From Blastocatellia bacterium (GTDB lineage: Bacteria > Acidobacteriota > Blastocatellia > Chloracidobacteriales > JADJPF01): 62,877 nt of DNA. The stretch is taken from contig JBDIBI010000015.1 of assembly GCA_039812885.1 (NCBI GenBank), forward strand, positions 1-62,877, given 5' to 3'. This document shows, in pieces, positions 1 to 62,877 of this stretch. Both the position numbers and the translations under genes were made by a program. Below the pieces are notes generated by a model, which ran no database searches, was not told the origin of the DNA, and worked only from the letters and a program-made list of their open reading frames with translations. How positions within the stretch are numbered: the stretch's first letter is position 1; the number at the start of each line of letters is the position of its first letter.

Positions 1-107
1 ACTACATTCTTGTCTCTTCCCTCTTCACCATTGGCATAGGAAGATACAACTGTACCCATCCAAAATAGTGCTAATGTAATTGCGATAGCTAAAGTTTTGA
101 GTTTCAC
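1..107 (-). CDS. Partial secreted protein; the N-terminus lies in the window and the gene runs off the left edge
   Basis: Minus-strand translation from GTG at 105-107 gives VKLKTLAIAITLALFWMGTVVSSYANGEEG. This is a classic signal peptide with an AxA-like cleavage site. It lies downstream of pstS on the same strand. No mature domain is visible. Confidence 0.35.
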   Translation of the reverse strand, partial: MKLKTLAIAITLALFWMGTVVSSYANGEEGRDKNV

Positions 108-256
108 TTTTTTCTCCTAAGCTAGGTTTGGCTTGGGTTATTATAATTTTGTTTTTGTAAAACCAAAATTTTCAGGAATTTTTATAACCCAGCTAAACTA
201 ACTACTTTTTTATCAATTGTTTTGTTTTACTAACAACCATTTGAGTTTATAGAGTT

Positions 257-1354
257 TTATAAAGCTAGGGCTTCGCCTTTAGCTTTTAAGCCCTTAACTT
301 TATCCTCAACTTTTTTAACTACTTCTGCTGGGAGTGGAGCATAATTAAGATCTTTAGCTAATTTTTGACCATCACTCATTGCCCATTTAATAAATTTAGC
401 CAAAGCTTCAGCTTTAGTTTTGCTGTCCATATCTTGGTAAACAAGTAGGTAGGTGTAGCTAGATATTGGATAAGCTCCATCACCTTCTGCATCGGTAATT
501 GAGGTTCTCATATCATCTGGAAGTTGAGCTACTGTGCCACTAGCTGCCGCAGTAACTGAATCTGGACTAGGAACAACAAACTTTCCAGCTTTGTTTTTTA
601 TAGAGGCAACAGGCATTTTATTTTGTACTGCATAAACTAATTCAGTATAACCAATAGCGCCTTCTACTTGTTTAACTTGACCTGTTACACCTTCGTTACC
701 TTTTCCACCTAAACCTACAGGCCAGTTTACAGAAGTACCTTTACCAACTTTATCTGCCCAAGTTTTACTAACTTTGCTTAAATAATCTACAAATACTGCT
801 GTAGTACCGCTACCATCTGAACGATGTACTACTGTAATTTCTTTATCTGGCAATTTAAGATCTTTATTATCTTCTACAATTTTAGGATCATTCCATTTCT
901 TAATATCCCCTAAGAAAATACCTGCTAGTACATCAGAAGTAAGTTTAAGTTCACCATTTACACTAGGTAAGTTATAAGTTGCTACAACAGCCCCTAAAGT
1001 AGTTGGAATATGAACTATTGGCTTTTTCAAAGTTTTTTGTTGATCATCTGTCATTGGAGCATCTGAAGCACCAAAATCTACTGTTTGCTCAGTAATTTGC
1101 TTGATACCACCACCAGATCCTATTGATTGATAGTCTATTTTAACATTTGGGTTTGCTTTGTTATATTCACTAATCCATTTAGAATAAAGAGGATAAGGAA
1201 ATGTTGCACCTGCTCCTTGTAAGGAAATTGTATCACCTTTTCCAGCATTACCACCATCTGTCTTTGTTCCAGAATCATCTGGCGCACCAGCGCAAGCTGT
1301 CCAAATTAATGAAAAAAGCATCGTTACTAAAACAAGATAAAATTTCTTTGACAT
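257..1354 (-). CDS. pstS: Phosphate ABC transporter substrate-binding protein PstS
   Basis: 365 aa with an N-terminal signal and lipoprotein-like Cys. Carries the motif GAGATFPYPLYSKWISEYNK and a TSDGSGTT-like region typical of the PstS family. Sits divergent from phoU. Confidence 0.85.
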   Translation of the reverse strand: MSKKFYLVLVTMLFSLIWTACAGAPDDSGTKTDGGNAGKGDTISLQGAGATFPYPLYSKWISEYNKANPNVKIDYQSIGSGGGIKQITEQTVDFGASDAPMTDDQQKTLKKPIVHIPTTLGAVVATYNLPSVNGELKLTSDVLAGIFLGDIKKWNDPKIVEDNKDLKLPDKEITVVHRSDGSGTTAVFVDYLSKVSKTWADKVGKGTSVNWPVGLGGKGNEGVTGQVKQVEGAIGYTELVYAVQNKMPVASIKNKAGKFVVPSPDSVTAAASGTVAQLPDDMRTSITDAEGDGAYPISSYTYLLVYQDMDSKTKAEALAKFIKWAMSDGQKLAKDLNYAPLPAEVVKKVEDKVKGLKAKGEALAL

Positions 1355-1434
1355 AAAAACCTTTCTATTTATCTACCTACTTTTATTTGAATTAAGAGTG
1401 CTTTAATTTATTTGTCTGTAGTCTAATGAATGGT

Positions 1435-1494
1435 TGTAAAGTGTCTGTTAAGCGACTGTAAAAAGTCTGTAACAGTCATGTAAAATTTATGTAA
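1435..1494. promoter_or_regulatory. Array of six phased 11-bp direct repeats with core TGTAA, a candidate PhoB/PhoP (Pho box) binding array in the pstS/phoU divergent promoter region
   Basis: TGTAA or TGTTA occurs at 1435, 1446, 1457, 1468, 1479 and 1490, an exact 11-bp periodicity equal to one helical turn. The units are gtctgttaagc, gactgtaaaaa, gtctgtaacag, tcatgtaaaat and ttatgtaaata. On the pstS strand they read TTACAG or TTACAT, resembling TT(A/T/C)ACA PhoP-type boxes. The E. coli Pho box is likewise a CTGTCAT direct repeat with 11-bp phasing. Confidence 0.5.
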
Positions 1495-1595
1495 ATAAGG
1501 GATTTACTGCTAATTTTACCTATAGAAGTACTAGCAGAAAGCTTAAAAAAAAAGTATCCTTTAGCACGTAATCATTCTACTTTTGGAGAGGTAAA

Positions 1596-2255
1596 ATGCC
1601 GTTTGAAGATGATGCACTTAATCTGCTGCGTGATAAAATTCTCCTCTTAGGTGGTGCAGCAGAAGCAGCAATTGCTAATGCGACTCAAGCTCTTTTAGAA
1701 AGAGATGCAGAGCTAGCAGAAACAGTTATTGCTGAAGATGATGAGATTGATCGGATGGAAAACGAAATTGATCAATATTGTAGTGATCTTTTAATTAATA
1801 AATTTTCTGTGAATTTAGATGCACGCTTTGTTATTTCTATCTCACGAGCGGCTCAAATAATTGAAAGAATAGCCGATCATGCAGTAAATATTGCTAAGCA
1901 TGCACTTGTATTAATTGACGAACCTAACCTTAAAACTCGGTTAGAAATAGCTAAACTAGCTGCTATTGCTCAAGAAATGCTCTTAGGTAGCTTAGATGCT
2001 CTTACTCGTTCAGATTGCCAATTAGCTTTTAACACTATTCATAAAGATGACTCAGCAGATCAGCTTTTTCATACCATTTATAACCAATTAATAGCTACAA
2101 TGGAACAAGACTCTAAAACTATAAGAAGAGCTGTCGAATTATTATTTACAATAAAACATCTAGAAAGAATTGCTGATTATGCAACTAATATTTGTGAAAT
2201 GGTAATTTATCTAGTAGAAGGTCGATTAATTAAACATACTCCAGAAGCAAAATAA
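1596..2255 (+). CDS. phoU: Phosphate signalling complex protein PhoU
   Basis: 219 aa. The duplicated PhoU-domain helices with acidic and His motifs (ERIADHAVNIAKH and ERIADYATNICE) are diagnostic of PhoU. Confidence 0.85.
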   Translation: MPFEDDALNLLRDKILLLGGAAEAAIANATQALLERDAELAETVIAEDDEIDRMENEIDQYCSDLLINKFSVNLDARFVISISRAAQIIERIADHAVNIAKHALVLIDEPNLKTRLEIAKLAAIAQEMLLGSLDALTRSDCQLAFNTIHKDDSADQLFHTIYNQLIATMEQDSKTIRRAVELLFTIKHLERIADYATNICEMVIYLVEGRLIKHTPEAK

Positions 2256-2298
2256 CTATCTGGAATTACGTAAAATAATCTATTGTGTAAAGTAAGTT

Positions 2299-3009
2299 AT
2301 GCTAAATAAAAACCGTATTTTAGTTATTGAAGATGATGAAGATATAGCCAATAATATTAAGTATAATCTAGAGCGTGGTGAGCCACATGAAGTTCTAATT
2401 GCTTTAACAGGTGAAGCAGGATTAGAACTTTGTGAAGGCAATGATTATGATTTAATAATACTTGATCTTAACCTCCCTGGAATGAGTGGTTTTGAATTAT
2501 GTAGGGCACTTAGACGAAGACAACGCACTTCACATGTACCAATTTTAATGCTTTCTGCACGTAGTAGCGAAGATGATAAAGTACATGGTTTTGATCTAGG
2601 AGCAGATGACTATGTAACTAAACCTTTTAGCATGCGTGAATTAAAAGCACGGGTTACAGTTCTGCTTAAACGTCGTAGCGAACCAATTAAAGCCACACCT
2701 TTTGATGATGGGCAACTAATGGTAGATTTTGAACAAATGTCTGTTCGTTTCCGTGGTCGTCCTGTTACTCTTACCCGTAAAGAATTTCAACTCTTAAAAT
2801 TACTATTAGAAAGCCGTGGGCGCATCCTTACCAGAGAACTATTACTAGAACGTGTATGGGGGTTAGAATATTTAGGCGAATCACGAACCATTGATGTGCA
2901 TGTTTCTCGTTTACGTCAAAAGTTAGGTGGAGATGAATATATCCAAACTGTAGTTGGGCTTGGGTATCGTTTTAAAGATCCTAAACAGGTAGAAGAATTT
3001 GATGAATGA
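2299..3009 (+). CDS. phoB: OmpR/PhoB-family response regulator (receiver domain plus winged-helix DNA-binding domain)
   Basis: Receiver domain carries the phospho-acceptor region DLIILDLNLPGMSG. The C-terminus has the OmpR-family winged helix (TRKEFQLLKLL...VWG...RTIDVHVSRLRQKL). Its position between phoU and a PAS histidine kinase supports a PhoB role. Confidence 0.7.
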   Translation: MLNKNRILVIEDDEDIANNIKYNLERGEPHEVLIALTGEAGLELCEGNDYDLIILDLNLPGMSGFELCRALRRRQRTSHVPILMLSARSSEDDKVHGFDLGADDYVTKPFSMRELKARVTVLLKRRSEPIKATPFDDGQLMVDFEQMSVRFRGRPVTLTRKEFQLLKLLLESRGRILTRELLLERVWGLEYLGESRTIDVHVSRLRQKLGGDEYIQTVVGLGYRFKDPKQVEEFDE

Positions 3010-4108
3010 AAATATTCTTAGCTCTTCAAATAGTAGCAAAATCAGGGAAGAGGTAACCAATAACCCTCTACTTAGAGCTTTGCTAGATGTAGTGCGTGAA
3101 GCTGTTTTAATAGTAGATTTAGACACTAAAATTGTCTTTACCAATCGTGCTGCCCGTGAGATATTTGCTTTTCCCACTAGTGATCAACCAGGGTTGCGTT
3201 TAACAGATGTAACTCGCAACAAAGAAATTTACACTTGTTTTACTACTTGCTTAAAAGAAAAAAATCTTTTTGAAAAAAAGATACACCTTCATACTAATAG
3301 TGGTGAACGGAAATTGGATCTTAAAGTAGAATCCATTACAACTACGGATTTAAGTGGTATAGAAAAAATTATAGGTGTAGTAGGAACATTTTTTGATAAC
3401 ACAAAGTTGGAAGCATTAGAACAAATGCGTCGAGAATTTTTTGCTAACCTTTCTCACGAATTACGAACACCTCTTACATCTATTGAAACCTATGCTGAGA
3501 CTTTGCTTTCTGGTGCACTTTATGACAATGAAAACAATGTAAAGTTTGTGGAAATAATTGCTAAACATGCAGCACGAATGCGCAATCTAGCCCAAGATAT
3601 TTCAGATCTAGCCGCAATAGAATCAGGCAAAGTGGCTATGCGTCCGCAACGAATAAAGATTACTCAAACAGTTCGTGAAGTGGCAGAACTCTTAAAAGAC
3701 GCTATTAACTCTAAAAAAATCTTATTTTCTAACCAAGTTCCTGAAGATTTATATGTTTTTGTAGATGCTAAAGCCTTAGAGCAAATTCTTTTTAACCTAG
3801 TACAAAACGCAGTAAATTTTAATCAGCCTAATGGCTCCATTACTGTTACAGCTAACCCTTGCGGGGATTATCAATTAATTAAAGTAACTGATACTGGAAT
3901 TGGTATAGAAAATAAACATATTCAAAGAATCTTTGAGCGTCTCTACAGAGTTGATGAATCTCGTTCAAGAAAAGAAGGTGGAACAGGTCTTGGTCTGGCA
4001 ATTGTTAAGCATTTAGTTCAAGCTCAAGGAGGAGCAATTTTTGTAGAAAGCACTCCTAATCAAGGTAGTACGTTTTCAGTCTCACTACCAACTTTTAAGA
4101 CAAGTTAA
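2999..4108 (+). CDS. phoR: Sensor histidine kinase, PhoR-like (PAS, HisKA and HATPase_c domains)
   Basis: H-box FFANLSHELRTPLTSI, N-box QNAVNF, G-boxes DTGIGI and GGTGLGLAIVKH. The start overlaps the upstream regulator by 11 nt. The PAS-like N-terminal region appears to lack long transmembrane helices. Confidence 0.65.
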   Translation: MMNENILSSSNSSKIREEVTNNPLLRALLDVVREAVLIVDLDTKIVFTNRAAREIFAFPTSDQPGLRLTDVTRNKEIYTCFTTCLKEKNLFEKKIHLHTNSGERKLDLKVESITTTDLSGIEKIIGVVGTFFDNTKLEALEQMRREFFANLSHELRTPLTSIETYAETLLSGALYDNENNVKFVEIIAKHAARMRNLAQDISDLAAIESGKVAMRPQRIKITQTVREVAELLKDAINSKKILFSNQVPEDLYVFVDAKALEQILFNLVQNAVNFNQPNGSITVTANPCGDYQLIKVTDTGIGIENKHIQRIFERLYRVDESRSRKEGGTGLGLAIVKHLVQAQGGAIFVESTPNQGSTFSVSLPTFKTS

Positions 4109-4345
4109 CAAAATTCTTGTAACTCATTATATACCAACAATAAAGCATTACCTTATTAGAGGTTTATCTAATAAGTATTTATTTCCTGTATTTTTGGAAC
4201 AAATATCTTACTCCCCCGTTTAACTCCTAAGACTGTTTTAATAGTCTTTAAAAACTTTCCGTTTTATTAAATAAGTATTTTAGTTTATTATTTTTTATTA
4301 ATTAAAATTTTGTAAATTTTATTAAAACTTCACTAGGATTTTATA

Positions 4346-5638
4346 ATGTCTACTCAATTGCCTATAGCATCGAGCAAAAAGAAGATTTTATGGCTTTCTC
4401 CTTTAATCATAATAGCTTTATTAATTCCTATAGTATTAAAAAGTGGCATTTCTTTTAATCCAAACAATATGTTTGCTAGTTTTTCCTCTTTACCTAAATT
4501 AGGTAAAACACCTCCAAAACTAGAAACTGTTACTATAGAAAAAGGAAAACTAGAAAAAACGTTTATACTAGATGGTGAACTACGTGCAGTAAGAGCAAGA
4601 TCTGTTTTTGCTTCTGGTGATAATGAAAGCAAAATCACTTATATGCCACTTGAAGGAACTAATATAAAAACTGGAGAGCGTTTAGTTGAGTTTGATAACT
4701 CCCCTGTTTCTAATAAGGTTCGTGAAGTTAAAGAGAAAATTATTTCGGCAGAAAATGAACTAGTTGAAATGAAGTCTAAGCATGAGTCTGAACTTCGTGA
4801 TTTGCAAGTAGATTTAAGCCGCTATTGGCTAGCTTATGAACAAGCTAAAATTGAGGCTAATGTTCCAGAAAATTTAATTGCTCGCCGAGATTATCAAGAA
4901 CGCCAACTTAACTTAGAAAAAGCTAAAACTGAGCATTCTAGCCATTTAGCTAAAATTGATAAGAAAAAACTAGAACAACAATCAGAATACCAAGCTAAAA
5001 ACCTAGAAAAAGAAAAACTAGAAGTAGATTTGCGTAAACTAGAAAGTCAGTTAGAGAGCCTTAATATCAAAGCTCCAACAGATGGAATTGTTATTTATGC
5101 AGATCATATTTTTGAGCCTCGCAAAGTTCAGATTGGAGATGTAGTTTGGAGTGGTTTTCCTGTAATCAATTTACCTGATTTAAGTGAATTAGAAGTTCTA
5201 TCACAAGTTAATGAAGTTGATGGACCAAAACTTTCTGTAGGCCAAAAGGCTCAAGTATCTTTAGATAGCTATCCTGATATTAAAATTAACGCCAAAATAA
5301 AAGAAATCTCTCAAACAGCAGCTAAATCCCGAACTACACGTTCAGATACCACTAAGATCTTTAAAGTAGTGTTCTCTCTAGAAAACACTTTAACAGATAT
5401 AATGAAACCCGGTATGTCCACACAAATTGTTATTAACCTAACAAATACAGAAGCACAAATACTAGTTCCCCGTTCCGCTGTAATATTTAGCAATAACCAA
5501 GCTCAAGTAACAAAGCTAGTTGGTGAACAATTACAAACATTTACAGTTAATATTTTAGATTCTGATACACATTTTTATGCAATCGCTCAAGATAACAAAT
5601 TACAACAAAGTGATAAACTTGTTATATCTCAAAACTAA
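4346..5638 (+). CDS. HlyD-family periplasmic adaptor (membrane fusion) protein, paralog 1
   Basis: N-terminal transmembrane anchor LWLSPLIIIALLIPIVL, a long coiled-coil, then a beta-barrel or lipoyl-like region (APTDGIVIY, QIGDVVWSG). Confidence 0.7.
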   Translation: MSTQLPIASSKKKILWLSPLIIIALLIPIVLKSGISFNPNNMFASFSSLPKLGKTPPKLETVTIEKGKLEKTFILDGELRAVRARSVFASGDNESKITYMPLEGTNIKTGERLVEFDNSPVSNKVREVKEKIISAENELVEMKSKHESELRDLQVDLSRYWLAYEQAKIEANVPENLIARRDYQERQLNLEKAKTEHSSHLAKIDKKKLEQQSEYQAKNLEKEKLEVDLRKLESQLESLNIKAPTDGIVIYADHIFEPRKVQIGDVVWSGFPVINLPDLSELEVLSQVNEVDGPKLSVGQKAQVSLDSYPDIKINAKIKEISQTAAKSRTTRSDTTKIFKVVFSLENTLTDIMKPGMSTQIVINLTNTEAQILVPRSAVIFSNNQAQVTKLVGEQLQTFTVNILDSDTHFYAIAQDNKLQQSDKLVISQN

Positions 5639-5641
5639 CTT

Positions 5642-6892
5642 ATGGGATTTACTATGATTAAAAAGCTTCTTAAAACCTTTTTTACTCTAGTACTTTTAGC
5701 TGCTGTTGCTATTTCAATATTTTTTCTTTCTACAAAGTTCTTTCCAATGCCTAAAGCAGTAACTAATGTAGAAGAACTTTTGATTGTTCCTAAAAAAGTT
5801 AAACTCTCGGTTGACTCAAATGGAGTGTTAAAAGCAGAGCAAGTTCAAAATTTTGGTGGCCCTCCAGCTTTTGAAAATCACTGGCAGTTTAAAATTAGCA
5901 ATATGATTGCTGAAGGCAAAGTAGTGAAAAAAGATGATTTATTGCTTTATTTTGAAGCTCAAGGAACATTTGAAGAACTTCAACAAGCACAAAACGAACT
6001 AGATCAAGCTAAAAAACAAGAAGAAAAAATGAAGGTTCAAATAGCTTTAGAAGAAGAAGGTCTTAAAGCTAAAGTAGCTGAAGCTCAACACAAATATGAA
6101 AGTGCAAAGCTAAAACAACAAACTAATGCTGAATTAGCAACTTCAAATACCATAGAAAAAGACCGCTTAGCCGTTGAGCAAGCTCGCCAAGAACTTGCTG
6201 CTTTAGAGGAAAAACTACTTTGGTATAAAAAATCTAGTGAAGCTAGTTACAACATAGTGGTAAGCCGTAAAGCTCGCGCTGAAAACAAAGTAAATAAAGT
6301 CCAAGCAGGCATGGCTCAGCTACAAATCAAAGCAGATCGTGAAGGTGTAGTAGTTTATAAAACCCGTTGGAATGGGGAAAAATTTCAGCTTGGAGAAAAT
6401 GTTTGGTCTGGTCAACCAATTATGGAAATTCCGGACTTAAAAACTATTTTTGCTCAAGCTTATGTTCCAGAAGTTGATATAGGTAAAATTAAGGTAGGAC
6501 AACCTGTAGACGTTAACATTGACGCTTTACCAGGACAAACTTACACAGGAAAAGTAAAGTCTATTGGTAGGCTGATTCATTCTAAATCTTGGGATATTCC
6601 TAACAAAGTTTTGGATGTTGAAATTGCACTAGACAATATTGACAGTGTTGTTATGCGTCCTGCAATGAGCTTAAAAGCCAAATTTGAAACGGCTAGTTTA
6701 GATAACGCTATTGCTATACCTCTTAGTGCAGTGCAAGTTGGAGCTATTGGGAATTTGGTAAAAATAAAAACTCCCAATGGTTGGCAAGAAAAACAAGTAA
6801 AACTAGGTGAATATACTGGCACAGATGTAATTGTTAATGAAGGACTTAGTGCTGGTGATAAAATTGCTAGTGACTTTACTAAAGCAAAATAA
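5642..6892 (+). CDS. HlyD-family periplasmic adaptor protein, paralog 2
   Basis: Transmembrane anchor FFTLVLLAAVAISIFFL, coiled-coil (QELAALEEKL) and a C-terminal barrel (KVGQPVDVNIDALPGQTYTGKV). The more likely start is the ATG near 5654. Confidence 0.7.
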   Translation: MGFTMIKKLLKTFFTLVLLAAVAISIFFLSTKFFPMPKAVTNVEELLIVPKKVKLSVDSNGVLKAEQVQNFGGPPAFENHWQFKISNMIAEGKVVKKDDLLLYFEAQGTFEELQQAQNELDQAKKQEEKMKVQIALEEEGLKAKVAEAQHKYESAKLKQQTNAELATSNTIEKDRLAVEQARQELAALEEKLLWYKKSSEASYNIVVSRKARAENKVNKVQAGMAQLQIKADREGVVVYKTRWNGEKFQLGENVWSGQPIMEIPDLKTIFAQAYVPEVDIGKIKVGQPVDVNIDALPGQTYTGKVKSIGRLIHSKSWDIPNKVLDVEIALDNIDSVVMRPAMSLKAKFETASLDNAIAIPLSAVQVGAIGNLVKIKTPNGWQEKQVKLGEYTGTDVIVNEGLSAGDKIASDFTKAK

Positions 6893-6894
6893 TT

Positions 6895-8169
6895 ATGCAA
6901 ATAATAAAAAAAATTCTTTCTATCATCTTTGTTGTTCTACTCTTATCAATAGGTGCTGTAGCAGGATTTAGAAAAGTTCAAGAATTTCTAGTCCCTGCTA
7001 AAACTCTGTATGTTCCACTTACTCTACAACTTACACCTCAAGATTTTGCAGTTAAAATTCAAGCTCCTGGAGAACTCCAATCCTCAGAAACCACTAAATT
7101 AGTTGTACCTAATGTCCCAGCAGAAAACCTTCGTATTGCAACAGTTGCAGCCGATGGGAGCTATGTTAACAAAGGCGATCTGTTAGTAGAATTTGACCCT
7201 ACACAATTAAACTTACAATTTCTAGAACAAAAATCTAATTTAGAAATAGCAAATCACAAAATAAGCAAAAGTGAATTGGCTGCCGAAGTAGATAGGTCTG
7301 ACTTAGTCAAAGAAAAAAAAGTTAGTCAGTTAGAGCTAGATAATATCTCACAATTTCAGCCAAAAGATGAGCTTATTTACTCTAAACGTCAAATTCTAGA
7401 AGGAGAATTAAACAAAGATTATACTGAGAAAAAAATTCTTCTAGCTAATGCTCGTCTAGAATTAAAAGGCAAAGTTTATTCATTAGATGAAGCTATTTTG
7501 CTTTTAGAACAACAACAAGCCAATGCCAAAATTAACCAAGCAGAAAAGGCTCTTTCTTCACTTAAGCTCACTTCTCCAACAGCTGGAATTGTTGATTATA
7601 AAGACCGTTATAGTGGTTTTTGGGCAATAATGCCAGGCCGCAATGTTTACCCTGGTATGGCCTTATTTGACCTGATAAACCCTAACAAAATGGAAGCTAA
7701 GTGTTATGTTTTAGAAAAAGATGCTGGACAACTAAAAATTGACCAAAAAGTTATAGTTACACTAGATCCTTTCCCAGGAAAAGAATTTACTGGAAAAGTG
7801 AAAAATATTGATAATCTTGCCCGCCCCATTGACCGTGATTCTCCTGTAAAGTATTTCCAAACTGTTATTTCATTAGATACTAATGAACCTGCGTTGATGA
7901 AACCAGGTATTAAACTCAAAGCTAATATTCAAGCAGAAGAAATAAAACAAGCTTTAGTTGTTCCTAGAAGTGCCTTACTAGAAAAAGATGGTAAGTATTT
8001 TGCTTATGTTCAAGTAGGAACTCAATTTGAAACTAAGCCTGTTACGCTTGGACAAGGTGATTTAATTCAAGTAGTTATAACCGAAGGTCTAAAATCAGGT
8101 CAAACTATTGCATTAAATCCACCTAATGCTAAACAAAGTTTTTCACAAAAAGATCCTAATAAAAAATAG
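6895..8169 (+). CDS. HlyD-family periplasmic adaptor protein, paralog 3
   Basis: Transmembrane anchor ILSIIFVVLLLSIGAVAG, coiled-coil, SPTAGIVDY and FPGKEFTGKVKNI. Same architecture as the two preceding genes. Confidence 0.7.
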   Translation: MQIIKKILSIIFVVLLLSIGAVAGFRKVQEFLVPAKTLYVPLTLQLTPQDFAVKIQAPGELQSSETTKLVVPNVPAENLRIATVAADGSYVNKGDLLVEFDPTQLNLQFLEQKSNLEIANHKISKSELAAEVDRSDLVKEKKVSQLELDNISQFQPKDELIYSKRQILEGELNKDYTEKKILLANARLELKGKVYSLDEAILLLEQQQANAKINQAEKALSSLKLTSPTAGIVDYKDRYSGFWAIMPGRNVYPGMALFDLINPNKMEAKCYVLEKDAGQLKIDQKVIVTLDPFPGKEFTGKVKNIDNLARPIDRDSPVKYFQTVISLDTNEPALMKPGIKLKANIQAEEIKQALVVPRSALLEKDGKYFAYVQVGTQFETKPVTLGQGDLIQVVITEGLKSGQTIALNPPNAKQSFSQKDPNKK

Positions 8170-8212
8170 AAGTTAATTTAACTAACTCTAAACTTAAGTT
8201 GGGTTTACATAA

Positions 8213-9451
8213 ATGGCATATTTATCAGACTTAAAATTAGCAATAGGAAATCTTCAAACCCATAAATTACGCACTTTTCTAACTATGTTAGGCATGATTT
8301 TTGGAGTTGGGGCTGTAATAGCAATGCTTTCCATTGGTGCAGGTGCAGAACAAGAAAGCTTACGTATTATTGACACTATGGGAGTGCGTAATATTATAGT
8401 AAAGGATAAAGAGTTTAAGGACGAAGATTTAAAGAAAATCAGAGAAACATCTCTAGGTTTATCACTAAGAGATGTTCAAGCAATTCAATCTGTAACTCCA
8501 CAATTAGAAACCTATTCAGCTAAAAAGAAGGTTAAAACTTTTCAAATATTTTCTTTTTCTGGGAAAGCAGATGATTCAAATGTTCTTGGTGTAAGCCCTA
8601 CGTATTTTAGATTAGCTAAATATAATTTATTAGAGGGGGGCTTTTTTTCTGAAATAGATGAGAAAAACTATGAACAATTTTGTGTAATAGGTTCAAGAGT
8701 TAGGCAAAAGCTTTTTAACAAAGTTTCCCCTATAGGTAAACAAATTAAAATCAATAAGTTATGGTTTACAGTTATTGGAGTTTTAACCGATAATAATTTA
8801 GGCAAAGATGAATTTGAAGGTGTTAAACTACAAGACTTTAGCAATGATATTTATATTCCTATCACAACAGCACTTAAGAAATTTGATCTTAAGCGTCTAG
8901 AATCTGAACTAGATGAGCTTATTTTAAGTGTTAAAACAACAGATACACTTAAGGCAAGTGCTGTGCTTATCAATCAAGTAATAGTTAATACTCATAACAA
9001 AGCTGAAGATTTTTCCATAGTGCTTCCTCGTGAGTTATTAGAACAAAATCAAAAAACCCAAAACATTTTTAACATTGTAATGAGTTGTATTGCTGGCATT
9101 GCGCTTTTAGTAGGTGGTATAGGAATCATGAATATTATGCTAGCAAATATTCTAGAACGAACTCGTGAAATAGGCATTCGCCGAGCTATTGGAGCACGTA
9201 GGCGAGATATAATGCTGCAATTTCTTATGGAAGCTCTGACAATAAGCTTATCTGGTGGAATTTTAGGTATAGTCTTTGGCTTTGGAGCATCTCGTTTAGT
9301 AGCTATTTATGCTGATTGGACAACAGTTGTAACTAGCACTTCAATTATTATGTCTTTTGGTGTATCAGCTAGTGTAGGGTTGATTTTTGGAATTTACCCA
9401 GCTATTACAGCATCCCGTTTAAACCCAATAGATGCACTACGTTATGAATAG
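8213..9451 (+). CDS. ABC-transporter permease of the MacB/FtsX family (MacB-like periplasmic domain plus FtsX 4-TM domain), with no ATPase domain
   Basis: N-terminal transmembrane helix LRTFLTMLGMIFGVGAVIAML, a periplasmic domain of about 200 aa, then a C-terminal FtsX domain (IGIRRAIGARRRDIMLQFLMEAL). There is no Walker A or B motif in this ORF or adjacent to it. Confidence 0.75.
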   Translation: MAYLSDLKLAIGNLQTHKLRTFLTMLGMIFGVGAVIAMLSIGAGAEQESLRIIDTMGVRNIIVKDKEFKDEDLKKIRETSLGLSLRDVQAIQSVTPQLETYSAKKKVKTFQIFSFSGKADDSNVLGVSPTYFRLAKYNLLEGGFFSEIDEKNYEQFCVIGSRVRQKLFNKVSPIGKQIKINKLWFTVIGVLTDNNLGKDEFEGVKLQDFSNDIYIPITTALKKFDLKRLESELDELILSVKTTDTLKASAVLINQVIVNTHNKAEDFSIVLPRELLEQNQKTQNIFNIVMSCIAGIALLVGGIGIMNIMLANILERTREIGIRRAIGARRRDIMLQFLMEALTISLSGGILGIVFGFGASRLVAIYADWTTVVTSTSIIMSFGVSASVGLIFGIYPAITASRLNPIDALRYE

Positions 9452-9531
9452 AAAACAGAAACTCCTAATCTAAACAGCATTTCTATTTTCTATTTAGATT
9501 AGGAGTAAATCTAGTAAAAAAACCTAAGGAG

Positions 9532-10632
9532 TTATTGTACTGCCAACATACGATCTAAAGCTACTCTAGCCCAATGAGCAACTGTTTCTGGAACTTTGAT
9601 TTGATTAACGATTGTACCAGCTTTTAAGTTATCCAATGCCCAAAGAATATTTTCTGGAGCAATACGAAACATAGTTGAACACATGCAAAGATCTGGAGCA
9701 AGTAATCTAACAAAACGATCTGGATATTCATTCTTTAAGCGGTTTACTAGGTTGACCTCTGTTCCAACTGCCCATTGGCTACCTACAGGACTATTAGCAA
9801 TAGTCTTAATAATATATTCTGTTGAACCAACAAAATCAGCTTTTTGCACTACACCCCAAGAACACTCAGGATGAACTAATACATTAATTCCAGGATGTTC
9901 TTTTCTTACTTCATCAACATGCCAAGGTTGGAAACGTGCATGTACAGAGCAATGCCCTTTCCATAAGATAATCTTAGCTTTCTCTAATGCTTCTGGAGTA
10001 TTTCCACCTAATTCTTGATATGGATCCCAAACCACCATATCATCTAAAGAAACCCCTTTAGCATAAGCGGTATTGCGTCCTAAGTGTTGATCTGGAAAGA
10101 AGAAAATCTTTTCTTTTTGTCCCCAAGCCCAATCAAAAATGCCTTTAGCATTAGAAGAAGTACAAACAGCTCCACTTCTTTCTCCACAAAAAGCTTTTAC
10201 TGCTGCTGTAGAGTTCATATAAGTAATAGGCAACACAGAGTTAATCCCCAAATCATCTAACTCATCCCAAGCAGCTTCTACTTGCTCTATCGTAGCCATA
10301 TCAGCCATTGAACAACCTGCTGCTAAATCAGGCAAAATAACTTTTTGATGTGGTTTGCTTAGAATATCTGCGGATTCAGCCATAAAATGCACACCACAAA
10401 AAACTATAAATTCAGCAGATCTTTGTGATGCCATCTCTGAGAGCTTAAAAGAATCTCCTCGTAAATCTGAATGGCAAATCACATCATCACGTTGATAGTG
10501 ATGTCCTAAAATGACAAGCTGTTGACCTAACTCACGACGTATTGCTTCTATTCTTTGACCTAATTCTGGTTGATTAATACTAAAATAGGCTTCGAAAGGA
10601 CGTGCAACTCGTTTTAATTGTGCTACTTGCAT
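9532..10632 (-). CDS. nadA: Quinolinate synthase NadA
   Basis: 366 aa NadA family with conserved Cys ligands and HFMAESADI-like motifs. It is the correct length for NadA. Confidence 0.8.
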   Translation of the reverse strand: MQVAQLKRVARPFEAYFSINQPELGQRIEAIRRELGQQLVILGHHYQRDDVICHSDLRGDSFKLSEMASQRSAEFIVFCGVHFMAESADILSKPHQKVILPDLAAGCSMADMATIEQVEAAWDELDDLGINSVLPITYMNSTAAVKAFCGERSGAVCTSSNAKGIFDWAWGQKEKIFFFPDQHLGRNTAYAKGVSLDDMVVWDPYQELGGNTPEALEKAKIILWKGHCSVHARFQPWHVDEVRKEHPGINVLVHPECSWGVVQKADFVGSTEYIIKTIANSPVGSQWAVGTEVNLVNRLKNEYPDRFVRLLAPDLCMCSTMFRIAPENILWALDNLKAGTIVNQIKVPETVAHWARVALDRMLAVQ

Positions 10633-10970
10633 AGTTGCTCCTAATACCCTGAGAGTATCGCTTTGCTTTACCCCAGATTAATATATTTTTATATAACCAA
10701 TGTCTTTCAACACTTATTTGCTTATATAATTACTTGTCAAGCTTGAGAAAATTTTCACTAGCTCTATATTTATTATCCTATGTTAAGAGTTAGGTGTCAA
10801 GTGAAAAAAATCACAATCTCCTAATTGATTCTTTAAAATGGTTTTAGGCAAGATATTACAAAAAGTTACTTTAATTTTTCGCACTTAGTGTGAAATAATT
10901 GATCTGTTTAAATAAATTATGGGTAAGAACAAGACATACACTAAGCAAACTAAGTAGGAAATAAAAGACA

Positions 10971-11966
10971 ATGTTAACAAAAAAAGCTGATGATATTAAA
11001 AGCAGCGAAATTACAGAGGAAAAGTTATATTTTTCTCGTCGCAATTTTATTCGTGCTGGAGCTTTAGCAGCAAGCACTTTAGCTACAGGGTTTGCCTATA
11101 GACAGCTTTTTATTCCAGAACAAAAAATTGTTCTTAATGAACAAGAAATTCCAAATATTCAGCCTTCTTCTATTAAATTACCTTTAGCTAATAATGATAA
11201 ACCTAATGATTTTACAGATATTACTAGCTACAATAATTTTTACGAATTTTCAACTTCTAAATCAGGTGTTGTCAGAGCATCAAAGAACTTTGTTGCCCGT
11301 CCTTGGACATTAACAGTGGAAGGACTAGTTAATAAGCCCAAAACTTTTGATTTAGATGAGCTTTTCAAAATTAGCCCTTTAGAAGAACGTACTTACCGCA
11401 TGCGTTGTGTAGAAGCTTGGTCAATGGTAATTCCCTGGGTAGGCTTTCCGCTAGCTAAAATACTAGAAAAAGTTGAACCTTTATCTACTGCTTCCTATGT
11501 AGCTTTTGAAACTCTTTATGATCCTGAAAGAATGCCTAACCAATATAAAAGCCCTGCTTCTTTGTTTAGTGTGCTAGATTGGCCTTATGTAGAGGGTTTA
11601 AGGATAGATGAAGCAATGCATCCACTTACAATAATGGCAGTAGGACTTTATGGAAAAATTTTACTTCCTGCTAATGGTGCACCTATACGTTTAGTTGTAC
11701 CTTGGAAATATGGCTTTAAAAACATTAAATCTATAGTAAAAATCAAGCTAGTAGATCATCAACCAAGAACAACTTGGAGTTCAGAAGCTCCTAGTGAATA
11801 TGGCTTTTATGCCAATGTTAATCCAGAAGTCTCACATCCTCGCTGGAGCCAAGCAGAAGAAAGGCGCATTGGTGATTTTACTTATCGGCCTACTTTACTT
11901 TTTAATGGTTATGCTGAGCAAGTAGGAAACTTATATAGTAAGATGGATTTACGTACATTTTTTTAA
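10971..11966 (+). CDS. msrP: Protein-methionine-sulfoxide reductase catalytic subunit MsrP (YedY, molybdopterin oxidoreductase) with a Tat signal
   Basis: Twin-arginine signal [14 protein letters not shown]. Mo-cofactor domain motifs [20 protein letters not shown]. Paired with the msrQ-like gene downstream. Confidence 0.85.
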
Positions 11967-11985
11967 CATATGAATCAAAAGTAAA

Positions 11986-12597
11986 ATGAATAGTGACATA
12001 AAATTTAATAAGGCAATTATTTTTATCAACGGTATCATACCTGTGCTTTTACTAGCTTGGGATGCTTATCATCAAAGGCTGGGAGCAAATCCACAAGAAT
12101 TTGTTATTCACACTTTAGGCACTTGCACAATAATTTTCTTGCTCATCACTTTATCTATAACACCCTTACGTAAGATAACCAACTGGCATACTTTAACTCG
12201 TTATCGTCGGATGTTAGGTTTATTTGCCTTTTTTTATGCCTTTTTGCATGTATTTTTCTATGGTTGGTTTAACAAGTTCTTTAATCTTAGCAAAATCCTA
12301 GAAGATATATTTAAGCGTCAATTTATTTTTATTGGAATGATTAGCTTTACTATTTTGTTAGTTCTAGCCATTACTTCATCAAACAAAATGGTTAAGCGCC
12401 TAGGAGGTCAGCTTTGGCGCAAAGTTCATCGTTATGTTTATCATGCTAGTTTTTTAGGAATTGCACATTATTGGATGTCAGTCAAAGCAGATACTAGCCG
12501 ACCAATGATATTTATGATAATAATAATAGTTCTGCTTGGCTATCGTTATTTTACATCTCGACCAGAGCAATCTAACCTTCGAGGCATCGCTCGTTGA
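11986..12597 (+). CDS. msrQ: Heme-binding membrane subunit MsrQ (YedZ, ferric reductase-like transmembrane protein)
   Basis: 203 aa with about six transmembrane helices and conserved His pairs for heme b (HVFFYGW and HYWMS). Lies immediately downstream of msrP. Confidence 0.8.
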   Translation: MNSDIKFNKAIIFINGIIPVLLLAWDAYHQRLGANPQEFVIHTLGTCTIIFLLITLSITPLRKITNWHTLTRYRRMLGLFAFFYAFLHVFFYGWFNKFFNLSKILEDIFKRQFIFIGMISFTILLVLAITSSNKMVKRLGGQLWRKVHRYVYHASFLGIAHYWMSVKADTSRPMIFMIIIIVLLGYRYFTSRPEQSNLRGIAR

Positions 12598-12660
12598 TAT
12601 GAGTTCGCGCTTGCCCACTACAACCTAGGATCGCAAATGTGAGAGAACATATTTCTTTGA

Positions 12661-14022
12661 ATGAAAGGAAAACATATGACAGCAGTAACAATCGGCGCAA
12701 TGTCCGCTGATGAGATGATAGATCTTTGTAAACGCCATAGTATTTATGAATGGTCAGCGCAATCTGCAATTAACCCAATTCCTGTAGCAAAAGCTAAAGG
12801 CGTCTATTTTTGGCAACCAGATGGAAAACGCTTTATTGATTTTAACTCCCAATTAATGTGTGTAAATATTGGTCACGGTGATGAGCGTGTTATTGAAGCT
12901 ATAAAAAAACAAGCTGATACCCTTCCCTATGCCAATCCCTTTATGGCAACTGAAGTGCGTGCTCGTTTAGGACAAGTACTTTCAGAAATTACACCTGGAA
13001 ATCTTAATAAATTCTTCTTTACTTTAGGTGGAGCAGAAGCTACTGAAAATGCAATCAAAGCTGCTCGTCTTTATACTGGAAGACATAAATTAATAGCTCG
13101 CTATCGTAGCTATCACGGTGCTACAGCTGGAGCAATGACCCTAACAGGTGATCCCCGCCGTTGGGCAAATGAACCTGGGATTTCTGGGGTTTTAAGAGTA
13201 TTTGATCCTTATCGTTATCGTTGCAACTTCTGCAAAATGGCTGAATCTTGTACTTTAGACTGCTTAAACCATGTTGAAGAAGTACTTATGTATGAAGGGC
13301 CTCACACTGTAGCAGCTATTTTTGTTGAATCTGTTACTGGAACAAATGGTATTATTGTGCCTCCAGATGGTTATTTACAAGGCTTGCGCTCTCTTTGCGA
13401 TAAATATGGAATCTTACTAGTCTGTGACGAAGTTATGAGCGGGTTTGGACGTACTGGAGAATGGTTTGCTGTTGATCATTGGAAAGTTGTACCTGACTTA
13501 ATGCCTATGGCTAAAGGCTTAACAAGCGCTTACTTACCTATGGGTGCTTTAGCAATGAAGGAAGAAATTGCTGAACATTTTAATAATAAAGTTTTTGCTG
13601 GTGGCTTAACTTATAATTCTCATCCAATGTCTTGTGCTGCTGCATTAGCTACAATTGATGTATATAAACAAGATAATCTAATTGAAAATGCTCGCAAAAT
13701 GGGTCAAGTCTTAAAGCGTGAGATGGCTAGATTAACTGAAAAACACCCATCTATAGGCGAAACTCGTTCTATTGGATTATTTGGCATAGTAGAATTAGTA
13801 CGTAATCGTAAAACTAAAGAACCTATGGCACCATTTAATGGAACATCCCCTGAGATGACCAAACTTGCTGCATTCTTCCGGGAAAATGGGCTATATACCT
13901 TTGTACGTTGGAATAATTTCTTTACCAACCCACCACTTTGCATAACTGAAGAGCAATTGATGGAAGGTATTGATATCATTGATCGTGGTTTAGAAATCAC
14001 TGATCAAGCTGTTGTTGCATAA
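12661..14022 (+). CDS. Class-III (omega) aminotransferase, PLP-dependent
   Basis: 453 aa. Typical of the aspartate-aminotransferase superfamily class III (LVCDEVMSGFGRTGEWFA and the PLP-lysine region PDLMPMAKGL). The substrate cannot be assigned from sequence. Confidence 0.75.
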   Translation: MKGKHMTAVTIGAMSADEMIDLCKRHSIYEWSAQSAINPIPVAKAKGVYFWQPDGKRFIDFNSQLMCVNIGHGDERVIEAIKKQADTLPYANPFMATEVRARLGQVLSEITPGNLNKFFFTLGGAEATENAIKAARLYTGRHKLIARYRSYHGATAGAMTLTGDPRRWANEPGISGVLRVFDPYRYRCNFCKMAESCTLDCLNHVEEVLMYEGPHTVAAIFVESVTGTNGIIVPPDGYLQGLRSLCDKYGILLVCDEVMSGFGRTGEWFAVDHWKVVPDLMPMAKGLTSAYLPMGALAMKEEIAEHFNNKVFAGGLTYNSHPMSCAAALATIDVYKQDNLIENARKMGQVLKREMARLTEKHPSIGETRSIGLFGIVELVRNRKTKEPMAPFNGTSPEMTKLAAFFRENGLYTFVRWNNFFTNPPLCITEEQLMEGIDIIDRGLEITDQAVVA

Positions 14023-14029
14023 CCCAATC

Positions 14030-14058
14030 AGCCTGAAGCAAAAATTTTGCTTCAGGCT
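14030..14058 (+). terminator. Hairpin downstream of the aminotransferase, a candidate intrinsic terminator
   Basis: agcctgaagc (14030-14039) pairs with gcttcaggct (14049-14058), a perfect 10-bp stem around an A/T loop. There is no strong U-tract after the stem, so this call is weak. Confidence 0.35.
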
Positions 14059-14103
14059 ACAATACATAATTCAACTTATTTTTAAGAAAGTTCAGTATTA
14101 TCT

Positions 14104-15192
14104 ATGGAATCTTTTGATTTAGTAAAATTAGGTTGGAATGATTTTTTTGCCCAGCATTTTTCCTCACTAAAACTAAAATCTGCAAGTTTTGAAATTGGCA
14201 GAGTAGCATTAGAAAATCGACATCAATACTTACTTTATACAAAATCTGGAGAAATTATTGGAGAAACTACTGGTAGGCTTTTACATCATGCTGATACCAA
14301 TGCGGATTTACCTAAAGTAGGAGATTGGGTAGCCTTCACTCCATTTCCAGAAGAAGAAAAAGCAATTATCCATGAAGTATTGCCTAGAAAGTCAATTTTT
14401 TCCCGCAAAGTTGTAGGACGCAAGGTTGAAGAACAAGTGGTAGCAACCAATGTTGACACAGTTTTTATTGTCCAAGCACTAGATAATGATTTTAATCTAC
14501 GAAGGTTAGAACGCTATTTAATAATGGTTCATGAGGGAAAAGCTAAACCTGTAATAGTCCTTAACAAAATAGATCTTTGTGAAAACCCAGAAGAAAAAAT
14601 TGAGGAGCTAAAAAAAGCTGTTGGTACTACTCCGGTTATTTCAGTTAGCGCTAAAACAGGAATAGGAATATCTGAGCTAAAATCCTTTATTTACGAGGGT
14701 TTGACCTATGCTTTTACTGGCTCTTCAGGAGTTGGTAAATCTACTTTGCTTAATAAACTGTTTGCACAAGAAATTCAAAAAACTCATGATGTTAGAGAAA
14801 GTGATTCTCGTGGCCGACATACCACAACTACAAGAAAAATGTTTATTTTACCAGAAGGTGGCTTATTAATTGATACTCCTGGAATGCGTGAATTACAACT
14901 TTGGTATGGTGAAGAAGGATTATCAGACACTTTTTCAGATTTTGATGAACTATCAACAACTTGTCATTTCTCTAACTGTACACATACTAAAGAGATAAAA
15001 TGTTCTGTTCTAGAAGCTTTAGCACAAGGTGAGCTTTCAGCAGAACGCTATGAAAGCTTTATGAAATTACGCAAAGAATCAGAAGCACTTGCAGCTAAAC
15101 AAAGTGTTAGCAAATACATAGAGAGAAAACAAGAAACTAAGCGTGCACAAAAAGCTTATAATAAAAATAAGCGATATAAAGATGAAGATTAA
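14104..15192 (+). CDS. rsgA: Ribosome small-subunit-dependent GTPase A (RsgA/YjeQ)
   Basis: Circularly permuted GTPase with G4 NKIDL before G1 GSSGVGKSTLLN, a DTPG motif, and a C-terminal zinc finger CHFSNCTHTKEIKCSV. Confidence 0.85.
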   Translation: MESFDLVKLGWNDFFAQHFSSLKLKSASFEIGRVALENRHQYLLYTKSGEIIGETTGRLLHHADTNADLPKVGDWVAFTPFPEEEKAIIHEVLPRKSIFSRKVVGRKVEEQVVATNVDTVFIVQALDNDFNLRRLERYLIMVHEGKAKPVIVLNKIDLCENPEEKIEELKKAVGTTPVISVSAKTGIGISELKSFIYEGLTYAFTGSSGVGKSTLLNKLFAQEIQKTHDVRESDSRGRHTTTTRKMFILPEGGLLIDTPGMRELQLWYGEEGLSDTFSDFDELSTTCHFSNCTHTKEIKCSVLEALAQGELSAERYESFMKLRKESEALAAKQSVSKYIERKQETKRAQKAYNKNKRYKDED

Positions 15193-15335
15193 ATGATGTG
15201 TTATCTAATAGTTACACTTCTTTATCTTACGTATTAGCTAAATATTTTAAAAATCTGCCTAATATCGTTTGGCCTCACCATTGCATAAAATCTATAATTC
15301 AAAAAATTCTCTTTCTGAAATAATAAAAGGATATT

Positions 15336-18300
15336 TTGTTACTTATGAAAGCTAGGCTAACTATACTAATAGCTCTATTTATTGCTGCGTTATCTTTTCC
15401 ACTGCTAAAACCTCAAGCTTATCTGCTTAACTCAAAAGATGCTGATAGAAAAGCCGTTTCTCAGTGGCTCAAAGCTCGTCTAAAAGCTCAAATGGCAGGA
15501 AATAGCTCCGAATTATGGCAAAGAGAAATACCTAAAGATTCCTCTTCTAAAACCTCTAAACATTCAAAAACTCTTAAAAACTTTCCGGTTATCAGACAAA
15601 ATTTATTTAATTTATTTCCTAACACACAAATTGATTTTTTTAATTCTTTGGAAAGTGATTTGTTTAATCAAACAACACAAGAAGCAATAGTAGCAGGAAA
15701 TGAAAACATTCAACTTAATGATCCAAATCAAGAATCTGGCTCAAGAGTACAAAACAACACCTCTAGTGCAGTTAGTGGTAACAACATAGTAGTGGCCTAC
15801 AATGACATAGGTACAGAAATTGGAGCCGTTAGTTACTCTAATGATAATGGCGTAAACTGGAAGACTACGCATATACCTCAAGTTCCCGGCGGTAGAAACT
15901 TTGGAAGTGGTGTAGTAGCAGCTAGTGGTAAAACCTTTTATTATACTGGATTAGGGGTTAATAGCATTGGAGTTTCTGCTATATTTATTTCCCGTTCTAC
16001 CGATGCTGGACAAACTTGGAGCGTTCCAAGTTTTATTGCTGTTCCACTTAGTAATAATTCTTTTCAAGACAAGCCTTGGATTGCTGTAGATACAACCAAC
16101 ACAGTTACAGGAGGTAATGTATATGTTGGTTGGACTGATTTTACAATTACAGGTATAAACAACGGCTCTAAAATTGTTTGTGCGGTTTCTAATGATGGAG
16201 GCTTAAGCTTTTCCCCTCCTGTTACAGTATTTTCTGTTGATCCTTCTGTTAATGTTCAAGGAGTTACAATTGCTATTGGAGCTAAAGGAGAAGTAAATCT
16301 TGCTTGGGGAAATGATTCTGTATCAGGAATTACTTTTTCACGCTCTACTGATGGTGGACAAACCTTTTCTAGTCCAGTAATTGCTGCCAAAATTAAAACT
16401 TATGAGCTACTAGGAACAATACTTAATAGTCATTTTTCAGTTAATGGTCTTCCTAGTTTAGCTGTTGATAACAGTTCTTCTGCAACTCAAGGAAATATTT
16501 ATGTAACATTTAATGCGCCATCTACAAGCAATCCACAGGATTTAGCAGATGTTTTTCTAGCTCGCTCTACAGATCAAGGGATAAGTTGGAGTGAACTTAT
16601 AAAGGTCAATGATGATAAAACTTCCACAGACCAATTTATGCCATCTGTTGCTGTAACTATAGATGGTACGGTTGGAGTTATGTGGTATGACCGTCGCAAT
16701 GACTCTTTATACAATGGTATGTTAGATGTTTATGCAACAACTTCAACCGATGGTGGAAAGTCATTTAACCCTAGTGTACGCATCAGTACAGCGAATTGGG
16801 GAGTACTTACTACTCCAATTGGAATACGTAGTAATTATCATGGTGATTACAATCAAATAAGTGCATTGACTAATCAAGCAGGGTTTTTCTTTAACTGGGG
16901 AGATGATCGTAGTGGTAAAGATCCTGATGTATATGGCTTAAAACTACTATCTCCACTATCTAATGCTAATAATTTTGCAATGTCTCCAATTACTCCATCT
17001 CAAACAATTGTAGCTGGGCAAAAAGCAGAATTTTTATTACAGCTACTCAATAACACAAGGACTATTAATATAGTTGCAAATTCTGATAGTGATACAATTA
17101 ATTTTGAGTTTGAAAATCGAGGTCAGCAAATTGTAGTACGGCCTCGAACTAGTGCTACAACACCAGTTGGAACTCATCCAATAAATGTAACGGTTACAAA
17201 TGCTAGTGGAGTTAAAACCTCTATAACATTGCGATTAAATGTTCTAGCACAACAAAACTTTCCTAGTTTACCAATAAATATTTCCCAATCTGTAAGCCAA
17301 AGCATTGAGCCACATACAGCCATTGATCAGCAAGGAACAATGACTGCTGTTTGGGTTGACAATACAACTAGAAATTTTCGTGTTTATCTATCGCGTTCCA
17401 TAAACAATGGAAATTCTTTCTCTCCTCAAATAGATATTTCAAAAAGTGATAACTTAAGTATTAACCCAAAAGTGGCAGTTGGCCCAGATAAAGTCATTCA
17501 TGTGATTTGGCAAGAATGCCCTGATGATTCTTGTCAAGTGATGTATAGCCGTTCTACAGATCAAGGAAGCAGTTTTTCTAAACCTAAGCTTATATCTCAG
17601 GATATAGAGTTTTCTGAGCTTCCAAACATTATTACTAACCCTAACGGTGAAGTAGTTATTTTTTGGGATGGAGCAAGAACTTTAAGTGGAGCTAAATTTG
17701 AGGTTTTTGCTAGTAAATCTAATGATAGTGGGGAGCGTTTTTCATTTCCAACTTCTTTAATTAGTGACAGTGCAAGAAATCTTTTTACTACAGCATCCAC
17801 AAGTGATGGAAAAGGTAATAGTTACTTAGCTTATGAAAGTTGTAAAAATGGCAATTGTCGCATTGAGTTTAAGCGTTCTAGCAATGGATTTGATAGCTTT
17901 ACAGATGGAGCAATCGCTTCTGGAGATTTAAGTTTTGCCATTCGCCCAAGTTTAAGTACATCTGGAAATGGTGTTGTACAAGTTGCTATGACTGTAGCTT
18001 TGGAGGGTCAAGGAAATCGCTTTGAAATTTTCCAAGCAAATTCATTTAACAATGGAGCAAGTTTTAGTTCACCTAAAAATATTTCTAAAAGTGTTCAAAC
18101 TTCCAATGACGCAAGTGTTCTAGCTATAAATCAACAAGTCTATGTAGCTTGGAGAGATTTATCTTCTGGAAATCCAGATATTTTCTTAGCTAAATCCACA
18201 GACCAAGGAAATAGCTTTTCACCTGCAATCAATGTAACTAGTAATAATACTATTTCAGTAATTCCAACTTTAATTAGTGATTCAGCTAATCGTGTATATC

Positions 18301-18908
18301 TTTCTTATCAAGATGAGTTAAATGGAAATGATGATATTTATTATCTTAGAGTAGATGGAACTCCACTTCCAACGACACTTGATAACTTTTCACCTACTAG
18401 TGGGCCAGTTGGCACAACCATAACAATTACAGGTCAAGAGCTAGCGCAAACAACTGCGGTTAGTATTGCAGGAGTAGCAGCTAAATTCTTTTTCTCTAAA
18501 CCTACAGAAATTTCTGTTGTTGTTCCTGATGGAGCTAAAACTGGAGTTATTTCCCTTACTACAACTAGTGGAACTATAACTAGCAAAGATTCTTTTACAG
18601 TAGTAACACCAATAATCAATATAATTAGTCCATTAGGTGGCGGAGTTTTAAGAGGCGGAAATGATTTTATCATCAAATGGCAAGTTCAAGGTGTTGAACC
18701 AGCTAGCTTTGATTTATTGCTTTCAACAGATGGTGGAGCAACGTTCTCTATGCCTATAGCAATGAATTTATCTGCAAGTGATAGAATGTTTACTTGGGCA
18801 GTTCCTAAAATGAAAGTAAAAATGGCTCGTATACAGTTAGTTACACGTACTAGTAATGGAGTAAGTTTTTTAACTAATAGTAATACTTTTAAGATTAAAG
18901 CCAAGTAA
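15336..18908 (+). CDS. Large secreted BNR/Asp-box repeat protein (sialidase-like beta-propeller fold) with a C-terminal IPT/TIG-like Ig domain
   Basis: Signal peptide. At least 10 Asp-box motifs S-x-D-x-G-x-[ST]-[WF] (STDAGQTW, SNDGGLSF, STDGGQTF, STDQGISW, STDGGKSF, STDQGSSF, SNDSGERF, STDQGNSF, STDGGATF). C-terminal FSPTSGPVGTTITITG resembles IPT/TIG. Confidence 0.65.
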   Translation: MLLMKARLTILIALFIAALSFPLLKPQAYLLNSKDADRKAVSQWLKARLKAQMAGNSSELWQREIPKDSSSKTSKHSKTLKNFPVIRQNLFNLFPNTQIDFFNSLESDLFNQTTQEAIVAGNENIQLNDPNQESGSRVQNNTSSAVSGNNIVVAYNDIGTEIGAVSYSNDNGVNWKTTHIPQVPGGRNFGSGVVAASGKTFYYTGLGVNSIGVSAIFISRSTDAGQTWSVPSFIAVPLSNNSFQDKPWIAVDTTNTVTGGNVYVGWTDFTITGINNGSKIVCAVSNDGGLSFSPPVTVFSVDPSVNVQGVTIAIGAKGEVNLAWGNDSVSGITFSRSTDGGQTFSSPVIAAKIKTYELLGTILNSHFSVNGLPSLAVDNSSSATQGNIYVTFNAPSTSNPQDLADVFLARSTDQGISWSELIKVNDDKTSTDQFMPSVAVTIDGTVGVMWYDRRNDSLYNGMLDVYATTSTDGGKSFNPSVRISTANWGVLTTPIGIRSNYHGDYNQISALTNQAGFFFNWGDDRSGKDPDVYGLKLLSPLSNANNFAMSPITPSQTIVAGQKAEFLLQLLNNTRTINIVANSDSDTINFEFENRGQQIVVRPRTSATTPVGTHPINVTVTNASGVKTSITLRLNVLAQQNFPSLPINISQSVSQSIEPHTAIDQQGTMTAVWVDNTTRNFRVYLSRSINNGNSFSPQIDISKSDNLSINPKVAVGPDKVIHVIWQECPDDSCQVMYSRSTDQGSSFSKPKLISQDIEFSELPNIITNPNGEVVIFWDGARTLSGAKFEVFASKSNDSGERFSFPTSLISDSARNLFTTASTSDGKGNSYLAYESCKNGNCRIEFKRSSNGFDSFTDGAIASGDLSFAIRPSLSTSGNGVVQVAMTVALEGQGNRFEIFQANSFNNGASFSSPKNISKSVQTSNDASVLAINQQVYVAWRDLSSGNPDIFLAKSTDQGNSFSPAINVTSNNTISVIPTLISDSANRVYLSYQDELNGNDDIYYLRVDGTPLPTTLDNFSPTSGPVGTTITITGQELAQTTAVSIAGVAAKFFFSKPTEISVVVPDGAKTGVISLTTTSGTITSKDSFTVVTPIINIISPLGGGVLRGGNDFIIKWQVQGVEPASFDLLLSTDGGATFSMPIAMNLSASDRMFTWAVPKMKVKMARIQLVTRTSNGVSFLTNSNTFKIKAK

Positions 18909-18920
18909 TGTTTAACTTTG

Positions 18921-18950
18921 TAGGGGCAAAGAGTTTTGCCCCTATATTTA
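18921..18950. terminator. Hairpin between convergent genes, a probable bidirectional intrinsic terminator
   Basis: taggggcaaa (18921-18930) pairs with tttgccccta (18935-18944) around loop gagt. A T-rich run lies on the + side (tatttaatt) and an A/T-rich run on the - side. Confidence 0.5.
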
Positions 18951-18974
18951 ATTATCAACATTTCCTCAACTCAA

Positions 18975-20132
18975 CTAATTAATACTACCATAATTTGCTA
19001 AGGCCAAAGCATAAGCCATCCAAGCTTGAGACCAACGGAGATAAGATATTTTGTTAACTGAGTAACTAGATTTTTGAAAGTAGAAAAATCCTGATTTATC
19101 CAGCATATTTTTTATTGTCCAACCTAAAACTTTGTCTATATGTTGTTTATAATCAGGAATTAAATCTTTTAAGTACACAAAAGTAACTATAGCTTGTGCA
19201 GCAGAATGTATATCTATTGGATAAGTGTTATTGTGGTAATACTTAGGTGTACCATCATCAAGAAAAAAATTATCTAAATAGTATTTTAGACCTTTATTTA
19301 GAATAGATTGCCATTGCTGAGCTTCACAGTTTTGAATAACCACATTTAGTGAAACTAAATTAAAACCTGTGTGAAAACTATCAATCCAAGTTTGATTGCT
19401 AGCCATACCATATGGCCAAGAGCCATCCTGAGATTGCCTATTTACACTAAAACGAGCTGAAGCTATTGCAGCTTCAATTAACTCTATTTCATGAGTAAAC
19501 CTAGCAGTTCTAGCTAATAATTCTGAGCCTAACAAATTAGCATTATGGACTTGGCTTTTATCTAAAGGAGTATAGCTAAAACAAAACTCCTCTTTACCTT
19601 CACTTCTATTTAGATCTTGCAGTACAAATTGACAAGCAGAGCGTGCTGCTTCTAATGAACTAGGTTCTTTGAAAAGCTGATAGTGATCTAGCCAGGCTTG
19701 AGCAACAAAAGTTGTGCATACAATTGATGGAGTATTTTTAGGTACAAAAAAGGCTCGTGATTGCCAATCAAAGTTATATCCCCAACACATTCTCTCATCA
19801 TAACCTGGAGAGCGCAACGCCCATAATCTTTCTAATAATTCTTCTGCATCACGACGATATTTTTCTTGCTTTGTAGCCTGATAAGCACTTAGTAAAGCTC
19901 GAACAAACAAAGCTAAACCTTTAGGGTTTTCGCCCTTCTCTACACCTACTAAAGGCCGAAAATTTATTGGAGATCTTTTTATTACTTGAATTAAAGCAAT
20001 TCGCAAAAACTTAGAATTTGGCATTATTTGATAAAGAGAACTATTTAAACCATCATATGGGTCATAGCCCTGCCAATCTTCCTTACGACAATATTCTAAT
20101 AAATTATCAAAATGATCTTGATATATAAACAA
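18975..20132 (-). CDS. Hypothetical protein, possibly an (alpha/alpha)6-barrel enzyme of the N-acylglucosamine 2-epimerase / glycoside-hydrolase-like superfamily
   Basis: 385 aa with no signal peptide. Trp-rich repeated helical segments (WQGYDPYDG, CWGYNFDWQS, DGSWPYGM). Assigned by motif resemblance only, and the call is weak. Confidence 0.3.
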   Translation of the reverse strand: MFIYQDHFDNLLEYCRKEDWQGYDPYDGLNSSLYQIMPNSKFLRIALIQVIKRSPINFRPLVGVEKGENPKGLALFVRALLSAYQATKQEKYRRDAEELLERLWALRSPGYDERMCWGYNFDWQSRAFFVPKNTPSIVCTTFVAQAWLDHYQLFKEPSSLEAARSACQFVLQDLNRSEGKEEFCFSYTPLDKSQVHNANLLGSELLARTARFTHEIELIEAAIASARFSVNRQSQDGSWPYGMASNQTWIDSFHTGFNLVSLNVVIQNCEAQQWQSILNKGLKYYLDNFFLDDGTPKYYHNNTYPIDIHSAAQAIVTFVYLKDLIPDYKQHIDKVLGWTIKNMLDKSGFFYFQKSSYSVNKISYLRWSQAWMAYALALANYGSIN

Positions 20133-20357
20133 GTTTGTGCCTTTCTAACAAACGCTTATTTTAACTTTAACAATCTAAAGCTAGTTTTATGAAATATTAA
20201 ATTAGCAAGGGATTCTACTATAGCTTGAATCTAGTCACTAGCCCAGCTAAGCAAATTAATAGATAAACAATAATCTGTGGATACAGTTGACAAAAGGCTT
20301 ATGCTATTATTTCCCTACAAATCAAAACTGCCACTAAAGTTCAAGGAAATAGTAGTT

Positions 20358-22592
20358 ATGTTAATAAGTTTGAGAGCAAAAAGTCTTGGATCTACTTACT
20401 TTTTTGTTTGCCTTTGGCTTGCTTTGTTTTTGGTTTCCTCCGGATTTGGTCAACAAGCTGAAACTAATTTGAGAAAACGCCGAATTGCTGATCAAACAAG
20501 CACCATATTATCAAAGAACAATATTATTACTCAAAGCAAGCTAAAAATAGGAGAAAAACATAACTATGAAATTAAGCTAACTCAAGGAGAATATTTACAT
20601 TTAGCAGTTATTAAAAATGATGCTGATGTAGTTGCAACTCTTTTTGATCCAAATAATAAACAACTAATTAAAGTAGCCAGCACGGATCGCCCACAAGATC
20701 CAGAAGTAGGAATATTTGTACTAGTAGAAGTTACAGGTACATACACATTAACTATTATGCCCAGTCCTCTTAATCCTAATAACATAGTTAGCTATGGACT
20801 AAAAGTTAAAGATATCCACCTAGCTACCAAAGACGATAAAATCCGAATTACTTTACATTCGGCATATAGCGAAGCAGAACGCTTAAGATTAGAAAATACT
20901 AAAGAATCCTTGCAAAAGGCTTTTAGTCTATATACAGAAATTCTACCACAATGGAAACAAGTGAATGATTTGGAAGGAGAAGGAGCAACTCTTAATGCTA
21001 TTAGCACTATTTACTATAACTTTGGACAATACCAAGAAAGTCTACAAACCTTTGAACAATCTCTAAAAATCTGGCAACAACAAAATAACCCTTTATGGGA
21101 AGTAGCAACTCTTAATGCTATTGGAACAGTCTGCAATGTCATAAAAGAAAATCGTCGTGCTCTTTATTATCATCTGAAAGCTCAACAAATTGCAAATAAA
21201 CTAAAAGATCCTCAGTGGCTTATACTTAGTCTAAATGGATTAGGTAAAACCTGTACAGATTTAGGCGAATATCAACAAGCACTTAATTACTATCAACAGG
21301 TTAGAACTCTTAAAAAATCTCTAGGAGATAAGCGAGGAGAAGCTATTTCCTTAAGTAATATTGCGAACATTTATACAACTTTGCAAGACCATGACAATGC
21401 CTTAGCATACCATAAAGAAGCATTAGCAATATTTAAGTCTGTTGGGGATACTACTGGGGAAGCATCCACACTAAATAACCTAGGTAGAAGTTATATGCTA
21501 TTAGGAAATTATGATGATTCTTTAGAAGAATTTGAAAAGGCATTGGATAAAAAACGTTCTATAGCTGATTTGCGCGGAGAAGCAACAACGTTTAACAATA
21601 TTGGATATCTTTATATGGTTCGTAGTGAGCAAAAGAATAATAGATATTTTATCCATGCAACTTACTTTGGCTATATTTATAAAACAAAAGCTTTAGAAAA
21701 GTTTAAGCAAGCAGTATCTATTTGGCAAAAGATTAACGATCCTGTAGAAGAACAAACTTCTTTATCCTTAATTGCCAAAACTTATAAAAGTTTAGGTGAT
21801 AATAAAAGTGTAAATGAAGTCTCTCAACAAATACTGGCACTCGATAAATATATTAAAAACCTTAAAAGTGCTTCTGAATCTTTAGTAAAAGAGCAAACTT
21901 ATAAACAAACAACTGAACAAACAACTAACAATTATAATACTAATAACTTACCTATTAATAACTCATCTGCTAGTAATAGTAACAAATCTACTACTAATTT
22001 ACCGACTAATAATATAGATACAGATAATTCTATTTCTAAGAACTCCATTACAAGCAATTCTAGTAGTCAAAATTCTCAAACAACTCCTGTAGTACTACCT
22101 AAAATCCAAACAATTCCAATTTCAGAGCTTCCAAGTGTTTCAAGAAGAAAAACTTCAGAAAAAACTCAAACTAAGGCAAGCAAAACTGCTTCTAACACAG
22201 AAACAGAAAAAACAGATAGATCTGTTATAGATAAAAAAGATGATACAGCTATAGCAACAAACAAAAAGGAAACTACTGTAAACCCTACACCTACAACAAA
22301 AATACCTAATCAAATTGAGAAGAATGAATCTATTACAGAAAAGTTATCTACAGGAAAAGGAAATTTTAGTATCCAAGTAGGAGCTTTATCAAAACGAGAA
22401 GAAGCTGAAGTATTATCTAATCAGTTACGTAATAGTGGGTTACCAAGTTATGTTGCAGAAGGAAATGCTGGAGGGAAAACAGTTTTTCGGGTTCGTATGG
22501 GGCGATTTACAAGTATGGAAGAAGCTAAAAAAGTTGCAGCACAACTAAAAGCCAAAGGAGCAATTAAAGACTACTTTGTCACTTCACAGTAA
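20358..22592 (+). CDS. TPR-repeat protein with a C-terminal SPOR (septal peptidoglycan-binding) domain and a long N/S/T-rich disordered linker
   Basis: The ORF-track start at 20277 is GTG. The more likely start is the ATG at 20358, preceded by aaggaaat and followed by the signal-like MLISLRAKSLGSTYFFVCLWLALFLVSSGFG. There are multiple TPR units. The C-terminal FSIQVGALSKREEAEVLSNQLRNSGLPSYVAEGNAGGKTVFRVRMGRFTSMEEAKKVAAQLK is a canonical SPOR domain. Confidence 0.7.
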   Translation: MLISLRAKSLGSTYFFVCLWLALFLVSSGFGQQAETNLRKRRIADQTSTILSKNNIITQSKLKIGEKHNYEIKLTQGEYLHLAVIKNDADVVATLFDPNNKQLIKVASTDRPQDPEVGIFVLVEVTGTYTLTIMPSPLNPNNIVSYGLKVKDIHLATKDDKIRITLHSAYSEAERLRLENTKESLQKAFSLYTEILPQWKQVNDLEGEGATLNAISTIYYNFGQYQESLQTFEQSLKIWQQQNNPLWEVATLNAIGTVCNVIKENRRALYYHLKAQQIANKLKDPQWLILSLNGLGKTCTDLGEYQQALNYYQQVRTLKKSLGDKRGEAISLSNIANIYTTLQDHDNALAYHKEALAIFKSVGDTTGEASTLNNLGRSYMLLGNYDDSLEEFEKALDKKRSIADLRGEATTFNNIGYLYMVRSEQKNNRYFIHATYFGYIYKTKALEKFKQAVSIWQKINDPVEEQTSLSLIAKTYKSLGDNKSVNEVSQQILALDKYIKNLKSASESLVKEQTYKQTTEQTTNNYNTNNLPINNSSASNSNKSTTNLPTNNIDTDNSISKNSITSNSSSQNSQTTPVVLPKIQTIPISELPSVSRRKTSEKTQTKASKTASNTETEKTDRSVIDKKDDTAIATNKKETTVNPTPTTKIPNQIEKNESITEKLSTGKGNFSIQVGALSKREEAEVLSNQLRNSGLPSYVAEGNAGGKTVFRVRMGRFTSMEEAKKVAAQLKAKGAIKDYFVTSQ
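21880..22330 (+). repeat. Coding low-complexity region (Asn/Ser/Thr-rich linker) inside the TPR-SPOR gene
   Basis: The translated stretch TTNNYNTNNLPINNSSASNSNKSTTNLPTNNIDTDNSISKNSITSNSSSQNSQTT is compositionally biased, a probable disordered spacer. Confidence 0.6.
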
Positions 22593-22638
22593 GTCAAAAT
22601 ACTTCTTTTGTAGTTATAAAAGATTAAATTTTAAGCCG

Positions 22639-23316
22639 CTAATTTTTATTTTTCTCTGTTGATTCTGTATCAAGTTCTTGTTTATCAGTTTGTGTTGGTT
22701 GATAAAAATAGTCTGTTAAACTTGAGTCATCATCAGATTTTACAACAGTTCCAGAAAGCAACCGAGTTCTAATTAACTCTATTTGAATATCACTAACTCT
22801 AATTTCATCAAGTATTTTTTGTTTTTCTACTTCTAATCGAGACTGTTCTGTTTTGATGCGATCTTTTTCATCTTCTACTTCTTTTCTAATTGCCTTTTCA
22901 CCATCACTACGGTTAAGAAAAGTTCTAGTTAGTAACTCGTTATCAATATTTTTAAGTCTAAAATCTAGTTGTGATTGGCGGGACGTTAAAATATTGAGTT
23001 GAGCCTCAATTGCAGCAAGTTTATCTTTTATTTTATCTGATCGTTCTTGCTCTATTTTGTAAAAAAGCAAGTCTGTAATTCTACGTTGCTGAGCTCCAAG
23101 TTTTCTAATTTCTTTTGTTAACTGGCGTATTTCTTTTGAAAGCTCTACTGCATTTGGTTGGTCAATTTCAGATTTTGGCTTAGCAGTAGTTTCTGTGCGT
23201 TGGGCAATAGGAGCTTGGCGAGGCTGTTGTAAAGCAAAAAGCCAAACATTACCATCAATAAATGGACAACAAAACATTAACACTACAGCGGCAACCAACA
23301 GTTTTCTTCTGAGCAT
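22639..23316 (-). CDS. Secreted or periplasmic coiled-coil protein, hypothetical
   Basis: Signal peptide MLRRKLLVAAVVLMFCCPF followed by heptad-rich charged sequence. No enzymatic motif. The start is taken at the second Met of the ORF-track protein. Confidence 0.4.
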   Translation of the reverse strand: MLRRKLLVAAVVLMFCCPFIDGNVWLFALQQPRQAPIAQRTETTAKPKSEIDQPNAVELSKEIRQLTKEIRKLGAQQRRITDLLFYKIEQERSDKIKDKLAAIEAQLNILTSRQSQLDFRLKNIDNELLTRTFLNRSDGEKAIRKEVEDEKDRIKTEQSRLEVEKQKILDEIRVSDIQIELIRTRLLSGTVVKSDDDSSLTDYFYQPTQTDKQELDTESTEKNKN

Positions 23317-23538
23317 CACCTTATCCTCCCAAGACCATAAGAGCAATAAATAAAGCCTCTATAGATTTCAACCATTGAAAAGCAAAAAAGTTCCCAAAAT
23401 ATTTAGCTAATAAGGAAAATTTTTCCATAATTTCTGCAAGCTATTAGTTACCAAGTCTTGCAGTTGGCTTGCAATTAAACTATCTTAAAGGGTTGTTGAT
23501 TTTTATAGATTTTAACTAAAGGCTGGAAACTAAAATCC

Positions 23539-26178
23539 ATGACTGGACATGAAATTAGACAAAAATTTTTAGATTTTTTTGCTTCTAACCAACATCGCAT
23601 TGTTAAAAGCTCTCCTCTTTTACCTGCAAACGACCCTACCCTGCTTTTTGCTAATGCAGGAATGAACCAATTTAAGGATGTATTCTTAGGTTCAGAGTTA
23701 CGTGATTACACTCGCGCAACTACATCTCAAAAGTGTATTCGTGCTGGTGGTAAACATAATGATTTAGAAGAAGTAGGAAAAACTGCTCGTCATCATACTT
23801 TTTTTGAAATGTTAGGCAATTTTTCTTTTGGAGATTATTTTAAAGAAGAAGCCATCGTATTTTCTTGGGATCTACTCCTAAAAGAATTTAAACTCCCATT
23901 AAATAGACTTTGGTTTACAGTCTACAAAGATGATGATGAAGCTTTAGAGCTTTGGAAAAAGGTAGGAGCACCAGCCGATCGGATTTTAAAATTTGCTGAA
24001 AAAGATAATTTTTGGCAAATGGGTGATACTGGCCCTTGTGGCCCTTGTTCAGAAATACACTACTATATGGGCGATGACCTTTCTCTACAACGTGCAGATA
24101 TGGTCAACGGGCCAGGCGACGACATCATGGAAATTTGGAATCTAGTCTTTATGCAATTTAACCGTGATGCAAGCAAAACACTTCACCCTCTACCTAAACC
24201 TTCTGTTGATACAGGAATGGGTTTAGAACGTATCAGTGCTGTACTTCAAGGTGTTAAAAGCAATTATGATACAGATTTAATTAAACCAATCCTTCATTTT
24301 ATAAGTGATCTATGCAAACAAGAATATGTAGCAAATACTCCTGAAGGAATGTCAATGAGAGTACTTGCTGATCATGCTCGTGCTACAGCATTTGCTATTG
24401 CAGATGGGATTTTACCAGGAAACCTTGGGCGCAATTATGTATTACGCAAAATTATGCGTAGAGCTATTTATCATGGCAGCCATAGATTAGGTTTATCAGA
24501 TATTTTCTTCCACAAAATTATAGATTTTGTTACCCATATGATGGGAAATGCTTATCCAGAGCTTTTTACAGCTCGTAATTTTACAGGTCAAATTGTTGAA
24601 GGTGAAGAACGACGTTTCCGCAACACTCTAAAAACTTGTTTACCTAAATTCCATGATTTAGTAGAACGTCATGCTGGTGAAATGCCTCCATATAAAGAAC
24701 TTGCTCGTCTTTATGATACTTTTGGTATGCCTCAAGATTTAATGAAGGTAATGTTAGAGCAACAAAATCATCAATGGTCAGAAGAGGCTTTTGAACAAGC
24801 ATTAGAAGAACTTCAAAAAACAACTATGGTAGCCTGTGCAACTCCAGCACAAGCTAAAACTAAACCTATTTATCAACAACTCTCTGAACGCATTAAGACA
24901 ACTTTTACCGGCTATCAAGGCACAGAACTTCTTGGAGCTAAGGTTGTAGCAATACTAGCTAAAGATCAAGAAATTAACGAGTTAAGTGCAACTACAAGTG
25001 AGGCTGAAGGAGAAGTAATTTTAGACAGAACTCCTTTTTATGCTGAATCTGGTGGTCAAATTGGAGACACAGGAATCTTTGAAAATGAGTCTACTTTAGT
25101 AAAAGTACTTGATACTTATGCTTCTATGCCAGGTCTCTCAATTCACAAAGTAAAAGTTGAAAAAGGCTCTCTAAAAGTAGGGGATGAAGTTGCTGCTTTG
25201 GTTGATGATGAACGCCGTCGCCGCATTATGCTCAATCATACATCTACACATTTGCTACATGCAGCATTAAAGGAAGTGTTAGGACAACACATAAAACAAG
25301 CTGGTAGTCTTGTTGCTCCTGATCGCTTACGATTTGACTTTACACATTATGCAGCACTAACAGATTCAGAAATTGCTGAGTTAGAACGTTTGGTAAATGA
25401 ACAAATCCAACATAATGCACAACTTTCTAAAGAGGAAATGGAGCTAGAAAAAGCTCTTGCTTCAGGTGCAGTAGCATTATTTGGAGAAAAATATTCTAGC
25501 AAAGTTAGAGTTATAAGCGTTCCCGGTTTTAGTACAGAACTTTGTGGCGGAACTCACGTATCAGCAACAGGAGACATTGGTTTATTTAAGATAGTCTCTG
25601 ATAGTTCGGTAGCTGCTGGAATTCGCCGCATTGAAGCAATTACTGGCCCTGCGGCAGTAGAACGCTACCAACAAGCTTATAATTTACTTGATGGTTTATC
25701 TGTAGCCTTCAAATCTAGTTGGAACGATATTCCATCACAAATTGAACGGTTGCAATCTGCGCTTAAAGCGGCAACATCACAAATTGATGGCTTAAAGCTC
25801 AAATTAGCAACTCAATCAGCTTCTAATGCTCTTGAACAAGCTAAAACTGTTGGTAATGTAAAAGTTTTAGCTCAAAAAGTTGAAGATTTAGATCGCAGTG
25901 GAATGCGCCAACTAGCTGATACACTTAGCCAAAAACTTGGTTCAAGTGTAGTTGTTTTAGGCTTGGCAGAAGAAGGTAAAGCAGCACTTTTGGTTAGAGT
26001 ATCTAATGACTTAACCAAGCAGTTTAATGCAGGTAAAATAGTTAACGAATTAGCTACTATAGTTGGAGGAAGAGGTGGTGGAAAACCTGATCTAGCAGAA
26101 GCAGGAGGAAAAGACCCTTCTAAACTTGGGGAAGCTTTAACTGCTAGTTATGAACTTGTAGAAAGAATGTCAAACTAA
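23539..26178 (+). CDS. alaS: Alanine--tRNA ligase AlaS
   Basis: 879 aa. Conserved AlaS N-terminal catalytic motifs (FANAGMNQFK, GDYFKEEAI), editing-domain HxxxH zinc motifs (HTSTHLLHAALK) and a C-terminal DHHA1-like GGRGGGKPDLA. Confidence 0.9.
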   Translation: MTGHEIRQKFLDFFASNQHRIVKSSPLLPANDPTLLFANAGMNQFKDVFLGSELRDYTRATTSQKCIRAGGKHNDLEEVGKTARHHTFFEMLGNFSFGDYFKEEAIVFSWDLLLKEFKLPLNRLWFTVYKDDDEALELWKKVGAPADRILKFAEKDNFWQMGDTGPCGPCSEIHYYMGDDLSLQRADMVNGPGDDIMEIWNLVFMQFNRDASKTLHPLPKPSVDTGMGLERISAVLQGVKSNYDTDLIKPILHFISDLCKQEYVANTPEGMSMRVLADHARATAFAIADGILPGNLGRNYVLRKIMRRAIYHGSHRLGLSDIFFHKIIDFVTHMMGNAYPELFTARNFTGQIVEGEERRFRNTLKTCLPKFHDLVERHAGEMPPYKELARLYDTFGMPQDLMKVMLEQQNHQWSEEAFEQALEELQKTTMVACATPAQAKTKPIYQQLSERIKTTFTGYQGTELLGAKVVAILAKDQEINELSATTSEAEGEVILDRTPFYAESGGQIGDTGIFENESTLVKVLDTYASMPGLSIHKVKVEKGSLKVGDEVAALVDDERRRRIMLNHTSTHLLHAALKEVLGQHIKQAGSLVAPDRLRFDFTHYAALTDSEIAELERLVNEQIQHNAQLSKEEMELEKALASGAVALFGEKYSSKVRVISVPGFSTELCGGTHVSATGDIGLFKIVSDSSVAAGIRRIEAITGPAAVERYQQAYNLLDGLSVAFKSSWNDIPSQIERLQSALKAATSQIDGLKLKLATQSASNALEQAKTVGNVKVLAQKVEDLDRSGMRQLADTLSQKLGSSVVVLGLAEEGKAALLVRVSNDLTKQFNAGKIVNELATIVGGRGGGKPDLAEAGGKDPSKLGEALTASYELVERMSN

Positions 26179-26189
26179 CCCTCAAAAGC

Positions 26190-26526
26190 TCTACTTGATC
26201 AACCTAGGGTTAGTTTAACACTAACTCTAGGTTTCCCACTTAAATAAACCTTCTCTTCAAAATCATAACTAGTCAACTACCTACCCGTAAACGGGTAGGC
26301 TTGAGGGCGTAAAAGCCAACAAGCCCAGTTGAGCAGACTAAGCTTAGAAATAAGCTACGTTACGAAGAGAGTTAAAGAACGCACCCTAGAATGCGAGCCA
26401 GTTCTAGGCTCTGTAACTTCTAAGTTAAACAGACGTAAGGGTATAAAGTCAGTGCCTAGAAGAAATACTGATTCGTAACATTGTCGAGGCAAACATAACC
26501 ATAGAAATATGAGGTTTTTACTAACT
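26190..26526 (+). ncRNA. Candidate omega-RNA of the IscB locus: a structured non-coding region immediately upstream of iscB in the same orientation
   Basis: About 330 nt with no credible ORF, packed with stem-loops. (1) 26202-26232 is a 12-bp stem with one G·U pair. (2) CCTACCCG-TAAA-CGGGTAGG at 26280-26299 is a perfect 8-bp stem. (3) ggctt/aagcc at 26298-26317. (4) AGCTTA-GAAA-TAAGCT at 26341-26356. (5) CCTAGAA(26385-26391)/TTCTAGG(26402-26408). In addition, cctagaag recurs at 26454-26461, giving alternative, pseudoknot-like pairing. Its position relative to iscB matches the known organisation of omega-RNA followed by iscB. Confidence 0.55.
26202..26232 (+). other. Imperfect palindromic hairpin just after the alaS stop: either the alaS terminator or the IS200/605-like left-end subterminal hairpin
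   Basis: ACCTAGGGTTAG-tttaaca-CTAACTCTAGGT gives 12 pairs including one G·U. It is followed by tttccc, which is not a strong U-tract. Confidence 0.4.
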
Positions 26527-27822
26527 ATGCAAAAAGTATTTGTACTAGATACCAAGGGAAAACAACTAGATATGTGTCATCCTGGACAAGCTAGAAGGCT
26601 TTTGAAAGCTGGACAGGCAGCAGTGTATAAGCGTTTTCCTTTTACAATTAAACTTAAACGAGAAGTATGTAAGGCAGACTTACAAAACTATCAACTAAAG
26701 TTAGATCCTGGCAGTAAAAAAACAGGTGTTGCAATTGTTAACCAAGAAACAGGAGAAGTAGTCTTTGCTGCTAAAATAGAACATCGTGGACAAACTATTA
26801 AAGTTAGTTTAGATAATCGTCGTGAAGTTCGTCGTAATAGGCGAAACAGAAAGACTCGTTATCGTAAGTCTAGGTTTCATAATAGAACTCGCTCTAAAGG
26901 TTGGTTAGCACCTTCTCTACTGAGTAGAGTAGCTAATGTAGAAACTTGGGTTAGAAAGCTAATACAGTTGTGCCCAATAAGTGGAATTAGCTTAGAACTT
27001 GTTAAATTTGATACTCAGTTAATGCAAAATGCTGAAATTAAAGGGGTTCAATACCAACAAGGGACTTTAGCTGGTTATGAGCTGCGCGAGTATCTACTGG
27101 AGAAGTACAAGCGTAAATGTGCTTATTGCAAGAAAGAAAATATCCCTTTACAGATAGAGCATATAGTTCCAAAAAGCAGAGGTGGTAGTAATAGAGTGAC
27201 AAACCTAACTTTGGCTTGCGAAAAATGCAACTTAAAGAAAGCTAATAAAACTGCTACAGAATTTGGTTATCCTGAAGTTCAAGCTCAAGCTAAATTACCA
27301 TTAAAAGATGCTGCTGCTGTAAATAGTACAAGATGGGAAATATACAATAGGCTAAAGGGATTTGCTTTGCCAATAGAAACAGGTAGTGGTGGACTAACTA
27401 AGTTTAATCGTGCTAGCCAAAACTTACCTAAGACACATTACATAGATGCAGCATGTGTTGGAATAAGCACACCATTACTAAAACTAGATAAAGTACAAGT
27501 ACTAGAGATAAAAGCTACAGGACAGGGCACTCGCCAAATGTGTAAAGTAGATAAAATAGGATTTCCTCGCACTAGCGCAAAAACAGCAAAGAAGTTTTTT
27601 GGTTTTCAAACAGGAGACATAGTTAAAGCAATTGTTACTAGTGGTAAAAAAATTGGTACTTATATTGGTAAAGTTGCGGTTCGTGCTACGGGCTTTTTTG
27701 CCATTATCACTACTTCTGGCAAGGTCGATTCCATTAAGCATAACTTTTGCAAACTACTCTTTGCTTGTGATGGTTACTCTTATTCTTACTCTATATCAAA
27801 TGGCAATTCCTCCACAGCCTAA
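26509..27822 (+). CDS. iscB: IscB, an OMEGA-system RNA-guided endonuclease (Cas9 ancestor). It has a PLMP-like N-domain, split RuvC, an Arg-rich bridge helix, an HNH zinc finger and a C-terminal TAM-interaction-like domain
   Basis: The 437-aa ORF probably starts in reality at the ATG at 26527 (MQKVFVLD...). N-domain motifs KRFPFTIKL. RuvC-I LKLDPGSKKTGVAIV with Asp66 (nt 26704-26706). Bridge helix RREVRRNRRNRKTRYRKSRFHNRTR. RuvC-II ISLELVKFD with Glu163 (26995-26997). HNH CAYC...IEHIVPKSRGGSNRVTNLTLACEKCN with His218 (27160-27162) and CxxC...CxxC. RuvC-III THYIDAACVG with His310 and Asp313 (27436-27447). The whole order matches characterised IscB proteins such as OgeuIscB. Confidence 0.85.
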   Translation: MRFLLTMQKVFVLDTKGKQLDMCHPGQARRLLKAGQAAVYKRFPFTIKLKREVCKADLQNYQLKLDPGSKKTGVAIVNQETGEVVFAAKIEHRGQTIKVSLDNRREVRRNRRNRKTRYRKSRFHNRTRSKGWLAPSLLSRVANVETWVRKLIQLCPISGISLELVKFDTQLMQNAEIKGVQYQQGTLAGYELREYLLEKYKRKCAYCKKENIPLQIEHIVPKSRGGSNRVTNLTLACEKCNLKKANKTATEFGYPEVQAQAKLPLKDAAAVNSTRWEIYNRLKGFALPIETGSGGLTKFNRASQNLPKTHYIDAACVGISTPLLKLDKVQVLEIKATGQGTRQMCKVDKIGFPRTSAKTAKKFFGFQTGDIVKAIVTSGKKIGTYIGKVAVRATGFFAIITTSGKVDSIKHNFCKLLFACDGYSYSYSISNGNSSTA

Positions 27823-27832
27823 AGTCTGTGGA
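27811..27832 (+). other. Hairpin overlapping the iscB stop codon, a candidate right-end structure of the element or a terminator
   Basis: TCCACAG(27811-27817)-cctaaagt-CTGTGGA(27826-27832) is a perfect 7-bp stem with no U-tract. It lies 25 nt before the kinase-gene ATG. Confidence 0.35.
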
Positions 27833-27856
27833 CTCCTTGCCGAAGATTGTTGAATA

Positions 27857-30800
27857 ATGAGCAATAATATGATGGATCCAATAATTGGGCGCGCATTAGG
27901 GGATTTTCTAGTTAAGGAAAAGCTAGGAGAAGGTGGATTTGGAGCTGTTTATAAAGCAAGTCAAATTACTTTAGACCGTGAAGCTGTAGTTAAAATTCTT
28001 CATACTCGCCATCGTACTGACATAAACATAATAGAACGTTTTAAGCGAGAAGCCCGTCTAGCTTCGCGTTTAGAACATCCATATTGTGCTCATATTTATT
28101 CATTTGGAGCTGAAGAGGATGGATTATTATGGATTGCGATGGAATTAGTTGATGGAACTCCATTAAATGAAATAGTTAAATCCCAAGGCCCATTACCATT
28201 AGAACGCTTTATCCCTTTGTTAGATAAAATTTGTGAAGTTGTTCATACTGCACATGAAACAGGCATAGTTCATCGAGATATTAAACCTGCTAATGTTATG
28301 GTTATTTCTAGAGCTGGACGACTTTTACCTAAACTCCTAGATTTTGGTATTGCTAAGGATCTATCCCTTCAAAATGGCTCATTTGATAAAACTAGTGAAC
28401 TATCTACAGATAAATTACCTGATTTAATAAATGAATTTGATAGCTTAAAAAACACCCTTAGAAAAAACTCTTTGCAACTTGCTGAATCCAAACATCCAAC
28501 ATTATTTGTTAATACTTTGTTAGCTAAAGAAACTGATGAACAAAACCTTGACCTAGCTACAAATAAAATTACTCATCTTGTAAAAACACATGGAATAATG
28601 GGCTCACCTAGCTATATGGCTCCTGAACAGTGGAAAAATGCTGTTACAGCAGATGCTCGTAGTGATATTTATGCCTTAGGAGTTACTGCATATGAACTGC
28701 TTACGGGTAAATTGCCTTTCAAAGGCTCTATGAATACATTGATGAATGCACATCTTAACAAGCCTATTCCAACTTTAGCTACAACATTTGCAGAAAAGTT
28801 TGATCCAATAATTGCTAAAGCTATGGCTAAAAATGCTGAAGATCGCTATCAAACAGCTTTAGAGTTTGCTAAAGATTTCCGTGAAGCAGCTAATTTTACT
28901 CAAGAACAAATAATCCTACCTCATCTAGATGAAATACTTAAAGAAAATTTATTAACCAATGCCCCAAAACCTTTAGCTGATATGGTTGCAAGCCTTGTAG
29001 CGGCTCGCAATGCTTATCAATTTAGAGATAGATTATTTTTGGTGTTGCATGTTTTAATACGGTACATAAGCATATTAACCCTAGCAAGCTATGCAAGTAC
29101 TATTACAAATGAGCAAACTTCTGAGTTAATTACTAAAACAATAGCTAATTTACGTCATAATAGTTTAACTGATTTAGAATGGTTAGAACTTTCGAGAGAA
29201 CTATGCAGACCTTTTGCTAAAAAAAGAGATGCTTTTCCTATCCCAGAACTAATAACTGTATTTTTTGCAATAGATAGTGAACATCTTAACTTTCTAAATG
29301 AAACATTTCTTAAGCTCTTGCAAATGCAAGATGAAATAAATTCCAATGCTTCACTAAAAGAAGAGCAGCTAGTAACTTTACTGGCTCATTTCTTAACTAA
29401 ACTTACTTATTTATTAAAAGCTACAGCTTGGTTAAGTGATTATTACTTAGTACTTCCAGAAGCCAATAGAGCAACTAAATGGATGGGAATAGCTAAAGAG
29501 ATAAGTTCAATAAGTTTAAAAACCAGCAATATAACTAACCAAAAGGCTATTTTGGTAGATGCACAAGGGCATTTTGTCTTAACACTTTGGCCATTAATAG
29601 AAATAGTTGAACCTACCCCAGGAATGTCATTAGAAGTTTTTCTACTAGAGCGCAAAGGTCGTAATTCAGCAAAATTAGTTTCATTTCCTGATGGATTTGA
29701 AATAGAAACTGAAGCTCCTTGGGACTGGTTAAAACAACACTTTATTACAGATGAAGAAAAGGCAAAAACAGCAAAGCTGATAGAAAAATCTCCATATCTA
29801 GGTTTAGCTACCTTTTCAGCAAAAGACTCAAATTTGTTTTTTGGGCGAGAAAAAGAAACAGAAAACTTTCTAAATCGTTTGCGTATTCAACCATTACTTG
29901 CAGTTGTAGGGCCATCAGGAGCAGGAAAAAGTTCTTTTATTCAAGCTGGTGTTGTGGCTGGGCTTGATGAGAATTGGCAAGTTATAACAGTTCGCCCTGG
30001 ACTTTCCCCTATTGCTACATTAGCTAGCAAACTTTCAAAAGTAGGTATTGAGCTAGTAGATTTAAAAATTAAATTACAAAAAGATATAAATTTCCTAGGT
30101 AATAGCTTACGTCAATTTGCTAGTGAGCAAAATAGTCAAATCTTATTAATAATAGATCAATTTGAAGAAATCCTAACACTCTGTTTAGACAAGCAGGAAC
30201 AACAACTCTATGTAGAAGCAATAGTTTTAGCCGCACGCTCTGAAGAAGATCCTATTAGAGTTGTACTAACAATGAGAGATGATTTTTTGGTAAAAGCTAA
30301 AAAGCTAAAAGCTCTAAAAGATCGTCTTAACCAAGCATTAGAAATACTCACAACTCCAGCATCTACAGAACTTATTAAAATCCTTACAGAACCAGCTAGA
30401 CAAGCAGGCTATGAGTTTGAAGATCAAGAACTTCCTGTAGAAATTGTAAATGAAGTTACAGAACAAACTAGTGCCTTACCATTACTAGCATTTACAGCAG
30501 CAAAACTTTGGCAACAACGAGACAAAGAGTTTAAGCAACTCAGGCGCAGAAGTTATGAAGCAATGGGAGGTGTAGGAGGTGCATTAGCACGTCATGCTGA
30601 AAGTATGTTGTTGCAAATGACTCATATAGAACAATCTCTTGTTCGTGAAGCATTTCGTCATTTGGTCACAAGTGAAGGAACAAGAGCCGTTCTAACTCGT
30701 CCAGAGATATTGCAATTGTTAGGCAAAAGTGGCGAAAGTGAAGCTGTATTAGAAAAATTAATTTCCGCTAGGCTTCTAGTTGCAACTGAAGGAGAAAAAG

Positions 30801-33193
30801 GAGTTGATAGAATTGAAATTGTTCATGAAGCATTGCTCTCAGCTTGGCCACGGTTAATCAAATGGCAACAAGAAGATGCAGAAGGTGTACGTCTTAGAGA
30901 TCAACTTCGTTCTGCTGCTAGGCAATGGCAAGAAAAAAACTACTCTAGAAGCTTATTATGGCGAGATGAAGCATTGACAGAATACCAACTTTGGCGAATA
31001 CACTATAAAGGAAAACTTACTGAACTAGAAGAAAGTTTTGCTCAATCTAGCTTATCAGAAGCCAATCGACGCCAATTTATAAGAAGAAGCTTAATCATAA
31101 CAGCAATGGTTGTTTTACTAATAGTTTCTGCTGTGATGTATTATCAAAGACAACAAACACAAGAACAACTCTCACAAACTTTAGTACTTTATGAAGAACA
31201 AGCCCGAAAGGAAATACTAAAACAAAACTATGAAGGGGCTGCTGTTTACCTTAATGAAGCATACTTAAAAGGAGCAAATAGTCTAGCATTAAGGTATATG
31301 TTAGCTGTAGCTTTGGCAAAAGTAGAAAATCATCCCCCTATTACCCTATCAAATCATACAGATACAATAACCACAGCGACTTTTAACCCAACTGATGATT
31401 TAGTAGCAACAGCTAGCAAAGATAAAACAGCTAGAATCTGGCAAGTAGCTGATGGAAAAGAGCTTTTTACTCTCAAAGGCCATCAAGATGTAGTAGTATC
31501 TACTAGCTTTAGCCCTGATGGAAAATTACTACTCACTGCAAGTCTAGATAAAACGGCTAAGCTTTGGAAAGTAGCAGATGGAACTCTGATAACAACACTT
31601 ATTGGACACAGTGATGCTTTAAGAACTGCCCAATTTAGCCCTGATGGACAACAAATACTAACAACAAGTTATGATCATACAGCCAAAATTTGGGATACTA
31701 ATACAGGGAAGCTCTTAAATACGCTACAAGGACATCAAGCAACTATTTATGCAGCTTGTTATAGTAAAACTGGAAAATTAATAGCTACAGCTTCTGCTGA
31801 TAAAATAGTTAGTCTTTGGGACAGCAACAGCGGAGAGTTAAAAACAACTTTGAAAGGTCATCAAGCTGCTGTAATAAATGTCTCATTTAGCCCTGATGAA
31901 AAACTACTATTGACAGCCAGCATAGACCAAACAGCACGTATTTGGCAATTATCAGACGGACAACAACTTAATATTTTATCTAGCCATCAATCAGCAATAA
32001 CAAATAGTAAATTTAGTCCTGATGGAAAAGAAGTTTTAATTATGTGCAGTGATGGAAAGAGCTATCTTTGGGAAACAGCGACAGGCAAATTGCATGCAAC
32101 TTTAGAAGGTCATCAAGCTGACATAGTAAGTGGGGATTTCAGTAAAGATGGAAAACTAATAGTTACAACATCTTATGACAAAACCGTTAGAGTATGGGAA
32201 AGAGCTACAGGTAAATTTCTGGTAGCATTTGCAGAACATGAAGCATCAGTATTAAGTGGAATATTTTCTAATAAATGTGACAAAATTCTCAGTACCAGTG
32301 AAGACAAAACTGCCAAGATTTGGCCGCTAGTAGTAGAAACTAGATCCCCTATGGAAATAAATACCTTGGTTAAAGCTAAAGTTCCGATTTATTTAAAAGA
32401 AGGAAGACTTATAAACCCACAACTTCCTGTAAAGAAAGTAGAAACACCTAACCCCCAAAAAGAAGAAACCCCTCCTGAAAACCTTTATATAGAAGATTTA
32501 GGAAATAGTGTAAAAATAGAAATGGTGAAAATAAAAGCAGGTGAATTTATGATGGGTTCACCCTCTACATCAAAAGAGCATAATAATAATGAAACTTTAC
32601 ATAAAGTAACAATATCAAAAAGTTTTTATATGGGAAGATATGAAGTAACACAAGCTCAATGGAAAGTTGTAGCATCATTACCATCAATAAATATGTCTTT
32701 AAGTTCAGATACTTCACAAAATAAAGGAGATAATCTACCGGTAGAAAATATAACTTGGGATGAAGCCATGGAATTTTGCGCTAGATTATCAAAAGTGACA
32801 GGAAAACATTATAGTTTACCTACAGAATCACAATGGGAGTATGCAGCTAGGGCAGGAAATAGTAATGAATATCCAGAAAATTTAGATGAAATAAGTTGGT
32901 ATAATAAAAACTCTGAAGGTAAAAGCCATCCAGTAGGCCAGAAAAAAGCAAATTCCTGGGGATTATACGATATGTATGGAAATGTATTTGAATGGTGCTT
33001 AGATTTGTATGGAAATTATCCAACCACTCCTTCAGTAGATCCAATTGGAGCAGTTTCAGGAACAAATCATGTTCTTCGTGGTTCTGGTTATAATACCTAT
33101 GTAGCGGGTTCTCGACCAGCAGATCGCAGTAATGCTGTACCTAGCTATCATATAAGTTATCTAGGGTTTCGCCTAGTTTTAAACAGCGAATAA
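27857..33193 (+). CDS. Giant multidomain signalling protein of 1778 aa: Hanks-type Ser/Thr kinase, STAND/NACHT-like P-loop NTPase, a single TM helix, TPR-like helices, an eight-blade WD40 propeller and a C-terminal formylglycine-generating-enzyme (FGE-sulfatase/SUMF1) domain
   Basis: Kinase: GEGGFGAVYKA, HRDIKPANVM, DFGIAK, GSPSYMAPE. NTPase: Walker A VVGPSGAGKSS, Walker B LLIIDQFEEI. Transmembrane helix: LIITAMVVLLIVSAVMYY (about nt 31090-31140). WD40: eight units of GH...WD. FGE: WEYAARAG, GLYDMYGNVFEWCLD, RGSGY. Confidence 0.8.
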   Translation: MSNNMMDPIIGRALGDFLVKEKLGEGGFGAVYKASQITLDREAVVKILHTRHRTDINIIERFKREARLASRLEHPYCAHIYSFGAEEDGLLWIAMELVDGTPLNEIVKSQGPLPLERFIPLLDKICEVVHTAHETGIVHRDIKPANVMVISRAGRLLPKLLDFGIAKDLSLQNGSFDKTSELSTDKLPDLINEFDSLKNTLRKNSLQLAESKHPTLFVNTLLAKETDEQNLDLATNKITHLVKTHGIMGSPSYMAPEQWKNAVTADARSDIYALGVTAYELLTGKLPFKGSMNTLMNAHLNKPIPTLATTFAEKFDPIIAKAMAKNAEDRYQTALEFAKDFREAANFTQEQIILPHLDEILKENLLTNAPKPLADMVASLVAARNAYQFRDRLFLVLHVLIRYISILTLASYASTITNEQTSELITKTIANLRHNSLTDLEWLELSRELCRPFAKKRDAFPIPELITVFFAIDSEHLNFLNETFLKLLQMQDEINSNASLKEEQLVTLLAHFLTKLTYLLKATAWLSDYYLVLPEANRATKWMGIAKEISSISLKTSNITNQKAILVDAQGHFVLTLWPLIEIVEPTPGMSLEVFLLERKGRNSAKLVSFPDGFEIETEAPWDWLKQHFITDEEKAKTAKLIEKSPYLGLATFSAKDSNLFFGREKETENFLNRLRIQPLLAVVGPSGAGKSSFIQAGVVAGLDENWQVITVRPGLSPIATLASKLSKVGIELVDLKIKLQKDINFLGNSLRQFASEQNSQILLIIDQFEEILTLCLDKQEQQLYVEAIVLAARSEEDPIRVVLTMRDDFLVKAKKLKALKDRLNQALEILTTPASTELIKILTEPARQAGYEFEDQELPVEIVNEVTEQTSALPLLAFTAAKLWQQRDKEFKQLRRRSYEAMGGVGGALARHAESMLLQMTHIEQSLVREAFRHLVTSEGTRAVLTRPEILQLLGKSGESEAVLEKLISARLLVATEGEKGVDRIEIVHEALLSAWPRLIKWQQEDAEGVRLRDQLRSAARQWQEKNYSRSLLWRDEALTEYQLWRIHYKGKLTELEESFAQSSLSEANRRQFIRRSLIITAMVVLLIVSAVMYYQRQQTQEQLSQTLVLYEEQARKEILKQNYEGAAVYLNEAYLKGANSLALRYMLAVALAKVENHPPITLSNHTDTITTATFNPTDDLVATASKDKTARIWQVADGKELFTLKGHQDVVVSTSFSPDGKLLLTASLDKTAKLWKVADGTLITTLIGHSDALRTAQFSPDGQQILTTSYDHTAKIWDTNTGKLLNTLQGHQATIYAACYSKTGKLIATASADKIVSLWDSNSGELKTTLKGHQAAVINVSFSPDEKLLLTASIDQTARIWQLSDGQQLNILSSHQSAITNSKFSPDGKEVLIMCSDGKSYLWETATGKLHATLEGHQADIVSGDFSKDGKLIVTTSYDKTVRVWERATGKFLVAFAEHEASVLSGIFSNKCDKILSTSEDKTAKIWPLVVETRSPMEINTLVKAKVPIYLKEGRLINPQLPVKKVETPNPQKEETPPENLYIEDLGNSVKIEMVKIKAGEFMMGSPSTSKEHNNNETLHKVTISKSFYMGRYEVTQAQWKVVASLPSINMSLSSDTSQNKGDNLPVENITWDEAMEFCARLSKVTGKHYSLPTESQWEYAARAGNSNEYPENLDEISWYNKNSEGKSHPVGQKKANSWGLYDMYGNVFEWCLDLYGNYPTTPSVDPIGAVSGTNHVLRGSGYNTYVAGSRPADRSNAVPSYHISYLGFRLVLNSE

Positions 33194-33221
33194 CTTACTA
33201 TAAACTACTAGCTTGTTTTTA

Positions 33222-35174
33222 CTATTTTTCTCTTAATTCTCCTAAAATAAGAGCACTATAAGCAGGTACAGTAATTTTACCTCTAAAGAATTTAACACGA
33301 GAGTTTTTAATTGGATGTACACCAGCTTGTTTATCATCAACAAAGATATCCCATTTGCCTAAAGGCAGCATAAATTCTTCTTGCTTAGAATTAGCATTAA
33401 AAAATAGTAAGGCTCGTGTCCAAGAATCAGTATCAGTAACATCACGTAATATATACATTATAGTTTTTTCTGGTAAACTCACACCTAAATCTGTATCTAG
33501 GAATCTAATAGCTTCTCTTACCTGTTCTTCTGTAGCAAGTCTAAAGAGTGGATGAGCTTTACGCAGAGCTATAAGGCCACTATAGTATTGAAATAAATCA
33601 TGGTTAATTAGCTTTTCTTGCCAACGTAACATATTGACAGCATCAGGTTTATTGTAAGTATTGTCCATTCCTTTTTTAGAGCGAGCAAATTCTTGACCAC
33701 TTTGCATAAAAGGAATGCCTTGAGAGGTAAAAAGTATTGCAGCACCTAATTTATTCATTGCCCTTCTATCTTGATCCGTAATGCTAGCGTCATCTAAGGT
33801 AGAAAGCAGTATACGATCAGCAAAAGTATGGTTGTCATGACATTCCATATAATTGATTGTTTCTATTGGAGCACTAGCAAAATCATCTATAGCACCTTTT
33901 ATTCCCTGCTTAACACGATCAACATTTACACCAGACTGGACAAAGCCTCTTTCACGAGCATGAAAAACACTTCCCTTTATTGCATCTCTAAAATGATCAT
34001 TAAATACAGAAAACCCTTTTTCTCTTTGTTTACCTTTAGTAGTAATTCCTATAGGAGTATCTCCACCAGCCCAAGGTTCTCCATAAATTAGCAAATTAGA
34101 ATCAATTTCTTTCAATTCTTTTACTAGCTCTGTCATAGTGCCTAAATCTATCAAACCCATTAAATCAAAACGAAAACCATCTATACCATATTCTGTAACC
34201 CAATATTTTGTTGAATCTATGATAAAGCGTTTTGCCATAGGGGCTTCAGAACGAAACTCATTACCTACACCAGAACCATTCCAATAGCTACCATCTAACT
34301 TACGTCGGTAATAATAGCCTGGCACTAATCCCTCAAAACTATAAACTCTTTTATTTAGACTTTCATAGGTATGGTTATAAACTACATCTAGAACAACCTT
34401 TATACCTCGACGATGCAAGGCATCTATCATTTGTTTAACTTCTTTGACTCGGCGTCCATCAAAGCGTTCTGTAGCATACCATCCATCAGGGCTATTGATA
34501 TGTGCAACATCATAACCCCATCCATATTCATCTAAGCTTTCTTCATTATGAAATTCCCCTATAGGCATTAACTGCACTGTATTAACACCTAAATCAGATA
34601 AATGTTCAAGTCCTGTACTAATATCAGGACGATTTATTAGATGGGTATTTTCTTCAGTAAAAGCTAAGTATTTGCCTCGTTTTTGGACGCAAGAATCTGG
34701 GTCAATAGTAAAATCTCTTATATGAAGTTCATAAATAATAGCGTCTTGTGGAGGAAATGTAGGTCTAGGAAAGACCTGAAAATCATCATAAACTACAATG
34801 GCTCGGCCATTATGGGCTGTTACAGCACGGGCATAGGGATCTATTAGTTCTCTGTTTGGATCAAATCCAGGATCATCTCCTTCAGCAGTAAAAGTATAGT
34901 AATAACCCAAACAATTTTTAGGAACTTTAATATCCCAACTTCCATCCACAGGATTTTTCACCATTGGGAAAACTTCTGCCTGAGTATTTGTAGGAGCTTG
35001 ATAAAGCCGCAAAGTCAATTGACTAGCAGTAGGGGCAAAAGTGCGAAAAGTAGTTGCTTGAGGAGTATAAATAGCTCCTAAAGGTTGCAAGCAAATATAC
35101 TTATCTGCTGGGTGTGGAAGTTGTTTGGTTAATGAACCTGTTATACCGGTGCTAAATTTTGTCGAGATCTTCAA
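33222..35174 (-). CDS. GH13 alpha-1,6-glucosidase of pullulanase type I or glycogen-debranching type (CBM48 plus GH13 catalytic domain)
   Basis: N-terminal CBM48-like region [16 protein letters not shown]. Catalytic regions [16 protein letters not shown] and YMECHDN. The YGWGYD motif is typical of pullulanases. Confidence 0.7.
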
Positions 35175-35183
35175 ACTACTTTT

Positions 35184-36185
35184 TTATTTCTCCATTGCAT
35201 TAGTAACTTTTATCTTGCCAGATATAATATCTTCTTTAGCTTTTTTAACTTTTTCTATTGCTTCAGGTGATATTAAGTTGCGATTGTAATCATCTATGGC
35301 AAAATCTACACCTTCATTTTCCAAACCATAGACATGAATACCACTCTTAAAGCGTTTTTCTACAATATCCTTGATTACACTATAAACAGCCACATCTACT
35401 CGTTTAAGCATACTAGTTAGAATAAAACCTGGTTTAATACCATTTTGGTTAGAATCTACACCAATTGCCAATTTTTTTGTTTCTTCTGCTGCATCAAAAA
35501 CACCCATTCCAGAATTACCAGCAGCATGAAAGACTACATCACATCCATTTTCATACTGATTTTTAGCTAATTCTTTACCCTTAGCAGGATTATTCCAAGC
35601 AGCATCTGTAATACCCACATAGTTTTCAACTATTTTGATGTTGGGGTTAACATATTTTGCACCCTCTTCATAACCTACAGCAAACTTGTGAATAAGTGGA
35701 ATATCCATTCCACCAACAAAACCTATTTTGCCTGAAGTACTTTTACCAGCAGCTAACATTCCAACCAAAAAAGAACCCTCATGCTCTTTAAAAAGTAATG
35801 GAGAGACATTAGGTAATAAAACAAAACCATCAATAATGGCAAAGTTAACATTAGGATAATCTTTTGCAACTTGTTCAATTATTGGAGATTGAGCAAAACC
35901 TACACCAATAACAAGATCATATTTAAGCTCTGCAAAGGCACGAAGAGAAGGTTCTATTGAAGTTGGATCCCCTGGCTCAGCATCCCGCAATTTAATTCCT
36001 AGTTCATTGCGAGCACGTTTTACACCTTCCCAAGCAGCAGCATTAAAAGATCTATCATCTTTGCCACCAATATCATATACAATTCCAACACGAACTTGCC
36101 CAGGTTTTTCATTTTCAGAAAAAACTCCTGTACAACCAGAAAAAACTAAAATAGCTAATAAACAAAATAAGATTACTCGTTTCAT
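35184..36185 (-). CDS. BMP-family (Med/PnrA-like) ABC-transporter substrate-binding lipoprotein
   Basis: Lipoprotein signal FSGCTG, then VRVGIVYDIGGKDDRSFNAAAWEGVKRA and GVGFAQ motifs of the basic membrane protein family. Confidence 0.7.
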   Translation of the reverse strand: MKRVILFCLLAILVFSGCTGVFSENEKPGQVRVGIVYDIGGKDDRSFNAAAWEGVKRARNELGIKLRDAEPGDPTSIEPSLRAFAELKYDLVIGVGFAQSPIIEQVAKDYPNVNFAIIDGFVLLPNVSPLLFKEHEGSFLVGMLAAGKSTSGKIGFVGGMDIPLIHKFAVGYEEGAKYVNPNIKIVENYVGITDAAWNNPAKGKELAKNQYENGCDVVFHAAGNSGMGVFDAAEETKKLAIGVDSNQNGIKPGFILTSMLKRVDVAVYSVIKDIVEKRFKSGIHVYGLENEGVDFAIDDYNRNLISPEAIEKVKKAKEDIISGKIKVTNAMEK

Positions 36186-36292
36186 TTTTCTTAAAAACCA
36201 AGATACTTGCTATAATAATAAATTTCACAATAACAAACTAGTAGCACCAATAAACTATCTATATTCAATTAGTTACTAACTATTATTTTAGC

Positions 36293-37309
36293 TTATTCTA
36301 CTTCAACACAAATATTTGTAACAGGAAATTTCTCTGTTTGTTGGTTATTTTTTTGTATTTTTTTTGCCCAAACTACTATTGTATAAATGCCTTTGGGACT
36401 TTTAGAAAATTTAACTATACCAGAAAATTTACCTGAAGATTTTTGATATTCAAATTCTCCTCTAGAGCCATCTGTATAAATAGCATTTCCATAAAGCATT
36501 GGTCTTAGTATTATAGTCTCTACTTCTGGAAGAGAATACCCTTTTCTTTTGTTAAGTTCTTCTATTTCTAGCATAGTTGGATTAGGTTCATAGAAGAGGC
36601 TTATTCTAACTATTTCAAATTCTTTAGGGTTTAGTGTTTTGCCTACTATTTCTATTGACTCTCCAGATTTTATTTTATGAGGAAGAGGTCTAACTTCCAC
36701 ATAACGATCTATAAATTCTTCTGCAAGTTTAACTTTTCCTTCATTAAATGCTATACCAATACCAACATGTGTGTGTGGAGGATATAAAATATTTTGCCGA
36801 TGCCCATCATTAGGAGGCTCTTCTTCAAACATATGAAGATGCATTTCTACTAAAGCCCCTTCTAATGTTGTTAATGTATTATAAAATGGCCCTCCTTCGG
36901 CAAAAGAAAGATTTTCTGATATTAAATCTGTACCATTTGCTTGAGAGTAACGCATATAGGGTTTTAAGCCAAGGATATTCCAATGGCTAAAGTAATTTTC
37001 TTTTAGCATTTCCTGACAATGCTCTTCACCAACTTGACCAGCTAGTTCATCTAATTCAACAGGGTTAAGTCCTTTGCTTTGTCTATTTTGATTTATTAAA
37101 TTAACTAATTTCTGTTTTATTTGGACTAAATCAGTTTTAGAAATTGTATTTTCTTGTGCATACAAACTATTAGTTGAAATAAACGATAAAAATAGCCAAA
37201 TACATGCATACTTACAAAGCTTTATTTGTAATTTATTGATTTTGAAAAAAGTATCTGCAAGGAATTTTACACTACCAAAAAAGTTATCTAATAAGGGCGA
37301 AAAAACCAT
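36293..37309 (-). CDS. Secreted CAP/SCP (cysteine-rich secretory protein / PR-1-like) domain protein with a C-terminal beta-rich domain
   Basis: Signal-like hydrophobic segment, then a CAP-domain region (NQNRQSKGLNPVELDELAGQVGEEHCQEMLKENYFSHWN...GHRQNILYPPHTHVGIG). The start is placed at the internal Met to avoid overlap with the upstream gene, so the 5' end is uncertain. Confidence 0.55.
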   Translation of the reverse strand: MVFSPLLDNFFGSVKFLADTFFKINKLQIKLCKYACIWLFLSFISTNSLYAQENTISKTDLVQIKQKLVNLINQNRQSKGLNPVELDELAGQVGEEHCQEMLKENYFSHWNILGLKPYMRYSQANGTDLISENLSFAEGGPFYNTLTTLEGALVEMHLHMFEEEPPNDGHRQNILYPPHTHVGIGIAFNEGKVKLAEEFIDRYVEVRPLPHKIKSGESIEIVGKTLNPKEFEIVRISLFYEPNPTMLEIEELNKRKGYSLPEVETIILRPMLYGNAIYTDGSRGEFEYQKSSGKFSGIVKFSKSPKGIYTIVVWAKKIQKNNQQTEKFPVTNICVEVE

Positions 37310-37343
37310 AGTTTTTGATAATCTCTTTTCACAAAAGCAATTA

Positions 37344-38660
37344 TTAAAAAGCAAATTCAATAACTTTATCTCCAGTTTTTTCTTCTGCTTTTAAGCCTAT
37401 TTTATCAAACTCTCTGTAAAGATTTATTCGCAATGTATTTATTTCAGAATTTTTAGAATCTACTAAATCAGCTTCTTGCAAATAAGAAAAAGCTTTTCTA
37501 GCTGAATCTTGTAGCTTATTGCTATCTTCTGGTTTCCAATTTTTTATAGGCTGATAAATACGTTCTATTCTTTCTTTAACCGCATATATTTGCATCAAAT
37601 CTGTAACATCATTAGCATATAAAGTAGCCAATTTTATATAAGAATCTGTTTGGTTTTCTATTGTTTGACCAGAAAGATGGGCTCTAGAAATTAACCATTG
37701 TTCATGTTCTGTTCGATTGCCAATAGTCTTATAAATATTTGCAAGTTCACGATATATTTCATCTTTCTTTTTTATATCATTTGTCCTTTGCAAAATATCT
37801 CGAAATTCTGTTACAGAACGATCCAAAATAGATTTGTTAAGCTGTTTGTCTGCATTTATATCATTAACATATTGTGCCCATATAGAACGAGCATAGTAAA
37901 TATGTGCATCTAGATTATTAGGATTGTTGGATATGGCTTTTGCAAATAAGCTTTCTGCTTTAGAAAAATTACCTACGTTAAATTCTCTTTGTCCTTTTGC
38001 ATAATTATCCCAAAACATAGGTAATGCCATTGCTCCGCTATAAGCAATAGTTACACCTAAAACAGCCATGATTAAGAAAGCTCCTGCACTTTTGCCTAGA
38101 GCTAACTTTATATCCCTATAAGATTCTTCAATTCTTGAATCCGTTAACTCTTTAAGGTAAGAAAGCCTAAGCCAACAACGAATACCAAGCCAAAGAGTTC
38201 GTAAAAATAAAATAAAGGAAGCTATTGATGTTATAGGAGTAAGAATAAGTAAAGGGAAAAACCAAAAGTGAAATTTAAAAAAATCTAAACTTAATCCTGA
38301 GGCAGATTTACAACCATTAACCCGGTCAAAGGTTTCATTTAAAAACTTTTCTGTTTCAACAGCTTGTGCAGATTCTTCGAGCCTAACATATGTTCCACAA
38401 TGACGACAAGATCTTTCACGGCTCATAATGAACTGGTTACAATTATTACAACGAATAGCAGTATTAGTACTAAGACGACGAGCTAAGAACTCTGGTAATG
38501 GAGCAGCATTAACTTTTTCTTCATTACTAACCTTAACTAAGGCAATATGCTGACAACGACCACAAAATTGGGTTTCTGGATCAAACATGTCCGATTGGTG
38601 GCACACTTCACACCGCTCTTGGACATTAACACTTTTGATCTTTATGTTATTGTCCGCCAT
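37344..38660 (-). CDS. Membrane protein with two N-terminal zinc-ribbon motifs, TM helices and C-terminal TPR-like repeats; hypothetical
   Basis: CEVCHQS...CGRCQH and CNNCNQF...CRHCG zinc ribbons. Hydrophobic helices FWFFPLLILTPITSIASFILFL and AFLIMAVLGVTIAYSGAMAL. TPR-like helices (NFSKAESLFAKAISNNPNNLDAHIYYA). Confidence 0.45.
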   Translation of the reverse strand: MADNNIKIKSVNVQERCEVCHQSDMFDPETQFCGRCQHIALVKVSNEEKVNAAPLPEFLARRLSTNTAIRCNNCNQFIMSRERSCRHCGTYVRLEESAQAVETEKFLNETFDRVNGCKSASGLSLDFFKFHFWFFPLLILTPITSIASFILFLRTLWLGIRCWLRLSYLKELTDSRIEESYRDIKLALGKSAGAFLIMAVLGVTIAYSGAMALPMFWDNYAKGQREFNVGNFSKAESLFAKAISNNPNNLDAHIYYARSIWAQYVNDINADKQLNKSILDRSVTEFRDILQRTNDIKKKDEIYRELANIYKTIGNRTEHEQWLISRAHLSGQTIENQTDSYIKLATLYANDVTDLMQIYAVKERIERIYQPIKNWKPEDSNKLQDSARKAFSYLQEADLVDSKNSEINTLRINLYREFDKIGLKAEEKTGDKVIEFAF

Positions 38661-38920
38661 TTTTACCTCCTAAAACTACAAGGTTTCTAAGTATTATTAG
38701 TATTATTAACTGTATTGTTAACAAGATGGTAGGAAATTTCGTTTACTAAAGCATACAGCAATATTTTATCAACCGCAATTAATTAAAATAACTTCAATAT
38801 AGCTTAAAACTCTCCCAAAATGAGCTTATAGCCAATTTCTCTGCTATGATAAGATATTAAAAATTTTAATCTATGCATATTTTAACAAAATATCTTGTAA
38901 CTAAAATATAATTAACTTAT

Positions 38921-39691
38921 ATGAGTATATTGAGTAGTTATAGTTTCTATAACAAAACTTGGGTTGAAATTTCAAAATACCCAAAAGAAAAAACTGTGTT
39001 ACTTCTTCCAATAGGCTCAACTGAGGCACATGGCCCTCATTTGCCGCTTTCTACTGATAGCATTATATCTCAAACAATGGCTTCTATTGCTGCTGATAAA
39101 CTTACAAAAACAGGGAAATTTGCTCTAGTCCTGCCTACTATTTCTTACAGTGTAACAGATTTTTCAAGTGATTTTCCTGGGTCAATTTCCCTAGGTTTTA
39201 ACACTGCTATTGCAGTAATAAAAGATATTTGTGTTTCACTATTTAAACAAGGGTTTCGCTATATCTGTGTAGCTAACAGCCACCTTGAGCCTGAACATAT
39301 AAAATCTATTGAAACTGCTTGTCAAAAAATAATGATGGAAACTACAATGAAAGTTTGTTTTCCAGATAAATGTAGAAAACGTTGGGCAACGAAACTTCCT
39401 AAAGAATTTCGTTCTGGAGCTTGTCATGCAGGTTCTTACGAAAGTTCACTAGTAATGGCAGCAACCCCTGAGCTAGTAAAAGAAGAAATAAGAAAGACTA
39501 TGCCTGCTAATAATATTAGTCTTTCTAAAGCAATTAGAGCAGGAATCACAACATTTAAAGAAGCTGGTGGAGATCAAGCATATTTTGGTATGCCAGCAGA
39601 AGCCTCTGTTGAAGAAGGCAAAAACTCTTATCAAATATTGGCAGATATGCTAGTTGAAGCTATCTTAGAAACATATCCAGAACTTAGTTAA
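38921..39691 (+). CDS. Creatininase-family amidohydrolase
   Basis: 256 aa. LLLPIGSTEAHGPHLPLSTD and ANSHLEPEH match creatininase-family metal-binding motifs. Confidence 0.7.
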   Translation: MSILSSYSFYNKTWVEISKYPKEKTVLLLPIGSTEAHGPHLPLSTDSIISQTMASIAADKLTKTGKFALVLPTISYSVTDFSSDFPGSISLGFNTAIAVIKDICVSLFKQGFRYICVANSHLEPEHIKSIETACQKIMMETTMKVCFPDKCRKRWATKLPKEFRSGACHAGSYESSLVMAATPELVKEEIRKTMPANNISLSKAIRAGITTFKEAGGDQAYFGMPAEASVEEGKNSYQILADMLVEAILETYPELS

Positions 39692-39704
39692 ATTAGGGTT
39701 GTGA

Positions 39705-40424
39705 TTGATGGTAGATAAAAAAAAATGCACTGATATTATTTCTTCACATTCAATTTTAATAGGTTTAACTCCTGTTATACCTATCCCTTTTGCTGATGAT
39801 ATTGCTAAGTCTTATTTTCAGCGTCGTATGGCTCGCAAAATTGCTAGTGAGTATGGACAAAACTTAAGTAATGAAGACCTAAAAGCTTTAACTAGTGAAA
39901 AAAAATCTGGATGTTTAACCGGATGCTTAACTTCAATTTTATTTTATCCGCTAAAAGTGATTTTTCGTAAAATATTCTTTTTTCTAGAAATTAAACGGTC
40001 AGTAGATACTATTAGTCAAGCCTACCATCAAGGTTACTTGCTAGAATGCGCATTTGAACAAGGTTTATGCCAGCCAATCGGCCAATACAATGCTCAACAA
40101 ATACATGATGCAATAGAAGCAACTTGTCAGGAAGTAGGTACAAATCCAATAGAAAAAGCTGTTCAAGCTACTGTCAAGCATTCTAAAAAAGCTTTAAAAG
40201 ATGTAGCTGAAATTTTATGGAAAAATTTATCTCGTGTAACTGGTCAACCAAATGAAGAACAGTTATTAGAAGCAGCTGAATCAGCTGAATCAGTTGAGCA
40301 ACAAACAGGTATCACACAAGAATTAAAACAAGCTTTAGTTGATGTTCCACCAGATTATTTTCAAGAGTTAAATGAAAAATTCGTTTTTCATCTTAAAACC
40401 CCTAAAAATACTCAAAAGAAATAA
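39705..40424 (+). CDS. Hypothetical protein
   Basis: 239-aa ORF in an operon-like position 13 nt after the creatininase gene. It has a hydrophobic N-terminal segment and an acidic C-terminus, with no recognisable catalytic motif. Confidence 0.4.
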   Translation: MMVDKKKCTDIISSHSILIGLTPVIPIPFADDIAKSYFQRRMARKIASEYGQNLSNEDLKALTSEKKSGCLTGCLTSILFYPLKVIFRKIFFFLEIKRSVDTISQAYHQGYLLECAFEQGLCQPIGQYNAQQIHDAIEATCQEVGTNPIEKAVQATVKHSKKALKDVAEILWKNLSRVTGQPNEEQLLEAAESAESVEQQTGITQELKQALVDVPPDYFQELNEKFVFHLKTPKNTQKK

Positions 40425-40449
40425 ATTAGATAAACAATTAAACTTTTAT

Positions 40450-41043
40450 CTATCGCTTTCTAGCATAAGTTCCCATTAAGCTACATTCAGCTAGAATATG
40501 GCCTTTCATTGCTGCTAATAGCTTTTCTTTTGTTAGGCCTGAAGCTAAATTTAGCTCAGTATCTAATGCATATAGCTTGAAGTAATATCTATGTGGATTT
40601 CCTTTTGGAGGACAAGGCCCTCCATAACCTATTTTCTTAAAATCATTAATTCCCTGTTTAGCGTTATCTAAAACTTGTTCAGTTGTTGCAACAGCTTGAG
40701 GAAGTTCTTTTGTATTTGCTGGTAAATTATACAAAACCCAATGTACCCAAACACCTACAGGAGCATCAGGATCATCACAAATTAAGGCAAAACTCTTTGT
40801 TGTATCTGGTGCATTACTCCAACTTAGTTGAGGAGATATATTTTCTCCATCGCAAGTATATTTTGTATCAATTGGGTTTCCTTCACTAAATGCGTTACTT
40901 GTTATCTTCATTGTGCTTACACCTTTTGATTGTTCTATTGTTGTTTCTGTTTGCATTGTTTGCTTGGAGCAACTTGCAAAAATGCTCAGTACTAGTAACA
41001 GCACTAGGTAAAATATTAAAACCTTCTTGTTATTTAACTTCAT
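40450..41043 (-). CDS. YbhB/YbcL-family phosphatidylethanolamine-binding protein (PEBP, Raf-kinase-inhibitor-like), secreted
   Basis: Signal peptide plus lipobox-like FASCS. TCDGENISPQLSW...DDPDAPVGVWVHWVLYNLP is the PEBP signature. Confidence 0.75.
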   Translation of the reverse strand: MKLNNKKVLIFYLVLLLVLSIFASCSKQTMQTETTIEQSKGVSTMKITSNAFSEGNPIDTKYTCDGENISPQLSWSNAPDTTKSFALICDDPDAPVGVWVHWVLYNLPANTKELPQAVATTEQVLDNAKQGINDFKKIGYGGPCPPKGNPHRYYFKLYALDTELNLASGLTKEKLLAAMKGHILAECSLMGTYARKR

Positions 41044-41076
41044 ATAGATTTATATTACTTAAATATAACTTAGTAA

Positions 41077-42309
41077 TCAAAAAAACTCCTGTAAAAATGG
41101 CTTAGGTAATTTTAGAGCTTCACTTAGCCATTCCACCACTGATGGCTGATTAACAGACACTAAACCTAAAAAATCAGCCTTTTTTAAGCTTATTGCTCCT
41201 GAATAAATCTGAGAAAAAACACCTATAGATAATTTAATACAGGCATTTTTTATTTTAACTCTACTCACTTCTATTTTGCCATTTAGAAAAGTAAGCTGAA
41301 AAGTGCCATTATTTTCTGGAATTTGTTCATCTTCTATCTCTAAAGTAACGGTTCCTGTTACATTATTATAGTTAGCACGTGACTTAAGTGTTTCTTCTAT
41401 ATGCAAAACTCTTAACATATAACTAAGCCCATAATTTCCTGTTTTAGAAACTAGACCTCCTAACATAGGCTTTTCTACATTTCTTGGATCTTTTAATAGG
41501 TAATGAAAGGCTTCTTCAACTTGTGCCCAGTAACGAATAACAGCTACTTGATCAGATATGGTAGCTAAAAAACCTAACAACCCTTGATAGCTCTCTTTAT
41601 CTTCATAAATTAGTTCACTTACAATAACTTCTTGAGAAAGCATCTCTTGACCTGATTTAAAGCTAAAATTCAAATAACCAGTAATTTTCCCATCTCTTTC
41701 ATACACCATCAAAATAGCTTCACGATCTTGAATACTTTTTAGTTTACCTTGCCAAACTGTTATCGGACGTTCAGCTAAACAATTATGTTTTTCTACAAAT
41801 CTTTGATAACAATTCATAAGCAGTTCTAAGTCATTAGTATTAAATCTACGGACATTTTTATGGTTTTCATAAGCAATAAGGTTTTTTGGACTAAATCGGT
41901 ATTCTATTAGCTCACCTATTGCACCCCAGCCTAACTTTTTATAGAAATCATAGCGAAATGGATAAAGAATAGAGATTAAGTAACCTTGCTCACGACCCCG
42001 TTTTATAGCTTCAATACAAAGTTTAGAAGCATAACCCTGGCGACGCGCGTCTAAAGCATTTGCAACTCCAGCAATGCCAAGCATTGGTAAGGTTGTACCT
42101 CCTAACCAAATTGTATAAGGAATAGCACTTAAGGAAACAACCATTCTACCATCAACTTCACCTACTAGAACGTCTCTTTCTAGCTTACGTCTAGGGTGTT
42201 CTTTATAAAGTTTTAATCGTTCTTCATAACCATAGCCAGAAGGAAAAGATTCACATCCCATTTGAGTTAAAGTTGCTAAATCAAGCTCCGTAGCTGTCCG
42301 AATCTGCAT
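41077..42309 (-). CDS. GNAT-family acetyltransferase of Eis-like architecture (GNAT plus SCP2-like C-terminal domain)
   Basis: 410 aa. The acetyl-CoA-binding region RRQGYASKLC lies in the GNAT fold. The length and tandem-domain layout resemble Eis-family proteins. Confidence 0.55.
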   Translation of the reverse strand: MQIRTATELDLATLTQMGCESFPSGYGYEERLKLYKEHPRRKLERDVLVGEVDGRMVVSLSAIPYTIWLGGTTLPMLGIAGVANALDARRQGYASKLCIEAIKRGREQGYLISILYPFRYDFYKKLGWGAIGELIEYRFSPKNLIAYENHKNVRRFNTNDLELLMNCYQRFVEKHNCLAERPITVWQGKLKSIQDREAILMVYERDGKITGYLNFSFKSGQEMLSQEVIVSELIYEDKESYQGLLGFLATISDQVAVIRYWAQVEEAFHYLLKDPRNVEKPMLGGLVSKTGNYGLSYMLRVLHIEETLKSRANYNNVTGTVTLEIEDEQIPENNGTFQLTFLNGKIEVSRVKIKNACIKLSIGVFSQIYSGAISLKKADFLGLVSVNQPSVVEWLSEALKLPKPFLQEFF

Positions 42310-42392
42310 ATGTACCTTCTTTATTTACAAGTAATTACATTGTTTGTTTTACATTAGAAGCAAATAATAAGAAAACAAAATATAGATGCTAT

Positions 42393-43988
42393 TTATAAAT
42401 TCCTCAATAGCTCTATTATTTCTTCGTTCTCGTTTTTTTCTGCAATATCTAAAGCCGTTAAACCTTCACTATTTTTAGCTTTTGTATCTACACCTTTAGC
42501 AAGTAATGTTTTTACAGCAACTACATTTTGGCTTGAGACTGCATTTAATAACGTAGTATTACCACTAGCAAGTTTAGCATTTACATCAGCACCAGCAGCA
42601 ATCAAATCATTGAAAATAAGAGTACTCTTGTTTATAGCTTTCTCAAGTATTTGCTCCAAAGTTAATTTTTCTGTAATTTCCTCACTTGCAAGACCCGTTA
42701 ACTTAGCGGCAAGGGCATAATCAATATCAAAAGCAGTAGCTATAGCAACAGGAGCAATAAGCACAGTTAATAGCGCTGTGCTACCATCATTACCTGCTAT
42801 ATTTACATCAGCACCATTTGCTATTAGTTCTTTGACTATATCAGAAGACAAATTTGCAGTAGCACAAATTAATGCAGTGTATCCATCATTGTTTTGTGAA
42901 TTTATATCAACACCTTTAGATATTATTTGCTTAATTACCTCAAGGTTTTGATTATTAGTAACACAAGCAAAATGTAATATATTGCTACCATTTGCATCTT
43001 TAATGTTTACATCAGTACCGTTTTCAATTAAATCCCTAACAATGTGAGTATCCCAAGTAGTATCAAAAACAATCATTAAAGGAGTTCTACCTTGTTCATC
43101 TTGAACATTTACATTAGCACCATTTCTTATTAGCTCTTTAGCTATATCAAAATGATTCAGCTCAATTGCAACTATTAACAAAGGGCGATCTGCAAAATCT
43201 TTACCATTTACATCAGCACCTAAGCTAATTGTCCATTTCAAAAGCTCAAGATTGTTTTCATGAACAGCCTTTATTAAATCACCTTCTAATTCCAAAGCTT
43301 CCACTGGATCAACTGTTCCATTAACTTTTCTATATATCTCCAAGACTTGTTCACAAAAGGATTTTATTTCATCGTACTTGTTAGCAGCCTTATATATGCC
43401 TATAACATTTTTTAGAAGAAAACAAAAATCCAAGCTTTCTTGGTTAAATAAAAGCTTAGCTATTTCCATTGCTTCATCAATAAGTGGCTTTGCTGTTTCA
43501 AAACCACTTACTTCCCTATAGTTTTCTGCCATAATTAAAAGCCGCCAAACACGTCCCTCATCCTTTTCACAATTTTGTTTTTCAATTGCTAAAATCTCAT
43601 CATAAAGAGGCTTTGCCTTTTCATAAAGGCTAATATTTTTATAAGTATCAGCTATTGGAGTTAGAAATTGAGCTAATTCCAAATCTTTCTTAGTTTTTCT
43701 TCCAACTTCTAAAACTTCATCTATTAGATACTCTACCCTATCAGACTTACCTATCTGATTATAAACAGATGCAACTTGACTTAAATGCTGAAGGTATTCA
43801 GAGCTATCTTTAACATAAATACTTTTGGCAAGTTCTACAGACTCATCAAGAGAAGTTTCAGCTTTATCATGCTTATCTTCATACATAAATGCTGTTGCTA
43901 GATTATTTAACTCTGAGATAAGTTCTCCTACTTTTCCTGAATTACGAAGTTTGTTAATTTTTTTGGTAAGTTTTTGTATTTCTCCCAT
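42393..43988 (-). CDS. TPR-like N-terminal domain plus ankyrin-repeat protein
   Basis: At least six ankyrin units (GADVNGKDFADRPLLIVAIELNHFDIAKELIRNGANVNVQDEQGRTPLMIV, and others). The N-terminal half has TPR-like helical repeats. Confidence 0.7.
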   Translation of the reverse strand: MGEIQKLTKKINKLRNSGKVGELISELNNLATAFMYEDKHDKAETSLDESVELAKSIYVKDSSEYLQHLSQVASVYNQIGKSDRVEYLIDEVLEVGRKTKKDLELAQFLTPIADTYKNISLYEKAKPLYDEILAIEKQNCEKDEGRVWRLLIMAENYREVSGFETAKPLIDEAMEIAKLLFNQESLDFCFLLKNVIGIYKAANKYDEIKSFCEQVLEIYRKVNGTVDPVEALELEGDLIKAVHENNLELLKWTISLGADVNGKDFADRPLLIVAIELNHFDIAKELIRNGANVNVQDEQGRTPLMIVFDTTWDTHIVRDLIENGTDVNIKDANGSNILHFACVTNNQNLEVIKQIISKGVDINSQNNDGYTALICATANLSSDIVKELIANGADVNIAGNDGSTALLTVLIAPVAIATAFDIDYALAAKLTGLASEEITEKLTLEQILEKAINKSTLIFNDLIAAGADVNAKLASGNTTLLNAVSSQNVVAVKTLLAKGVDTKAKNSEGLTALDIAEKNENEEIIELLRNL

Positions 43989-44085
43989 AATACACCATCA
44001 AATCCTTTATTAATAAAGTGTTAGCCTTAAAATAATTTTTTAGTATTCAAACAAAAATCCTACTTATGTATAAGCAAGAAAAGAA

Positions 44086-44109
44086 AAAGCTAGCAAATGC
44101 TAGCCTTTG
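44086..44109 (-). terminator. Intrinsic terminator hairpin downstream of the HD-GYP gene
   Basis: On the minus strand GGCTAGC-attt-GCTAGC(T) is followed by TTTTTCTTTTCTT. It lies just past the gene end at 44145. Confidence 0.45.
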
Positions 44110-44144
44110 TGTTTAACTATTTTCAATTACAAGTTGCTTAACTA

Positions 44145-45818
44145 TTATCCATTAGCCACAGGCATCTCATCATGATCATGTTGAGGGATGAATGTTTCAT
44201 CTTCAACTTTCATTTGTGGGCCAGTTTTTTGATTTTGTCGTTCTTTGAGTTTTTCCATTTCGGCTCTCTTCTTCTGATTAGGAATATACTCTTTGTAGAC
44301 ATATTGTTTAAAAGCCGTCACTACCTCAACATCAAATTTTGCTCCTGCTTGATCATCAATTAACTTTATTACATCTTCTATTGGCATTGGCTCTCGGTAA
44401 TGGCGTTTATGAGTAAGGGCATCAAAGAAATCAGCAACAGCAATAATTTTTCCTCCAAGAGGAATTTTTTCTGAAGTCAGTTTAAATGGATAACCTGTTC
44501 CGTCCATGTGTTCATGGTGGCTAGAAGCAATTAGAGGAATATCTTCAAGTTCTTTTGTAAAGTGTATTTTAGAAAGAATCTTATGAGTATCAAAAGCATG
44601 TTCTCTCATATGATTCATTTCTTCAGGAGTTAACTTACCTGGTTTACAAAGTATTGCTTCACGTGTCCCTATTTTTCCATAATCGTGCAATAAACCTGCA
44701 TAGTAAATTAGCTTAATTTGATCAGGAGGCAATCCCATATATTTTGCACAAGTACGAGAATATTTAGCTACACGGGCAGAATGACCTGCGGTCATAACAT
44801 CTCTAGCATCAATAGATGCAGCTAAAGTGGTAATAAAACTTTCTAAAGTTATTTTCTGTTCATCAATTAAATGAATATTTTCTAAAGCCATTCCAGCTTG
44901 ACGAACTACAGCCATTAGAAACTCTAGTTCTTCTTCTTCAAAGTTCTTTTGTGTATTTAAGTTATCAACATAACAAACACCCCAAACATTGTTGGCAGAA
45001 CTTATTGGAGCACACATAACTGAACGAATAGCTTGAAATATTACACTCTTTTGGGATGCAAACCGGCTATCACTATGCGCATCTACACTTAATGTAGCCA
45101 CATTTTCCTTAAAAACACGATTAACAATTGTAGAGCTAGGTTGAACTGGAGCTTTATTATCAGCATTGCGGTGTTTAGAAGCTTTAATGCTTAGCCCTTC
45201 ACTATCTGCAAGCATTATAACTCCACGCTCAGCCGGTAAAACTTGAAAAACTAGATCTAAAAGCTTTGTTACTAACTCATCTCGACTTCTAATTGAAAGT
45301 ACTGCACTAGTAATTTCATATAATGCTTTTAATCTATTTACAGTAGCAAGAGTATTTAACTTTTGTTGTTGAATTAATGAAGTATTAAGATAGCGGGTTT
45401 GCCTGTGATCTATTACAGACATAACATGAGGAGCATCTTCTTCTTGGGTAATAGGGCTTTGTTCTACAACAGTTCTAGCAATTGAAATAGCAGGTTGTTT
45501 TGCCCATTCAAAGACAAGTTCTATTCCATTGCGTCTACCTAAGTTTACCTTATCTTCTGACCTAAGCGCTTTTTCTGCAACTTTATTACCATTAACAAAA
45601 CTGCCTGAGGTGCTTCCCTTATCTCGAAAAGTGTAGTTTTCTCCATCAAAAATAATTTCTGCATGATGGCGTGAGACATAAGGATCATCAAGTTGTAGAT
45701 CATTATCACCCAACCTACCAATAGTAAAAACCGACTTATACAAGCTAAGAGTTCTTGCTACACCACTTGGATCAGTAAATTTTAATGTTGCCCATTTTTT
45801 ATCTTGTTTCTCAGCCAT
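44145..45818 (-). CDS. FHA-GAF-HD-GYP domain protein (probable c-di-GMP phosphodiesterase with phosphothreonine-binding FHA input)
   Basis: FHA: FTIGRLGDNDLQLDDPYVSRHHAEI...GSTSGSFVNG. Central GAF-like region. HD-GYP: LLHDYGKIG and HHEHMDGTGYP. Confidence 0.75.
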   Translation of the reverse strand: MAEKQDKKWATLKFTDPSGVARTLSLYKSVFTIGRLGDNDLQLDDPYVSRHHAEIIFDGENYTFRDKGSTSGSFVNGNKVAEKALRSEDKVNLGRRNGIELVFEWAKQPAISIARTVVEQSPITQEEDAPHVMSVIDHRQTRYLNTSLIQQQKLNTLATVNRLKALYEITSAVLSIRSRDELVTKLLDLVFQVLPAERGVIMLADSEGLSIKASKHRNADNKAPVQPSSTIVNRVFKENVATLSVDAHSDSRFASQKSVIFQAIRSVMCAPISSANNVWGVCYVDNLNTQKNFEEEELEFLMAVVRQAGMALENIHLIDEQKITLESFITTLAASIDARDVMTAGHSARVAKYSRTCAKYMGLPPDQIKLIYYAGLLHDYGKIGTREAILCKPGKLTPEEMNHMREHAFDTHKILSKIHFTKELEDIPLIASSHHEHMDGTGYPFKLTSEKIPLGGKIIAVADFFDALTHKRHYREPMPIEDVIKLIDDQAGAKFDVEVVTAFKQYVYKEYIPNQKKRAEMEKLKERQNQKTGPQMKVEDETFIPQHDHDEMPVANG

Positions 45819-46023
45819 AAACTCCTCAATACAAGTAGACCCAAATAATACTCACCTTAAAGCTTTTGTTTAATTAGAGTTATAAAATATTAAATATACA
45901 TATATTATGAAGGATAGAGCATTATAACACACTATAACATCTACTGCTTTGAAAAAAACTGATAGCATTCCGGTAACAAATTAACATAGTATTTATATTT
46001 AGATCATTTGGAATAAAGCTAAT

Positions 46024-47427
46024 ATGGAAAACACTTTTCTCTATAAAAAAGTTTGGCATTTTGCTAATACACATCAAATGTTTGATTCAAATTCTTATGT
46101 TTTGATTGCACTTTCTGGAGGGCCAGATTCAGTAGCTTTAGTTTCATTACTTATGGAAATTCAAAAAAATATATTTCCAACTCTAAAACTCTGTTTAGCT
46201 CATCTTAATCATCTATTAAGAGATGAAGAATCTCAAAGAGATGAAATTTTTGTTTGTAGTTTTGCAGAAAAATTAGGACTGCCTATAGTGATTAAACAAA
46301 TTCCCGTAAAAGAGTTTTCCATAGGAGAAAATTTAGAAGCAACTGCTAGAAAATTACGCTATGCATTTTTACTAGAAACAGCTAAAGAAATTGGAGCAAC
46401 TTCTGTTGCTACAGCACACAACTTAAATGATCAAGCAGAGACTTTTTTGATGCGACTTATTAGAGGGGCTGGTATTAGGGGCTTAGGGGCAATGAAACCT
46501 GTGACCAATTTATCAATATCAACTGAATTATCTGCAAAAGTTATCCGTCCTTTGCTTAACACTAATCGCAAAGACATTGAAACCTATATAAAAGAAAAAG
46601 AACTTAATACTTGTATAGATAGCTCAAATTTTTCTACTAAGTTTACACGTAATAAAATTCGACTGGAAATTTTACCTAAGATATTAGAAATTAATCCTAA
46701 AGCCATAGAAAATATTGCTCGTGCTACAGTTTTGCTAACAGAATGGGAAGAGTCTTTAGCTGAAAATCTTTCTCCAATAGCATCAAACAAAGAAGGTGAG
46801 GTTAAAATCTCAGTTAGTGAACTATTAGCCCTTGCACCAATACTAAGACATCAAAAAATAAGAAACACTATTGAACAAATACAAGGAAAACTACAACGCT
46901 TAAGTTCTAAACACATTTTTTCAATTGATAGGTTATTAGCAGAAGGCAAAAGTGGCAAAAAAATTGTGCTACCAGGAAATTTAGAAGTGCTTAGGGAGTT
47001 TGACAAAATTGTTATTCAACCTAAATCTGATTTTAAAGTTACCAAAAAAGAAAACTTTATAACTCTCTCACTTGGTGAAACACTTGAAAACACAATATTT
47101 AATATTATATACAGGGAAGCTACCTTAGCAGAATTGTCTAGCTATGATAAAAATTCTTATATCCTTTTAGATCTTGATAAAGTTGGGGAAAAGTTAAAAG
47201 TTAGAAATAGATGGCCAGGAGACAGTTATCAACCGTTAGGGCATAAAAAGCAAGAAAAACTTAAGAAGCTAATGCTGGAAAAGCGAATTGCTTTTAGCCA
47301 AAGGGATATATGGCCGATAATAACCACATTAGAGAATGAAATAATTTGGGTGCCCAAATTACCAGTAGCAACAAATTTTGCTGCTAACTCAAAAACTAGG
47401 CGCTTTGCAATCATAATAGCAAAGTGA
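46024..47427 (+). CDS. tilS: tRNA(Ile)-lysidine synthetase TilS
   Basis: PP-loop SGGPDS at the N-terminus, TilS length and C-terminal domain. The adjacency with ftsH is widely conserved. Confidence 0.85.
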   Translation: MENTFLYKKVWHFANTHQMFDSNSYVLIALSGGPDSVALVSLLMEIQKNIFPTLKLCLAHLNHLLRDEESQRDEIFVCSFAEKLGLPIVIKQIPVKEFSIGENLEATARKLRYAFLLETAKEIGATSVATAHNLNDQAETFLMRLIRGAGIRGLGAMKPVTNLSISTELSAKVIRPLLNTNRKDIETYIKEKELNTCIDSSNFSTKFTRNKIRLEILPKILEINPKAIENIARATVLLTEWEESLAENLSPIASNKEGEVKISVSELLALAPILRHQKIRNTIEQIQGKLQRLSSKHIFSIDRLLAEGKSGKKIVLPGNLEVLREFDKIVIQPKSDFKVTKKENFITLSLGETLENTIFNIIYREATLAELSSYDKNSYILLDLDKVGEKLKVRNRWPGDSYQPLGHKKQEKLKKLMLEKRIAFSQRDIWPIITTLENEIIWVPKLPVATNFAANSKTRRFAIIIAK

Positions 47428-47582
47428 TAAACTTAGCTATTAGGTTTGTTTGAATTAATTTATAAGATATGTTAGTGAAGTGTTAAGTGAAAATTAATTA
47501 ATAATTCGTTATTTTTTAACAGCATCACTAATTTTTTATGTATGCTAAACTTAAACTTTAAGCTTTTTAGAGCAATAAAAAT

Positions 47583-49529
47583 GTGACTTTCGGAGGTAAG
47601 CAAGCATTGAACTCCACAGTAAAACAACTTCTCCTATGGGGATTTATTTTCGGCGGTGCCATTTTTCTTTGGGTTTGTTTTAAAGGTAACACAGGAGTAA
47701 GAACAGATAATCTTTCTTTTACTCAGTTATCTGAAAAAATAACAAAAGGTGAAATCAAAGAAGCAACTTTTGATGAAAATTCCTTAGAAGGCGAATATAA
47801 AAATAATGATAAAGCTAGATTTAAAATGGATCTTCATAACCAAGAAGTCCAAAGAGATCTAGTTAAACAAATGCAAGAAAAAGGTGTGGATGTAAAATTT
47901 AAATCATCCGCTAGTAGTGCTTGGGTAGGAACACTACTACTTTATTCTCCACTACTACTAATTGCTTGTCTATGGATTTTTATGATGAGACAAATGCAAT
48001 CTGGCGGAAACAAAGCGCTTTCCTTTGGTAAAAGCCGCGCCAAGTTGCTTTCTAATCAAAACAAACGTGTAACATTTAAAGATGTAGCTGGCGTAGAAGA
48101 AGCCAAAGAAGAGCTACAAGAAATTATTGAATTTTTGAAAGAACCTCAAAAGTTTCAAAAACTTGGTGGCCGTATACCCAAAGGCGTTTTAATGATGGGA
48201 CCTCCAGGAACAGGTAAAACTTTGCTTGCTCGTGCTATTGCTGGGGAAGCTAATGTGCCCTTCTTTTCTATTTCAGGTTCAGATTTTGTAGAAATGTTTG
48301 TTGGTGTAGGTGCTTCTAGAGTTCGTGACCTTTTTGAACAAGGTAAAAGAAATGCTCCTTGTATAATTTTCATTGATGAAATTGATGCTGTTGGTCGTCA
48401 TCGTGGAGCAGGCTTAGGTGGCGGACATGATGAAAGAGAACAAACTCTTAATCAACTCTTAGTTGAAATGGATGGTTTTGAATCTAATGATGGAGTGATC
48501 TTAATTGCTTCTACTAACCGTCCTGATGTGCTAGATCCTGCATTACTACGCCCAGGCCGATTTGATCGCCGAGTTGTAGTTAATAGACCTGATGTCAAAG
48601 GCCGTGATGGTATTTTAGCTGTTCACACTAGAAAAATTCCTCTAGGTGATGATGTTGATATTTCAGTAATTGCCCGCGGAACTCCAGGATTTACAGGTGC
48701 AGACCTTGCTAATCTAGTCAATGAAGCCGCTCTTAATGCTGCTCGTTATAATCGAAAAGTAGTTGCAATGTCAGACTTTGAAGCTGCTAAAGATAAGGTT
48801 TTAATGGGTAGTGAACGCCGTTCAATTGTCATTAGCAATGAAGAAAAACGAAATACTGCTTACCATGAAGCTGGTCACGCTTTAGTAGGAATTAAAGTAC
48901 CTAATGCTGATCCAGTACATAAAGTTACTATTATTCCTCGTGGTATGGCATTAGGCTTAACTCAACAGCTTCCAGAAGCAGACCGCTATACCCATACTAG
49001 AGAATATATCCAAGGACAAATTGCTATCTTAATGGGTGGTCGTCTTGCTGAAGAAATATTCCTTAATCACAATACCACAGGTGCTTCCAATGACATTGAA
49101 AGAGCCACAGAATTAGCACGTAAAATGGTTTGTGAATTTGGTATGTCAGAACTCGGGCCACTTACCTTTGGTAAGAAAGAAGAACAAATTTTCTTAGGCA
49201 GAGATATTTCTAGACACCAAGACTATAGTGAAGAAACAGCAATAAAAATTGATCAAGAAGTTAAACGTATTATTCTTGAACAATACACTCGTGCTAAACA
49301 AATTATTGTAGAAAATAAAGAAGCATTAGTTCGTTTAGCAGAAGCGCTTCTAGAACATGAATCTCTAGATGCTATTCAAATCCGTAGAGTTATCGCAGGA
49401 TTACCTTTAGATGATTCTACTAGTAGCTCAAGTTCTGCTAAAGATGATAAGCCTCAAGGAGAACAAAAACCTTCTGTGTTAAAACCAATAATTTCTCCTA
49501 TTGCTGGTGATAATCCTGCTACGGCTTAA
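47583..49529 (+). CDS. ftsH: ATP-dependent zinc metalloprotease FtsH
   Basis: Walker A GPPGTGKT, Walker [12 protein letters not shown], and the zinc motif HEAGHAL. The ORF-track start at 47583 is GTG. A TTG at 47607 preceded by GGAGG may be the true start. Confidence 0.9.
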
Positions 49530-49557
49530 GAAATTAGAATCATTATGTTAAAATCAC

Positions 49558-49590
49558 AGGCGACTCTTTTGGGTCGCCTTTTTATTTATC
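49558..49590 (+). terminator. Rho-independent terminator of ftsH
   Basis: AGGCGAC(49558-49564)-tcttttgg-GTCGCCT(49573-49579) is followed by TTTTTATTTAT. Confidence 0.7.
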
Positions 49591-49616
49591 AACTCTAAAT
49601 TTTTCTAGGTGAAAAA

Positions 49617-51092
49617 ATGTCACAACCAACCACTCTAAAAGACCTTAAAAATAGTGAATTTAGTGAAGAGAAATATCGCAATCGCTCTGTAAAAATAGAG
49701 ATGCGGGAAAACCTAATAAATAAACTAACTAATGGAGAAACTCTTTTTCCTGGTGTTGTTGGCTATGATGATAGTGTTATCCCACAAATAACTAACGCTA
49801 TTCTTGCCCGACATAACTTTATTTTGTTAGGGCTAAGAGGACAAGCTAAAAGCCGCATTCTACGTAATCTTGTTAGCCTTTTAGATGAACACCTTCCTGT
49901 TATCACTGGTTGTGAAATAAATGATAATCCTTATGCCCCACTATGTAGGGCTTGTCGTAACCTAATAGATGAAAGAGGAGACAACATTCCAATCAGCTTT
50001 ATTTCTCGTGATCGTCGTTATGTAGAAAAACTTGCAACTCCTGATGTTACAATTGCGGATCTAATTGGAGATGTTGATCCAATTAAAGCAGCTAGAAGCG
50101 GCTATTTGCTCTCTAGCGAACTTACCATTCATTATGGACTACTTCCTCGCGCTAATCGCGGCATTTTTGCTATCAATGAATTACCTGATTTAGCAGGAAA
50201 AATTCAAGTTGGCTTGTTTAATATCATGCAAGAAGGTGATATCCAAATTAAAGGCTATCCTATAAGATTGCCTTTAGATGTTGAACTGGTATTTTCTGCT
50301 AATCCAGAAGATTATACAGCTCGTGGAAAAATAATAACTCCACTTAAAGACCGTATTGGAGCAGAAATTCACACTCATTATCCATCAACAGTTGAAGCAG
50401 GTATTGAAATTACAAAACAAGAAGCTTGGACTAAACGCTATCCTAAAGACATCATTCAAATTCCTTCTTATATTTTAGAAATAGTTGAACAAATTGCTTT
50501 TATTGCTCGTGAAGATACTAGAATTGATAAACGCTCTGGTGTAAGCCAACGTCTTCCTATTAGTACTTTAGAAAGTATTGTTAGTAATGCTGAGCGCCGT
50601 GCATTAGTTAATAAAAGCGATCTAGTTGTACCTCGTATTAGTGATATTTACGCTTCTTTACCAACTATCACAGGAAAACTAGAACTAGAATATGAAGGTG
50701 AACAGCTAGGAGCTGCCCGTATTGCAAGTGAATTAATAAAACGTGCAGTTGGTCAAGTCTTTATGAAATACTTTGGAAAAACCAACTTTTCTTTGATAGT
50801 AGACTGGTTTAATTTAGGTGGTACTATTAAAACCTCTGATAGCATTAAGGATGAGGATTACATATCTATTCTTAAGTCAATTAATGGTCTATCTCATTTA
50901 CTTAAAAACGTTAAAAACATACATATAGAACATCCTAGTTTATTAGTTTCAGCCGCAGAATTTTTACTTGAAGGTTTGTATGCACAAAAGAAAATCTCTC
51001 GTGGTGAACAAAATATTTATGCAGCAAACAAAGCTGAAAAACCATCTCGTTATAGTGTTGCTGATTGGTCAGATTTAGACGGCGTAAACTAA
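49617..51092 (+). CDS. AAA+ ATPase of the Mg-chelatase ChlI/BchI/MoxR-like clade with an atypical Walker A
   Basis: VVGYDDSVIPQITNAILARHNFILLGLRGQAKSRIL parallels ChlI IVGQEE...GDRGTGKST. The Walker A reads GLRGQAKS, with Ala where the canonical Gly sits. A Walker B-like GIFAINELPDL is present. Contains a Cys cluster CEINDNPYAPLCRAC. Family assignment is by motif only. Confidence 0.5.
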   Translation: MSQPTTLKDLKNSEFSEEKYRNRSVKIEMRENLINKLTNGETLFPGVVGYDDSVIPQITNAILARHNFILLGLRGQAKSRILRNLVSLLDEHLPVITGCEINDNPYAPLCRACRNLIDERGDNIPISFISRDRRYVEKLATPDVTIADLIGDVDPIKAARSGYLLSSELTIHYGLLPRANRGIFAINELPDLAGKIQVGLFNIMQEGDIQIKGYPIRLPLDVELVFSANPEDYTARGKIITPLKDRIGAEIHTHYPSTVEAGIEITKQEAWTKRYPKDIIQIPSYILEIVEQIAFIAREDTRIDKRSGVSQRLPISTLESIVSNAERRALVNKSDLVVPRISDIYASLPTITGKLELEYEGEQLGAARIASELIKRAVGQVFMKYFGKTNFSLIVDWFNLGGTIKTSDSIKDEDYISILKSINGLSHLLKNVKNIHIEHPSLLVSAAEFLLEGLYAQKKISRGEQNIYAANKAEKPSRYSVADWSDLDGVN

Positions 51093-51093
51093 T

Positions 51094-52545
51094 ATGGATG
51101 AGCTATATTACTGGCCTGCTACACAAATAGCTAATGCTATTCTAGAGCGAAAAGTTTCTGCTGTAGAAGTATTAGATATTCATCTTAAGAGAATCTCTGA
51201 ACATAATCCTAAAGTAAATGCAATAATTCTTTTAGATGAAAAGCAAGCTAGAAAAAAGGCAAAAGAAGCTGATGAGGCTTTAGCTAAAGGAGAAATTTGG
51301 GGGCCACTTCATGGTCTACCCTTCACAGCTAAAGATACTTATGTAACTAATGGCCTTCGCACTTGTTTTGGTAACCCACTTTATAAAAATCATATCCCTA
51401 ATTGTGATGCAACCCTTGTAGCAAAATTAAAACAGGCAGGAGCTATACTTTTAGGTAAAACCAATGCTCCAGATTTTTCATTTGATTGGCAAACCAATAG
51501 TTCTCTATTTGGTCGAACTTCTAATCCCTACAACCTAGATTACATAGTTGGGGGGAGTTCAGGAGGCTCAGCAGCAGCACTTGCCACTGGTTTTACTTCT
51601 ATTTGCCTAGGTAGTGATATTGCTGGCTCTTTGCGTGTACCTGCTCATTGTTGCGGAGTTTGTACTATTCGCCCAACTGAACAAGCTTTATCAGACTTCG
51701 GTCATTATATGTTACCAGATCAGCCTAAAATAGGACGTAATATGGTAACCTGTGGCCCTCTAACACGTAATATTGAGGATCTCAAGCTAGCTGTTTCAAT
51801 TTTGTGGGGGCAAGATGATAATAACTGGACAATTGCTCCTGTGAATCTAAAAAACCAGCCTCCAGTAACTTCATTAAAAGGATTAAAGATTGCCTACAGC
51901 TCTACCCTAGGGAATGTTACGGTTTGTCAAGATACTAAAAAAGCTTTAGAAAAATTGTTAGTCCAATTGACTCAAGCAGGTTGTTCTGTTAAAGAAGCCT
52001 ATCCAAAGGATCTTGAGGCTAATTATGCTCAAGAAGTTTGGGGAATAATTTGTGGTGTAGCTGATATGCAATCATCTTTACCTAACTTTGTACCTAAGCT
52101 ACTACCTAAACTTTGGTTGCGTTCTAAATTTTCCCAAGCTAGGTTTGCCAAAAGTTTAATTAAAGGGATTAATAGTTCTTATCGTGACCTTATGTTTGCG
52201 TTAGAAGCGCGTGATAAACTTATTAAAACCTCTACAGAGTTTTTCAGAGAATATGATATATGGATTACTCCCGTAGGTGCAACTACTGCATTCAAACACT
52301 GTAAAACTGGAAGCAAAATTCCTATAGATAACACTTTTATTCCCTATTCAGAAGTTTTTGCACCTTTTAATTGCCCAACAACACTCCTAGCAAATCCTAT
52401 TGTAACAATGCCTATTGGCTTTTCTACCAGTAACTTACCTATAGGCATTCAATTACATGGAAAACGCTGGAATGATTGGAAAACTTTGGAAATAGCTAAG
52501 TTACTAGAAACTTTAATAGGTGGATTTCAACCACCAAAACTTTAA
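51094..52545 (+). CDS. Amidase-signature family amidohydrolase
   Basis: GGSSGGSAAALATG...GSDIAGSLRVPA is the amidase-signature motif with catalytic Ser. Lys near FTAKD. Lies 2 nt after the AAA+ gene. Confidence 0.75.
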   Translation: MDELYYWPATQIANAILERKVSAVEVLDIHLKRISEHNPKVNAIILLDEKQARKKAKEADEALAKGEIWGPLHGLPFTAKDTYVTNGLRTCFGNPLYKNHIPNCDATLVAKLKQAGAILLGKTNAPDFSFDWQTNSSLFGRTSNPYNLDYIVGGSSGGSAAALATGFTSICLGSDIAGSLRVPAHCCGVCTIRPTEQALSDFGHYMLPDQPKIGRNMVTCGPLTRNIEDLKLAVSILWGQDDNNWTIAPVNLKNQPPVTSLKGLKIAYSSTLGNVTVCQDTKKALEKLLVQLTQAGCSVKEAYPKDLEANYAQEVWGIICGVADMQSSLPNFVPKLLPKLWLRSKFSQARFAKSLIKGINSSYRDLMFALEARDKLIKTSTEFFREYDIWITPVGATTAFKHCKTGSKIPIDNTFIPYSEVFAPFNCPTTLLANPIVTMPIGFSTSNLPIGIQLHGKRWNDWKTLEIAKLLETLIGGFQPPKL

Positions 52546-52589
52546 GAATAAATTTTAAAGGTAATTTACACTAAGTCTATTTTAGAGTA

Positions 52590-53597
52590 ATGAAATTTCT
52601 TAATCCTAATTTACTTTGGTTATTACTACTGAATTTAATTATTATTTATATCTGGTATAGTCGCCACTATAGATCAACCACAGTATATATTTCTAATATT
52701 GCCTCGTTACGTGAAGCTAGCCTTAAGTCTAGTTTACGCAAGCAATTAACTAAAGGGCTTATTCTACTAAGAATCTTAGCATTTTCTTGTTTAATTGTTG
52801 CATTAGCTAGACCTCAATCCTTAGATAAAGTTGAAGAAGTCAAAACAGATGTAGTTGATATCATTATAGCTATGGATATTTCCTTAAGTATGGGAGCATT
52901 AGATTTCCAAGACTCAAATAGATTAGCAACAGCTAAAGAAATAATTTCACAATTTATTGATAGACGTCATTCTGATCGTTTAGGATTGATAACTTTTGCA
53001 GCTTATAGCCAACTCAGATCCCCTCTTACGCTAGATTACTCAATGCTACAAGCATTATTAAAAGATGTAGATTTAGTAGATCGCAATGATGTTGAAGGAA
53101 ATGGAACAGCAATAGGTATTGCTATTGCCAGCAGTGTTAATCATTTACGTCATTCTGATGCTAAAAGCAGGGTTATAATATTACTTACAGATGGAGATAA
53201 CAACGTTACAACAATTGAACCTCAAACCGCAGCTGAAATTGCCCATACCTTAGGGGTTAAAGTTTATACAATTGGGATTGGTACTAGCGGAATGGTAAAA
53301 ATGCCTAGCAATAGAATTGGAGATCCTCCTGGAGTATATACCCTACAACCTTCTACTTTTAATGAAACTACTCTACGACAAATTGCTAACACTACTGGAG
53401 GGAAATATTATCGTGCCACTAATCGTCAAGCGTTAGAATCAATTTTTAAAGATATTGATAGCTTAGAACGTACAAAATTACCAATGAAACGCTATGAACA
53501 TTACAAAGAAGAATTTTCTTTTTGGCTAATTATTTCAGCTTGTGCATTTTTATTAGAGCTATTATTACAACATAGCTACTTACGAGTTTTACCTTAA
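52590..53597 (+). CDS. Membrane-anchored von Willebrand factor A (VWA) protein, BatA-like
   Basis: Two N-terminal transmembrane helices, a MIDAS-containing VWA domain (DIIIAMDISLSM...ILLTDGDNN), and a C-terminal transmembrane helix. Confidence 0.7.
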   Translation: MKFLNPNLLWLLLLNLIIIYIWYSRHYRSTTVYISNIASLREASLKSSLRKQLTKGLILLRILAFSCLIVALARPQSLDKVEEVKTDVVDIIIAMDISLSMGALDFQDSNRLATAKEIISQFIDRRHSDRLGLITFAAYSQLRSPLTLDYSMLQALLKDVDLVDRNDVEGNGTAIGIAIASSVNHLRHSDAKSRVIILLTDGDNNVTTIEPQTAAEIAHTLGVKVYTIGIGTSGMVKMPSNRIGDPPGVYTLQPSTFNETTLRQIANTTGGKYYRATNRQALESIFKDIDSLERTKLPMKRYEHYKEEFSFWLIISACAFLLELLLQHSYLRVLP

Positions 53598-53612
53598 AGT
53601 TTTTAAATGTTT

Positions 53613-54773
53613 TTAATGAAAAGTATCTCCTAACTTCTTTTCTAACAATAATTTTTCCATCATTAATCCAGCTTGGCTAATTAAAATTTCTAACTCATCC
53701 AAACTACCTATCCCGCGATCACCTGGATAATTATCTCCATATAAAATGACTCTAGCTTTATTTTCAACTACTAGAGGAATTCCAAAAGCTGTCAAACTTA
53801 AACCTTCTCCACCCATTTGCTTAACAATTTCACGATCATAACTATTAGAATCTAAAGGAGCAATCTGAGTTTTACAAGTTTTAACAACTCTACTTAAAAG
53901 TGAAGGTTGTTCTAAATTAATTACGATGCTGTTATCAGTTGATACACTATCAGCAGACAGTCCAAATTGACCTAAACCCTCCACTTCAAACTCTTTTACT
54001 AAGAAAAGTACCCCTCGGCTACAAACCTCACTAGCAAGTCTCATAATTAACAACGTCACTTCCCCTTGAAATGACTGTTGTTTTAACTCTTCCAACAAGT
54101 ATTTTAAGTGTAATATAGCTTTTTCGGCAGAATTTATACTTTCTAAATCATCCCTAGATCGATTTGCTTCAACATAATCATCTAATTCTTTTAATAAATC
54201 TTCACTACTAGTAGGTGGGGGAGGTAGAGTTTTTTTAATTTCTGGTAAAGTACCATCTCGACGTTTTTCATCTAGTAGTTTGGTAGCTTCTAAAATTAAT
54301 TCATCTATATTTAAGCCTTCTGTATAAACATAATCCTGTGTAATATAAGGTAAGCCTCTACCTATAGGAATAGCATTTAGTTTAATTTCAAAAGTGCCTC
54401 GCTTCCAAGATAACAATTCTGCTATAGAACTTTGAATCTGGCTTTTTATAGCTTTTAATAAATAATCCCTGCTTATTTTACCTTTTTCTACCAAAATTGA
54501 ACCAATAAGCCTAGGTTTGGGCATGGAGTTTTGAATTTCTAAAGCTTCTTCCATTTCTTCATAAGTAATTATTTTATCTTGCACCAAAATTTCGCCTAAA
54601 GAGTAAAGTATAGAATCTGTACTAGCTTGTACTATTTTGCCACGAATAAAAACCAACATCCCTCTTTGACCCTGATCTCCACGCAAAATTAACGTACCTG
54701 TTTTACAACTTAACGCTAAAATCTGTAGAATGTCGGTAAGCGGAAAATCGCTTAACTGTCCAGTTAACTCCAT
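53613..54773 (-). CDS. DUF4388-domain protein (PATAN-like N-terminal domain), hypothetical regulator
   Basis: The N-terminal GQLSDFPLTDILQILALSCKTGTLIL is the hallmark of DUF4388. Confidence 0.55.
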   Translation of the reverse strand: MELTGQLSDFPLTDILQILALSCKTGTLILRGDQGQRGMLVFIRGKIVQASTDSILYSLGEILVQDKIITYEEMEEALEIQNSMPKPRLIGSILVEKGKISRDYLLKAIKSQIQSSIAELLSWKRGTFEIKLNAIPIGRGLPYITQDYVYTEGLNIDELILEATKLLDEKRRDGTLPEIKKTLPPPPTSSEDLLKELDDYVEANRSRDDLESINSAEKAILHLKYLLEELKQQSFQGEVTLLIMRLASEVCSRGVLFLVKEFEVEGLGQFGLSADSVSTDNSIVINLEQPSLLSRVVKTCKTQIAPLDSNSYDREIVKQMGGEGLSLTAFGIPLVVENKARVILYGDNYPGDRGIGSLDELEILISQAGLMMEKLLLEKKLGDTFH

Positions 54774-54998
54774 ATTTTTACCTTTTGAAAATTACTTGTC
54801 CTTACTTGTACTAGAAAAAATACCTACAGATATACCCAAAAACACAAATACCTCTCAAGACTATAGTAGCTATAGCATTATTTCTGAGCAATGCGTTTTT
54901 AGCTTAGTAATTAGTCAAGGCACTAATTTACTTATTTGATCTTACTTAATGAATATTAAGAGCTTGTTACATTTTTATTACTAAGTTAGGATGCCATT

Positions 54999-55673
54999 AT
55001 GTCCAGTAAAAAAGCGAAGACATTTGTCAGACAAACCAAATCCATTGAACCTGAATATATTGCTGAAATAATAGCACGTTTAAGGCAATTTTATCCTAAT
55101 GCACAATGTTCCCTTAACTATAACACAACTTTTGAACTCTTAGTGGCAACCATTCTTTCTGCTCAATGTACTGATGAGCGTGTAAATAAGGTAACAGAGA
55201 CACTTTTTCGCAAATATCGCACAGTGGCAGATTATGCAAATAGCGATCTATCTGAGCTTGAGCAAGATGTTCATCCAACAGGTTTTTTCCGTAATAAGGC
55301 TAAAAATATTCAATCTACAGCAATAAAAATTTTAGAAGAATACAATGGTCAAGTTCCACAAACTATGAACCAATTACTTACTTTACCTGGAGTAGCTCGT
55401 AAAACAGCCAATGTGGTTTTAGGAAATGCTTTTGATCAAGCTGTAGGTATAGTTGTAGATACTCATGTTAGACGTATTTCACAAAGATTAGGTTTAACCT
55501 CTGAAAATAGTCCTGAAAAAATAGAAAAAGATTTAGTAAAAATAATTCCGCAAAATGATTGGATAGATTTCTCTCACTTGCTTATTTATCATGGGCGCAG
55601 CCTATGTAAAGCTGCTAGACCTCAATGTTCAAAATGCTTCTTATCTGATATTTGCCCTAGTAAAGAAGCGTAA
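54999..55673 (+). CDS. nth: Endonuclease III (Nth), DNA glycosylase/AP lyase
   Basis: HhH-GPD motif LPGVARKTANVVL, the catalytic Lys/Asp region, and the [4Fe-4S] cluster CKAARPQCSKCFLSDIC. Confidence 0.85.
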   Translation: MSSKKAKTFVRQTKSIEPEYIAEIIARLRQFYPNAQCSLNYNTTFELLVATILSAQCTDERVNKVTETLFRKYRTVADYANSDLSELEQDVHPTGFFRNKAKNIQSTAIKILEEYNGQVPQTMNQLLTLPGVARKTANVVLGNAFDQAVGIVVDTHVRRISQRLGLTSENSPEKIEKDLVKIIPQNDWIDFSHLLIYHGRSLCKAARPQCSKCFLSDICPSKEA

Positions 55674-55684
55674 TCTATAGCCTT

Positions 55685-56251
55685 ATGCGCACAGAAATAT
55701 TATCTTGGGAAGATTTAACTCTAAATGAGCAAACTGCTACAGCGGCAATATTTCCTAGTCAATTAGAAGCTATTAGCCTTTTTAATTCTCTATCTCAAGT
55801 AGCTCGTGATTCTTTAATTAATATCTACTATCTAATGTCGAGTGAAAAAGTTGCTGGTAATTTATGGCAATATGTCAAATCACTACGTTGGGCAGGGCAA
55901 AATCAAATTGGTATTTATGCTTTTACACTAGATAATATACGCAAGCAAATTGAAATGTCTAATAATTTTATTGCTGATGGGTGGATAACTTGCAATTTCA
56001 AAAACTGTCTTTGGAGCTTACGACAAGTAGAAGTGGATAAAAAGGCTATTTCAGAATATGGACTTCAGGTCTATCGCCCTAATGATCCAGCACAACCTGA
56101 CTTGTTAGTTATAGATATAGACACTATTGTTTTTTCTTCTTGGTTAGCTTGGCCTGAACATGCAATAGATATTTTACGGCCAGACCCATCCTTAAATGAC
56201 CCTTTGCGTGCTCGACGCACATTAATAGCACGAGGCATCTTCCCTCAGTAG
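55685..56251 (+). CDS. Hypothetical protein
   Basis: 188-aa ORF beginning 12 nt after the nth stop. No recognisable motif. Confidence 0.35.
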   Translation: MRTEILSWEDLTLNEQTATAAIFPSQLEAISLFNSLSQVARDSLINIYYLMSSEKVAGNLWQYVKSLRWAGQNQIGIYAFTLDNIRKQIEMSNNFIADGWITCNFKNCLWSLRQVEVDKKAISEYGLQVYRPNDPAQPDLLVIDIDTIVFSSWLAWPEHAIDILRPDPSLNDPLRARRTLIARGIFPQ

Positions 56252-56317
56252 CATCGCTGTGATAATCTGTTGATTTTCATCATAAAGATTTACAACAAAG
56301 AAAGGATATTTTGATCA

Positions 56318-57709
56318 ATGACTAAAATGATCTTTGGGCCAACATTTGCCGAAATGTTAGATCCTTCTCAAATTCCTACAGAAATTCGTAGCCGTGCCTT
56401 AGCAGCTAAAACAGCAGATCCTCTCAACCCTATTAACCTTTACAATCTGACTTGGAAAAATGAATACGGCCGAGTAAATTATATTGTTCTACCTCAAGAA
56501 CTTACGGGAATTGAAGCCAATGTTGTAGTTCTTTATGGAAAAGAGTTTCCAACTGGTAGTCATAAAGTTGGTCCCACCTATTCCATTGCAATGGAAAAGC
56601 AACTAGCAGGGGAAATTGAACCTGGCCGAGATACTTTAGTTTGGCCTTCTACTGGTAATTTTGGAATTGGTGGTGCTTGGGTAGGCCCTAGACTTGGTTA
56701 TGATTCTCTAGTTCTGCTTCCTGAAATGATGAGCCAAGAACGTTTTGATAAAATTACTAGTTATGGAGCAAAATACATTAAGACTGTTGGTTGCGAAAGT
56801 AACGTGAAGGAAATCTACGATAAAACTAAAGAGCTTTCAGCAGCAGATTCTAAAAATAAAATCTTAAATCAGTTTCAAGAATTTGGTAATTACCGCTTTC
56901 ACTATGGTGTTACAGGAAATAGCATAATTGATGCAGTAAAAGATTTAGCCCAACGAGGCAAAGGAAATGGCCGTGTAGCAGCATTTGTTTCTGCAATGGG
57001 TTCTTCTGGCACAATAGCTGCTGGAGATAGAATTAAACAACAATTTTATGAAGCTAAAACAGTTGGTCTAGAACCTATTCAATGTCCAACTATGTACAAT
57101 AATGGTTATGGTGGACATGATATTCAAGGCATAGGAGATAAACATGTTACTTGGATCCATAACGTCTTAAATATGGATGCTATAATGTGTATTGATGATA
57201 TTGAATGTAAAAAAGGTCTTCAACTCCTTACTCACGAAACAGGAATGAAAGTCTTATCAAAGCGTTTTGGTATTCCTACTGAGGTTTTAGAACCTATTTC
57301 CCAAATTTTTGGTATTTCTGGCATTTGTAATGTTTTAGGAGCAATCAAAACAGCAAAATATTTTGAATTAGGTAAAAATGAAAATATTGTAACTGTTGCC
57401 ACTGACTCTATAGACCGTTATCCTTCTGTTTTAAATGAACTAACTAAAACCTATGGACCAATGGATGAGACTGAAGCTGCAATTAGAACAGTTTCTATAT
57501 TTCACAATGTAAAATTAGATTGGATCAAAGAAGGTACAATGGATGTTAAGAAATCTTGGTTGAACCTTAAATATTATACTTGGGTTGAACAACAAGGTAA
57601 AACTGTTGACGAATTAAATGCACAACGTGATCCTGAGTTTTGGCTTGCTCATCAAGCTAAAATAGCTGATATTGATAAGCAAATTCTTGCTAACAGAAGG
57701 TTTTTCTAA
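56318..57709 (+). CDS. PLP-dependent enzyme of the tryptophan-synthase-beta superfamily (fold type II); function unknown
   Basis: FPTGSHKVGP is a candidate PLP-lysine motif, compared with TGSFKDR in threonine synthases. Gly-rich PLP-phosphate loops STGNFGIGGAW and SAMGSSGT. Confidence 0.5.
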   Translation: MTKMIFGPTFAEMLDPSQIPTEIRSRALAAKTADPLNPINLYNLTWKNEYGRVNYIVLPQELTGIEANVVVLYGKEFPTGSHKVGPTYSIAMEKQLAGEIEPGRDTLVWPSTGNFGIGGAWVGPRLGYDSLVLLPEMMSQERFDKITSYGAKYIKTVGCESNVKEIYDKTKELSAADSKNKILNQFQEFGNYRFHYGVTGNSIIDAVKDLAQRGKGNGRVAAFVSAMGSSGTIAAGDRIKQQFYEAKTVGLEPIQCPTMYNNGYGGHDIQGIGDKHVTWIHNVLNMDAIMCIDDIECKKGLQLLTHETGMKVLSKRFGIPTEVLEPISQIFGISGICNVLGAIKTAKYFELGKNENIVTVATDSIDRYPSVLNELTKTYGPMDETEAAIRTVSIFHNVKLDWIKEGTMDVKKSWLNLKYYTWVEQQGKTVDELNAQRDPEFWLAHQAKIADIDKQILANRRFF

Positions 57710-57758
57710 AAATTTATCAATATATCACTTTTTACTTTTAGGTTTTGTTGAGAACAAT

Positions 57759-58175
57759 ATGAAAAACAAAATAATTATTGGCTTAGTAGCTATTATTATT
57801 GTAGTTGCAGCATTAATATTTACACATCCACAATATCTTAGTAATAGTAAAATTCGCATATTAATTACACATTATGATTATCGTCGTGGATATGTTGAAT
57901 TATCAGGTATAGCAGATAACATTGGAAAATCTCCTGTAAAAAGTAATCCCCCGCTTCATGTAAGAATATTTGATAATGAAAAAAATACTATTACAGAAAG
58001 TACAGTCTATTTAATGCAATTACAAAATGATAATCCTGATAAAACTCCTCAATCTTTTGGAGAATTTGATTGTTTAATAAAAATTCCTCCAGGACATGAT
58101 TTTGTTAATTGGGAATTAAATGTTGAAGGTGTGTCTTACATAGTTGAACAAAAAAATAAGCCTTTAACGGAGTAA
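57759..58175 (+). CDS. Small membrane-anchored hypothetical protein
   Basis: The start is taken at the internal ATG giving MKNKIIIGLVAIIIVVAALIF (a signal-anchor). The ORF track began earlier at 57672. Confidence 0.35.
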   Translation: MKNKIIIGLVAIIIVVAALIFTHPQYLSNSKIRILITHYDYRRGYVELSGIADNIGKSPVKSNPPLHVRIFDNEKNTITESTVYLMQLQNDNPDKTPQSFGEFDCLIKIPPGHDFVNWELNVEGVSYIVEQKNKPLTE

Positions 58176-58181
58176 TTTATA

Positions 58182-58586
58182 ATGAAACTAAAATACTTAT
58201 TATTTATATTTTTATCATTAATGTTATTTTTTTCTATTTCTTGTAAAGAACAAATAGAAGACCCAACTCCTGAATGGAAAAAAAATCAAGTAAAAGTAGT
58301 AAATGATTTTTTTGCTCAGATTGTTGCAGGTAAAGATGGAGATAAATTATATTGCCCTGGAGATGGAATAAAAAACAATTTAATTTATGGTGTTCAAAGT
58401 TGGAATATTATTGATGATAAAGGAACTTCTCAACAAGTTGGACAATTTGATGTTCAATTAAATTGTGATCAAAATGGTAAAAAAGTAGTTGAGAAATGGA
58501 CAATCTCATTATTCCGAGTTAGTGAAGATAATTTTGATTATTGTATTTATAAAATTGTTCCATTAGAAGATGAACAAAACAAATAA
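58182..58586 (+). CDS. Small lipoprotein, hypothetical
   Basis: Signal peptide plus Cys (LMLFFSISCKEQ). Confidence 0.4.
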   Translation: MKLKYLLFIFLSLMLFFSISCKEQIEDPTPEWKKNQVKVVNDFFAQIVAGKDGDKLYCPGDGIKNNLIYGVQSWNIIDDKGTSQQVGQFDVQLNCDQNGKKVVEKWTISLFRVSEDNFDYCIYKIVPLEDEQNK

Positions 58587-58635
58587 ATTAATTTCTCTAG
58601 TTTACAATTAGTTTTTAAGGAGTTTTTCGTTATTT

Positions 58636-59505
58636 ATGTTACAAACAATTAAGTCTTTTGTTCCAACACCTGTTAAAGAAGCTATTAAGAGTGGTGGTCG
58701 AGCTGTTACAGGCAATTTAAGATTAATGCCAGACTTTATTGTTATTGGTGGTCAAAAATGTGGTACAACATCTTTATATCATTACTTAATGTCACATCCT
58801 TACATAATTAGTCCAACGATTAAACAAATACATTTCTTTGATAACAATTTTGATAAAGGTGTAACTTGGTATCGTACACATTTCCCTTCTTACTTTTATA
58901 AATACTATTTAGAACAAAAATATAAAAAGCCAATAATTACAGGTGAAGCAACTCCTTATTATATCTTTCATCCAGTCGCTCCTAAACGTATTGCTCAATT
59001 TGTTCCTAAAGCTAAATTTATTCTTTTACTTAGAAACCCTATTGATCGAGCTTATTCACATTACCATCATGAATTACGCAAAGGTACAGAGAAATTAACC
59101 TTTGAACAAGTAGTTGATCAAGAACCAGAGCGTTTAGCAGGTGAACGAGAGAAAATGATTGCTGATGAAACTTACTATAGTGCTAATTATCAACGTTATT
59201 CATACTTAGCACGTGGTATTTATGTTGATCAAATAAATGAATGGTTTAAATATTTTCCTCGCGAACAAATCCTTATTATTAAAAGCGAAGACATGCACTC
59301 TGAACTAAATGCAACTGTAAATCAAATATTAGATTTCCTAAATGTACCTAAACATCCTGACTTTCATTTAAAAAGTGACCAATTTTATAATGTTGGTAAA
59401 TATGACAAAATGGATACTAAGATGAGAGAACGTTTAACAGAGTATTATAGACCTCATAATGAGCGTTTGTACAAATTACTAAATAGAGATTTTGGTTGGA
59501 AGTGA
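58636..59505 (+). CDS. PAPS-dependent sulfotransferase family protein
   Basis: The 5'-PSB motif IVIGGQKCGTTSL and the 3'-PB region LLLRNPIDRAYSHY are typical of cytosolic or carbohydrate sulfotransferases. Confidence 0.7.
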   Translation: MLQTIKSFVPTPVKEAIKSGGRAVTGNLRLMPDFIVIGGQKCGTTSLYHYLMSHPYIISPTIKQIHFFDNNFDKGVTWYRTHFPSYFYKYYLEQKYKKPIITGEATPYYIFHPVAPKRIAQFVPKAKFILLLRNPIDRAYSHYHHELRKGTEKLTFEQVVDQEPERLAGEREKMIADETYYSANYQRYSYLARGIYVDQINEWFKYFPREQILIIKSEDMHSELNATVNQILDFLNVPKHPDFHLKSDQFYNVGKYDKMDTKMRERLTEYYRPHNERLYKLLNRDFGWK

Positions 59506-59560
59506 GATTTACTTTCTAACTTTTCTAATAAACACTTTTTCAGTCTAATTTACAAAATAA

Positions 59561-61003
59561 TTATTTTGCAAAATAATTTTGCAGTGTCATTGTTGTCATT
59601 TGCAACAATTCTTTTATCTTAGATTTTTCTTTTTCATCATAAAATTTTAGTGGTATTAGAATAAACGGCAGCATTATTGCAAAAGGAATTTTAGCTATAA
59701 AAGAAATTATTGGTCTTTCAATAATTATTATTTGACTTAACAAAAATAACACTATAGCTACAATTAATATTTTTGTAATTCTATTCCATTCATAATCAAT
59801 ATGCATTAATTTATCTGATACATAGTATCTAAGACCGCAAATTACTATATAAGAAATCAAAGTTGCAATTCCAGCACCAATCATTCCCATTGAAGGAATT
59901 AAAATAAAATTCAAAACAACATTAACAAGAGCAGAAATTGTCATAAGTATTGGACTTATATAAGACTTTCGCTTTAATCCAATACCAACTCCTAACGTTG
60001 GATTAGCAATATCTAATACAGCAGCAAGTGCTAACCAAGGAACAACCTTAGCTGTGTCCCAATATTTAGCTGTTGCAAAAATTCTTAATACATCTTCAAC
60101 TAACACTGATAATGGTAAAGCTAACAACGTAGATATATAAACAACATATGTTAACATTCTTGCATAATACTCTTTTGCATCTTCATCTTTCATAACTGAC
60201 ACTTGCATATTAGGCCAGATCATACTAAAAGGTGTAGATACTAATAAACTAATTGGTGTTGTTAACTGATTTCCTAAAGTGTAGAGTCCAACTTGACGTA
60301 AATCTGCATAATGTTTAAGAAAAAATCTATCAATCCATTGAAAACATATAGCTGAAAGCCTTCCAAAAATTAACGGCGTTCCAAACGCTAGCATTTTCTT
60401 TAATTCATTATAATTAAAACCCCATTTTAAATAACGAAGCGATAACACAAAAGACATTCCATTTTCTATTACAGCCCCTATTAAATTACCTATTAATATC
60501 CCCTTTATCCCATAATTATAATAAACAACTAATGCAATATTGGTAACTAATTGAAAAATAAACCCAGTTGTTTGACAAATTGAATACTGTACAGAAGCAT
60601 TACGAAGCCTTAACAAAGTATCAGGTACAACATTAAATATTTCTAAGAAAGAAAGTAAATATATTATTTGTAAATGTTCACTATATGTTGGAGTTTCAAA
60701 CAAATACTCTGAAGTTTGTGCAGAAAATAAACTAAATAAAAGTAATATTGGAGCAGAAGTAATAATTAAAAATATAAATACTGTTGTTGCTAATTGAGGT
60801 CTTTGCTCTTCTTCATAATCATACCAAGATCTTAATAAAGCATTACTTAATCCCATTCTTAAAACTAATGGAATTCCTGCCAAAATGATCATTAAAATAG
60901 CTAATACACCATAATCACGGGGTCTAATAAAACGAGTGTAGACAGGAATCAAAAAAAAGCCAAGTGCACGATTTATAACACCACTTAGGCCAAATACTAA
61001 CAT
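59561..61003 (-). CDS. Wzx-like oligosaccharide flippase of the MOP superfamily (polysaccharide biosynthesis protein)
   Basis: 480 aa with about 12-14 transmembrane helices. The composition and length are typical of Wzx/RfbX-family flippases. Confidence 0.6.
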   Translation of the reverse strand: MLVFGLSGVINRALGFFLIPVYTRFIRPRDYGVLAILMIILAGIPLVLRMGLSNALLRSWYDYEEEQRPQLATTVFIFLIITSAPILLLFSLFSAQTSEYLFETPTYSEHLQIIYLLSFLEIFNVVPDTLLRLRNASVQYSICQTTGFIFQLVTNIALVVYYNYGIKGILIGNLIGAVIENGMSFVLSLRYLKWGFNYNELKKMLAFGTPLIFGRLSAICFQWIDRFFLKHYADLRQVGLYTLGNQLTTPISLLVSTPFSMIWPNMQVSVMKDEDAKEYYARMLTYVVYISTLLALPLSVLVEDVLRIFATAKYWDTAKVVPWLALAAVLDIANPTLGVGIGLKRKSYISPILMTISALVNVVLNFILIPSMGMIGAGIATLISYIVICGLRYYVSDKLMHIDYEWNRITKILIVAIVLFLLSQIIIIERPIISFIAKIPFAIMLPFILIPLKFYDEKEKSKIKELLQMTTMTLQNYFAK

Positions 61004-61100
61004 ATGTTTAAATGTTGTTTTTAGCTTCTCGTAAATTTTTTTAAACTCCTTTCACATTTTGTTTTATTTCAAACAAAACTTTTAGTTAATACTATATTTT

Positions 61101-62877
61101 TTACATATTTTTTTTATAACAAAATAGAATTAATCCAACACAAATAATTAATGATATAAAACTAATATATAAACCATAGAAAAAAGATTTTGGATGAAAA
61201 ATTAATTCGATTTTATGATTTCCAGCATCTATAATTAAACCTCTTAATGCATAATCTACTCGTAATATATCTGCTGGTTTATTATCAATAAATGCTTGCC
61301 AACCAGGATAATAAGTATCTGTTAATACTAATAATTTTTTACTGTTTGAACTTGTATTTAACATTACTTGATTATTTTTATAATCTGTAATTTCTATTTT
61401 GTCAGTTGTTTCAACTGATTTTATATCTGTTATATTTATTTTGTCATCTGTAACAATTATATTTGAATAAAAATCAAAATCAGTTTGTTTCATTTTATTA
61501 ATAGTTGTTGATAAATCACTAATTTTTTCTACATTTTTAGCAAAAAATGCTCGTGGCATTACATTTGTGTTTTCATATATTTTAACTCCATTGCTAACAT
61601 GAACTTCTTTATAGTTAAGGTTATTAAAGTTATATTTATCTCTAGTCATTAAATATTTTACTCCAAGAAAATCATATAATGGAGATGATGTTTTCTCAAA
61701 AACAATATGACTTAAATGTTCTTGGGGTTCACTTAGTGATATAAACTCACGATACCATTTTGGAAACAATTGGTCTTTACCATAAATAGTATTAATTTGG
61801 TAAGGTAACATTGTATTTGGAGGAGAAATTACTTTAAATCCAGAAAATTTTTCTGCTTTTCCACCTAATTCAGCAGGTGTAACAACTAAACGATATAATC
61901 CAATATTATTTTTTACAAAATCTGTAGCATCAGTTTTAGGGTAAATTAATGAACTTTGAAAAGTTTTATTATACTGATTACTTTGCCATATTAATTCTGT
62001 TATTAAGATACAAAATAATAATATTATTAATTGTAATTTTTTAGTTTGTTTTTCTTTTATGTAATACCAACAAGTTATTGTTAGTACAAATATAATTACT
62101 ATAGGAATAATCAAATCTATATTTTTATAATAGAAATGTTCATTTAGAGAAATCAAAATTCTTAAGATTAATCGTTTTAATCCAGAGAAATTTTTTGCAT
62201 TTGGCAAGAATCTTCCTAATAAATTAAATCCTACTAAACTAATTAATAGGCTCACTAATAAAAATATTCCAATATGTTGAATTTTTTTCAAAAAATCTTT
62301 TAATTCTAACCAATCTAATTTAGAAAATTTATCTGCTCCATAAGCAACTAATACAGCACTACCAAAAATATAAATGCCGCTAATTCTTGTCACAGCTCTA
62401 ATTGTTTTTAACACTGGAATATATTTTGTTACATGAACATATATAGGAGCAGAAACCATTACTATTAATGCACCTATAGCTAAAATAGCAAAATAATAGA
62501 TTCTTTTATCTATTTCTTGTGATTTAGTACGCCAACATATGATTGCAACAAAAATTAATGAAACTAGCCCTAAATAAATAATATGGTCTTGAGAAACACC
62601 AATATCTACAAATCTTTTAGCAATAGTTGAGTCAAAAGCACGACCAAAAGCACGAGGTAAAATAAGAGTTAACAAATGCCAAGGAGGAAGCCAAATATAA
62701 CCTATTTCTGTAGGAACAATTTTTCGATTAGAATAACTTAACAGTTCAAAAACTGGCCACCAATTTGCAGTTGACAGTCCAAATCCTACAAGTAATGTAA
62801 TTACAAGATATTTTACAGAATATTTTAATTCTTTTAGTTTATCTACAATACAATTGTTTAAATATGGGTAAAGTAAA
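61101..62877 (-). CDS. YfhO-family-like polytopic membrane protein (GT-C-like glycosyltransferase/polymerase); C-terminal part, with the gene continuing past the right window edge
   Basis: The reading frame is open from 62675 to the window end; the 'M' in the ORF track is a TTG. Multiple transmembrane helices, then a C-terminal soluble region. The conserved C-terminal YfhO-type motif TDTYYPGWQAFIDNKPADILRVDYALRGL is followed by a final transmembrane helix. Confidence 0.55.
   Translation of the reverse strand, partial: LLYPYLNNCIVDKLKELKYSVKYLVITLLVGFGLSTANWWPVFELLSYSNRKIVPTEIGYIWLPPWHLLTLILPRAFGRAFDSTIAKRFVDIGVSQDHIIYLGLVSLIFVAIICWRTKSQEIDKRIYYFAILAIGALIVMVSAPIYVHVTKYIPVLKTIRAVTRISGIYIFGSAVLVAYGADKFSKLDWLELKDFLKKIQHIGIFLLVSLLISLVGFNLLGRFLPNAKNFSGLKRLILRILISLNEHFYYKNIDLIIPIVIIFVLTITCWYYIKEKQTKKLQLIILLFCILITELIWQSNQYNKTFQSSLIYPKTDATDFVKNNIGLYRLVVTPAELGGKAEKFSGFKVISPPNTMLPYQINTIYGKDQLFPKWYREFISLSEPQEHLSHIVFEKTSSPLYDFLGVKYLMTRDKYNFNNLNYKEVHVSNGVKIYENTNVMPRAFFAKNVEKISDLSTTINKMKQTDFDFYSNIIVTDDKINITDIKSVETTDKIEITDYKNNQVMLNTSSNSKKLLVLTDTYYPGWQAFIDNKPADILRVDYALRGLIIDAGNHKIELIFHPKSFFYGLYISFISLIICVGLILFCYKKNM

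Follow-up and report, generated by a model that had tools for sequence, protein, structure and literature searches.

The genes pstS and phoU of an uncultured Blastocatellia bacterium, an acidobacterium, are read away from each other from a common intergenic region in which the word TGTAA recurs at strictly regular intervals. The locus raises the question of whether these repeats are an operator of the phosphate (Pho) regulon, which protein would bind them, and whether they would serve one or both of the flanking operons. The whole stretch of DNA analysed here, referred to as the window, is 62,877 bp long and has a G+C content of 34%. The first-pass annotation had proposed that the repeats are binding sites of a PhoB/PhoP-family regulator, controlling both the transporter gene and the operon of the regulator itself. 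The genes surrounding the repeats are the following:

1-113, minus strand: gene downstream of pstS, of which only the 5' end is present, as the window ends inside it; it starts with a signal peptide.
257-1354, minus strand: pstS, phosphate-binding protein of the Pst transporter (TIGR00975, 411 bits, cut-off 205), first gene of the leftward operon.
1596-2255, plus strand: phoU (TIGR02135, 170 bits, cut-off 130), first gene of the rightward operon.
2299-3009, plus strand: OmpR-family response regulator of the PhoB/PhoP/RegX3 type, with PhoB families as best matches, below cut-off.
2999-4108, plus strand: PhoR-type histidine kinase (PAS-HisKA-HATPase), matching best the PnpS/PhoR models, below cut-off.

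The repeats are thus located in the promoter region of core genes of the Pho regulon, pstS and the regulator operon. Orthologous loci were gathered by exact-protein look-up and one scan of genome contigs with a PhoU alignment, and the PhoU homologues found carry Blastocatellia or Acidobacteriota labels. Several loci (L010, L011, L024, L027, L037 and others) are Blastocatellia-like by PhoU similarity and gene order, yet titled 'uncultured Clostridia bacterium', which looks like a labelling artefact.

In the nearest relatives (L064, L067, L069 and L012) the leftward operon consists of pstS, a Porin_5 porin, pstC, pstA, pstB and a second phoU. The homologue located between pstS and pstC in L064 (2-1282) matches Porin_5 with 92 bits, and the window's gene at 1-113 probably encodes an outer-membrane porin of the same type, followed by pstC-pstA-pstB-phoU2. 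Between this gene and pstS lie 143 bp of spacer (114-256). The clade has two PhoU paralogues, one heading phoU-phoB-phoR and the other, about 50% identical (L006 1214-1873, minus strand), ending the pst operon. In L210 the array separates two divergent phoU genes, the second of which is a solitary gene. Downstream of phoR, three consecutive genes for HlyD-type membrane-fusion proteins and a MacB/FtsX permease gene are found both in the window (4346-9451, plus strand) and in L006 (8705-12660; 83% PhoU identity), and no Pho-box-like site was detected upstream of these genes.

The repeats themselves form a single feature:

1434-1499, plus strand: six-unit array of 11-nt direct repeats, read directly from the sequence.

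Re-reading of the plus strand reproduced the earlier description exactly, with TGTAA or TGTTA words at 11-bp steps (1435, 1446, 1457, 1468, 1479 and 1490) in an intergenic region (1355-1595) of the 241 bp previously given. Only the word at 1446 is TGTTA, the other five being TGTAA. Written in register, the units are tTGTAAAgtgt, cTGTTAAgcga, cTGTAAAaagt, cTGTAACagtc, aTGTAAAattt and aTGTAAAtaag, while the minus (pstS) strand reads as the hexamers TTTACA, TTAACA, TTTACA, GTTACA, TTTACA and TTTACA with spacers of 5 nt.

The array is unique in the window. When both strands were scanned for phased TGT[AT]A words at periods of 8-14, the array scored six out of six, and nowhere else were even three of six words found. 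The pair TGTWA-N6-TGTWA occurs seven times in the window, five of them within the array, compared with 1.9 +/- 1.6 in dinucleotide shuffles, none of 100 shuffles reaching seven; two-copy matches at 28507 and 47470 do not exceed chance level. The latter, TGTTAGTGAAGTGTTA (47470-47485, plus strand), is intergenic and lies upstream of a 648-aa ORF at 47583, with only two units, a low matrix score and an occurrence within chance. A matrix scan of the rest of the window (about 62 kb) revealed no second site above chance, the best two-unit score outside the array being 12.0 against a null maximum of 14-17. The suspicion that the motif might be just as frequent elsewhere, which would have spoken against a regulatory role, is therefore not borne out within the window by either the phased-word scan or the matrix scan. 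A generic promoter scan gave no plus-strand site and one chance-level minus-strand site inside the array, and a search of positions 1200-1750 against Rfam detected no RNA family.

The array recurs in related genomes. Among related Blastocatellia loci it occupies the pstS-phoU intergenic region in the same register and orientation, as seen in L010, L011, L012, L009, L013 and L014, so that the orthologous promoters keep the repeats, as a regulatory role had been predicted to require. Six units are present in L010 (identical to L006), L011 and L012, with PhoU identities of 79-83%, and four in L009, L013, L014 and L210, with PhoU identities of 62-71%; L209 has three units, and L015 and L042 two to three. 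The six-unit arrays resemble four-unit arrays with 22 bp, that is two units, inserted. Over 36 units from seven loci the unit consensus is (C/t/a)TGTAA(A/C)nnnn, in which the core T, G, T and A-A are near-invariant and the last four positions carry no more than 0.3 bit. The units run head-to-tail, positions 2-7 being conserved and positions 8-11 variable, and such near-invariant cores with free spacers are the pattern expected of protein-binding sites.

Cross-locus comparison identified the best-conserved part of the array:

1478-1499, plus strand: units 5 and 6, ATGTAAAATTTATGTAAATAAG, the best-conserved pair.

In most of the compared loci, including L209 and L210 (62% PhoU identity), the phoU-proximal pair reads TGTAAAAT(T/C)T(A/C)TGTAAA. 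Deviations are limited to a first unit starting with CGTAA in L010 and L011, one unit ending with C in L011 and L014, and a different spacer (TGTAAAATCAATGTAAA) in L015. Judging from this conservation, units 5-6 are likely the high-affinity core where binding starts.

Association with phosphate genes, suggested earlier as a check, is supported by 609 kb of the relatives' loci, where two-unit scores of at least 15 were found only upstream of a phoU or pstS ORF or at a locus cut edge where the pstS start is expected. Sites reaching this score just upstream of a pstS ORF were those of L021, L043 and L071.

These comparisons bear on two explanations that involve no regulator. According to the first, the array would be a selectively neutral microsatellite with an 11-bp period, or would have arisen by chance. 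Satellites of this kind do exist: metagenome contigs were scanned for four TGTWA words at 11-bp steps, which gave at least 120 stretches, and most of the matches listed, none of which is from this clade, are plain satellites. However, in the window Tandem Repeats Finder detects the array only as a weak 2.7-copy stretch with 75% matches, indicating conserved cores with diverged spacers and not a recent tandem duplication. Moreover, across genomes down to 62% PhoU identity the spacers differ while the cores are kept, and the position of the array is fixed relative to two -10-like hexamers, described below. This cross-genome pattern effectively refutes the microsatellite or chance reading, whose probability we consider negligible.

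The second is a protein-independent structure, in which phased A-tracts would produce intrinsic curvature and act as an UP-like element for both promoters. Runs of AAA or AAAA do occur in most units, spaced by about one helical turn, and the region is AT-rich. However, conservation falls on TGTAA, with its G and its TGT, and not on the A-runs, the seventh position being A or C and the spacers drifting; GC-richer relatives keep TGTAAC or TGTTAC with no A-tracts at all. Since it is TGTAA that is conserved, and since the GC-richer relatives do without A-tracts, intrinsic curvature is a very improbable explanation.

The design of the units is that of known Pho boxes. The PHO box is composed of two 11-nt direct repeat units, each with seven conserved and four less conserved bases, with the core CTGTCAT in E. 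coli (PMC4415409). The array shares with E. coli the 11-nt units of about seven conserved and about four variable bases, the core TGTnA, the orientation toward phoU, and an A/T-rich spacer in the best pair (TGTAAAATTTATGTAAA here, CTGTCATAAAACTGTCAT in E. coli). It differs in having A in the core where E. coli has C, and in units that point the opposite way with respect to pstS. A literature search for Pho boxes of Acidobacteria gave no paper that describes one.

The protein binding the array is presumed to be the regulator encoded at 2299-3009, the gene of which, both in the window and in relatives, is in an operon with a PhoR-type kinase gene and linked to pst/phoU. Against TIGR02154 (PhoB) this protein scores 215 bits, below the cut-off of 296, and still the PhoB models are the top two of 99 families. 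Its closest solved structure is RegX3, the mycobacterial phosphate regulator (E 1e-51), and one source database lists the protein as PhoP. The DNA-binding domain resembles several other OmpR-family members at least as closely as it does E. coli PhoB; the protein shows 37% identity to E. coli PhoB, and the comparison of recognition-helix residues between the two is a lead only.

The PhoR-type kinase has 369 aa (351-381 aa in relatives) with no apparent N-terminal membrane segment, and its reading frame, with a TTG start codon, shares 11 nt with the end of the regulator gene. With a soluble PhoR, phosphate sensing would go wholly through PhoU/Pst or an intracellular ligand.

An alternative is that the repeats are bound not by the adjacent PhoB-type protein but by a different protein, be it a winged-helix or OmpR-family regulator or a nucleoid protein. 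Direct repeats of TGTnA spaced by 10-11 bp are used by several OmpR-family regulators, the protein at 2299-3009 falls short of the PhoB family cut-off, and many of the listed metagenome arrays with variable spacers do not adjoin phosphate genes. On the other hand, every relative examined has the array together with phoU-phoB-phoR and/or pstS, and in the 609 kb of relatives' loci it was found upstream of no recognised non-Pho gene. Binding by some other protein thus appears improbable, with only a small chance left to it.

The metagenome contigs provide a broader view of this association. Among the matches listed, tblastn found pst/pho neighbours at six of the 43 arrays with variable spacers and at none of the 77 repeat-like arrays (Fisher p = 0.0017). 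Two further sampled arrays, in L176 and L153, precede genes of PHO4-family phosphate transporters, and both orientations of the array relative to the downstream gene occur among the listed matches. As no array among the matches listed comes from the window's clade, the scan backs only the general link of the array design to phosphate genes; the design is a widespread form of Pho operator and not peculiar to the window.

Two further groups of metagenome arrays were observed. Spacer-variable TGTTA arrays are located 26-68 bp upstream of genes of about 935 aa in L131 (7389-7426), L143 (3220-3257) and L167 (8062-8099), in the Bacillus-like orientation. The L131 product is a TonB-dependent receptor with CarboxypepD_reg according to Pfam, those of L143 and L167 being judged SusC-like from their N-termini only, and all three may be Pho-controlled outer-membrane uptake genes. 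A related array, TGTAATATTTTTGTAACATAAATGTAAT(A/T)TAA, recurs in AT-rich contigs of 26-31% G+C (L102, L113, L119, L147, L157, L162, L170 and L196); near these arrays tblastn detected no pst/pho genes, and Pfam returned nothing for one neighbour (in L147).

The putative promoters on either side of the array can now be considered. On the pstS side one element is needed:

1420-1425, minus strand: candidate pstS -10, TAGACT, 9 nt downstream of the proximal hexamer TTTACA (1440-1435).

A TAnnnT hexamer is present exactly 9 nt past the proximal hexamer in all eight loci with a leftward Pho gene (TAGACT, TAAGCT in three loci, TATTTT, TAGCCT, TAAAAT and TAGGTT), while at any other offset no more than three of these loci have one; in both loci with no leftward Pho gene the hexamer is absent at the 9-nt offset. 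By sequence, therefore, the pstS side has the fixed geometry to a candidate -10 with which a Pho box takes the place of the -35 element. The pstS start site is predicted near 1413, which would place units 1-6 at roughly -21 to -86 of the candidate promoter. The core binding region of Bacillus PhoP extends from -20 to -60. The pstS-proximal unit, at about -22 to -31 and upstream of the TAnnnT -10, would take the place of the -35 element, and the array would switch on pstS-porin-pstCAB-phoU2.

The sequence TGTCTGTAG is located at 1413-1419 (plus strand), where it keeps the phase of the array at 22 bp to the left of unit 1, although no unit occupies the intervening position 1424. It overlaps the predicted pstS start site and could be a weak extra site or a chance occurrence.

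Read in this direction, the array is of the Bacillus type. [quoted passage not shown] 1999 as cited in PMC11870197, and two to eight PhoP boxes can be functional (PMC11870197). The likeness to this consensus pointed out in the first-pass annotation holds, as five of the six pstS-strand hexamers fit TT(A/T/C)ACA exactly and the sixth is GTTACA; the pstS coding strand thus has more than the minimum of four such hexamers at 11-bp periodicity. Other shared features are the even number of boxes and the way the array abuts the candidate -10 in place of a -35 element. The pstS site of Lacticaseibacillus, tttacaN5tttacaN..tttaca (PMC11870197), is nearly identical in look to the window's array. Unlike the Bacillus sites, the array belongs to an acidobacterium, has six units instead of four, and faces a second, divergent operon.

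For that second operon the relevant elements are:

1505-1510, plus strand: degenerate hexamer TACTGC, 9 nt past the last unit.
1530-1537, plus strand: ACTAGC(A/C)G element, ACTAGCAG, conserved, in the -35 region of the candidate phoU promoter.
1555-1560, plus strand: candidate phoU-phoB-phoR -10, TATCCT, conserved in 10/10 loci.

In E. coli the box is located 10 bp upstream of the -10 (PMC1906773). Unlike this arrangement, no usable -10 lies 10 bp past the last unit on the phoU side of the window; TACTGC was considered as an E. coli-type -10 at this position and rejected, lacking the final T. Another candidate phoU -10 element, TGnTAATTT, occurs in the window and L010 and was rejected as it is not conserved in L011, L012 and L009.

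By contrast with these candidates, a hexamer TAT(C/T/G)(C/T)T is present in all ten loci, and conservation is what points to TATCCT as the putative -10. TATCCT has an A-run and a weak -35-like TAGCAG/CTAGCA upstream, and the phoU start site is predicted near 1567. The distance of the hexamer from the last unit is 59 nt in the window, and the ten loci have 39, 48, 48, 48, 49, 50, 59, 59, 59 and 60 nt. Spacings grouped at 39, 48-50 and 59-60 nt suggest that helical phase is kept. The corresponding Rayleigh R is 0.91 at a 10.5-bp period, with Monte Carlo p = 0.0014 for seven collapsed, mutually related lineages, a result that is only suggestive since the lineages are related and the independent indels few, essentially two jumps of about 10 bp. 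As the sole conserved -10-like hexamer is 59 nt downstream, autoregulation, if real, acts from a distance.

The ACTAGC(A/C)G element is found in the window, L010, L011 and L012, the last of which has a 10-bp deletion between the element and the array. Together with this element, a nine-A run followed by GTATCCTTTA (1538-1563, plus strand) is conserved at 62-83% PhoU identity; the run and GTATCCTTTA are read here as promoter spacer and -10, and could be another regulatory element.

The long distance on the phoU side gives rise to the most serious competing reading within the Pho interpretation, namely that the array is a PhoB operator for pstS only, phoU-phoB-phoR having its own constitutive promoter at TATCCT. 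In the window 59 nt separate the last unit from the candidate phoU -10, which is far from the classical position of a box beside the -10, and not all bacteria autoregulate the operon of the regulator (PMC1906773). However, in L209 three units are kept upstream of phoU-phoB-phoR with no pstS nearby, suggesting that the array also serves phoU-phoB-phoR; the spacing to the TATCCT hexamer shifts only in steps of about 10 bp; and in Streptomyces a single operator activates both divergent Pho genes (PMC2275107). The L209 locus and the 10-bp ladder of spacings argue against control of pstS only, without settling the matter, and we regard such control as unlikely.

Action from this distance has a mechanistic analogue outside the Pho regulon. 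At ompF and ompC, OmpR occupies three tandem dimer sites from about -100 to -40. As is proposed for the window, there are six monomer sites at about one helical turn, filled hierarchically and activating from upstream; the regulator, signal and motif are different, and the analogy extends only to action from -60 to -130.

For control in both directions the nearest precedent is the phoU-phoRP region of Streptomyces coelicolor, where one four-unit operator activates both divergent genes (PMC2275107). Complex (class III) operators of Streptomyces have up to six units, a conserved core pair from which weaker extension units are filled cooperatively (PMC2275107). The window's array is similar in its 11-nt units in a divergent region, lying on the coding strand of just one of the two divergent genes, and in a number of units that in Streptomyces also reaches six. 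The differences are that the Streptomyces unit is GTTCACC, that the gene pair there is phoU/phoRP as opposed to the pstS operon and phoU-phoB-phoR here, and that the Streptomyces operator has been footprinted experimentally whereas the window's array is a prediction from sequence.

Taken together, the array is best read as a multi-dimer Pho operator common to two divergent promoters, and as a further instance of an already known arrangement. It is very probably the binding array of the adjacent PhoB/PhoP-type regulator, activating pstS. Less assured is autoregulation of phoU-phoB-phoR by the same array, acting from upstream and locked in phase, the balance being slightly in favour. Under phosphate limitation, the soluble PhoR kinase, presumably controlled via PhoU and Pst, would phosphorylate the regulator, and the phosphorylated protein, encoded 800 bp away, would occupy the array with as many as six monomers, or three dimers, arranged head to tail. 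Binding would probably begin at units 5-6 and spread along one face of the helix, and from what is known of the family the three dimers would be expected to bind cooperatively. From its position about 59 nt upstream of the weak TATCCT promoter, on a conserved helical face, the array would most likely boost phoU-phoB-phoR from a distance, providing positive autoregulation.

The relatives also suggest how the divergent arrangement may have arisen. Higher-GC Blastocatellia have a single one-direction pstSCAB-phoU-phoB-phoR operon, with TGT(A/T)A(A/C) units pointing toward pstS, so that the pst genes lie on the opposite side of the array from where they are in the window's clade. In L021, L071 and L043 the last unit, TGTAAC (CGTAAC in L043), is followed after exactly 10 nt by TATAAT or TATACT, and these pstS promoters have the layout given for E. 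coli in PMC1906773. Much like the four-unit arrays of L013 and L014, the array of L071 reads TGTTAA, TATTAA, TGTTAC, TGTAAC, and it shares with them TATTAA in second place. The spacer around TACTGC (GCNTTTAT) looks alike in the higher-GC relatives and the window's clade, and the hexamer 9 nt past the last unit is TACTGC in the window and TATTGT or TATCGC in relatives. It may be speculated that TACTGC is the decayed -10 of an ancestral promoter of E. coli type (box, 10 nt, -10). Inversion or relocation of pstSCAB, with a new -10 then recruited on the far side of the array, is a plausible course of events that we infer from these comparisons only.

Combined with the promoter geometries described above, this leads to a tentative proposal, which we regard as possible but rather doubtful. 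One head-to-tail PhoB filament would activate two divergent promoters by two geometries, abutting the -10 in the 'reverse' (Bacillus-like) orientation at pstS, and acting at phoU from 40-60 nt upstream of the -10 on a locked helical face, the pst operon having been flipped across an ancestral E. coli-type box/-10 promoter within Blastocatellia. If this is true, activation by this PhoB would be independent of site orientation.

The array is otherwise a standard regulatory site involving no new principle. What it provides for Blastocatellia and low-GC Acidobacteriota is a working model of the Pho box, (C)TGTAA(A/C) repeated with an 11-bp phase. The phylum is abundant in soil and groundwater and mostly uncultured, and the model could allow the phosphate-starvation regulon to be predicted directly from metagenome-assembled genomes. 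In addition, the relatives form a comparative series in which the number of units ranges from 4 to 6, the pst operon lies on either side of the array, and spacer lengths differ by steps of about 10 bp. They thus represent a natural experiment on whether PhoB-type activators need a given site orientation and helical phase.

Follow-up and report, generated by a model that had tools for sequence, protein, structure and literature searches.

A four-gene cassette (A1-A2-A3-P) on the + strand of a 62.9-kb window, by which we mean the whole stretch of DNA analysed, most likely encodes those components of a MacB-type export pump that lie in the inner membrane and the periplasm; the pump would span the envelope of its host, a low-GC Blastocatellia-like acidobacterium. 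Judging from sequence comparisons, we think it probable, though well short of certain, that this pump is ATP-driven through an unlinked ATPase, carries a mixed (A1-A2-A3)x2 adaptor ring and is transcribed from its own ECF-type promoter.

The open reading frames and the gaps between them (A1/A2, 3 nt; A2/A3, 2 nt; A3/P, 43 nt) agree with an earlier note on this DNA, which had described three complete adaptor genes followed by a permease gene on one strand, and both neighbours named there were seen: a phoR-like kinase gene lies 237 nt upstream of A1, and nadA converges on the cassette from downstream (Table 1). The perfect inverted repeat between P and nadA contributes its stem to the RNA fold of positions 9452-9531 (-19.5 kcal/mol) and could possibly serve as a bidirectional terminator for the two genes; a consensus terminator scan, which demands G+C-rich stems, did not call it.

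Table 1. Features of the cassette (4346-9451) and its surroundings, in window coordinates.
Feature	Position	Strand	Description
phoR-like kinase gene	2999-4108	+	5' neighbour of the cassette
GGAAC-N16-CGTT	4196-4220	+	ECF-sigma-type promoter-like motif, starting 150 nt 5' of the A1 start codon
A1 adaptor, 430 aa	4346-5638	+	position-1 periplasmic adaptor (MFP/HlyD family), N-terminal TM anchor
A2 adaptor, 416 aa	5642-6892	+	position-2 periplasmic adaptor, N-terminal hydrophobic segment
A3 adaptor, 424 aa	6895-8169	+	position-3 periplasmic adaptor
P, 412 aa	8213-9451	+	MacB-type (type VII ABC) transmembrane/periplasmic subunit without fused ATPase domain
Inverted repeat ACTCCTAATCTAAA / TTTAGATTAGGAGT	9461-9506	.	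14 bp, perfect, between convergent P and nadA
nadA	9532-10632		3' neighbour of the cassette, convergent

All three adaptors passed the Pfam gathering scores for HlyD_D23 and HlyD_3 (2.4e-11 and 6.3e-10 for A1; 2e-14 and 2.8e-13 for A2), and A3 scored 119.9 bits against the NCBIfam model RND_mfp (cut-off 94.9). Each is complete in the window, with TM anchor, lipoyl, hairpin and beta domains, and each has one N-terminal hydrophobic helix (residues 11-39 in A1). Pairwise alignment, the check that had been proposed for them, bears out that they are old paralogs, as they are 25-27% identical to one another near full length (blastp E 1e-22 to 1e-35) and align gap-free through a 123-residue hairpin. 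The possibility that the three ORFs are pieces of one gene was ruled out, each being complete and aligned near full length. An AF2 model of A3, of modest confidence as a whole (pLDDT 65.9), comprises a TM helix (residues 2-28), two hairpin helices (103-153 and 164-221, pLDDT about 90) and beta domains; the solved structure closest to it is MacA within the assembled MacAB-TolC pump (5NIK_D, E 5e-16), and the top PDB match of the A3 sequence is the TriA-TriB fusion (6VEJ) of the TriABC-OpmH system.

P matches the Pfam families MacB_PCD (1.3e-35, 124 bits) and FtsX (3.1e-22, 79 bits). Four hydrophobic segments, predicted to be TM helices, accompany a periplasmic domain. P can be aligned along its entire length with the TMD and periplasmic domain of the MacB structures 5GKO, 5LIL and 5NIK and, over residues 5-412, with the split permease 5XU1_M of S. 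pneumoniae (E 8e-51 to 2e-43 for the four structures), in agreement with the FtsX-type permease with a MacB-like periplasmic domain proposed previously. The coupling-helix motif ERTREIGIRRAIGARRRDI is kept. Conservation of the TM2-TM3 coupling loop, the contact with the ATPase (PMC8277102), was 0.87, 0.79 and 0.70 in the Blastocatellia family, a second Acidobacteriota family and diverse representatives, respectively, compared to 0.77, 0.53 and 0.39 for the permease overall, and the coupling helix of P is conserved as strongly as in ATPase-linked relatives.

The gene order, together with position-by-position orthology, recurred among Acidobacteriota in no fewer than 11 contexts, the flanks of which are unrelated. 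At the Blastocatellia loci (L005, L006, L009, L011, L013, L015 and L016, flanked in five different ways), orthologs of A1, A2 and A3 are 45-69%, 46-70% and 56-73% identical, respectively; in the more distant cassettes L017-L020 the permease identity is 49-57%, and throughout both sets the best match of each gene is its positional counterpart. The nearest neighbour of an adaptor from another locus occupied the same position in 61 of 63 cases, and every position is monophyletic inside its clade of the adaptor tree. Positional orthology is less secure between the clades with 123- and 122-residue hairpins: best matches agreed in position in only 32 of 66 cases, and the adaptors of the latter clade formed one group in 66% of the bootstraps of an NJ tree. 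A TolC-like gene was absent from the window and adjoined the cassette only at L017.

No ABC ATPase gene was found anywhere in the window, as the earlier note had stated. A scan of all frames gave no combination of Walker A and LSGGQ, which also disposes of an ATPase domain hidden in an alternative frame; none of the 43 ORFs scanned matched the ABC_tran family; and a tblastn search with eight ATPases of the MacB type, taken from related loci and in six cases belonging to multi-adaptor operons, yielded a best E of 0.019, the matches being P-loops of unrelated NTPases. Nor was an ATPase gene present within 10 kb of the cassette in any of 11 acidobacterial contexts. By contrast, homologs of the same architecture do have an ATPase gene in the operon. 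Of the 80 metagenome relatives in a graded sample, L021, L022, L024 and L030 have the order NBD-M1-M2-M3-P, and L036 has M-M-M-P-NBD. Shewanella sediminis HAW-EB3 (CP000821.1, about 3.306-3.311 Mb) has a five-gene operon with the ATPase gene first, products of 228/343/399/420/418 aa and overlaps at all gene junctions; the best matches of its adaptors are A1, A2 and A3, respectively (29% for A1 against M1), and its permease shares 50% identity with P. The same ATPase-first operon occurs on a P. tunicata-type contig (Pseudoalteromonas), and Colwellia, Thalassotalea and Woeseiaceae were counted among the carriers by ATPase similarity; we found no experimental work on these marine gammaproteobacterial operons in the literature. 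In light of the ATPase-bearing homologous operons and the conserved coupling helix, the pump is most likely ATP-driven, and P most likely draws on an ABC ATPase whose gene sits at another place in the genome, although, with no such gene in the window or in the 10-kb surroundings of 11 cassettes, ATP dependence in the host lineage rests on homology.

Hairpin length was equal in the three paralogs at all 22 three-adaptor loci measured (123/123/123 in 14 and 122/122/122 in eight), whereas single adaptors of related pumps have hairpins of 78-303 residues. Such equality would also be expected where three separate homo-hexamers must reach the same duct. At nine of the 22 loci the position-1 adaptor is about 60 residues short at its C-terminus, which argues against a self-sufficient homo-oligomer of it. 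Given a MacB:MacA:TolC stoichiometry of 2:6:3 (PMC5985334, PMC5595328), and with TriABC as a precedent for two obligatory adaptors (PMC8277102), the equal hairpins are consistent with, but no proof of, a mixed (A1A2A3)x2 hexamer round a permease dimer. Fixed order, strict co-retention, equal hairpins and the position-1 C-terminal loss lend indirect support to hetero-oligomeric adaptors, one of two explanations advanced earlier for the triplication; the other, substrate diversification, appears less likely.

The motif GGAAC-N16-CGTT upstream of A1 has the AAC (-35) and CGT (-10) elements that are the hallmark of ECF promoters (PMC8103513). The window has no second match on either strand, against a chance expectation of 0.15 matches, and in all Blastocatellia cassettes the form G[GA]AAC-N16-CGTT stands upstream of A1, regardless of GC content and of the gene that flanks the cassette. 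Seven of its eight occurrences on both strands of seven Blastocatellia loci are at this position, and it is the sole conserved block of an otherwise divergent intergenic alignment. We infer that it acts as an ECF-type promoter.

The earlier note had left three options for the missing ATPase, of which a gene elsewhere is now clearly favoured. That the cassette works independently of an ATPase, for example as a conduit, passive or driven by protons, or in the envelope as a scaffold or sensor, would account for its absence here and around the other acidobacterial cassettes, and equally for seven further metagenome M-M-M-P loci and the single-adaptor relatives L037, L043, L050 and L054, all without a linked ATPase. 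We nevertheless consider this very unlikely: it sits poorly with the ATPase genes of the homologous operons and with a coupling loop of the MacB type that is among the best-conserved parts of P. From a non-exhaustive reading that included two reviews (PMC5985334, PMC8277102), we know of no type VII ABC permease that works without its ATPase. Scarcely credible is the remaining option, an incomplete locus, in which a five-gene operon has lost its ATPase and what is left of it, the cassette, is heading to pseudogenisation. Besides the missing gene, a faint tblastn similarity to the Q-loop region of the ATPase at 4178-4225 (E 0.4-8) might speak for it, but this match overlaps the promoter-like motif and its frame is not kept in L009, L013 and L014. 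Moreover, all four ORFs are intact, P is 73-90% identical across Blastocatellia genomes of 34 to 56% GC, and in the comparison with L009 the conservation of P equals that of PhoB (89% vs 88%). As far as sequence can show, purifying selection in at least 11 contexts refutes decay.

It is rather unlikely that A1, A2 and A3 form separate homo-hexamers on the same permease dimer, giving three interchangeable pumps with differing substrates or outer-membrane ducts. Every paralog in the window is a complete adaptor, conserved hairpin signatures distinguish the three positions, and two-adaptor relatives exist (L032, L062), so that three adaptors are not obligatory across the wider clade; yet no paralog was lost or reshuffled at any of the 22 three-adaptor loci, the tight junctions (2-3 nt or overlapping) point to equimolar synthesis, there is no hairpin indel between paralogs only 25% identical, and where its C-terminal segment is missing the position-1 adaptor is unlikely to work alone. 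Phosphate-dependent control, which the earlier note had thought conceivable, is not supported. The cassette as a member of the Pho regulon, co-transcribed with phoU-phoB-phoR and with a role in phosphate starvation, is distinctly unlikely, even though it follows phoR on the same strand, the consensus scan detected no terminator in the gap, so that some read-through may occur, and the pstS-phoU-phoB-phoR context is repeated in L009, L013 and L014. This neighbourhood is confined to these close relatives, being missing from the equally close L011 (which has another two-component system), L005, L006, L015 and L016-L020, whereas the ECF-type motif travels with the cassette. Six TGTWA repeats with 11-nt spacing form a clear Pho-box-like array between pstS and phoU, but no such repeat lies upstream of A1, and the two regions have no k-mer of at least 10 nt in common.

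Among known systems, MacAB-TolC (E. coli, A. baumannii, A. actinomycetemcomitans), a type VII ABC tripartite pump, is akin to the cassette in that MacA is anchored by an N-terminal helix. However, its ATPase is fused N-terminally to MacB, its single adaptor forms a homo-hexamer, and the cassette adaptors score only 45-48 bits against the MacA equivalog model (cut-off 342). The previous comparison with DevBCA-HgdD, the cyanobacterial glycolipid exporter, is weaker than that with MacAB: this envelope-spanning system also combines adaptor, FtsX-type permease and ATPase, but it has one adaptor and a linked ATPase, A1-A3 reach 33-52 bits with the DevB-family model (cut-off 129), and no DevC model is among the matches of P, for which the MacB model gives 200 bits. 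ADOPs (TIGR03434), the acidobacterial duplicated orphan permeases, are FtsX-family proteins without adjacent ATPase genes according to the TIGRFAM description. Their model matches P over one half, at 141 bits, far under the cut-off of 622; they are duplicated, about 800 aa long, with 8 TM helices and no adaptors described, whereas P is a single 4-TM module. In YknXYZ (Bacillus), Spr0693-0694-0695 (S. pneumoniae) and VarACDEF (V. cholerae), ATPase and permease are separate polypeptides, as for P (PMC5985334, PMC5595328), but with an adjacent ATPase gene and a single adaptor. TriABC-OpmH of Pseudomonas aeruginosa likewise needs more than one adaptor paralog (PMC8277102), but TriC is an RND trimer running on proton-motive force rather than a MacB-type dimer, and its (AB)x3 ring fits three-fold symmetry, unlike the proposed (ABC)x2. 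An (A1A2A3)x2 ring is two-fold symmetric and mismatched with the three-fold TolC trimer. The marine gammaproteobacterial operons resemble the cassette in their positionally matching adaptors, all with 123-residue hairpins, and differ in the linked ATPase gene, in a position-1 adaptor of 319-347 aa without the C-terminal residues noted above, and in the absence of GGAAC-N16-CGTT upstream.

In the pump that we propose, P would form the usual permease dimer, driven by the unlinked ABC ATPase through mechanotransmission, with ATP-driven movement passing by the coupling helix to the periplasmic domain of P. The non-redundant, membrane-anchored A1, A2 and A3 would make up a six-membered ring of fixed stoichiometry, filling the three non-equivalent adaptor positions that face each MacB protomer in the 2:6:3 architecture, and this ring would lead to an unlinked TolC-like duct. 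The most likely start of transcription is the cassette's own ECF-sigma-type promoter, which suggests a role in envelope stress or defence rather than in a phosphate response. The ATPase-linked Shewanella and Pseudoalteromonas operons provide the setting in which a mixed six-membered ring could be tested.

The earlier note had described three tandem adaptor genes followed by a gene for a MacB-like permease, and this description was upheld by our ORF listing and family scans.

Genes of the three-adaptor cassette, with their positions in the window
Gene	Position	Strand	Product
A1	4346-5638	+	430 aa, one N-terminal hydrophobic helix
A2	5642-6892	+	416 aa, one N-terminal hydrophobic helix
A3	6895-8169	+	424 aa, one N-terminal hydrophobic helix
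P	8213-9451	+	412 aa, MacB_PCD + FtsX domains, four hydrophobic segments

The genes follow one another at intervals of 3, 2 and 43 nt. A1, A2 and A3 all score above the Pfam gathering scores for HlyD_D23 and HlyD_3 and, judged from their sequences and from a model of A3, have a predicted membrane anchor, a β-barrel and a lipoyl domain split by an α-helical hairpin, the latter being a 123-residue insert flanked by the conserved motifs xFD and xAPxxG of the lipoyl domain. The membrane-proximal domain is indicated by weak precomputed matches in orthologs only (CzcB_C, RND-MFP_C) and by strands 354–397 of the A3 model. Pairwise alignment showed the three proteins to be 25–27% identical over almost their full length and their hairpin regions to be alignable without any gap, which makes them old paralogs, complete as the note had proposed, and not pieces of one gene. 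The AlphaFold model of A3, built from the three-paralog alignment and modest overall (pLDDT 65.9), comprises a TM helix, hairpin helices at residues 103–153 and 164–221 (pLDDT ∼90) and β domains. Its top fold matches are MacA, AcrA and EmrA, and the best match among solved structures is MacA within the MacAB-TolC assembly. With helices of 51 and 58 residues, the predicted A3 stalk would measure ∼75–85 Å at 1.5 Å per residue, comparable to the 70 Å stem of MacA (PMC5985334).

In P, the Pfam domains MacB_PCD (residues 21–248) and FtsX (292–405) are both above their gathering scores, and hydrophobic segments at 19–46, 282–315, ∼333–367 and 376–396 correspond to four TM helices, the first two being separated by a large periplasmic domain. 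P aligns over its full length with the MacB structures 5GKO, 5LIL and 5NIK (E 8e-51 to 1e-43), matching their transmembrane and periplasmic parts end to end, and also with the separately encoded permease of the Spr0694-0695 pump from S. pneumoniae (8e-51 to 2e-43 for the whole set). In this type of transporter the major coupling helix lies in the TM2–TM3 cytoplasmic loop and touches the ATPase (PMC8277102). The corresponding segment of P, ERTREIGIRRAIGARRRDI, lines up with ERTQEIGVRMAVGARQSDI of A. baumannii MacB, and in each of three nested sequence sets the conservation of the TM2–TM3 loop exceeds that of the protein as a whole. An exhaustive representative search placed P in a MacB-type family of 129,043 proteins (E ≤ 1e-3), in which the clusters nearest to P are mostly unfused and ∼410 aa long. 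The DevB model TIGR02971 gave 32.7, 52.3 and 33.6 bits on A1, A2 and A3, below its cut-off of 129, and no DevC model was among the matches of P, which sets the cassette apart from the DevBCA glycolipid exporter. P likewise falls short of the LolC/E model TIGR02212 (45 bits against 362) and the LolC model NF008076 (28 against 473), unlike a component of LolCDE, and it reaches only 141 of the 622 bits demanded by the ADOP model TIGR03434, over model positions 516–803 only; ADOP has two tandem FtsX modules in ∼800 aa, whereas P has one in 412 aa. Taken singly, the proteins of the cassette are unremarkable MacB-type permeases and MFP adaptors.

The note had also remarked that no ATPase accompanies the permease, and this absence held up. 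P has no fused ATPase, a regex scan found no combination of Walker A and LSGGQ in any frame of the window, no ABC_tran family occurred among the 43 window ORFs scanned, and the best tblastn match in the window to any of eight MacB-type ATPases taken from related loci had an E of 0.019; 11 related contexts likewise showed no ATPase within 10 kb. An ATPase domain concealed in another frame, or behind an alternative start of P, was looked for with the same regex and tblastn searches and none was found, the gap between A3 and P being only 43 nt. A stretch upstream of A1 at 4178–4225, FISCIFGTNILLPRLT, resembles the Q-loop region IGFIFQSFHLLPRLT and first looked suggestive of an ATPase relic by its position. 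The match is weak (E 0.4–8), coincides with a conserved GGAAC-N16-CGTT block and is out of frame in the closest relatives (L009, L013, L014), and was ruled out. No OEP or TolC-like gene was found among the 43 ORFs either, and an OEP gene adjoins the cassette in one related locus (L017).

Homologous operons bear on the question of the ATPase. A metagenome scan with an alignment of the nearest clusters, annotated with custom profiles, returned 80 loci with 33–50% identity to P. Loci below ∼40% identity have the canonical adaptor-ATPase-permease order (27 complete, nine truncated upstream), and those at 41–50% mostly have three adaptors. Among these, seven lack an ATPase in the locus (L025, L027, L028, L029, L034, L039, L086), four have an ATPase gene immediately 5′ of the adaptor trio (L021, L022, L024, L030) and one has it 3′ of the permease (L036); an in-operon ATPase was recorded in these last five loci and also in L101 and L102, and two loci combine an ATPase with two adaptors (L032, L062). 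When a profile built from six of the cognate ATPases was used to look for the Blastocatellia counterpart, all matches were gammaproteobacterial and came from cultured marine lineages: Shewanella sediminis, S. woodyi, S. violacea, S. benthica, Colwellia, Pseudoalteromonas, Thalassotalea and Woeseiaceae. On the S. sediminis HAW-EB3 chromosome, an ATPase gene (228 aa) is followed by three adaptor genes (343, 399 and 420 aa) and a permease gene (418 aa), with overlap at every junction, and this layout recurs on a P. tunicata-type contig. The S. sediminis adaptors best-match A1, A2 and A3 in turn (29, 27 and 31% identity), and the permease is 50% identical to P. In light of these ATPase-linked operons and of the conserved coupling loop (for its role, PMC8277102), an unlinked ATPase is most likely the answer for the window. 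A linked ATPase is also missing from some six relatives that have one adaptor and long enough flanks, so that unlinking by itself is not rare. The missing-ATPase aspect of the cassette is largely explained; the unusual feature, and the interesting one, is the fixed adaptor trio found in Acidobacteriota and marine Gammaproteobacteria.

Several neighbouring observations concern transporter organization. Six loci (L037, L040, L043, L044, L050, L064) encode a single adaptor and a permease 38–41% identical to P, with no adjacent ATPase; their hairpins are exactly 122 residues long, as in one clade of three-adaptor loci, of which this group may represent the ancestral state. In L030, a second, canonical system (adaptor, ATPase, two permease genes; 1–3917) lies directly upstream of the ATPase-three-adaptor-permease operon, placing two MacB-type pumps in tandem. 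The window itself holds another unlinked ABC component, a PnrA/Bmp-family substrate-binding protein gene (35184–36185, minus strand) with no adjacent ABC permease or ATPase gene.

The closest homologues of P are 72–100% identical, all ∼412 aa and, where named, from Blastocatellia or Acidobacteria MAGs; scanning the contigs of reference genomes with P returned four loci. The order A1-A2-A3-P is kept in seven distinct Blastocatellia contexts (L005, L006, L009, L011, L013, L015, L016) with GC contents of 34–56%, and each gene best-matches its positional counterpart (A1 45–69%, A2 46–70%, A3 56–73% and P 73–90% identity). Between the window and L009, P is 89% identical, PhoB 88% and the adaptors 69–72%. 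A second acidobacterial family (L017–L020) has the same layout, with permeases 49–57% identical to P and no ATPase within 10 kb of the cassette. In L017 the cassette is adjoined (region 2894–6039) by a TolC-family (OEP) gene divergent from the first adaptor gene and, just beyond it, by an ECF sigma/zf-HC2 anti-sigma pair; the adaptor genes of this locus look frameshifted (649, 124 and 372 aa), perhaps by long-read assembly errors. L009 and L011, whose cassettes have a P 89% identical to that of the window, come from GTDB representative MAGs titled ‘uncultured Clostridia bacterium’, a taxonomy that looks wrong, as their nearest named relatives are Blastocatellia MAGs.

The flanks are less constant. 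The upstream pstS-phoU-phoB-phoR genes are restricted to the window and the loci most closely related to it (L009, L013, L014); L011 has a different OmpR-type two-component system, L005 and L006 have peptidase M28 and ThiS, and L015 and L016 have unrelated genes. L005 and L006 also carry FGE-sulfatase and kinase genes close to the cassette, both being domains of a 1778-aa window protein (27857–33193, plus strand) that consists of a Ser/Thr kinase, an nSTAND1 NTPase, WD40 propellers and a C-terminal FGE-sulfatase. Elsewhere in the window, just after alaS, a HEARO RNA (Rfam RF02033; 26272–26499, plus strand; 136 bits, gathering score 83) immediately precedes an ORF of 437 aa (26509–27822, plus strand) whose product has an RRXRR and an HNH domain, the IscB/ωRNA (OMEGA, IS200/IS605-related) architecture.

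Phosphate-dependent control, which the note had thought conceivable from the position of the cassette behind phoR, was not borne out. Six TGTWA repeats with exact 11-nt spacing form a Pho-box-like array in the divergent pstS-phoU intergenic region (1435–1494, plus strand), which accounts for five overlapping-register occurrences of TGTWA-N6-TGTWA among seven in the whole window (1.9 expected). Nothing similar occurs upstream of A1 (none in 4109–4345), leaving phosphate control unsupported, and the pho flank is confined to the closest relatives. No terminator was detected in the 237-nt gap between phoR and A1, so read-through from phoR is possible; a sigma-70 promoter and intrinsic-terminator scan of 3900–9700 gave fewer matches than shuffles and was uninformative. 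The cassette has instead a motif of its own: GGAAC-N16-CGTT is the sole conserved block upstream of A1 in the window, L009, L013, L014 and L011, and its strict form occurs once on both strands of the window, at 4196–4220 (0.15 expected). Every Blastocatellia cassette has a relaxed form, G[GA]AAC-N16-CGTT, 66–190 nt before the start codon of A1, and seven of the eight motif occurrences in seven related loci fall upstream of A1; L017 lacks this motif. ECF sigma promoters are characterized by AAC at −35 and CGT at −10, ∼16–17 nt apart (PMC8103513), and the block at 4196–4220 offers a putative AAC-containing −35 and a putative CGT-containing −10 element. A sigma-54 reading of TGGAAC was rejected in favour of the ECF-type motif, the −12 GC element being at the wrong spacing on inspection of the upstream alignment. 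Control of the envelope-stress type is a better guess for the cassette than phosphate control.

The note had further suggested that the three adaptors form hetero-oligomers or serve substrate diversification. MacAB-TolC is assembled from dimeric MacB, hexameric MacA and trimeric TolC (PMC5985334, PMC5595328), such that each transporter protomer faces three adaptors. Equal amounts of three paralogs could fill these positions as (A1A2A3)x2: a MacA-type homo-hexamer would have been sub-functionalized to suit the two-fold transporter dimer, and the three non-equivalent positions would each belong permanently to a different paralog. We infer such a ring from the 2:6:3 stoichiometry, from positional orthology and from equal hairpin lengths. 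For 61 of 63 adaptors (21 loci) the nearest neighbour in another locus occupies the same position, each position is monophyletic within its clade in an NJ tree, and each has its own conserved hairpin signature. Measured between the lipoyl motifs, hairpins are 123/123/123 residues in 14 loci, the window and Shewanella among them, and 122/122/122 in eight; across the related single-adaptor pumps of this sample, hairpin length varies from 78 to 303 residues. In nine of 22 loci the position-1 adaptor is missing ∼60 C-terminal residues and is therefore unlikely to be self-sufficient there. A precedent is TriABC, which needs two adaptors (PMC8277102).

The orthology and the shortened position-1 adaptor favour the mixed ring, but equal hairpin length is also compatible with three separate homo-hexamers, and a two-fold (A1A2A3)x2 ring mismatches the three-fold duct. 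One ancient triplication for all three-adaptor loci is unsupported across the 122 and 123 clades, since cross-clade best hits match position in only 32 of 66 cases and in the tree the 122-clade adaptors cluster with one another at 66% bootstrap support; these same two results suggest that triplication may have happened twice, and we restrict the claim of triplication to within clades. We regard an obligate hetero-hexameric three-paralog ring, (A1A2A3)x2, in a widespread class of MacB-type pumps of Acidobacteriota and marine Gammaproteobacteria as having slightly less than an even chance of being correct. No account of a three-adaptor MacB-type system or of the acidobacterial cassette was found in a limited collection of full-text literature.

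If the mixed ring is real, it would be the first three-adaptor tripartite pump. MacAB-TolC has a built-in symmetry mismatch (dimer, hexamer, trimer), and the way its adaptors serve the two transporter protomers is difficult to take apart as long as all six are identical; three distinct, position-specific adaptors would tag the three non-equivalent positions genetically, so that activation of the ATPase, sealing of the ring and opening of the duct could each be traced to a position, akin to TriA and TriB for RND pumps. Shewanella and Pseudoalteromonas, which can be cultured, have the version with a linked ATPase, so that the mixed-ring idea can be tested directly. Among acidobacterial genomes, the cassette represents a very conserved envelope function, ECF-type-regulated by predicted motif, with a permease conserved like PhoB, and its presumed energising subunit, systematically unlinked, is relevant to the long-standing question of orphan FtsX-type permeases in Acidobacteriota.

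Follow-up and report, generated by a model that had tools for sequence, protein, structure and literature searches.

Organization of the locus

The window (i.e., the whole stretch of DNA that was analysed, 62,877 nucleotides or 62.9 kb) contains one copy of a 1578-bp element embedding an iscB gene. The location of this gene between alaS (upstream) and a giant kinase gene (downstream), put forward in the original prediction, was confirmed by the domains of both flanking proteins, since the alaS product contains tRNA-synt_2c, tRNA_SAD, and DHHA1, and the 1778-aa downstream protein has the arrangement Pkinase-nSTAND1-WD40-FGE-sulfatase. The nearest sequences to the AlaS of the window are from Blastocatellia/Acidobacteriota. 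The alaS gene is co-oriented with the iscB element; iscB elements typically have the same orientation as their upstream gene (Meers et al. 2023, bioRxiv 10.1101/2023.03.14.532601). The ATG of the kinase gene, at position 27857, is placed directly behind the element, so that the original 5' region of this gene now lies 1.58 kb away. The features of the locus are as follows:

26179..26255: host flank with a 14-bp hairpin of its own, upstream of the guide
26256..26271 (approximate), + strand: predicted guide, TTCAAAATCATAACTA, in the host flank, 5' of the scaffold
26272..27849, + strand: whole IscB element, 1578 bp, from the omega-RNA end on the left (RE from the viewpoint of the transposase) to the hairpin end on the right (LE)
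26272..26499, + strand: omega-RNA scaffold, Rfam HEARO RF02033 (136.4 bits, gathering score 83)
26500..26511, + strand: additional hairpin with a GAAA tetraloop (CATA-GAAA-TATG), located 3' of the Rfam model and adjoining GAGG
26511..26514, + strand: ribosome-binding motif GAGG, upstream of the conserved iscB start
26527..27822, + strand: coding sequence of iscB, 431 aa if counted from the conserved start (437 aa from a possible start at 26509)
27803..27841, no strand assigned: structured transposon end, two nested stems around the iscB stop codon
27803-07 / 27837-41: outer stem, GGCAA / TTGCC
27812-17 / 27826-31: inner stem, CCACAG / CTGTGG
27850..27854, + strand: predicted TAM TTGAA (TTCAA on the transposase strand), host DNA, first bases past the element
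27857..27860, + strand: alternative TAM ATGA, kinase start codon plus A

The iscB gene and its product

IscB is the ancestor of Cas9, and IscB-omega-RNA elements were described between 2021 and 2023, with their structures solved. The 437-aa ORF from which the locus was first recognized does exist (26509..27822, + strand), but its ATG at 26509 is not kept in relatives; the conserved start is M7 (ATG 26527, with GAGG 12 nt upstream), which gives a protein of 431 aa. An identical 431-aa protein is present among the NCBI public proteins, carried on two NCBI contigs. The residue numbers of motifs and catalytic sites given below follow the 437-aa numbering.

The ORF scores 441.5 bits (cutoff 175) with the NCBIfam equivalog model NF040563, "RNA-guided endonuclease IscB", residues 10-318 being aligned to positions 1-314 of the 314 of the model. 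Pfam RRXRR matches residues 10-185 with 229.6 bits, in agreement with the PLMP-like N-domain previously proposed, even though the name-giving tetrapeptide reads QLDM, and not PLMP, in the clade of the window IscB. Every motif of the predicted IscB architecture lies at the position assigned to it: KRFPFTIKL at residue 41, RuvC-I (LDPGSKKTG) at 65, an Arg-rich bridge helix at about 100-130, RuvC-II (SLELVKF) at 161, the HNH motif (EHIVPK) at 217 with a zinc finger formed by CAYC at 204 and CEKC at 237, and RuvC-III (HYIDAACVG) at 310, followed by a beta-rich C-terminal domain (about 320-430). In the HMMER alignment with OgeuIscB (7xht), the five catalytic residues D66, E163, H218, H310, and D313 correspond to D61, E193, H247, H340, and D343, respectively; four of them (D66, E163, H310, and D313) are invariant across 53 homologues. 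As judged from a dN/dS of 0.12-0.15, iscB evolves under purifying selection.

The matches of residues 204-252 to Pfam HNH, HNH_4, and HNH_5, together with the JGI name "5-methylcytosine-specific restriction endonuclease McrA" borne by many homologues among the matches listed, might suggest a simple protein-guided HNH endonuclease, such as a homing endonuclease or an McrA-like restriction enzyme. However, HNH accounts only for residues 204-252 or so, inserted within a split RuvC fold between RuvC-II and RuvC-III, all three RuvC motifs are conserved, the match to the IscB equivalog model is full-length, and a conserved structured RNA accompanies the gene in every relative examined. The original prediction had declared beforehand that a placement among plain HNH endonucleases would speak against it; the profile results placed the ORF with IscB and refute the simple endonuclease, to which a negligible probability is assigned.

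A further reading of the sequence, as a small Cas9 belonging to a CRISPR system (type II-D-like, or else an IscB associated with CRISPR) with its array at some other place, could draw on the weak similarity of the HNH region to the Cas9d and Cas9 models and on the structural matches to both proteins. The closest structural matches, however, are IscB/IsrB-omega-RNA complexes, Cas9d and Cas9 ranking lower, and the scores with the Cas9d model (43.4 bits, cutoff 375) and the Cas9 model (26.8 bits, cutoff 100) fall well below the cutoffs. Cas9d of type II-D (PDB 9lgi, 8zq9) has, like the window protein, a RuvC-HNH core of IscB descent, but it differs in possessing a REC domain as well as a CRISPR array and a tracrRNA. 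In the 62.9-kb window, there is neither a CRISPR-like array nor any cas gene, cas1/cas2-like neighbours included, the neighbours being alaS and the kinase gene; the protein, at 431-437 aa, has no REC lobe, and its RNA is a single HEARO-type omega-RNA rather than a tracrRNA/crRNA pair. The earlier statement that this is not a Cas9 thus holds, and the CRISPR-Cas type II reading, which is extremely improbable in general, is refuted for the window.

The NCBI records of the relatives already carry the name "RNA-guided endonuclease IscB". A scan of the GTDB representatives with the window IscB retrieved no close relative, the top match (59% identity) being from cyanobacteria. A weak Rfam SCARNA3 match within the ORF (22.4 bits vs. 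47, E 0.22) was discarded as a chance match.

The omega-RNA, its predicted guide, and the left boundary

The region directly upstream of iscB, where an omega-RNA had been expected, matches the covariance model RF02033 over its full length (model positions 1-211 of 211) with a score well above the gathering threshold. Of the 330 nt of structured non-coding DNA originally described, the part from 26272 to about 26511 is the omega-RNA scaffold proper, as delimited by the model and by comparison with relatives, while 26179..26255 belongs to the host flank and the stretch from about 26256 to 26271 to the predicted guide. Compensatory changes affect 21 of the 74 predicted pairs of the scaffold (four sequences). 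RF02033 is known to miss downstream structure (Meers et al. 2023); the pairs of the additional tetraloop hairpin (alignment columns 229-232/237-240) are preserved in relatives through CG, GC, and UA changes. The order omega-RNA, iscB on the same strand is also found in the related loci L081, L082, and L083, and the RNA is physically linked to iscB in all the relatives examined.

The similarity to 41 non-redundant related loci begins exactly at G26272: conservation amounts to 0-0.3 bits/position over the 30 nt upstream and rises to 2.0 bits from scaffold position 1. This sharp step fits the published observation that the transposon RE forms the border of the omega-RNA (Meers et al. 2023). Since the 30 nt preceding 26272 are locus-specific among the related loci, they represent flank, from which the guide would be drawn. 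If the guide is taken to be 16 nt long, an assumption made from the characterised IscBs, it reads TTCAAAATCATAACTA; this sequence has a single exact match in the window, its own flank, with no other match at one mismatch or less and the next best having two.

Between alaS and the guide, at 26201..26233, a stable hairpin of 14 bp with UUUCCCACUU after it was detected (z -4.1). If this hairpin terminates the alaS transcripts, the omega-RNA would need another promoter. A sigma-70 promoter was considered and rejected, as sites found in the scan were no commoner than in shuffled sequence.

The right end of the element and the predicted TAM

The right end is formed by the two nested stems, both of which are completely paired in the window; several relatives show a poorer pairing. 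Inside the conserved CTAAAG loop of this end hairpin lies the stop codon of iscB, TAA (27820-22). An explicit script was used to count stem pairing in relatives, and at least two types of Watson-Crick pairs occur at 3/5 positions of the outer stem and at 5/6 of the inner one (six relatives). Folded as minus-strand ssDNA, the end hairpin yields -10.3 kcal/mol (z -3.6), and the motif TTCCTC-hairpin-TTTCC was retrieved in 28 distinct loci.

Similarity to the relatives stops at a conserved (A/T)TGAA, which is TTGAA in the window and ATGAA in most relatives. ATGA occupies the terminal position in 20 of the 28 loci, vs. about 19% expected by chance. The TAM of GstIscB is TTCAT (Meers et al. 2023), which on the iscB strand reads ATGAA, i.e., the motif of the relatives of the window clade. 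In the window, 18 nt separate TTGAA from the inner stem, just as for ATGA in L081, and L084, the closest relative having a 3' flank, exhibits the same TTG/TTGAA junction at a different locus. On the basis of these two points, TTGAA at 27850 is favoured as the predicted TAM, with the element ending at 27849; an insertion placed right on the start codon of the kinase gene (ATGA, 27857..27860), with the right boundary at 27856, is a minor alternative. TTGAA may be a variant of the sub-clade or, conversely, a change by which excision and cleavage are abolished; since L084 has TTGAA at another locus, it is probably the normal TAM of this sub-clade.

Type and possible mobility of the element

Taken together, the data suggest that the locus is very probably a canonical non-autonomous insertion sequence of the IS200/IS605 type carrying IscB and an omega-RNA (OMEGA, "ISC"), for which RNA-guided cleavage would be expected. 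This kind of element is already known, curated models for its recognition being available in NCBIfam and Rfam. Close relatives, at 76-81% identity, occupy three unrelated genomic contexts; this gives indirect support to movement and takes away the special meaning that had been attached to the neighbouring signalling gene.

It was likewise correct that the window contains no tnpA: no ORF of 110-260 aa matched the Y1 transposase family, and no Y1_Tnp was found among the genes called around L081-L083. Nevertheless, the "solo" condition of this IscB is no peculiarity, as only about 1.5% of iscB genes are near a tnpA; since about 98.5% are without one, its absence nearby is normal (Meers et al. 2023).

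The empty site was not found through the closest AlaS genes (82-84% identity). In these relatives, alaS is followed by a BNR/sortilin-like or Uma2 gene and not by the kinase gene, and for this reason no empty site is available. L164, an independent assembly from another sample with a 100%-identical AlaS, harbors the same insertion at 99.75% identity.

The lack of tnpA in the window, the occurrence of TTGAA rather than ATGAA at the TAM position, the insertion shared with L164, and the kinase ATG directly after the element could all be accounted for by a copy that has been immobilised, either for want of a cognate TnpA or through an altered TAM, and that persists at a fixed place, whether as a fossil that has yet to decay or as a host-recruited nuclease or regulator; the kinase gene, whose start lies 8 nt past the element end, might then also receive transcription from the element. 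This explanation is improbable. Both ends are intact, including the perfectly paired stems, and the omega-RNA score is well over the threshold. The rarity of nearby tnpA genes and the TTGAA of L084 deprive the first two arguments of much of their meaning, and an insertion common to two near-identical strains says little on fixation. Moreover, a guide matched exactly nowhere in the window but in its own flank follows a selfish pattern, unlike that of a retargeted host tool. Of the two fates between which the original prediction hesitated, that of a selfish IS element is thus upheld, and domestication finds no support.

Proposed mechanism

The following scheme for the selfish IscB element is drawn by analogy with characterised IscBs. 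On the + strand, the layout consists of host flank, scaffold, iscB, nested-stem end, a short linker up to 27849, and host TTGAA. A transcript starting in the alaS-side flank might be processed to an omega-RNA whose first 16 nt or so at the 5' end (TTCAAAATCATAACTA) would derive from the flank, the remainder being the HEARO scaffold. IscB loaded with this omega-RNA would recognise double-stranded DNA matching the guide and having the TAM on its 3' side, and the HNH and RuvC sites would each cut one strand.

The sole sequence expected to combine guide match and TAM is the empty site, in which TTCAAAATCATAACTA would be followed immediately by TTGAA; its predicted junction (the donor joint) would thus consist of TTCAAAATCATAACTA joined to TTGAATAATGAGC. 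Such a site would be created by scarless excision, with a TnpA possibly supplied from elsewhere in the genome. Cutting of the empty site might then be followed by repair from the element-bearing sister chromosome, by which the element would be restored; reinsertion through repair of a cut empty site has been put forward by Meers et al. (2023). The occupied site would be protected, because the guide match there precedes GTCAA (the scaffold start) and not a TAM.

Possible relationship between element ends and start codons

The kinase ATG lies 8 nt past the element end if TTGAA is the TAM, and 1 nt past it if the TAM is ATGA 27857. In 9/20 loci, a downstream gene of the same orientation starts with the ATG of the terminal ATGA, vs. 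15.3% of control ATGA sites (binomial p 0.0015); when the two loci that prompted the idea are left out, the coincidence is 7/18 (p 0.013). In many of these element ends, a motif resembling GGAGG precedes the ATG by a few nucleotides. It might therefore be imagined that the window copy is fixed, with its 3' end giving a transcription/translation-initiation context to the 1778-aa kinase-STAND-WD40 gene, as one case of a wider habit; if true, IscB elements would be tolerated or favoured at start codons, rebuilding the ribosome-binding site. This appears unlikely, and no start-codon mechanism is claimed, since a comparable figure would be expected if insertions survived only where the intergenic ATGA site is harmless.

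Comparison with known systems

The element of Geobacillus stearothermophilus (GstIscB) is of the same non-autonomous IS200/IS605 type as that of the window: a HEARO-type omega-RNA bounded by the RE likewise lies upstream of iscB, the TAM, predicted in the case of the window, adjoins the opposite end, and the orientation is that of the upstream host gene. The differences concern the phylum of the host (Acidobacteriota in the window), the first base of the TAM on the iscB strand (A in GstIscB, T in the window), and the end hairpin, which in the window is entered by the iscB frame, terminating in its loop.

As regards the solved structures, OgeuIscB (PDB 7xht, 8csz, 7utn) has the same domain order and catalytic residues as the window protein, but it is longer (496 aa vs. 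431 aa), and its zinc-finger ligands are CxxC...CxxH instead of CxxC...CxxC. TbaIscB (9k30), HfmIscB (9k2z), and OrufIscB (9nvu) are other solved IscB-omega-RNA complexes among the best structural matches. Toward the solved IscBs, the window protein gives phmmer E values of 1e-29 to 1e-38 (2e-63 with a profile of relatives); in the structural alignments, its identity with them is only about 20-24%. IsrB (PDB 8dmb) is without HNH and only nicks DNA, whereas in the window protein the HNH insertion is complete. The match between the profile of relatives and the solved IscBs reaches positions 342-378 or so of 430 and fades in the C-terminal TAM-interacting domain, so that the TAM specificity of the latter is not transferable to the window IscB.

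For the biology of these elements, the locus changes little, as it belongs to a family with solved structures, curated models, and at least 8000 close homologues of the window IscB in public data. Its practical value is modest, i.e., that of a compact 431-aa candidate nuclease from Acidobacteria whose omega-RNA is fully delimited and whose guide position and TAM, (A/T)TGAA, have been predicted; these data cover the needs of a cleavage assay. It also shows that comparative data suffice for locating the ends of such an element and that, in this clade, the iscB frame runs into the transposon-end hairpin.

Identification of the IscB protein

The 437-aa ORF of the original prediction is found at 26509..27822, all the motifs quoted for it sit at the residues given, and its position between alaS and a giant kinase gene is borne out by the Pfam matches of both neighbours:

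23539..26178: alaS (Pfam tRNA-synt_2c, tRNA_SAD, DHHA1)
26509..27822, + strand: iscB ORF, 437 aa
27857..33193: 1778-aa Pkinase-nSTAND1-WD40-FGE-sulfatase gene

The 1778-aa protein comprises a Ser/Thr kinase, an nSTAND1 NTPase, WD40 repeats and, at its C-terminus, an FGE-sulfatase-like domain; the start codon of its gene stands right behind the IscB element, and 1.58 kb now separates the gene from its former upstream region. Judging from locus comparison, the conserved iscB start lies at the second Met codon, ATG 26527, giving 431 aa, since GAGG (26511..26514) and ATG 26527 are kept in the three closest loci, where ATG 26509 is missing. An identical 431-aa protein (NCBI record P0001) is already in the NCBI public protein collection. 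Residue numbers refer to the 437-aa version.

The profile search that had been proposed for this ORF assigns it to IscB. The ORF reaches 441.5 bits (cutoff 175) with the NCBIfam equivalog NF040563 (RNA-guided endonuclease IscB), and the Cas9d (43.4 bits vs a cutoff of 375) and Cas9 (26.8 vs 100) models remain far under their cutoffs; in Pfam, RRXRR covers residues 10-185 (229.6 bits) and three HNH families fall on residues 204-252. The PDB sequence search retrieved IscB proteins, namely TbaIscB (1.5e-38) and OgeuIscB (2.7e-29), and a profile of 53 homologues improved these matches to 2e-63 and 1.2e-41, respectively. All five catalytic residues previously claimed (D66, E163, H218, H310 and D313) align with D61, E193, H247, H340 and D343 of OgeuIscB (PDB 7xht) and are invariant in the alignment of 53 sequences. 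At the tetrapeptide after which the PLMP domain is named, the window (26563-26574, residues 19-22) and its closest relatives have QLDM; the consensus of the 53 homologues is PLxP.

The AlphaFold2 model (mean pLDDT 75.3) has IscB-omega-RNA complexes as its top Foldseek matches (8csz_D, E 1.1e-25). Its C-terminal ~110 residues form a confidently modelled beta-rich domain, which is likely the domain interacting with the transposon-adjacent motif (TAM); this assignment is graded only as likely because sequence profiles extend just partway into the domain.

Omega-RNA, left end and predicted guide

The omega-RNA (the IscB guide RNA) expected upstream of the ORF corresponds to a covariance match to Rfam HEARO (RF02033) at 26272..26499 on the same (+) strand, covering the whole model with 136.4 bits (gathering score 83); it is the sole Rfam match reaching the gathering threshold within the window. 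HEARO is the IscB omega-RNA according to the literature, including Meers et al. (bioRxiv 10.1101/2023.03.14.532601). The three closest loci harbor a HEARO RNA at the corresponding place, and the consensus fold of four RNAs contains 74 pairs, with compensatory changes in 21. Past the end of the Rfam model, at 26500..26511, it also includes a GAAA-tetraloop hairpin that covaries, in keeping with the observation by Meers et al. that downstream structure is missing from RF02033.

When 41 non-redundant related loci were anchored on the scaffold start, conservation amounted to 0-0.3 bits per position over 30 upstream positions and to 2.0 bits from the G at window 26272. Because of this jump, 26272 is taken as the element end (RE, on the omega-RNA side, in the transposase sense) and the preceding sequence as host flank and source of the guide. 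The usual length of IscB guides is 16 nt; assuming this length, the predicted guide is TTCAAAATCATAACTA (26256..26271), from the host flank.

Downstream of the alaS stop codon and ahead of the predicted guide, a hairpin of 14 bp followed by UUUCCCACUU occupies 26201..26233 (RNA fold -18.7 kcal/mol, z -4.1) and looks like the alaS terminator. If it efficiently stopped alaS transcripts, the omega-RNA would need another promoter; a consensus scan for one found no more sites than chance. In L164, a Logan contig representing a strain variant, a single substitution within the stem arm changes U-A to a U-G wobble, so that pairing survives only in the + strand RNA.

Right end and predicted TAM

The similarity between related loci runs on beyond the iscB stop codon, where the right-end structure, starting with TTCCTCC, includes:

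27803-07 / 27837-41: outer stem, GGCAA/TTGCC
27812-17 / 27826-31: inner stem, CCACAG/CTGTGG, its conserved CTAAAG loop holding the iscB stop codon
27842..27849: linker GAAGATTG (8 nt), between outer stem and TAM

The window's own copy has every position of both stems paired. Across six relatives, two or more Watson-Crick pair types are seen at 3/5 outer and 5/6 inner stem positions. As ssDNA, the minus strand of the right end folds with z -3.6. The TTCCTC-hairpin-TTTCC layout is shared by 28 distinct loci, with protein identity down to 52%. In the Acidobacteria clade that includes the window, the iscB frame crosses the end stems (27803-27841) and stops at the TAA in the CTAAAG loop; in most cyanobacterial relatives (comparison with L102, L145, L090 and others) the ORF stops ~30-50 nt ahead of the TTCCTC-hairpin motif. 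The last ~10 IscB residues are probably set by the DNA structure rather than by protein function.

In most loci the similarity stops at ATGA(A), and ATGA lies within the expected interval in 20/28 loci (~19% expected by chance). On the other strand this reads TCAT, the same type as TTCAT, the published TAM of the Geobacillus stearothermophilus IscB (Meers et al.). At the homologous position the window has TTGAA (27850..27854), 18 nt past the inner stem as in the related locus L081; among relatives whose 3' flank is available, the closest, L084 (80% identity, different locus), likewise has TTG|TTGAA. On account of this spacing and sharing, TTGAA is predicted to be the TAM of the window's sub-clade, with 27849 as the last element base and an element of 1578 bp. 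A less probable reading, still a serious contender, places the TAM at the ATGA of 27857..27860, i.e., the kinase start codon (27857) plus A, the motif at which most loci end. In L084 (1446-1540; also in L124) the right arm of the inner hairpin is unrelated sequence and the terminal TTGTTGAA is retained; the end of this copy may be damaged.

An ORF of 80 codons or more begins at the terminal ATG in 9/20 loci, compared with 15.3% for control ATGA sites (p 0.0015), and in 7/18 (p 0.013) once the two loci behind the start-codon idea are left out. GGAGG/GAGG, complementary to CCTCC across the hairpin, is found 5-9 nt upstream of this ATG at many element ends. Since survival of insertions at harmless sites only may account for the enrichment, it is regarded as a lead rather than a finding. 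At L081:11329 and L083:2946, the ATG is the called start of a co-oriented downstream gene.

Classification and mobility

Apart from the C-terminal TAM-interacting domain, which is graded as likely, and movement, for which the evidence is indirect, the testable features defining IscB/OMEGA loci and non-autonomous IS200/IS605-type elements are present, and those defining CRISPR-Cas type II are not found. As anticipated, the window contains no CRISPR-like array and no tnpA, its ORFs of 110-260 aa matching no Y1 transposase family; neither a second copy of either element end nor a tRNA gene was found in it, and base composition is unchanged across the element. The missing tnpA is the norm, given that a tnpA lies near just ~1.5% of iscB genes (Meers et al.), and Goltsman et al. 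agree that it is usually absent. Co-orientation with the upstream gene, here alaS, is likewise typical (Meers et al.). Public data contain at least 8000 homologues (E < 1e-20), and the element is of a known kind.

The IscB family appears to move, since relatives of 76-81% identity sit between unrelated genes: acyl-CoA dehydrogenase and ClpB-like genes (81%), RusA and Rad52 in a phage-like neighbourhood (78%, L083), and PfkB and PIN-domain genes (76%). The dN/dS of the window gene versus these three is 0.12-0.15. Nothing in the analysis supports the domesticated nuclease that had been put forward as an alternative. L083:323-5925, where small ORFs lacking annotation accompany the RusA and Rad52/Rad22 genes, looks like phage or prophage; HEARO/IscB have been reported from viral genomes, and this setting is consistent with that.

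L164, an independent assembly from another sample, shares the left junction, with 99.75% identity over 4.8 kb. It breaks off 27 nt into iscB (4426-4800 = window 26179-26553), as would be expected if the element were repeated in that genome; low coverage would look alike. The kinase gene is not downstream of alaS in the nearest AlaS relatives (82-84%), and thus they offer no empty site for comparison. The closest named AlaS and IscB relatives belong to Blastocatellia/Acidobacteriota. The element type crosses the bacteria-archaea divide, because a Candidatus Borrarchaeota archaeon contig (L074) encodes a 41%-identical relative, whose upstream region also begins with the GTCA scaffold motif.

The whole locus fits the OMEGA model of Meers et al. 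Guided by a transcript of flank and scaffold, IscB would target the junction TTCAAAATCATAACTA|TTGAA (donor joint) that scarless excision by a TnpA acting in trans would leave behind; cleavage of the joint would lead to re-installation of the element by recombination. The occupied site would be spared, since there GTCAA, and not the TAM, comes after the guide match.

Elsewhere in the window, a tandem repeat with a 21-nt unit (3.3 copies, 68% matches) is located at 61395-61465, within a minus-strand ORF (61101..62675).

Follow-up and report, generated by a model that had tools for sequence, protein, structure and literature searches.

A HEARO family RNA, the predicted guide scaffold of IscB, lies directly upstream of an apparently intact iscB gene in a Blastocatellia bacterium

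The window analysed here is a stretch of 62,877 nt from a Blastocatellia bacterium, a source genome with a low GC content (34%). The element described below sits between alaS and a gene encoding a kinase-nSTAND-WD40-FGE protein, no more than 10 nt before the latter's start codon; alaS is co-oriented, with its stop at 26178, and ends 93 nt upstream of the element. A scan of the whole window with Rfam 15 gave one match only above a gathering score, that of HEARO (RF02033) at 26272-26499 on the plus strand (136.4 bits, with the gathering score at 83, and E = 3e-28), which takes in the model at full length (positions 1-211 of 211) and ends 27 nt before the ATG of an iscB gene (26527) in the same orientation. 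SCARNA3, which appeared inside iscB at 22.4 bits against a gathering score of 47, was set aside as a chance match. An earlier note on this DNA, made from the letters alone, had proposed an IscB omega-RNA upstream of iscB across 26190-26526 and had named a covariance model as one way to check it. The full-length match well above the gathering score, together with the IscB reading frame and abundant covariation in homologous loci, bears this out for the scaffold, while the 5′ 82 nt of that interval (26190-26271) are host flank and guide and not scaffold. The features of the locus are as follows.

26190-26255, plus strand: host flank, the alaS 3′ region with a 13-bp hairpin, outside the scaffold
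26256-26271, plus strand: putative guide TTCAAAATCATAACTA, about 16 nt, host DNA directly outside the transposon end
26272-26499, plus strand: predicted HEARO/IscB omega-RNA scaffold (Rfam RF02033; 55 of 73 pairs changed on both sides)
26272-26333, plus strand: guide-adaptor domain (cmscan structure; helix 1, paired in 91% and compensatory in 5 of 7 pairs)
26336-26340, plus strand: 5′ strand of the nexus stem, GACUA, with its partner UUGUC at 26481-26485 (cmscan; helix 6, 4 of 5 pairs compensatory; independently by RNAalifold)
26341-26356, plus strand: hairpin AGCUUA-GAAA-UAAGCU (cmscan structure; helices 7 and 8)
26359-26479, plus strand: central stem, 26359-64 with 26474-79 and 26370-74 with 26469-73, enclosing two internal hairpins (cmscan; helices 9-11)
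26381-26414, plus strand: nexus-pseudoknot hairpin CCUAGAAU/GUUCUAGG, 26385-92 with 26401-08 (helices 12 and 13, 95-100% paired, 8 of 10 pairs compensatory)
26417-26462, plus strand: second long hairpin, CUUCUAAGU at 26417-25 with GCCUAGAAG at 26454-62 and an inner stem of 26429-37 with 26444-53 (cmscan)
26488-26490, plus strand: predicted 3′ strand of the pseudoknot, GGC, with its partner GCC at 26397-99 (helix 14, 93.9% paired in 22 sequences)
26500-26511, plus strand: terminal hairpin CAUA-GAAA-UAUG, past the 3′ end of RF02033 and just before or overlapping the Shine-Dalgarno sequence
26511-26514, plus strand: Shine-Dalgarno sequence GAGG of iscB, conserved in the window, L081, L082 and L083
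26527-27822, plus strand: iscB, 431 aa, apparently intact (Pfam, NCBIfam and PDB matches)
27802-27841, no strand assigned: interrupted palindrome GGCAA..TCCACAG / CTGTGGA..TTGCC, spanning the iscB stop codon
27850-27854, plus strand: candidate TAM TTGAA in iscB orientation, the position-equivalent motif of the window in the alignment with L082 and L128

The protein is readily recognised. NCBIfam NF040563 (guided_IscB, an equivalog for RNA-guided endonuclease IscB) is matched at 441.6 bits against a cut-off of 175, Pfam gives RRXRR (229.7 bits) and HNH domains, and the best matches among solved structures are IscB proteins, OgeuIscB among them. All five catalytic residues are present, namely RuvC-I D60, RuvC-II E158, HNH H212 and RuvC-III H304 and D307, and these align with D61, E193, H247, H340 and D343 of OgeuIscB, the catalytic residues named by Kato et al. 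(PMC9640706). The start codon is ATG 26527, which is conserved in relatives; an upstream ATG at 26509 is not.

The RNA family is likewise an established one. HEARO has been known since 2009, and its explanation as the IscB omega-RNA with a role in homing dates from 2021-2023. The original description is reportedly that of Weinberg and colleagues in 2009 (in Nature 462:656), and OMEGA systems, with HEARO as the IscB omega-RNA, are said to go back to Altae-Tran and colleagues in 2021. A paper of 2010 by Weinberg (PMC2864571) does not mention HEARO. That HEARO serves IscB as its omega-RNA guide scaffold was established in later work (Meers et al., 10.1101/2023.03.14.532601; Kato et al., PMC9640706). 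The copy in the window departs from the RF02033 model by few non-canonical pairs, and we identify the structured non-coding stretch at 26272-26499 as a HEARO/omega-RNA, the predicted guide-RNA scaffold of the IscB encoded just downstream. It is an ordinary feature, a standard member of a family that is already known.

Relatives were collected as 160 loci from scans of genome and metagenome collections. In the species-representative genome collection the nearest relatives, nearly all of them cyanobacteria, share at most 59% identity with this IscB, the exceptions being a Planctomycetota MAG with two copies and an archaeal MAG with one. Closest of all are metagenomic sequences (L081, L082 and L083, with 80%, 78% and 68% protein identity). 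In each of 20 diverse loci scanned with Rfam, a full-length HEARO directly precedes iscB and shares its strand. The assembly collection has no record of this exact IscB protein, whichever of the two start codons is taken, so copies within the same genome could not be used to define boundaries.

Folding strength sets the region apart within the window. The 337 nt of 26190-26526 fold at -94 kcal/mol, compared with -70.7 +/- 4.75 for dinucleotide shuffles (z = -4.9), and none of 100 shuffles reached a value as low, an outcome in keeping with the folding check that had been proposed. Among all intergenic gaps of the window of at least 100 nt, the alaS-iscB spacer stands out at z of about -5.2 on either strand, the runner-up being at -2.6, and it is thus the most stem-dense intergenic region, as had been claimed. 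All four stems read from the letters are present: CCTACCCG-TAAA-CGGGTAGG at 26280-26299, AGCTTA-GAAA-TAAGCT at 26341-26356, and CCTAGAA/TTCTAGG at 26385-91 and 26402-08. A G.U-containing hairpin described as 12 bp at 26202-26232 is real; it extends to 13 bp (26201-13 with 26221-33) and holds a single G.T pair. The second CCTAGAAG, placed at 26454-61, in fact lies at 26455-26462.

Comparative evidence came from 22 copies aligned with MAFFT. RNAalifold, run blind on them, returned the outer stem, the two internal hairpins and the long-range nexus stem, and 26 of its 34 pairs have changes on both sides. The Rfam structure of the window copy was then projected onto the same alignment, with partners slid by 1-3 columns and 500 shuffles as controls. 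Of the cells in the projected structure, 80.0% are standard pairs across the 22 sequences, compared with 29-41% after sliding; compensatory changes are found in 55 of the 73 model pairs, and none of the 500 shuffles reaches any of the measures. Covariation in homologous loci, the check that had been named beforehand and whose absence was to count against the proposal, is therefore abundant.

The predicted scaffold opens with the guide adaptor, in which two hairpins (26280-99 and 26300-23) lie inside an outer stem, GUCAACUA/CAGUUGAG (26272-79 with 26326-33). Within the central stem lies the second long hairpin (26417-26462), its helices 15 and 16 being 87-88% paired with 12 of 16 pairs compensatory. 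The first internal hairpin, CCTAGAA/TTCTAGG, carries in its loop the triplet GCC (26397-99), which we assign, from covariation, as the partner of GGC (26488-90), 2 nt 3′ of the nexus stem; these two triplets are the predicted nexus pseudoknot. Across the 22 sequences the two strands read GCC/GGC, GCU/AGC, ACC/GGU and UCU/AGA; column pair 227/366 has UA ten times and CG nine times, and the Planctomycetota and archaeal copies also have AU or UA at the outer pair. The topology matches that of OgeuIscB, in which the loop of the nexus-pseudoknot hairpin (C93-C96) pairs with G155-G158 just 3′ of the nexus stem, in a pseudoknot that is essential for activity (PMC9640706).

A different pseudoknot-like arrangement had been suggested earlier, in which two copies of CCTAGAA compete for one partner. 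This did not hold up: the pairing of TTCTAGG (26402-08) with the second CCTAGAA (26455-61) is 56.5% paired across the 22 sequences, no better than the slid controls (51.5% and 57.5% for partners slid by +1 or +3), and its inner positions are broken in 15-17 of the 22. The second CCTAGAAG instead pairs with a partner of its own, CTTCTAAG at 26418-25, in the cmscan structure, and helix 15 covaries. The likeness of the two CCTAGAA arms, judged from the alignment, is a peculiarity of the subclade of the window copy and does not point to a conserved switch.

The same alignment bears on whether the region is coding, either as a 5′ extension of iscB or as a small ORF. Two such frames exist mechanically, a sense TTG-start ORF of 49 aa (26329-26478) and an antisense ORF of 66 aa (26355-26555). 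The view that no credible ORF covers the region stands, as nothing supports either of them; that the antisense frame was the sole candidate does not, given the sense ORF. Substitutions among the relatives preserve base pairs and not reading frames, which speaks against a 5′ extension of the protein, non-triplet indels are common among them, and the iscB start at 26527 is conserved together with its Shine-Dalgarno sequence, in contrast to the upstream ATG at 26509. We accordingly give a coding explanation next to no credence.

The strand on which the structure acts can also be read from the alignment. Several pairs are U.G in almost every sequence, columns 217/229 in all 22 and columns 253/325 in 21, and as such near-invariant pairs are valid on the plus strand only, they fit an RNA of the plus strand and not a DNA hairpin or an antisense RNA. 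This matters for the reading that the feature belongs to the DNA, that is, a transposon end folded as single-stranded DNA for TnpA, with the RNA fold incidental. Hairpin 26280-99 lies 8 nt inside the transposon end, like the subterminal hairpins of IS200/IS605 elements, it is stable as single-stranded DNA (z = -4.1), and the intergenic region folds about equally on both strands. We nevertheless regard this reading as highly improbable, since the covarying helices, with long-range stems and a pseudoknot among them, span about 240 nt and run far past a transposon end, the opposite strand would have C.A in place of the near-invariant G.U pairs, the covariance-model match is strand-specific, and a homologous RNA has been seen bound to IscB by cryo-EM (PMC9640706). 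By analogy with IS200/IS605 architecture, hairpin 26280-99 may additionally be the subterminal DNA hairpin of the transposon end. The RNA and DNA-end roles can coexist for this hairpin.

Past the region covered by the Rfam model, which is without downstream elements (Meers et al., 10.1101/2023.03.14.532601), a linker (26491-99) leads to the terminal hairpin. This hairpin is compensatory in the closest relatives (CACA/UGUG in L081 and L082, CCUA/UAGG in L083) and a hairpin is predicted here by RNAalifold, helix 18 having weak support among the distant rows of the MAFFT alignment. The structure stops at the Shine-Dalgarno sequence, the 3′ arm of the terminal hairpin overlapping GAGG (26508-14), and the ORF invariably follows the RNA directly, an arrangement that would also suit a cis-regulatory 5′ leader, riboswitch-like or an attenuator, that governs iscB translation and is not a trans-acting guide scaffold. 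Biochemistry and structures, however, assign the HEARO family a guide-scaffold role (10.1101/2023.03.14.532601; PMC9640706), and the combination of a variable 5′ flank with a scaffold of sharp boundary is expected of a guide RNA, so that we hold the leader explanation to be most improbable; a secondary regulatory effect of the scaffold on iscB translation may exist.

The 5′ boundary of the scaffold is indeed sharp. Similarity to L082 and L083 starts exactly at GTCAAC (26272), with none upstream, the 20 columns before 26272 are unconserved in the 22 sequences, and neither G26272 nor T26273 varies. In Scytonema NIES-4073 the two identical copies, L001 and L002, part at the same point, between the equivalents of 26271 and 26272. 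The guide had been thought impossible to identify from a single copy, and it becomes placeable once relatives are aligned: it would occupy 26256-26271, with a length of 16 nt taken from OgeuIscB, whose guide measures 16-17 nt (PMC9640706). According to Meers et al. (10.1101/2023.03.14.532601), the scaffold of the IscB omega-RNA comes from the transposon right end (RE), its guide is encoded outside the element, and transcription, which has to begin outside as well, shows a bias for a co-oriented upstream gene. With a scaffold at the transposon end, a guide outside it and a co-oriented alaS, the present locus matches all three points.

Hairpin 26201-33, in the flank between alaS and the guide, is absent from the relatives, is without a T-tract and was not flagged as a terminator. 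It could hinder read-through. A scan for promoters and terminators gave counts at chance level, with no convincing promoter between the flank hairpin and the guide. A search of the window for guide targets with up to 3 mismatches gave 7 matches where 3.4 are expected, a number equalled by 7 of 100 shuffles, so that no secondary target in the window is supported; the best match elsewhere in the window (53829-44) has 2 mismatches, is followed by TTAGAA and lies within an ORF.

At the other end, similarity to the relatives continues past the iscB stop and fades after GAAGAT (27847). The palindrome at 27802-41, which is dissimilar to hairpin 26280-99, has compensatory changes in both stem tiers in L082 (GGCGC..CTCGGC / GCCGAG..GCGCC) and keeps the same shape in L083, and it probably marks the far transposon end, where it may be recognised by TnpA. 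The far boundary of the element, as the alignments suggest, would fall somewhere within 27847-27856. The TAM is likely to be TTGAA at 27850-54; ATGA, which also occurs at 27857-60 as the start codon of the next gene, is an alternative candidate. Among multi-copy relatives, over 20 pairs have ATGA(A) at the end of the sequence they share, and these ends fit a TCAT-type TAM read in iscB orientation, Geobacillus elements using TTCAT (Meers et al., 10.1101/2023.03.14.532601). The element of L001 and L002 has about 150 nt more after iscB than that of the window, and for this reason it gives the terminal ATGA motif only and not the far boundary of the window element.

The element leaves no room for a TnpA gene, as iscB fills it, and no Y1_Tnp domain was found among the small ORFs of the window that were tested. 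The 62.9-kb window holds one copy of the element, and no further copies of the element end or of the alaS-flank hairpin. These observations lend some plausibility to an inactive relic, that is, a member of the HEARO/IscB family that no longer guides or cleaves and persists as the fossil of an insertion, flanked by alaS and the kinase-STAND gene. The single copy in 62.9 kb, the lack of TnpA among the tested ORFs, an exact protein not on record elsewhere with a closest relative only 80% identical, and the hairpin between alaS and the guide could all be taken in this sense, as could the PLMP motif, which reads QLDM in this IscB with both prolines lost; mutations of PLMP lower the activity of OgeuIscB (PMC9640706). 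Against it, the ORF is uninterrupted and keeps its five catalytic residues, the RNA fits the whole model with few non-canonical pairs, and QLDM is kept in four diverged relatives, which makes it a trait of the clade and not decay. Absence of TnpA is moreover the norm, tnpA being found near iscB in only about 1.5% of cases (Meers et al., 10.1101/2023.03.14.532601). On balance we consider a relic unlikely, though it deserves more weight than the other alternatives raised here.

We are highly confident that the region holds the HEARO omega-RNA of an element which is non-autonomous, probably of IS200/IS605 type, and codes for the RNA-guided nuclease IscB. Modelled on published relatives, transcription of the omega-RNA would have to begin outside the element, read-through from the co-oriented alaS being the most plausible source, and would run through about 16 nt of host flank (the guide, 26256-71) into the scaffold from 26272 to about 26511. 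The scaffold would fold into the guide adaptor, nexus stem, central stem, two internal hairpins, 3-bp pseudoknot and terminal hairpin. IscB would bind it to form the RNP and cleave guide-matching DNA wherever the TAM follows. By construction, the only natural target would be the empty, scar-free donor joint left by excision, TTCAAAATCATAACTA followed by TTGAA; after loss of the element the empty alaS-kinase junction is expected to read ...TCATAACTA/TTGAATAATG... (the stroke marks the joint). Cleavage of the donor joint could then lead to re-copying of the element by recombination, in the sense of homing, or retention.

A domesticated unit would differ from this in its purpose, IscB and its omega-RNA serving as a fixed-guide RNP, or as a structured RNA, in a host function and not in transposon homing. 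Such a reading, which we judge very unlikely, rests on a single TnpA-less copy that is fed by alaS, sits next to the start of a STAND kinase gene and has lost the PLMP prolines. Were it to apply, control of the expression of the downstream STAND kinase or guarding of the locus would be examples of such a function.

Compared with known systems, the homing element proposed here is conventional. With HEARO RF02033 it shares the full-length model match, the co-oriented position upstream, the variable 5′ guide flank, covarying helices and the nexus pseudoknot, and it differs in nothing essential, the window copy having a short terminal hairpin of 4 bp past the Rfam model, and closest relatives of only 68-80% protein identity. 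The OgeuIscB omega-RNA (7XHT, 7UTN; PMC9640706) has guide, guide adaptor, nexus stem and central stem in the same order, a hairpin loop that pairs with bases 3′ of the nexus stem, and a single-stranded linker that precedes the terminal hairpin or hairpins, and the proteins have the catalytic D/E/H/H/D in common. The guide adaptor, however, is three-way here (an outer stem and two hairpins) and a single 14-bp hairpin in OgeuIscB, the pseudoknot appears to be of 3 bp and not 4 bp, there is one short terminal hairpin where OgeuIscB has two, and the protein has 431 aa and QLDM as opposed to 496 aa and PLMP.

ISGst5/GstIscB of Geobacillus stearothermophilus (10.1101/2023.03.14.532601) offers a parallel at the level of the element, being non-autonomous and of IS200/IS605 type, as the window element probably is, with an RE-bounded scaffold, a guide outside, a co-oriented upstream host gene and, as a candidate in the family of the window copy, an A/T-rich TCAT-type TAM (TTCAT there, ATGA in iscB orientation in this family). 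The window copy, by contrast, is the single one in the available window and has no cognate TnpA among the tested ORFs, and its equivalent position reads TTGA(A) and not ATGA(A). The omega-RNA of TnpB (reRNA, IS605/IS607) also combines a transposon-end scaffold with a guide from the flank, and the same homing logic has been proposed for it; it lies, however, at the 3′ end of tnpB, carries its guide at the 3′ side, is transcribed from inside the element and has an unrelated fold and RNA family, and its nuclease is RuvC-only.

The significance of the locus lies mostly in correct annotation, and it opens no new biological question. It provides a dissected example, covering the putative guide, the scaffold, the pseudoknot, the ends of the element and a candidate TAM, from a genome of low GC content (34%), and the compact IscB of 431 aa with its defined scaffold of about 240 nt could join panels of candidate orthologues for genome editing. 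As the first reading showed, an IscB omega-RNA can be recognised from raw sequence alone.

Over the end of iscB itself lies the probable far-end hairpin of the element, an interrupted palindrome that spans the stop codon and is closely followed by the next gene:

27802-27841: interrupted palindrome, GGCAA..TCCACAG / CTGTGGA..TTGCC, with the iscB stop codon inside its span
27857-33193: gene for a 1778-aa protein with a Ser/Thr kinase, an nSTAND1 NTPase, WD40 propellers and a C-terminal FGE-sulfatase domain

Two of the closest relatives, both metagenomic, bear on this palindrome: L082 carries compensatory changes in both tiers relative to the window, and L083 has a palindrome of the same shape. 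The palindrome in the window probably forms the LE-type hairpin at the far end of the IS element, and the last ~7 iscB codons would therefore be encoded by the transposon end. In another close relative, L081 (about 1440-1470), and in L121, which has the same sequence, similarity breaks off halfway through this palindrome, after CCATAAAT; the element end appears to be truncated there or to have other sequence in its place.

Among relatives present in multiple copies, the sequence shared 3' of iscB ends at ATGA(A) in more than 20 pairs (loci including L015, L024, L028, L029, L033-L036, L082, L093, L095, L100, L104 and L128, among others), making ATGA(A) a candidate for a family-wide TAM. Within 27847-27860 of the window, TTGAA stands at the equivalent place, and ATGA occurs where the next gene starts; the element would therefore end no more than 10 nt from that start codon. 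The IscB insertion has displaced the native 5' region of this kinase/nSTAND1 gene.

Outside its own site, the inferred guide matches the window best at 53829-53844, with two mismatches (positions 11-12, counted from the TAM side); TTAGAA follows this match, which lies within an ORF on the reverse strand (53613-54773). The number of guide matches in the window with up to three mismatches is within chance. Between the presumed source of transcription, the host gene alaS, and the guide sits one further structure:

26201-26233: hairpin 23 nt 3' of the alaS stop; its 13-bp stem includes one G.T pair, and its loop is 7 nt long

This hairpin is the sole instance in the window, is absent from the relatives, and is not a canonical terminator because it is not accompanied by a T-tract.

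The window as a whole has 34% G+C, while almost all of the IscB proteins closest to this one in species-representative genomes come from cyanobacteria. With 38% G+C, the element is slightly above the window average and equal to alaS. Locus L007, of Aetokthonos hydrillicola, also contains a match to the nitrogen stress-induced sRNA NsiR1 (1332-1383, reverse strand), ~1.3 kb upstream of its HEARO/iscB copy; this match has no relation to the omega-RNA finding.

The PLMP motif gives the N-terminal domain of IscB its name. At its position the cyanobacterial relatives have PLDP or PLNP, and the copies from Planctomycetota and archaea have PLMP itself; the window protein reads QLDM at residues 13-16 (26563-26574), as do L081-L083, so that both prolines are gone in this subclade.
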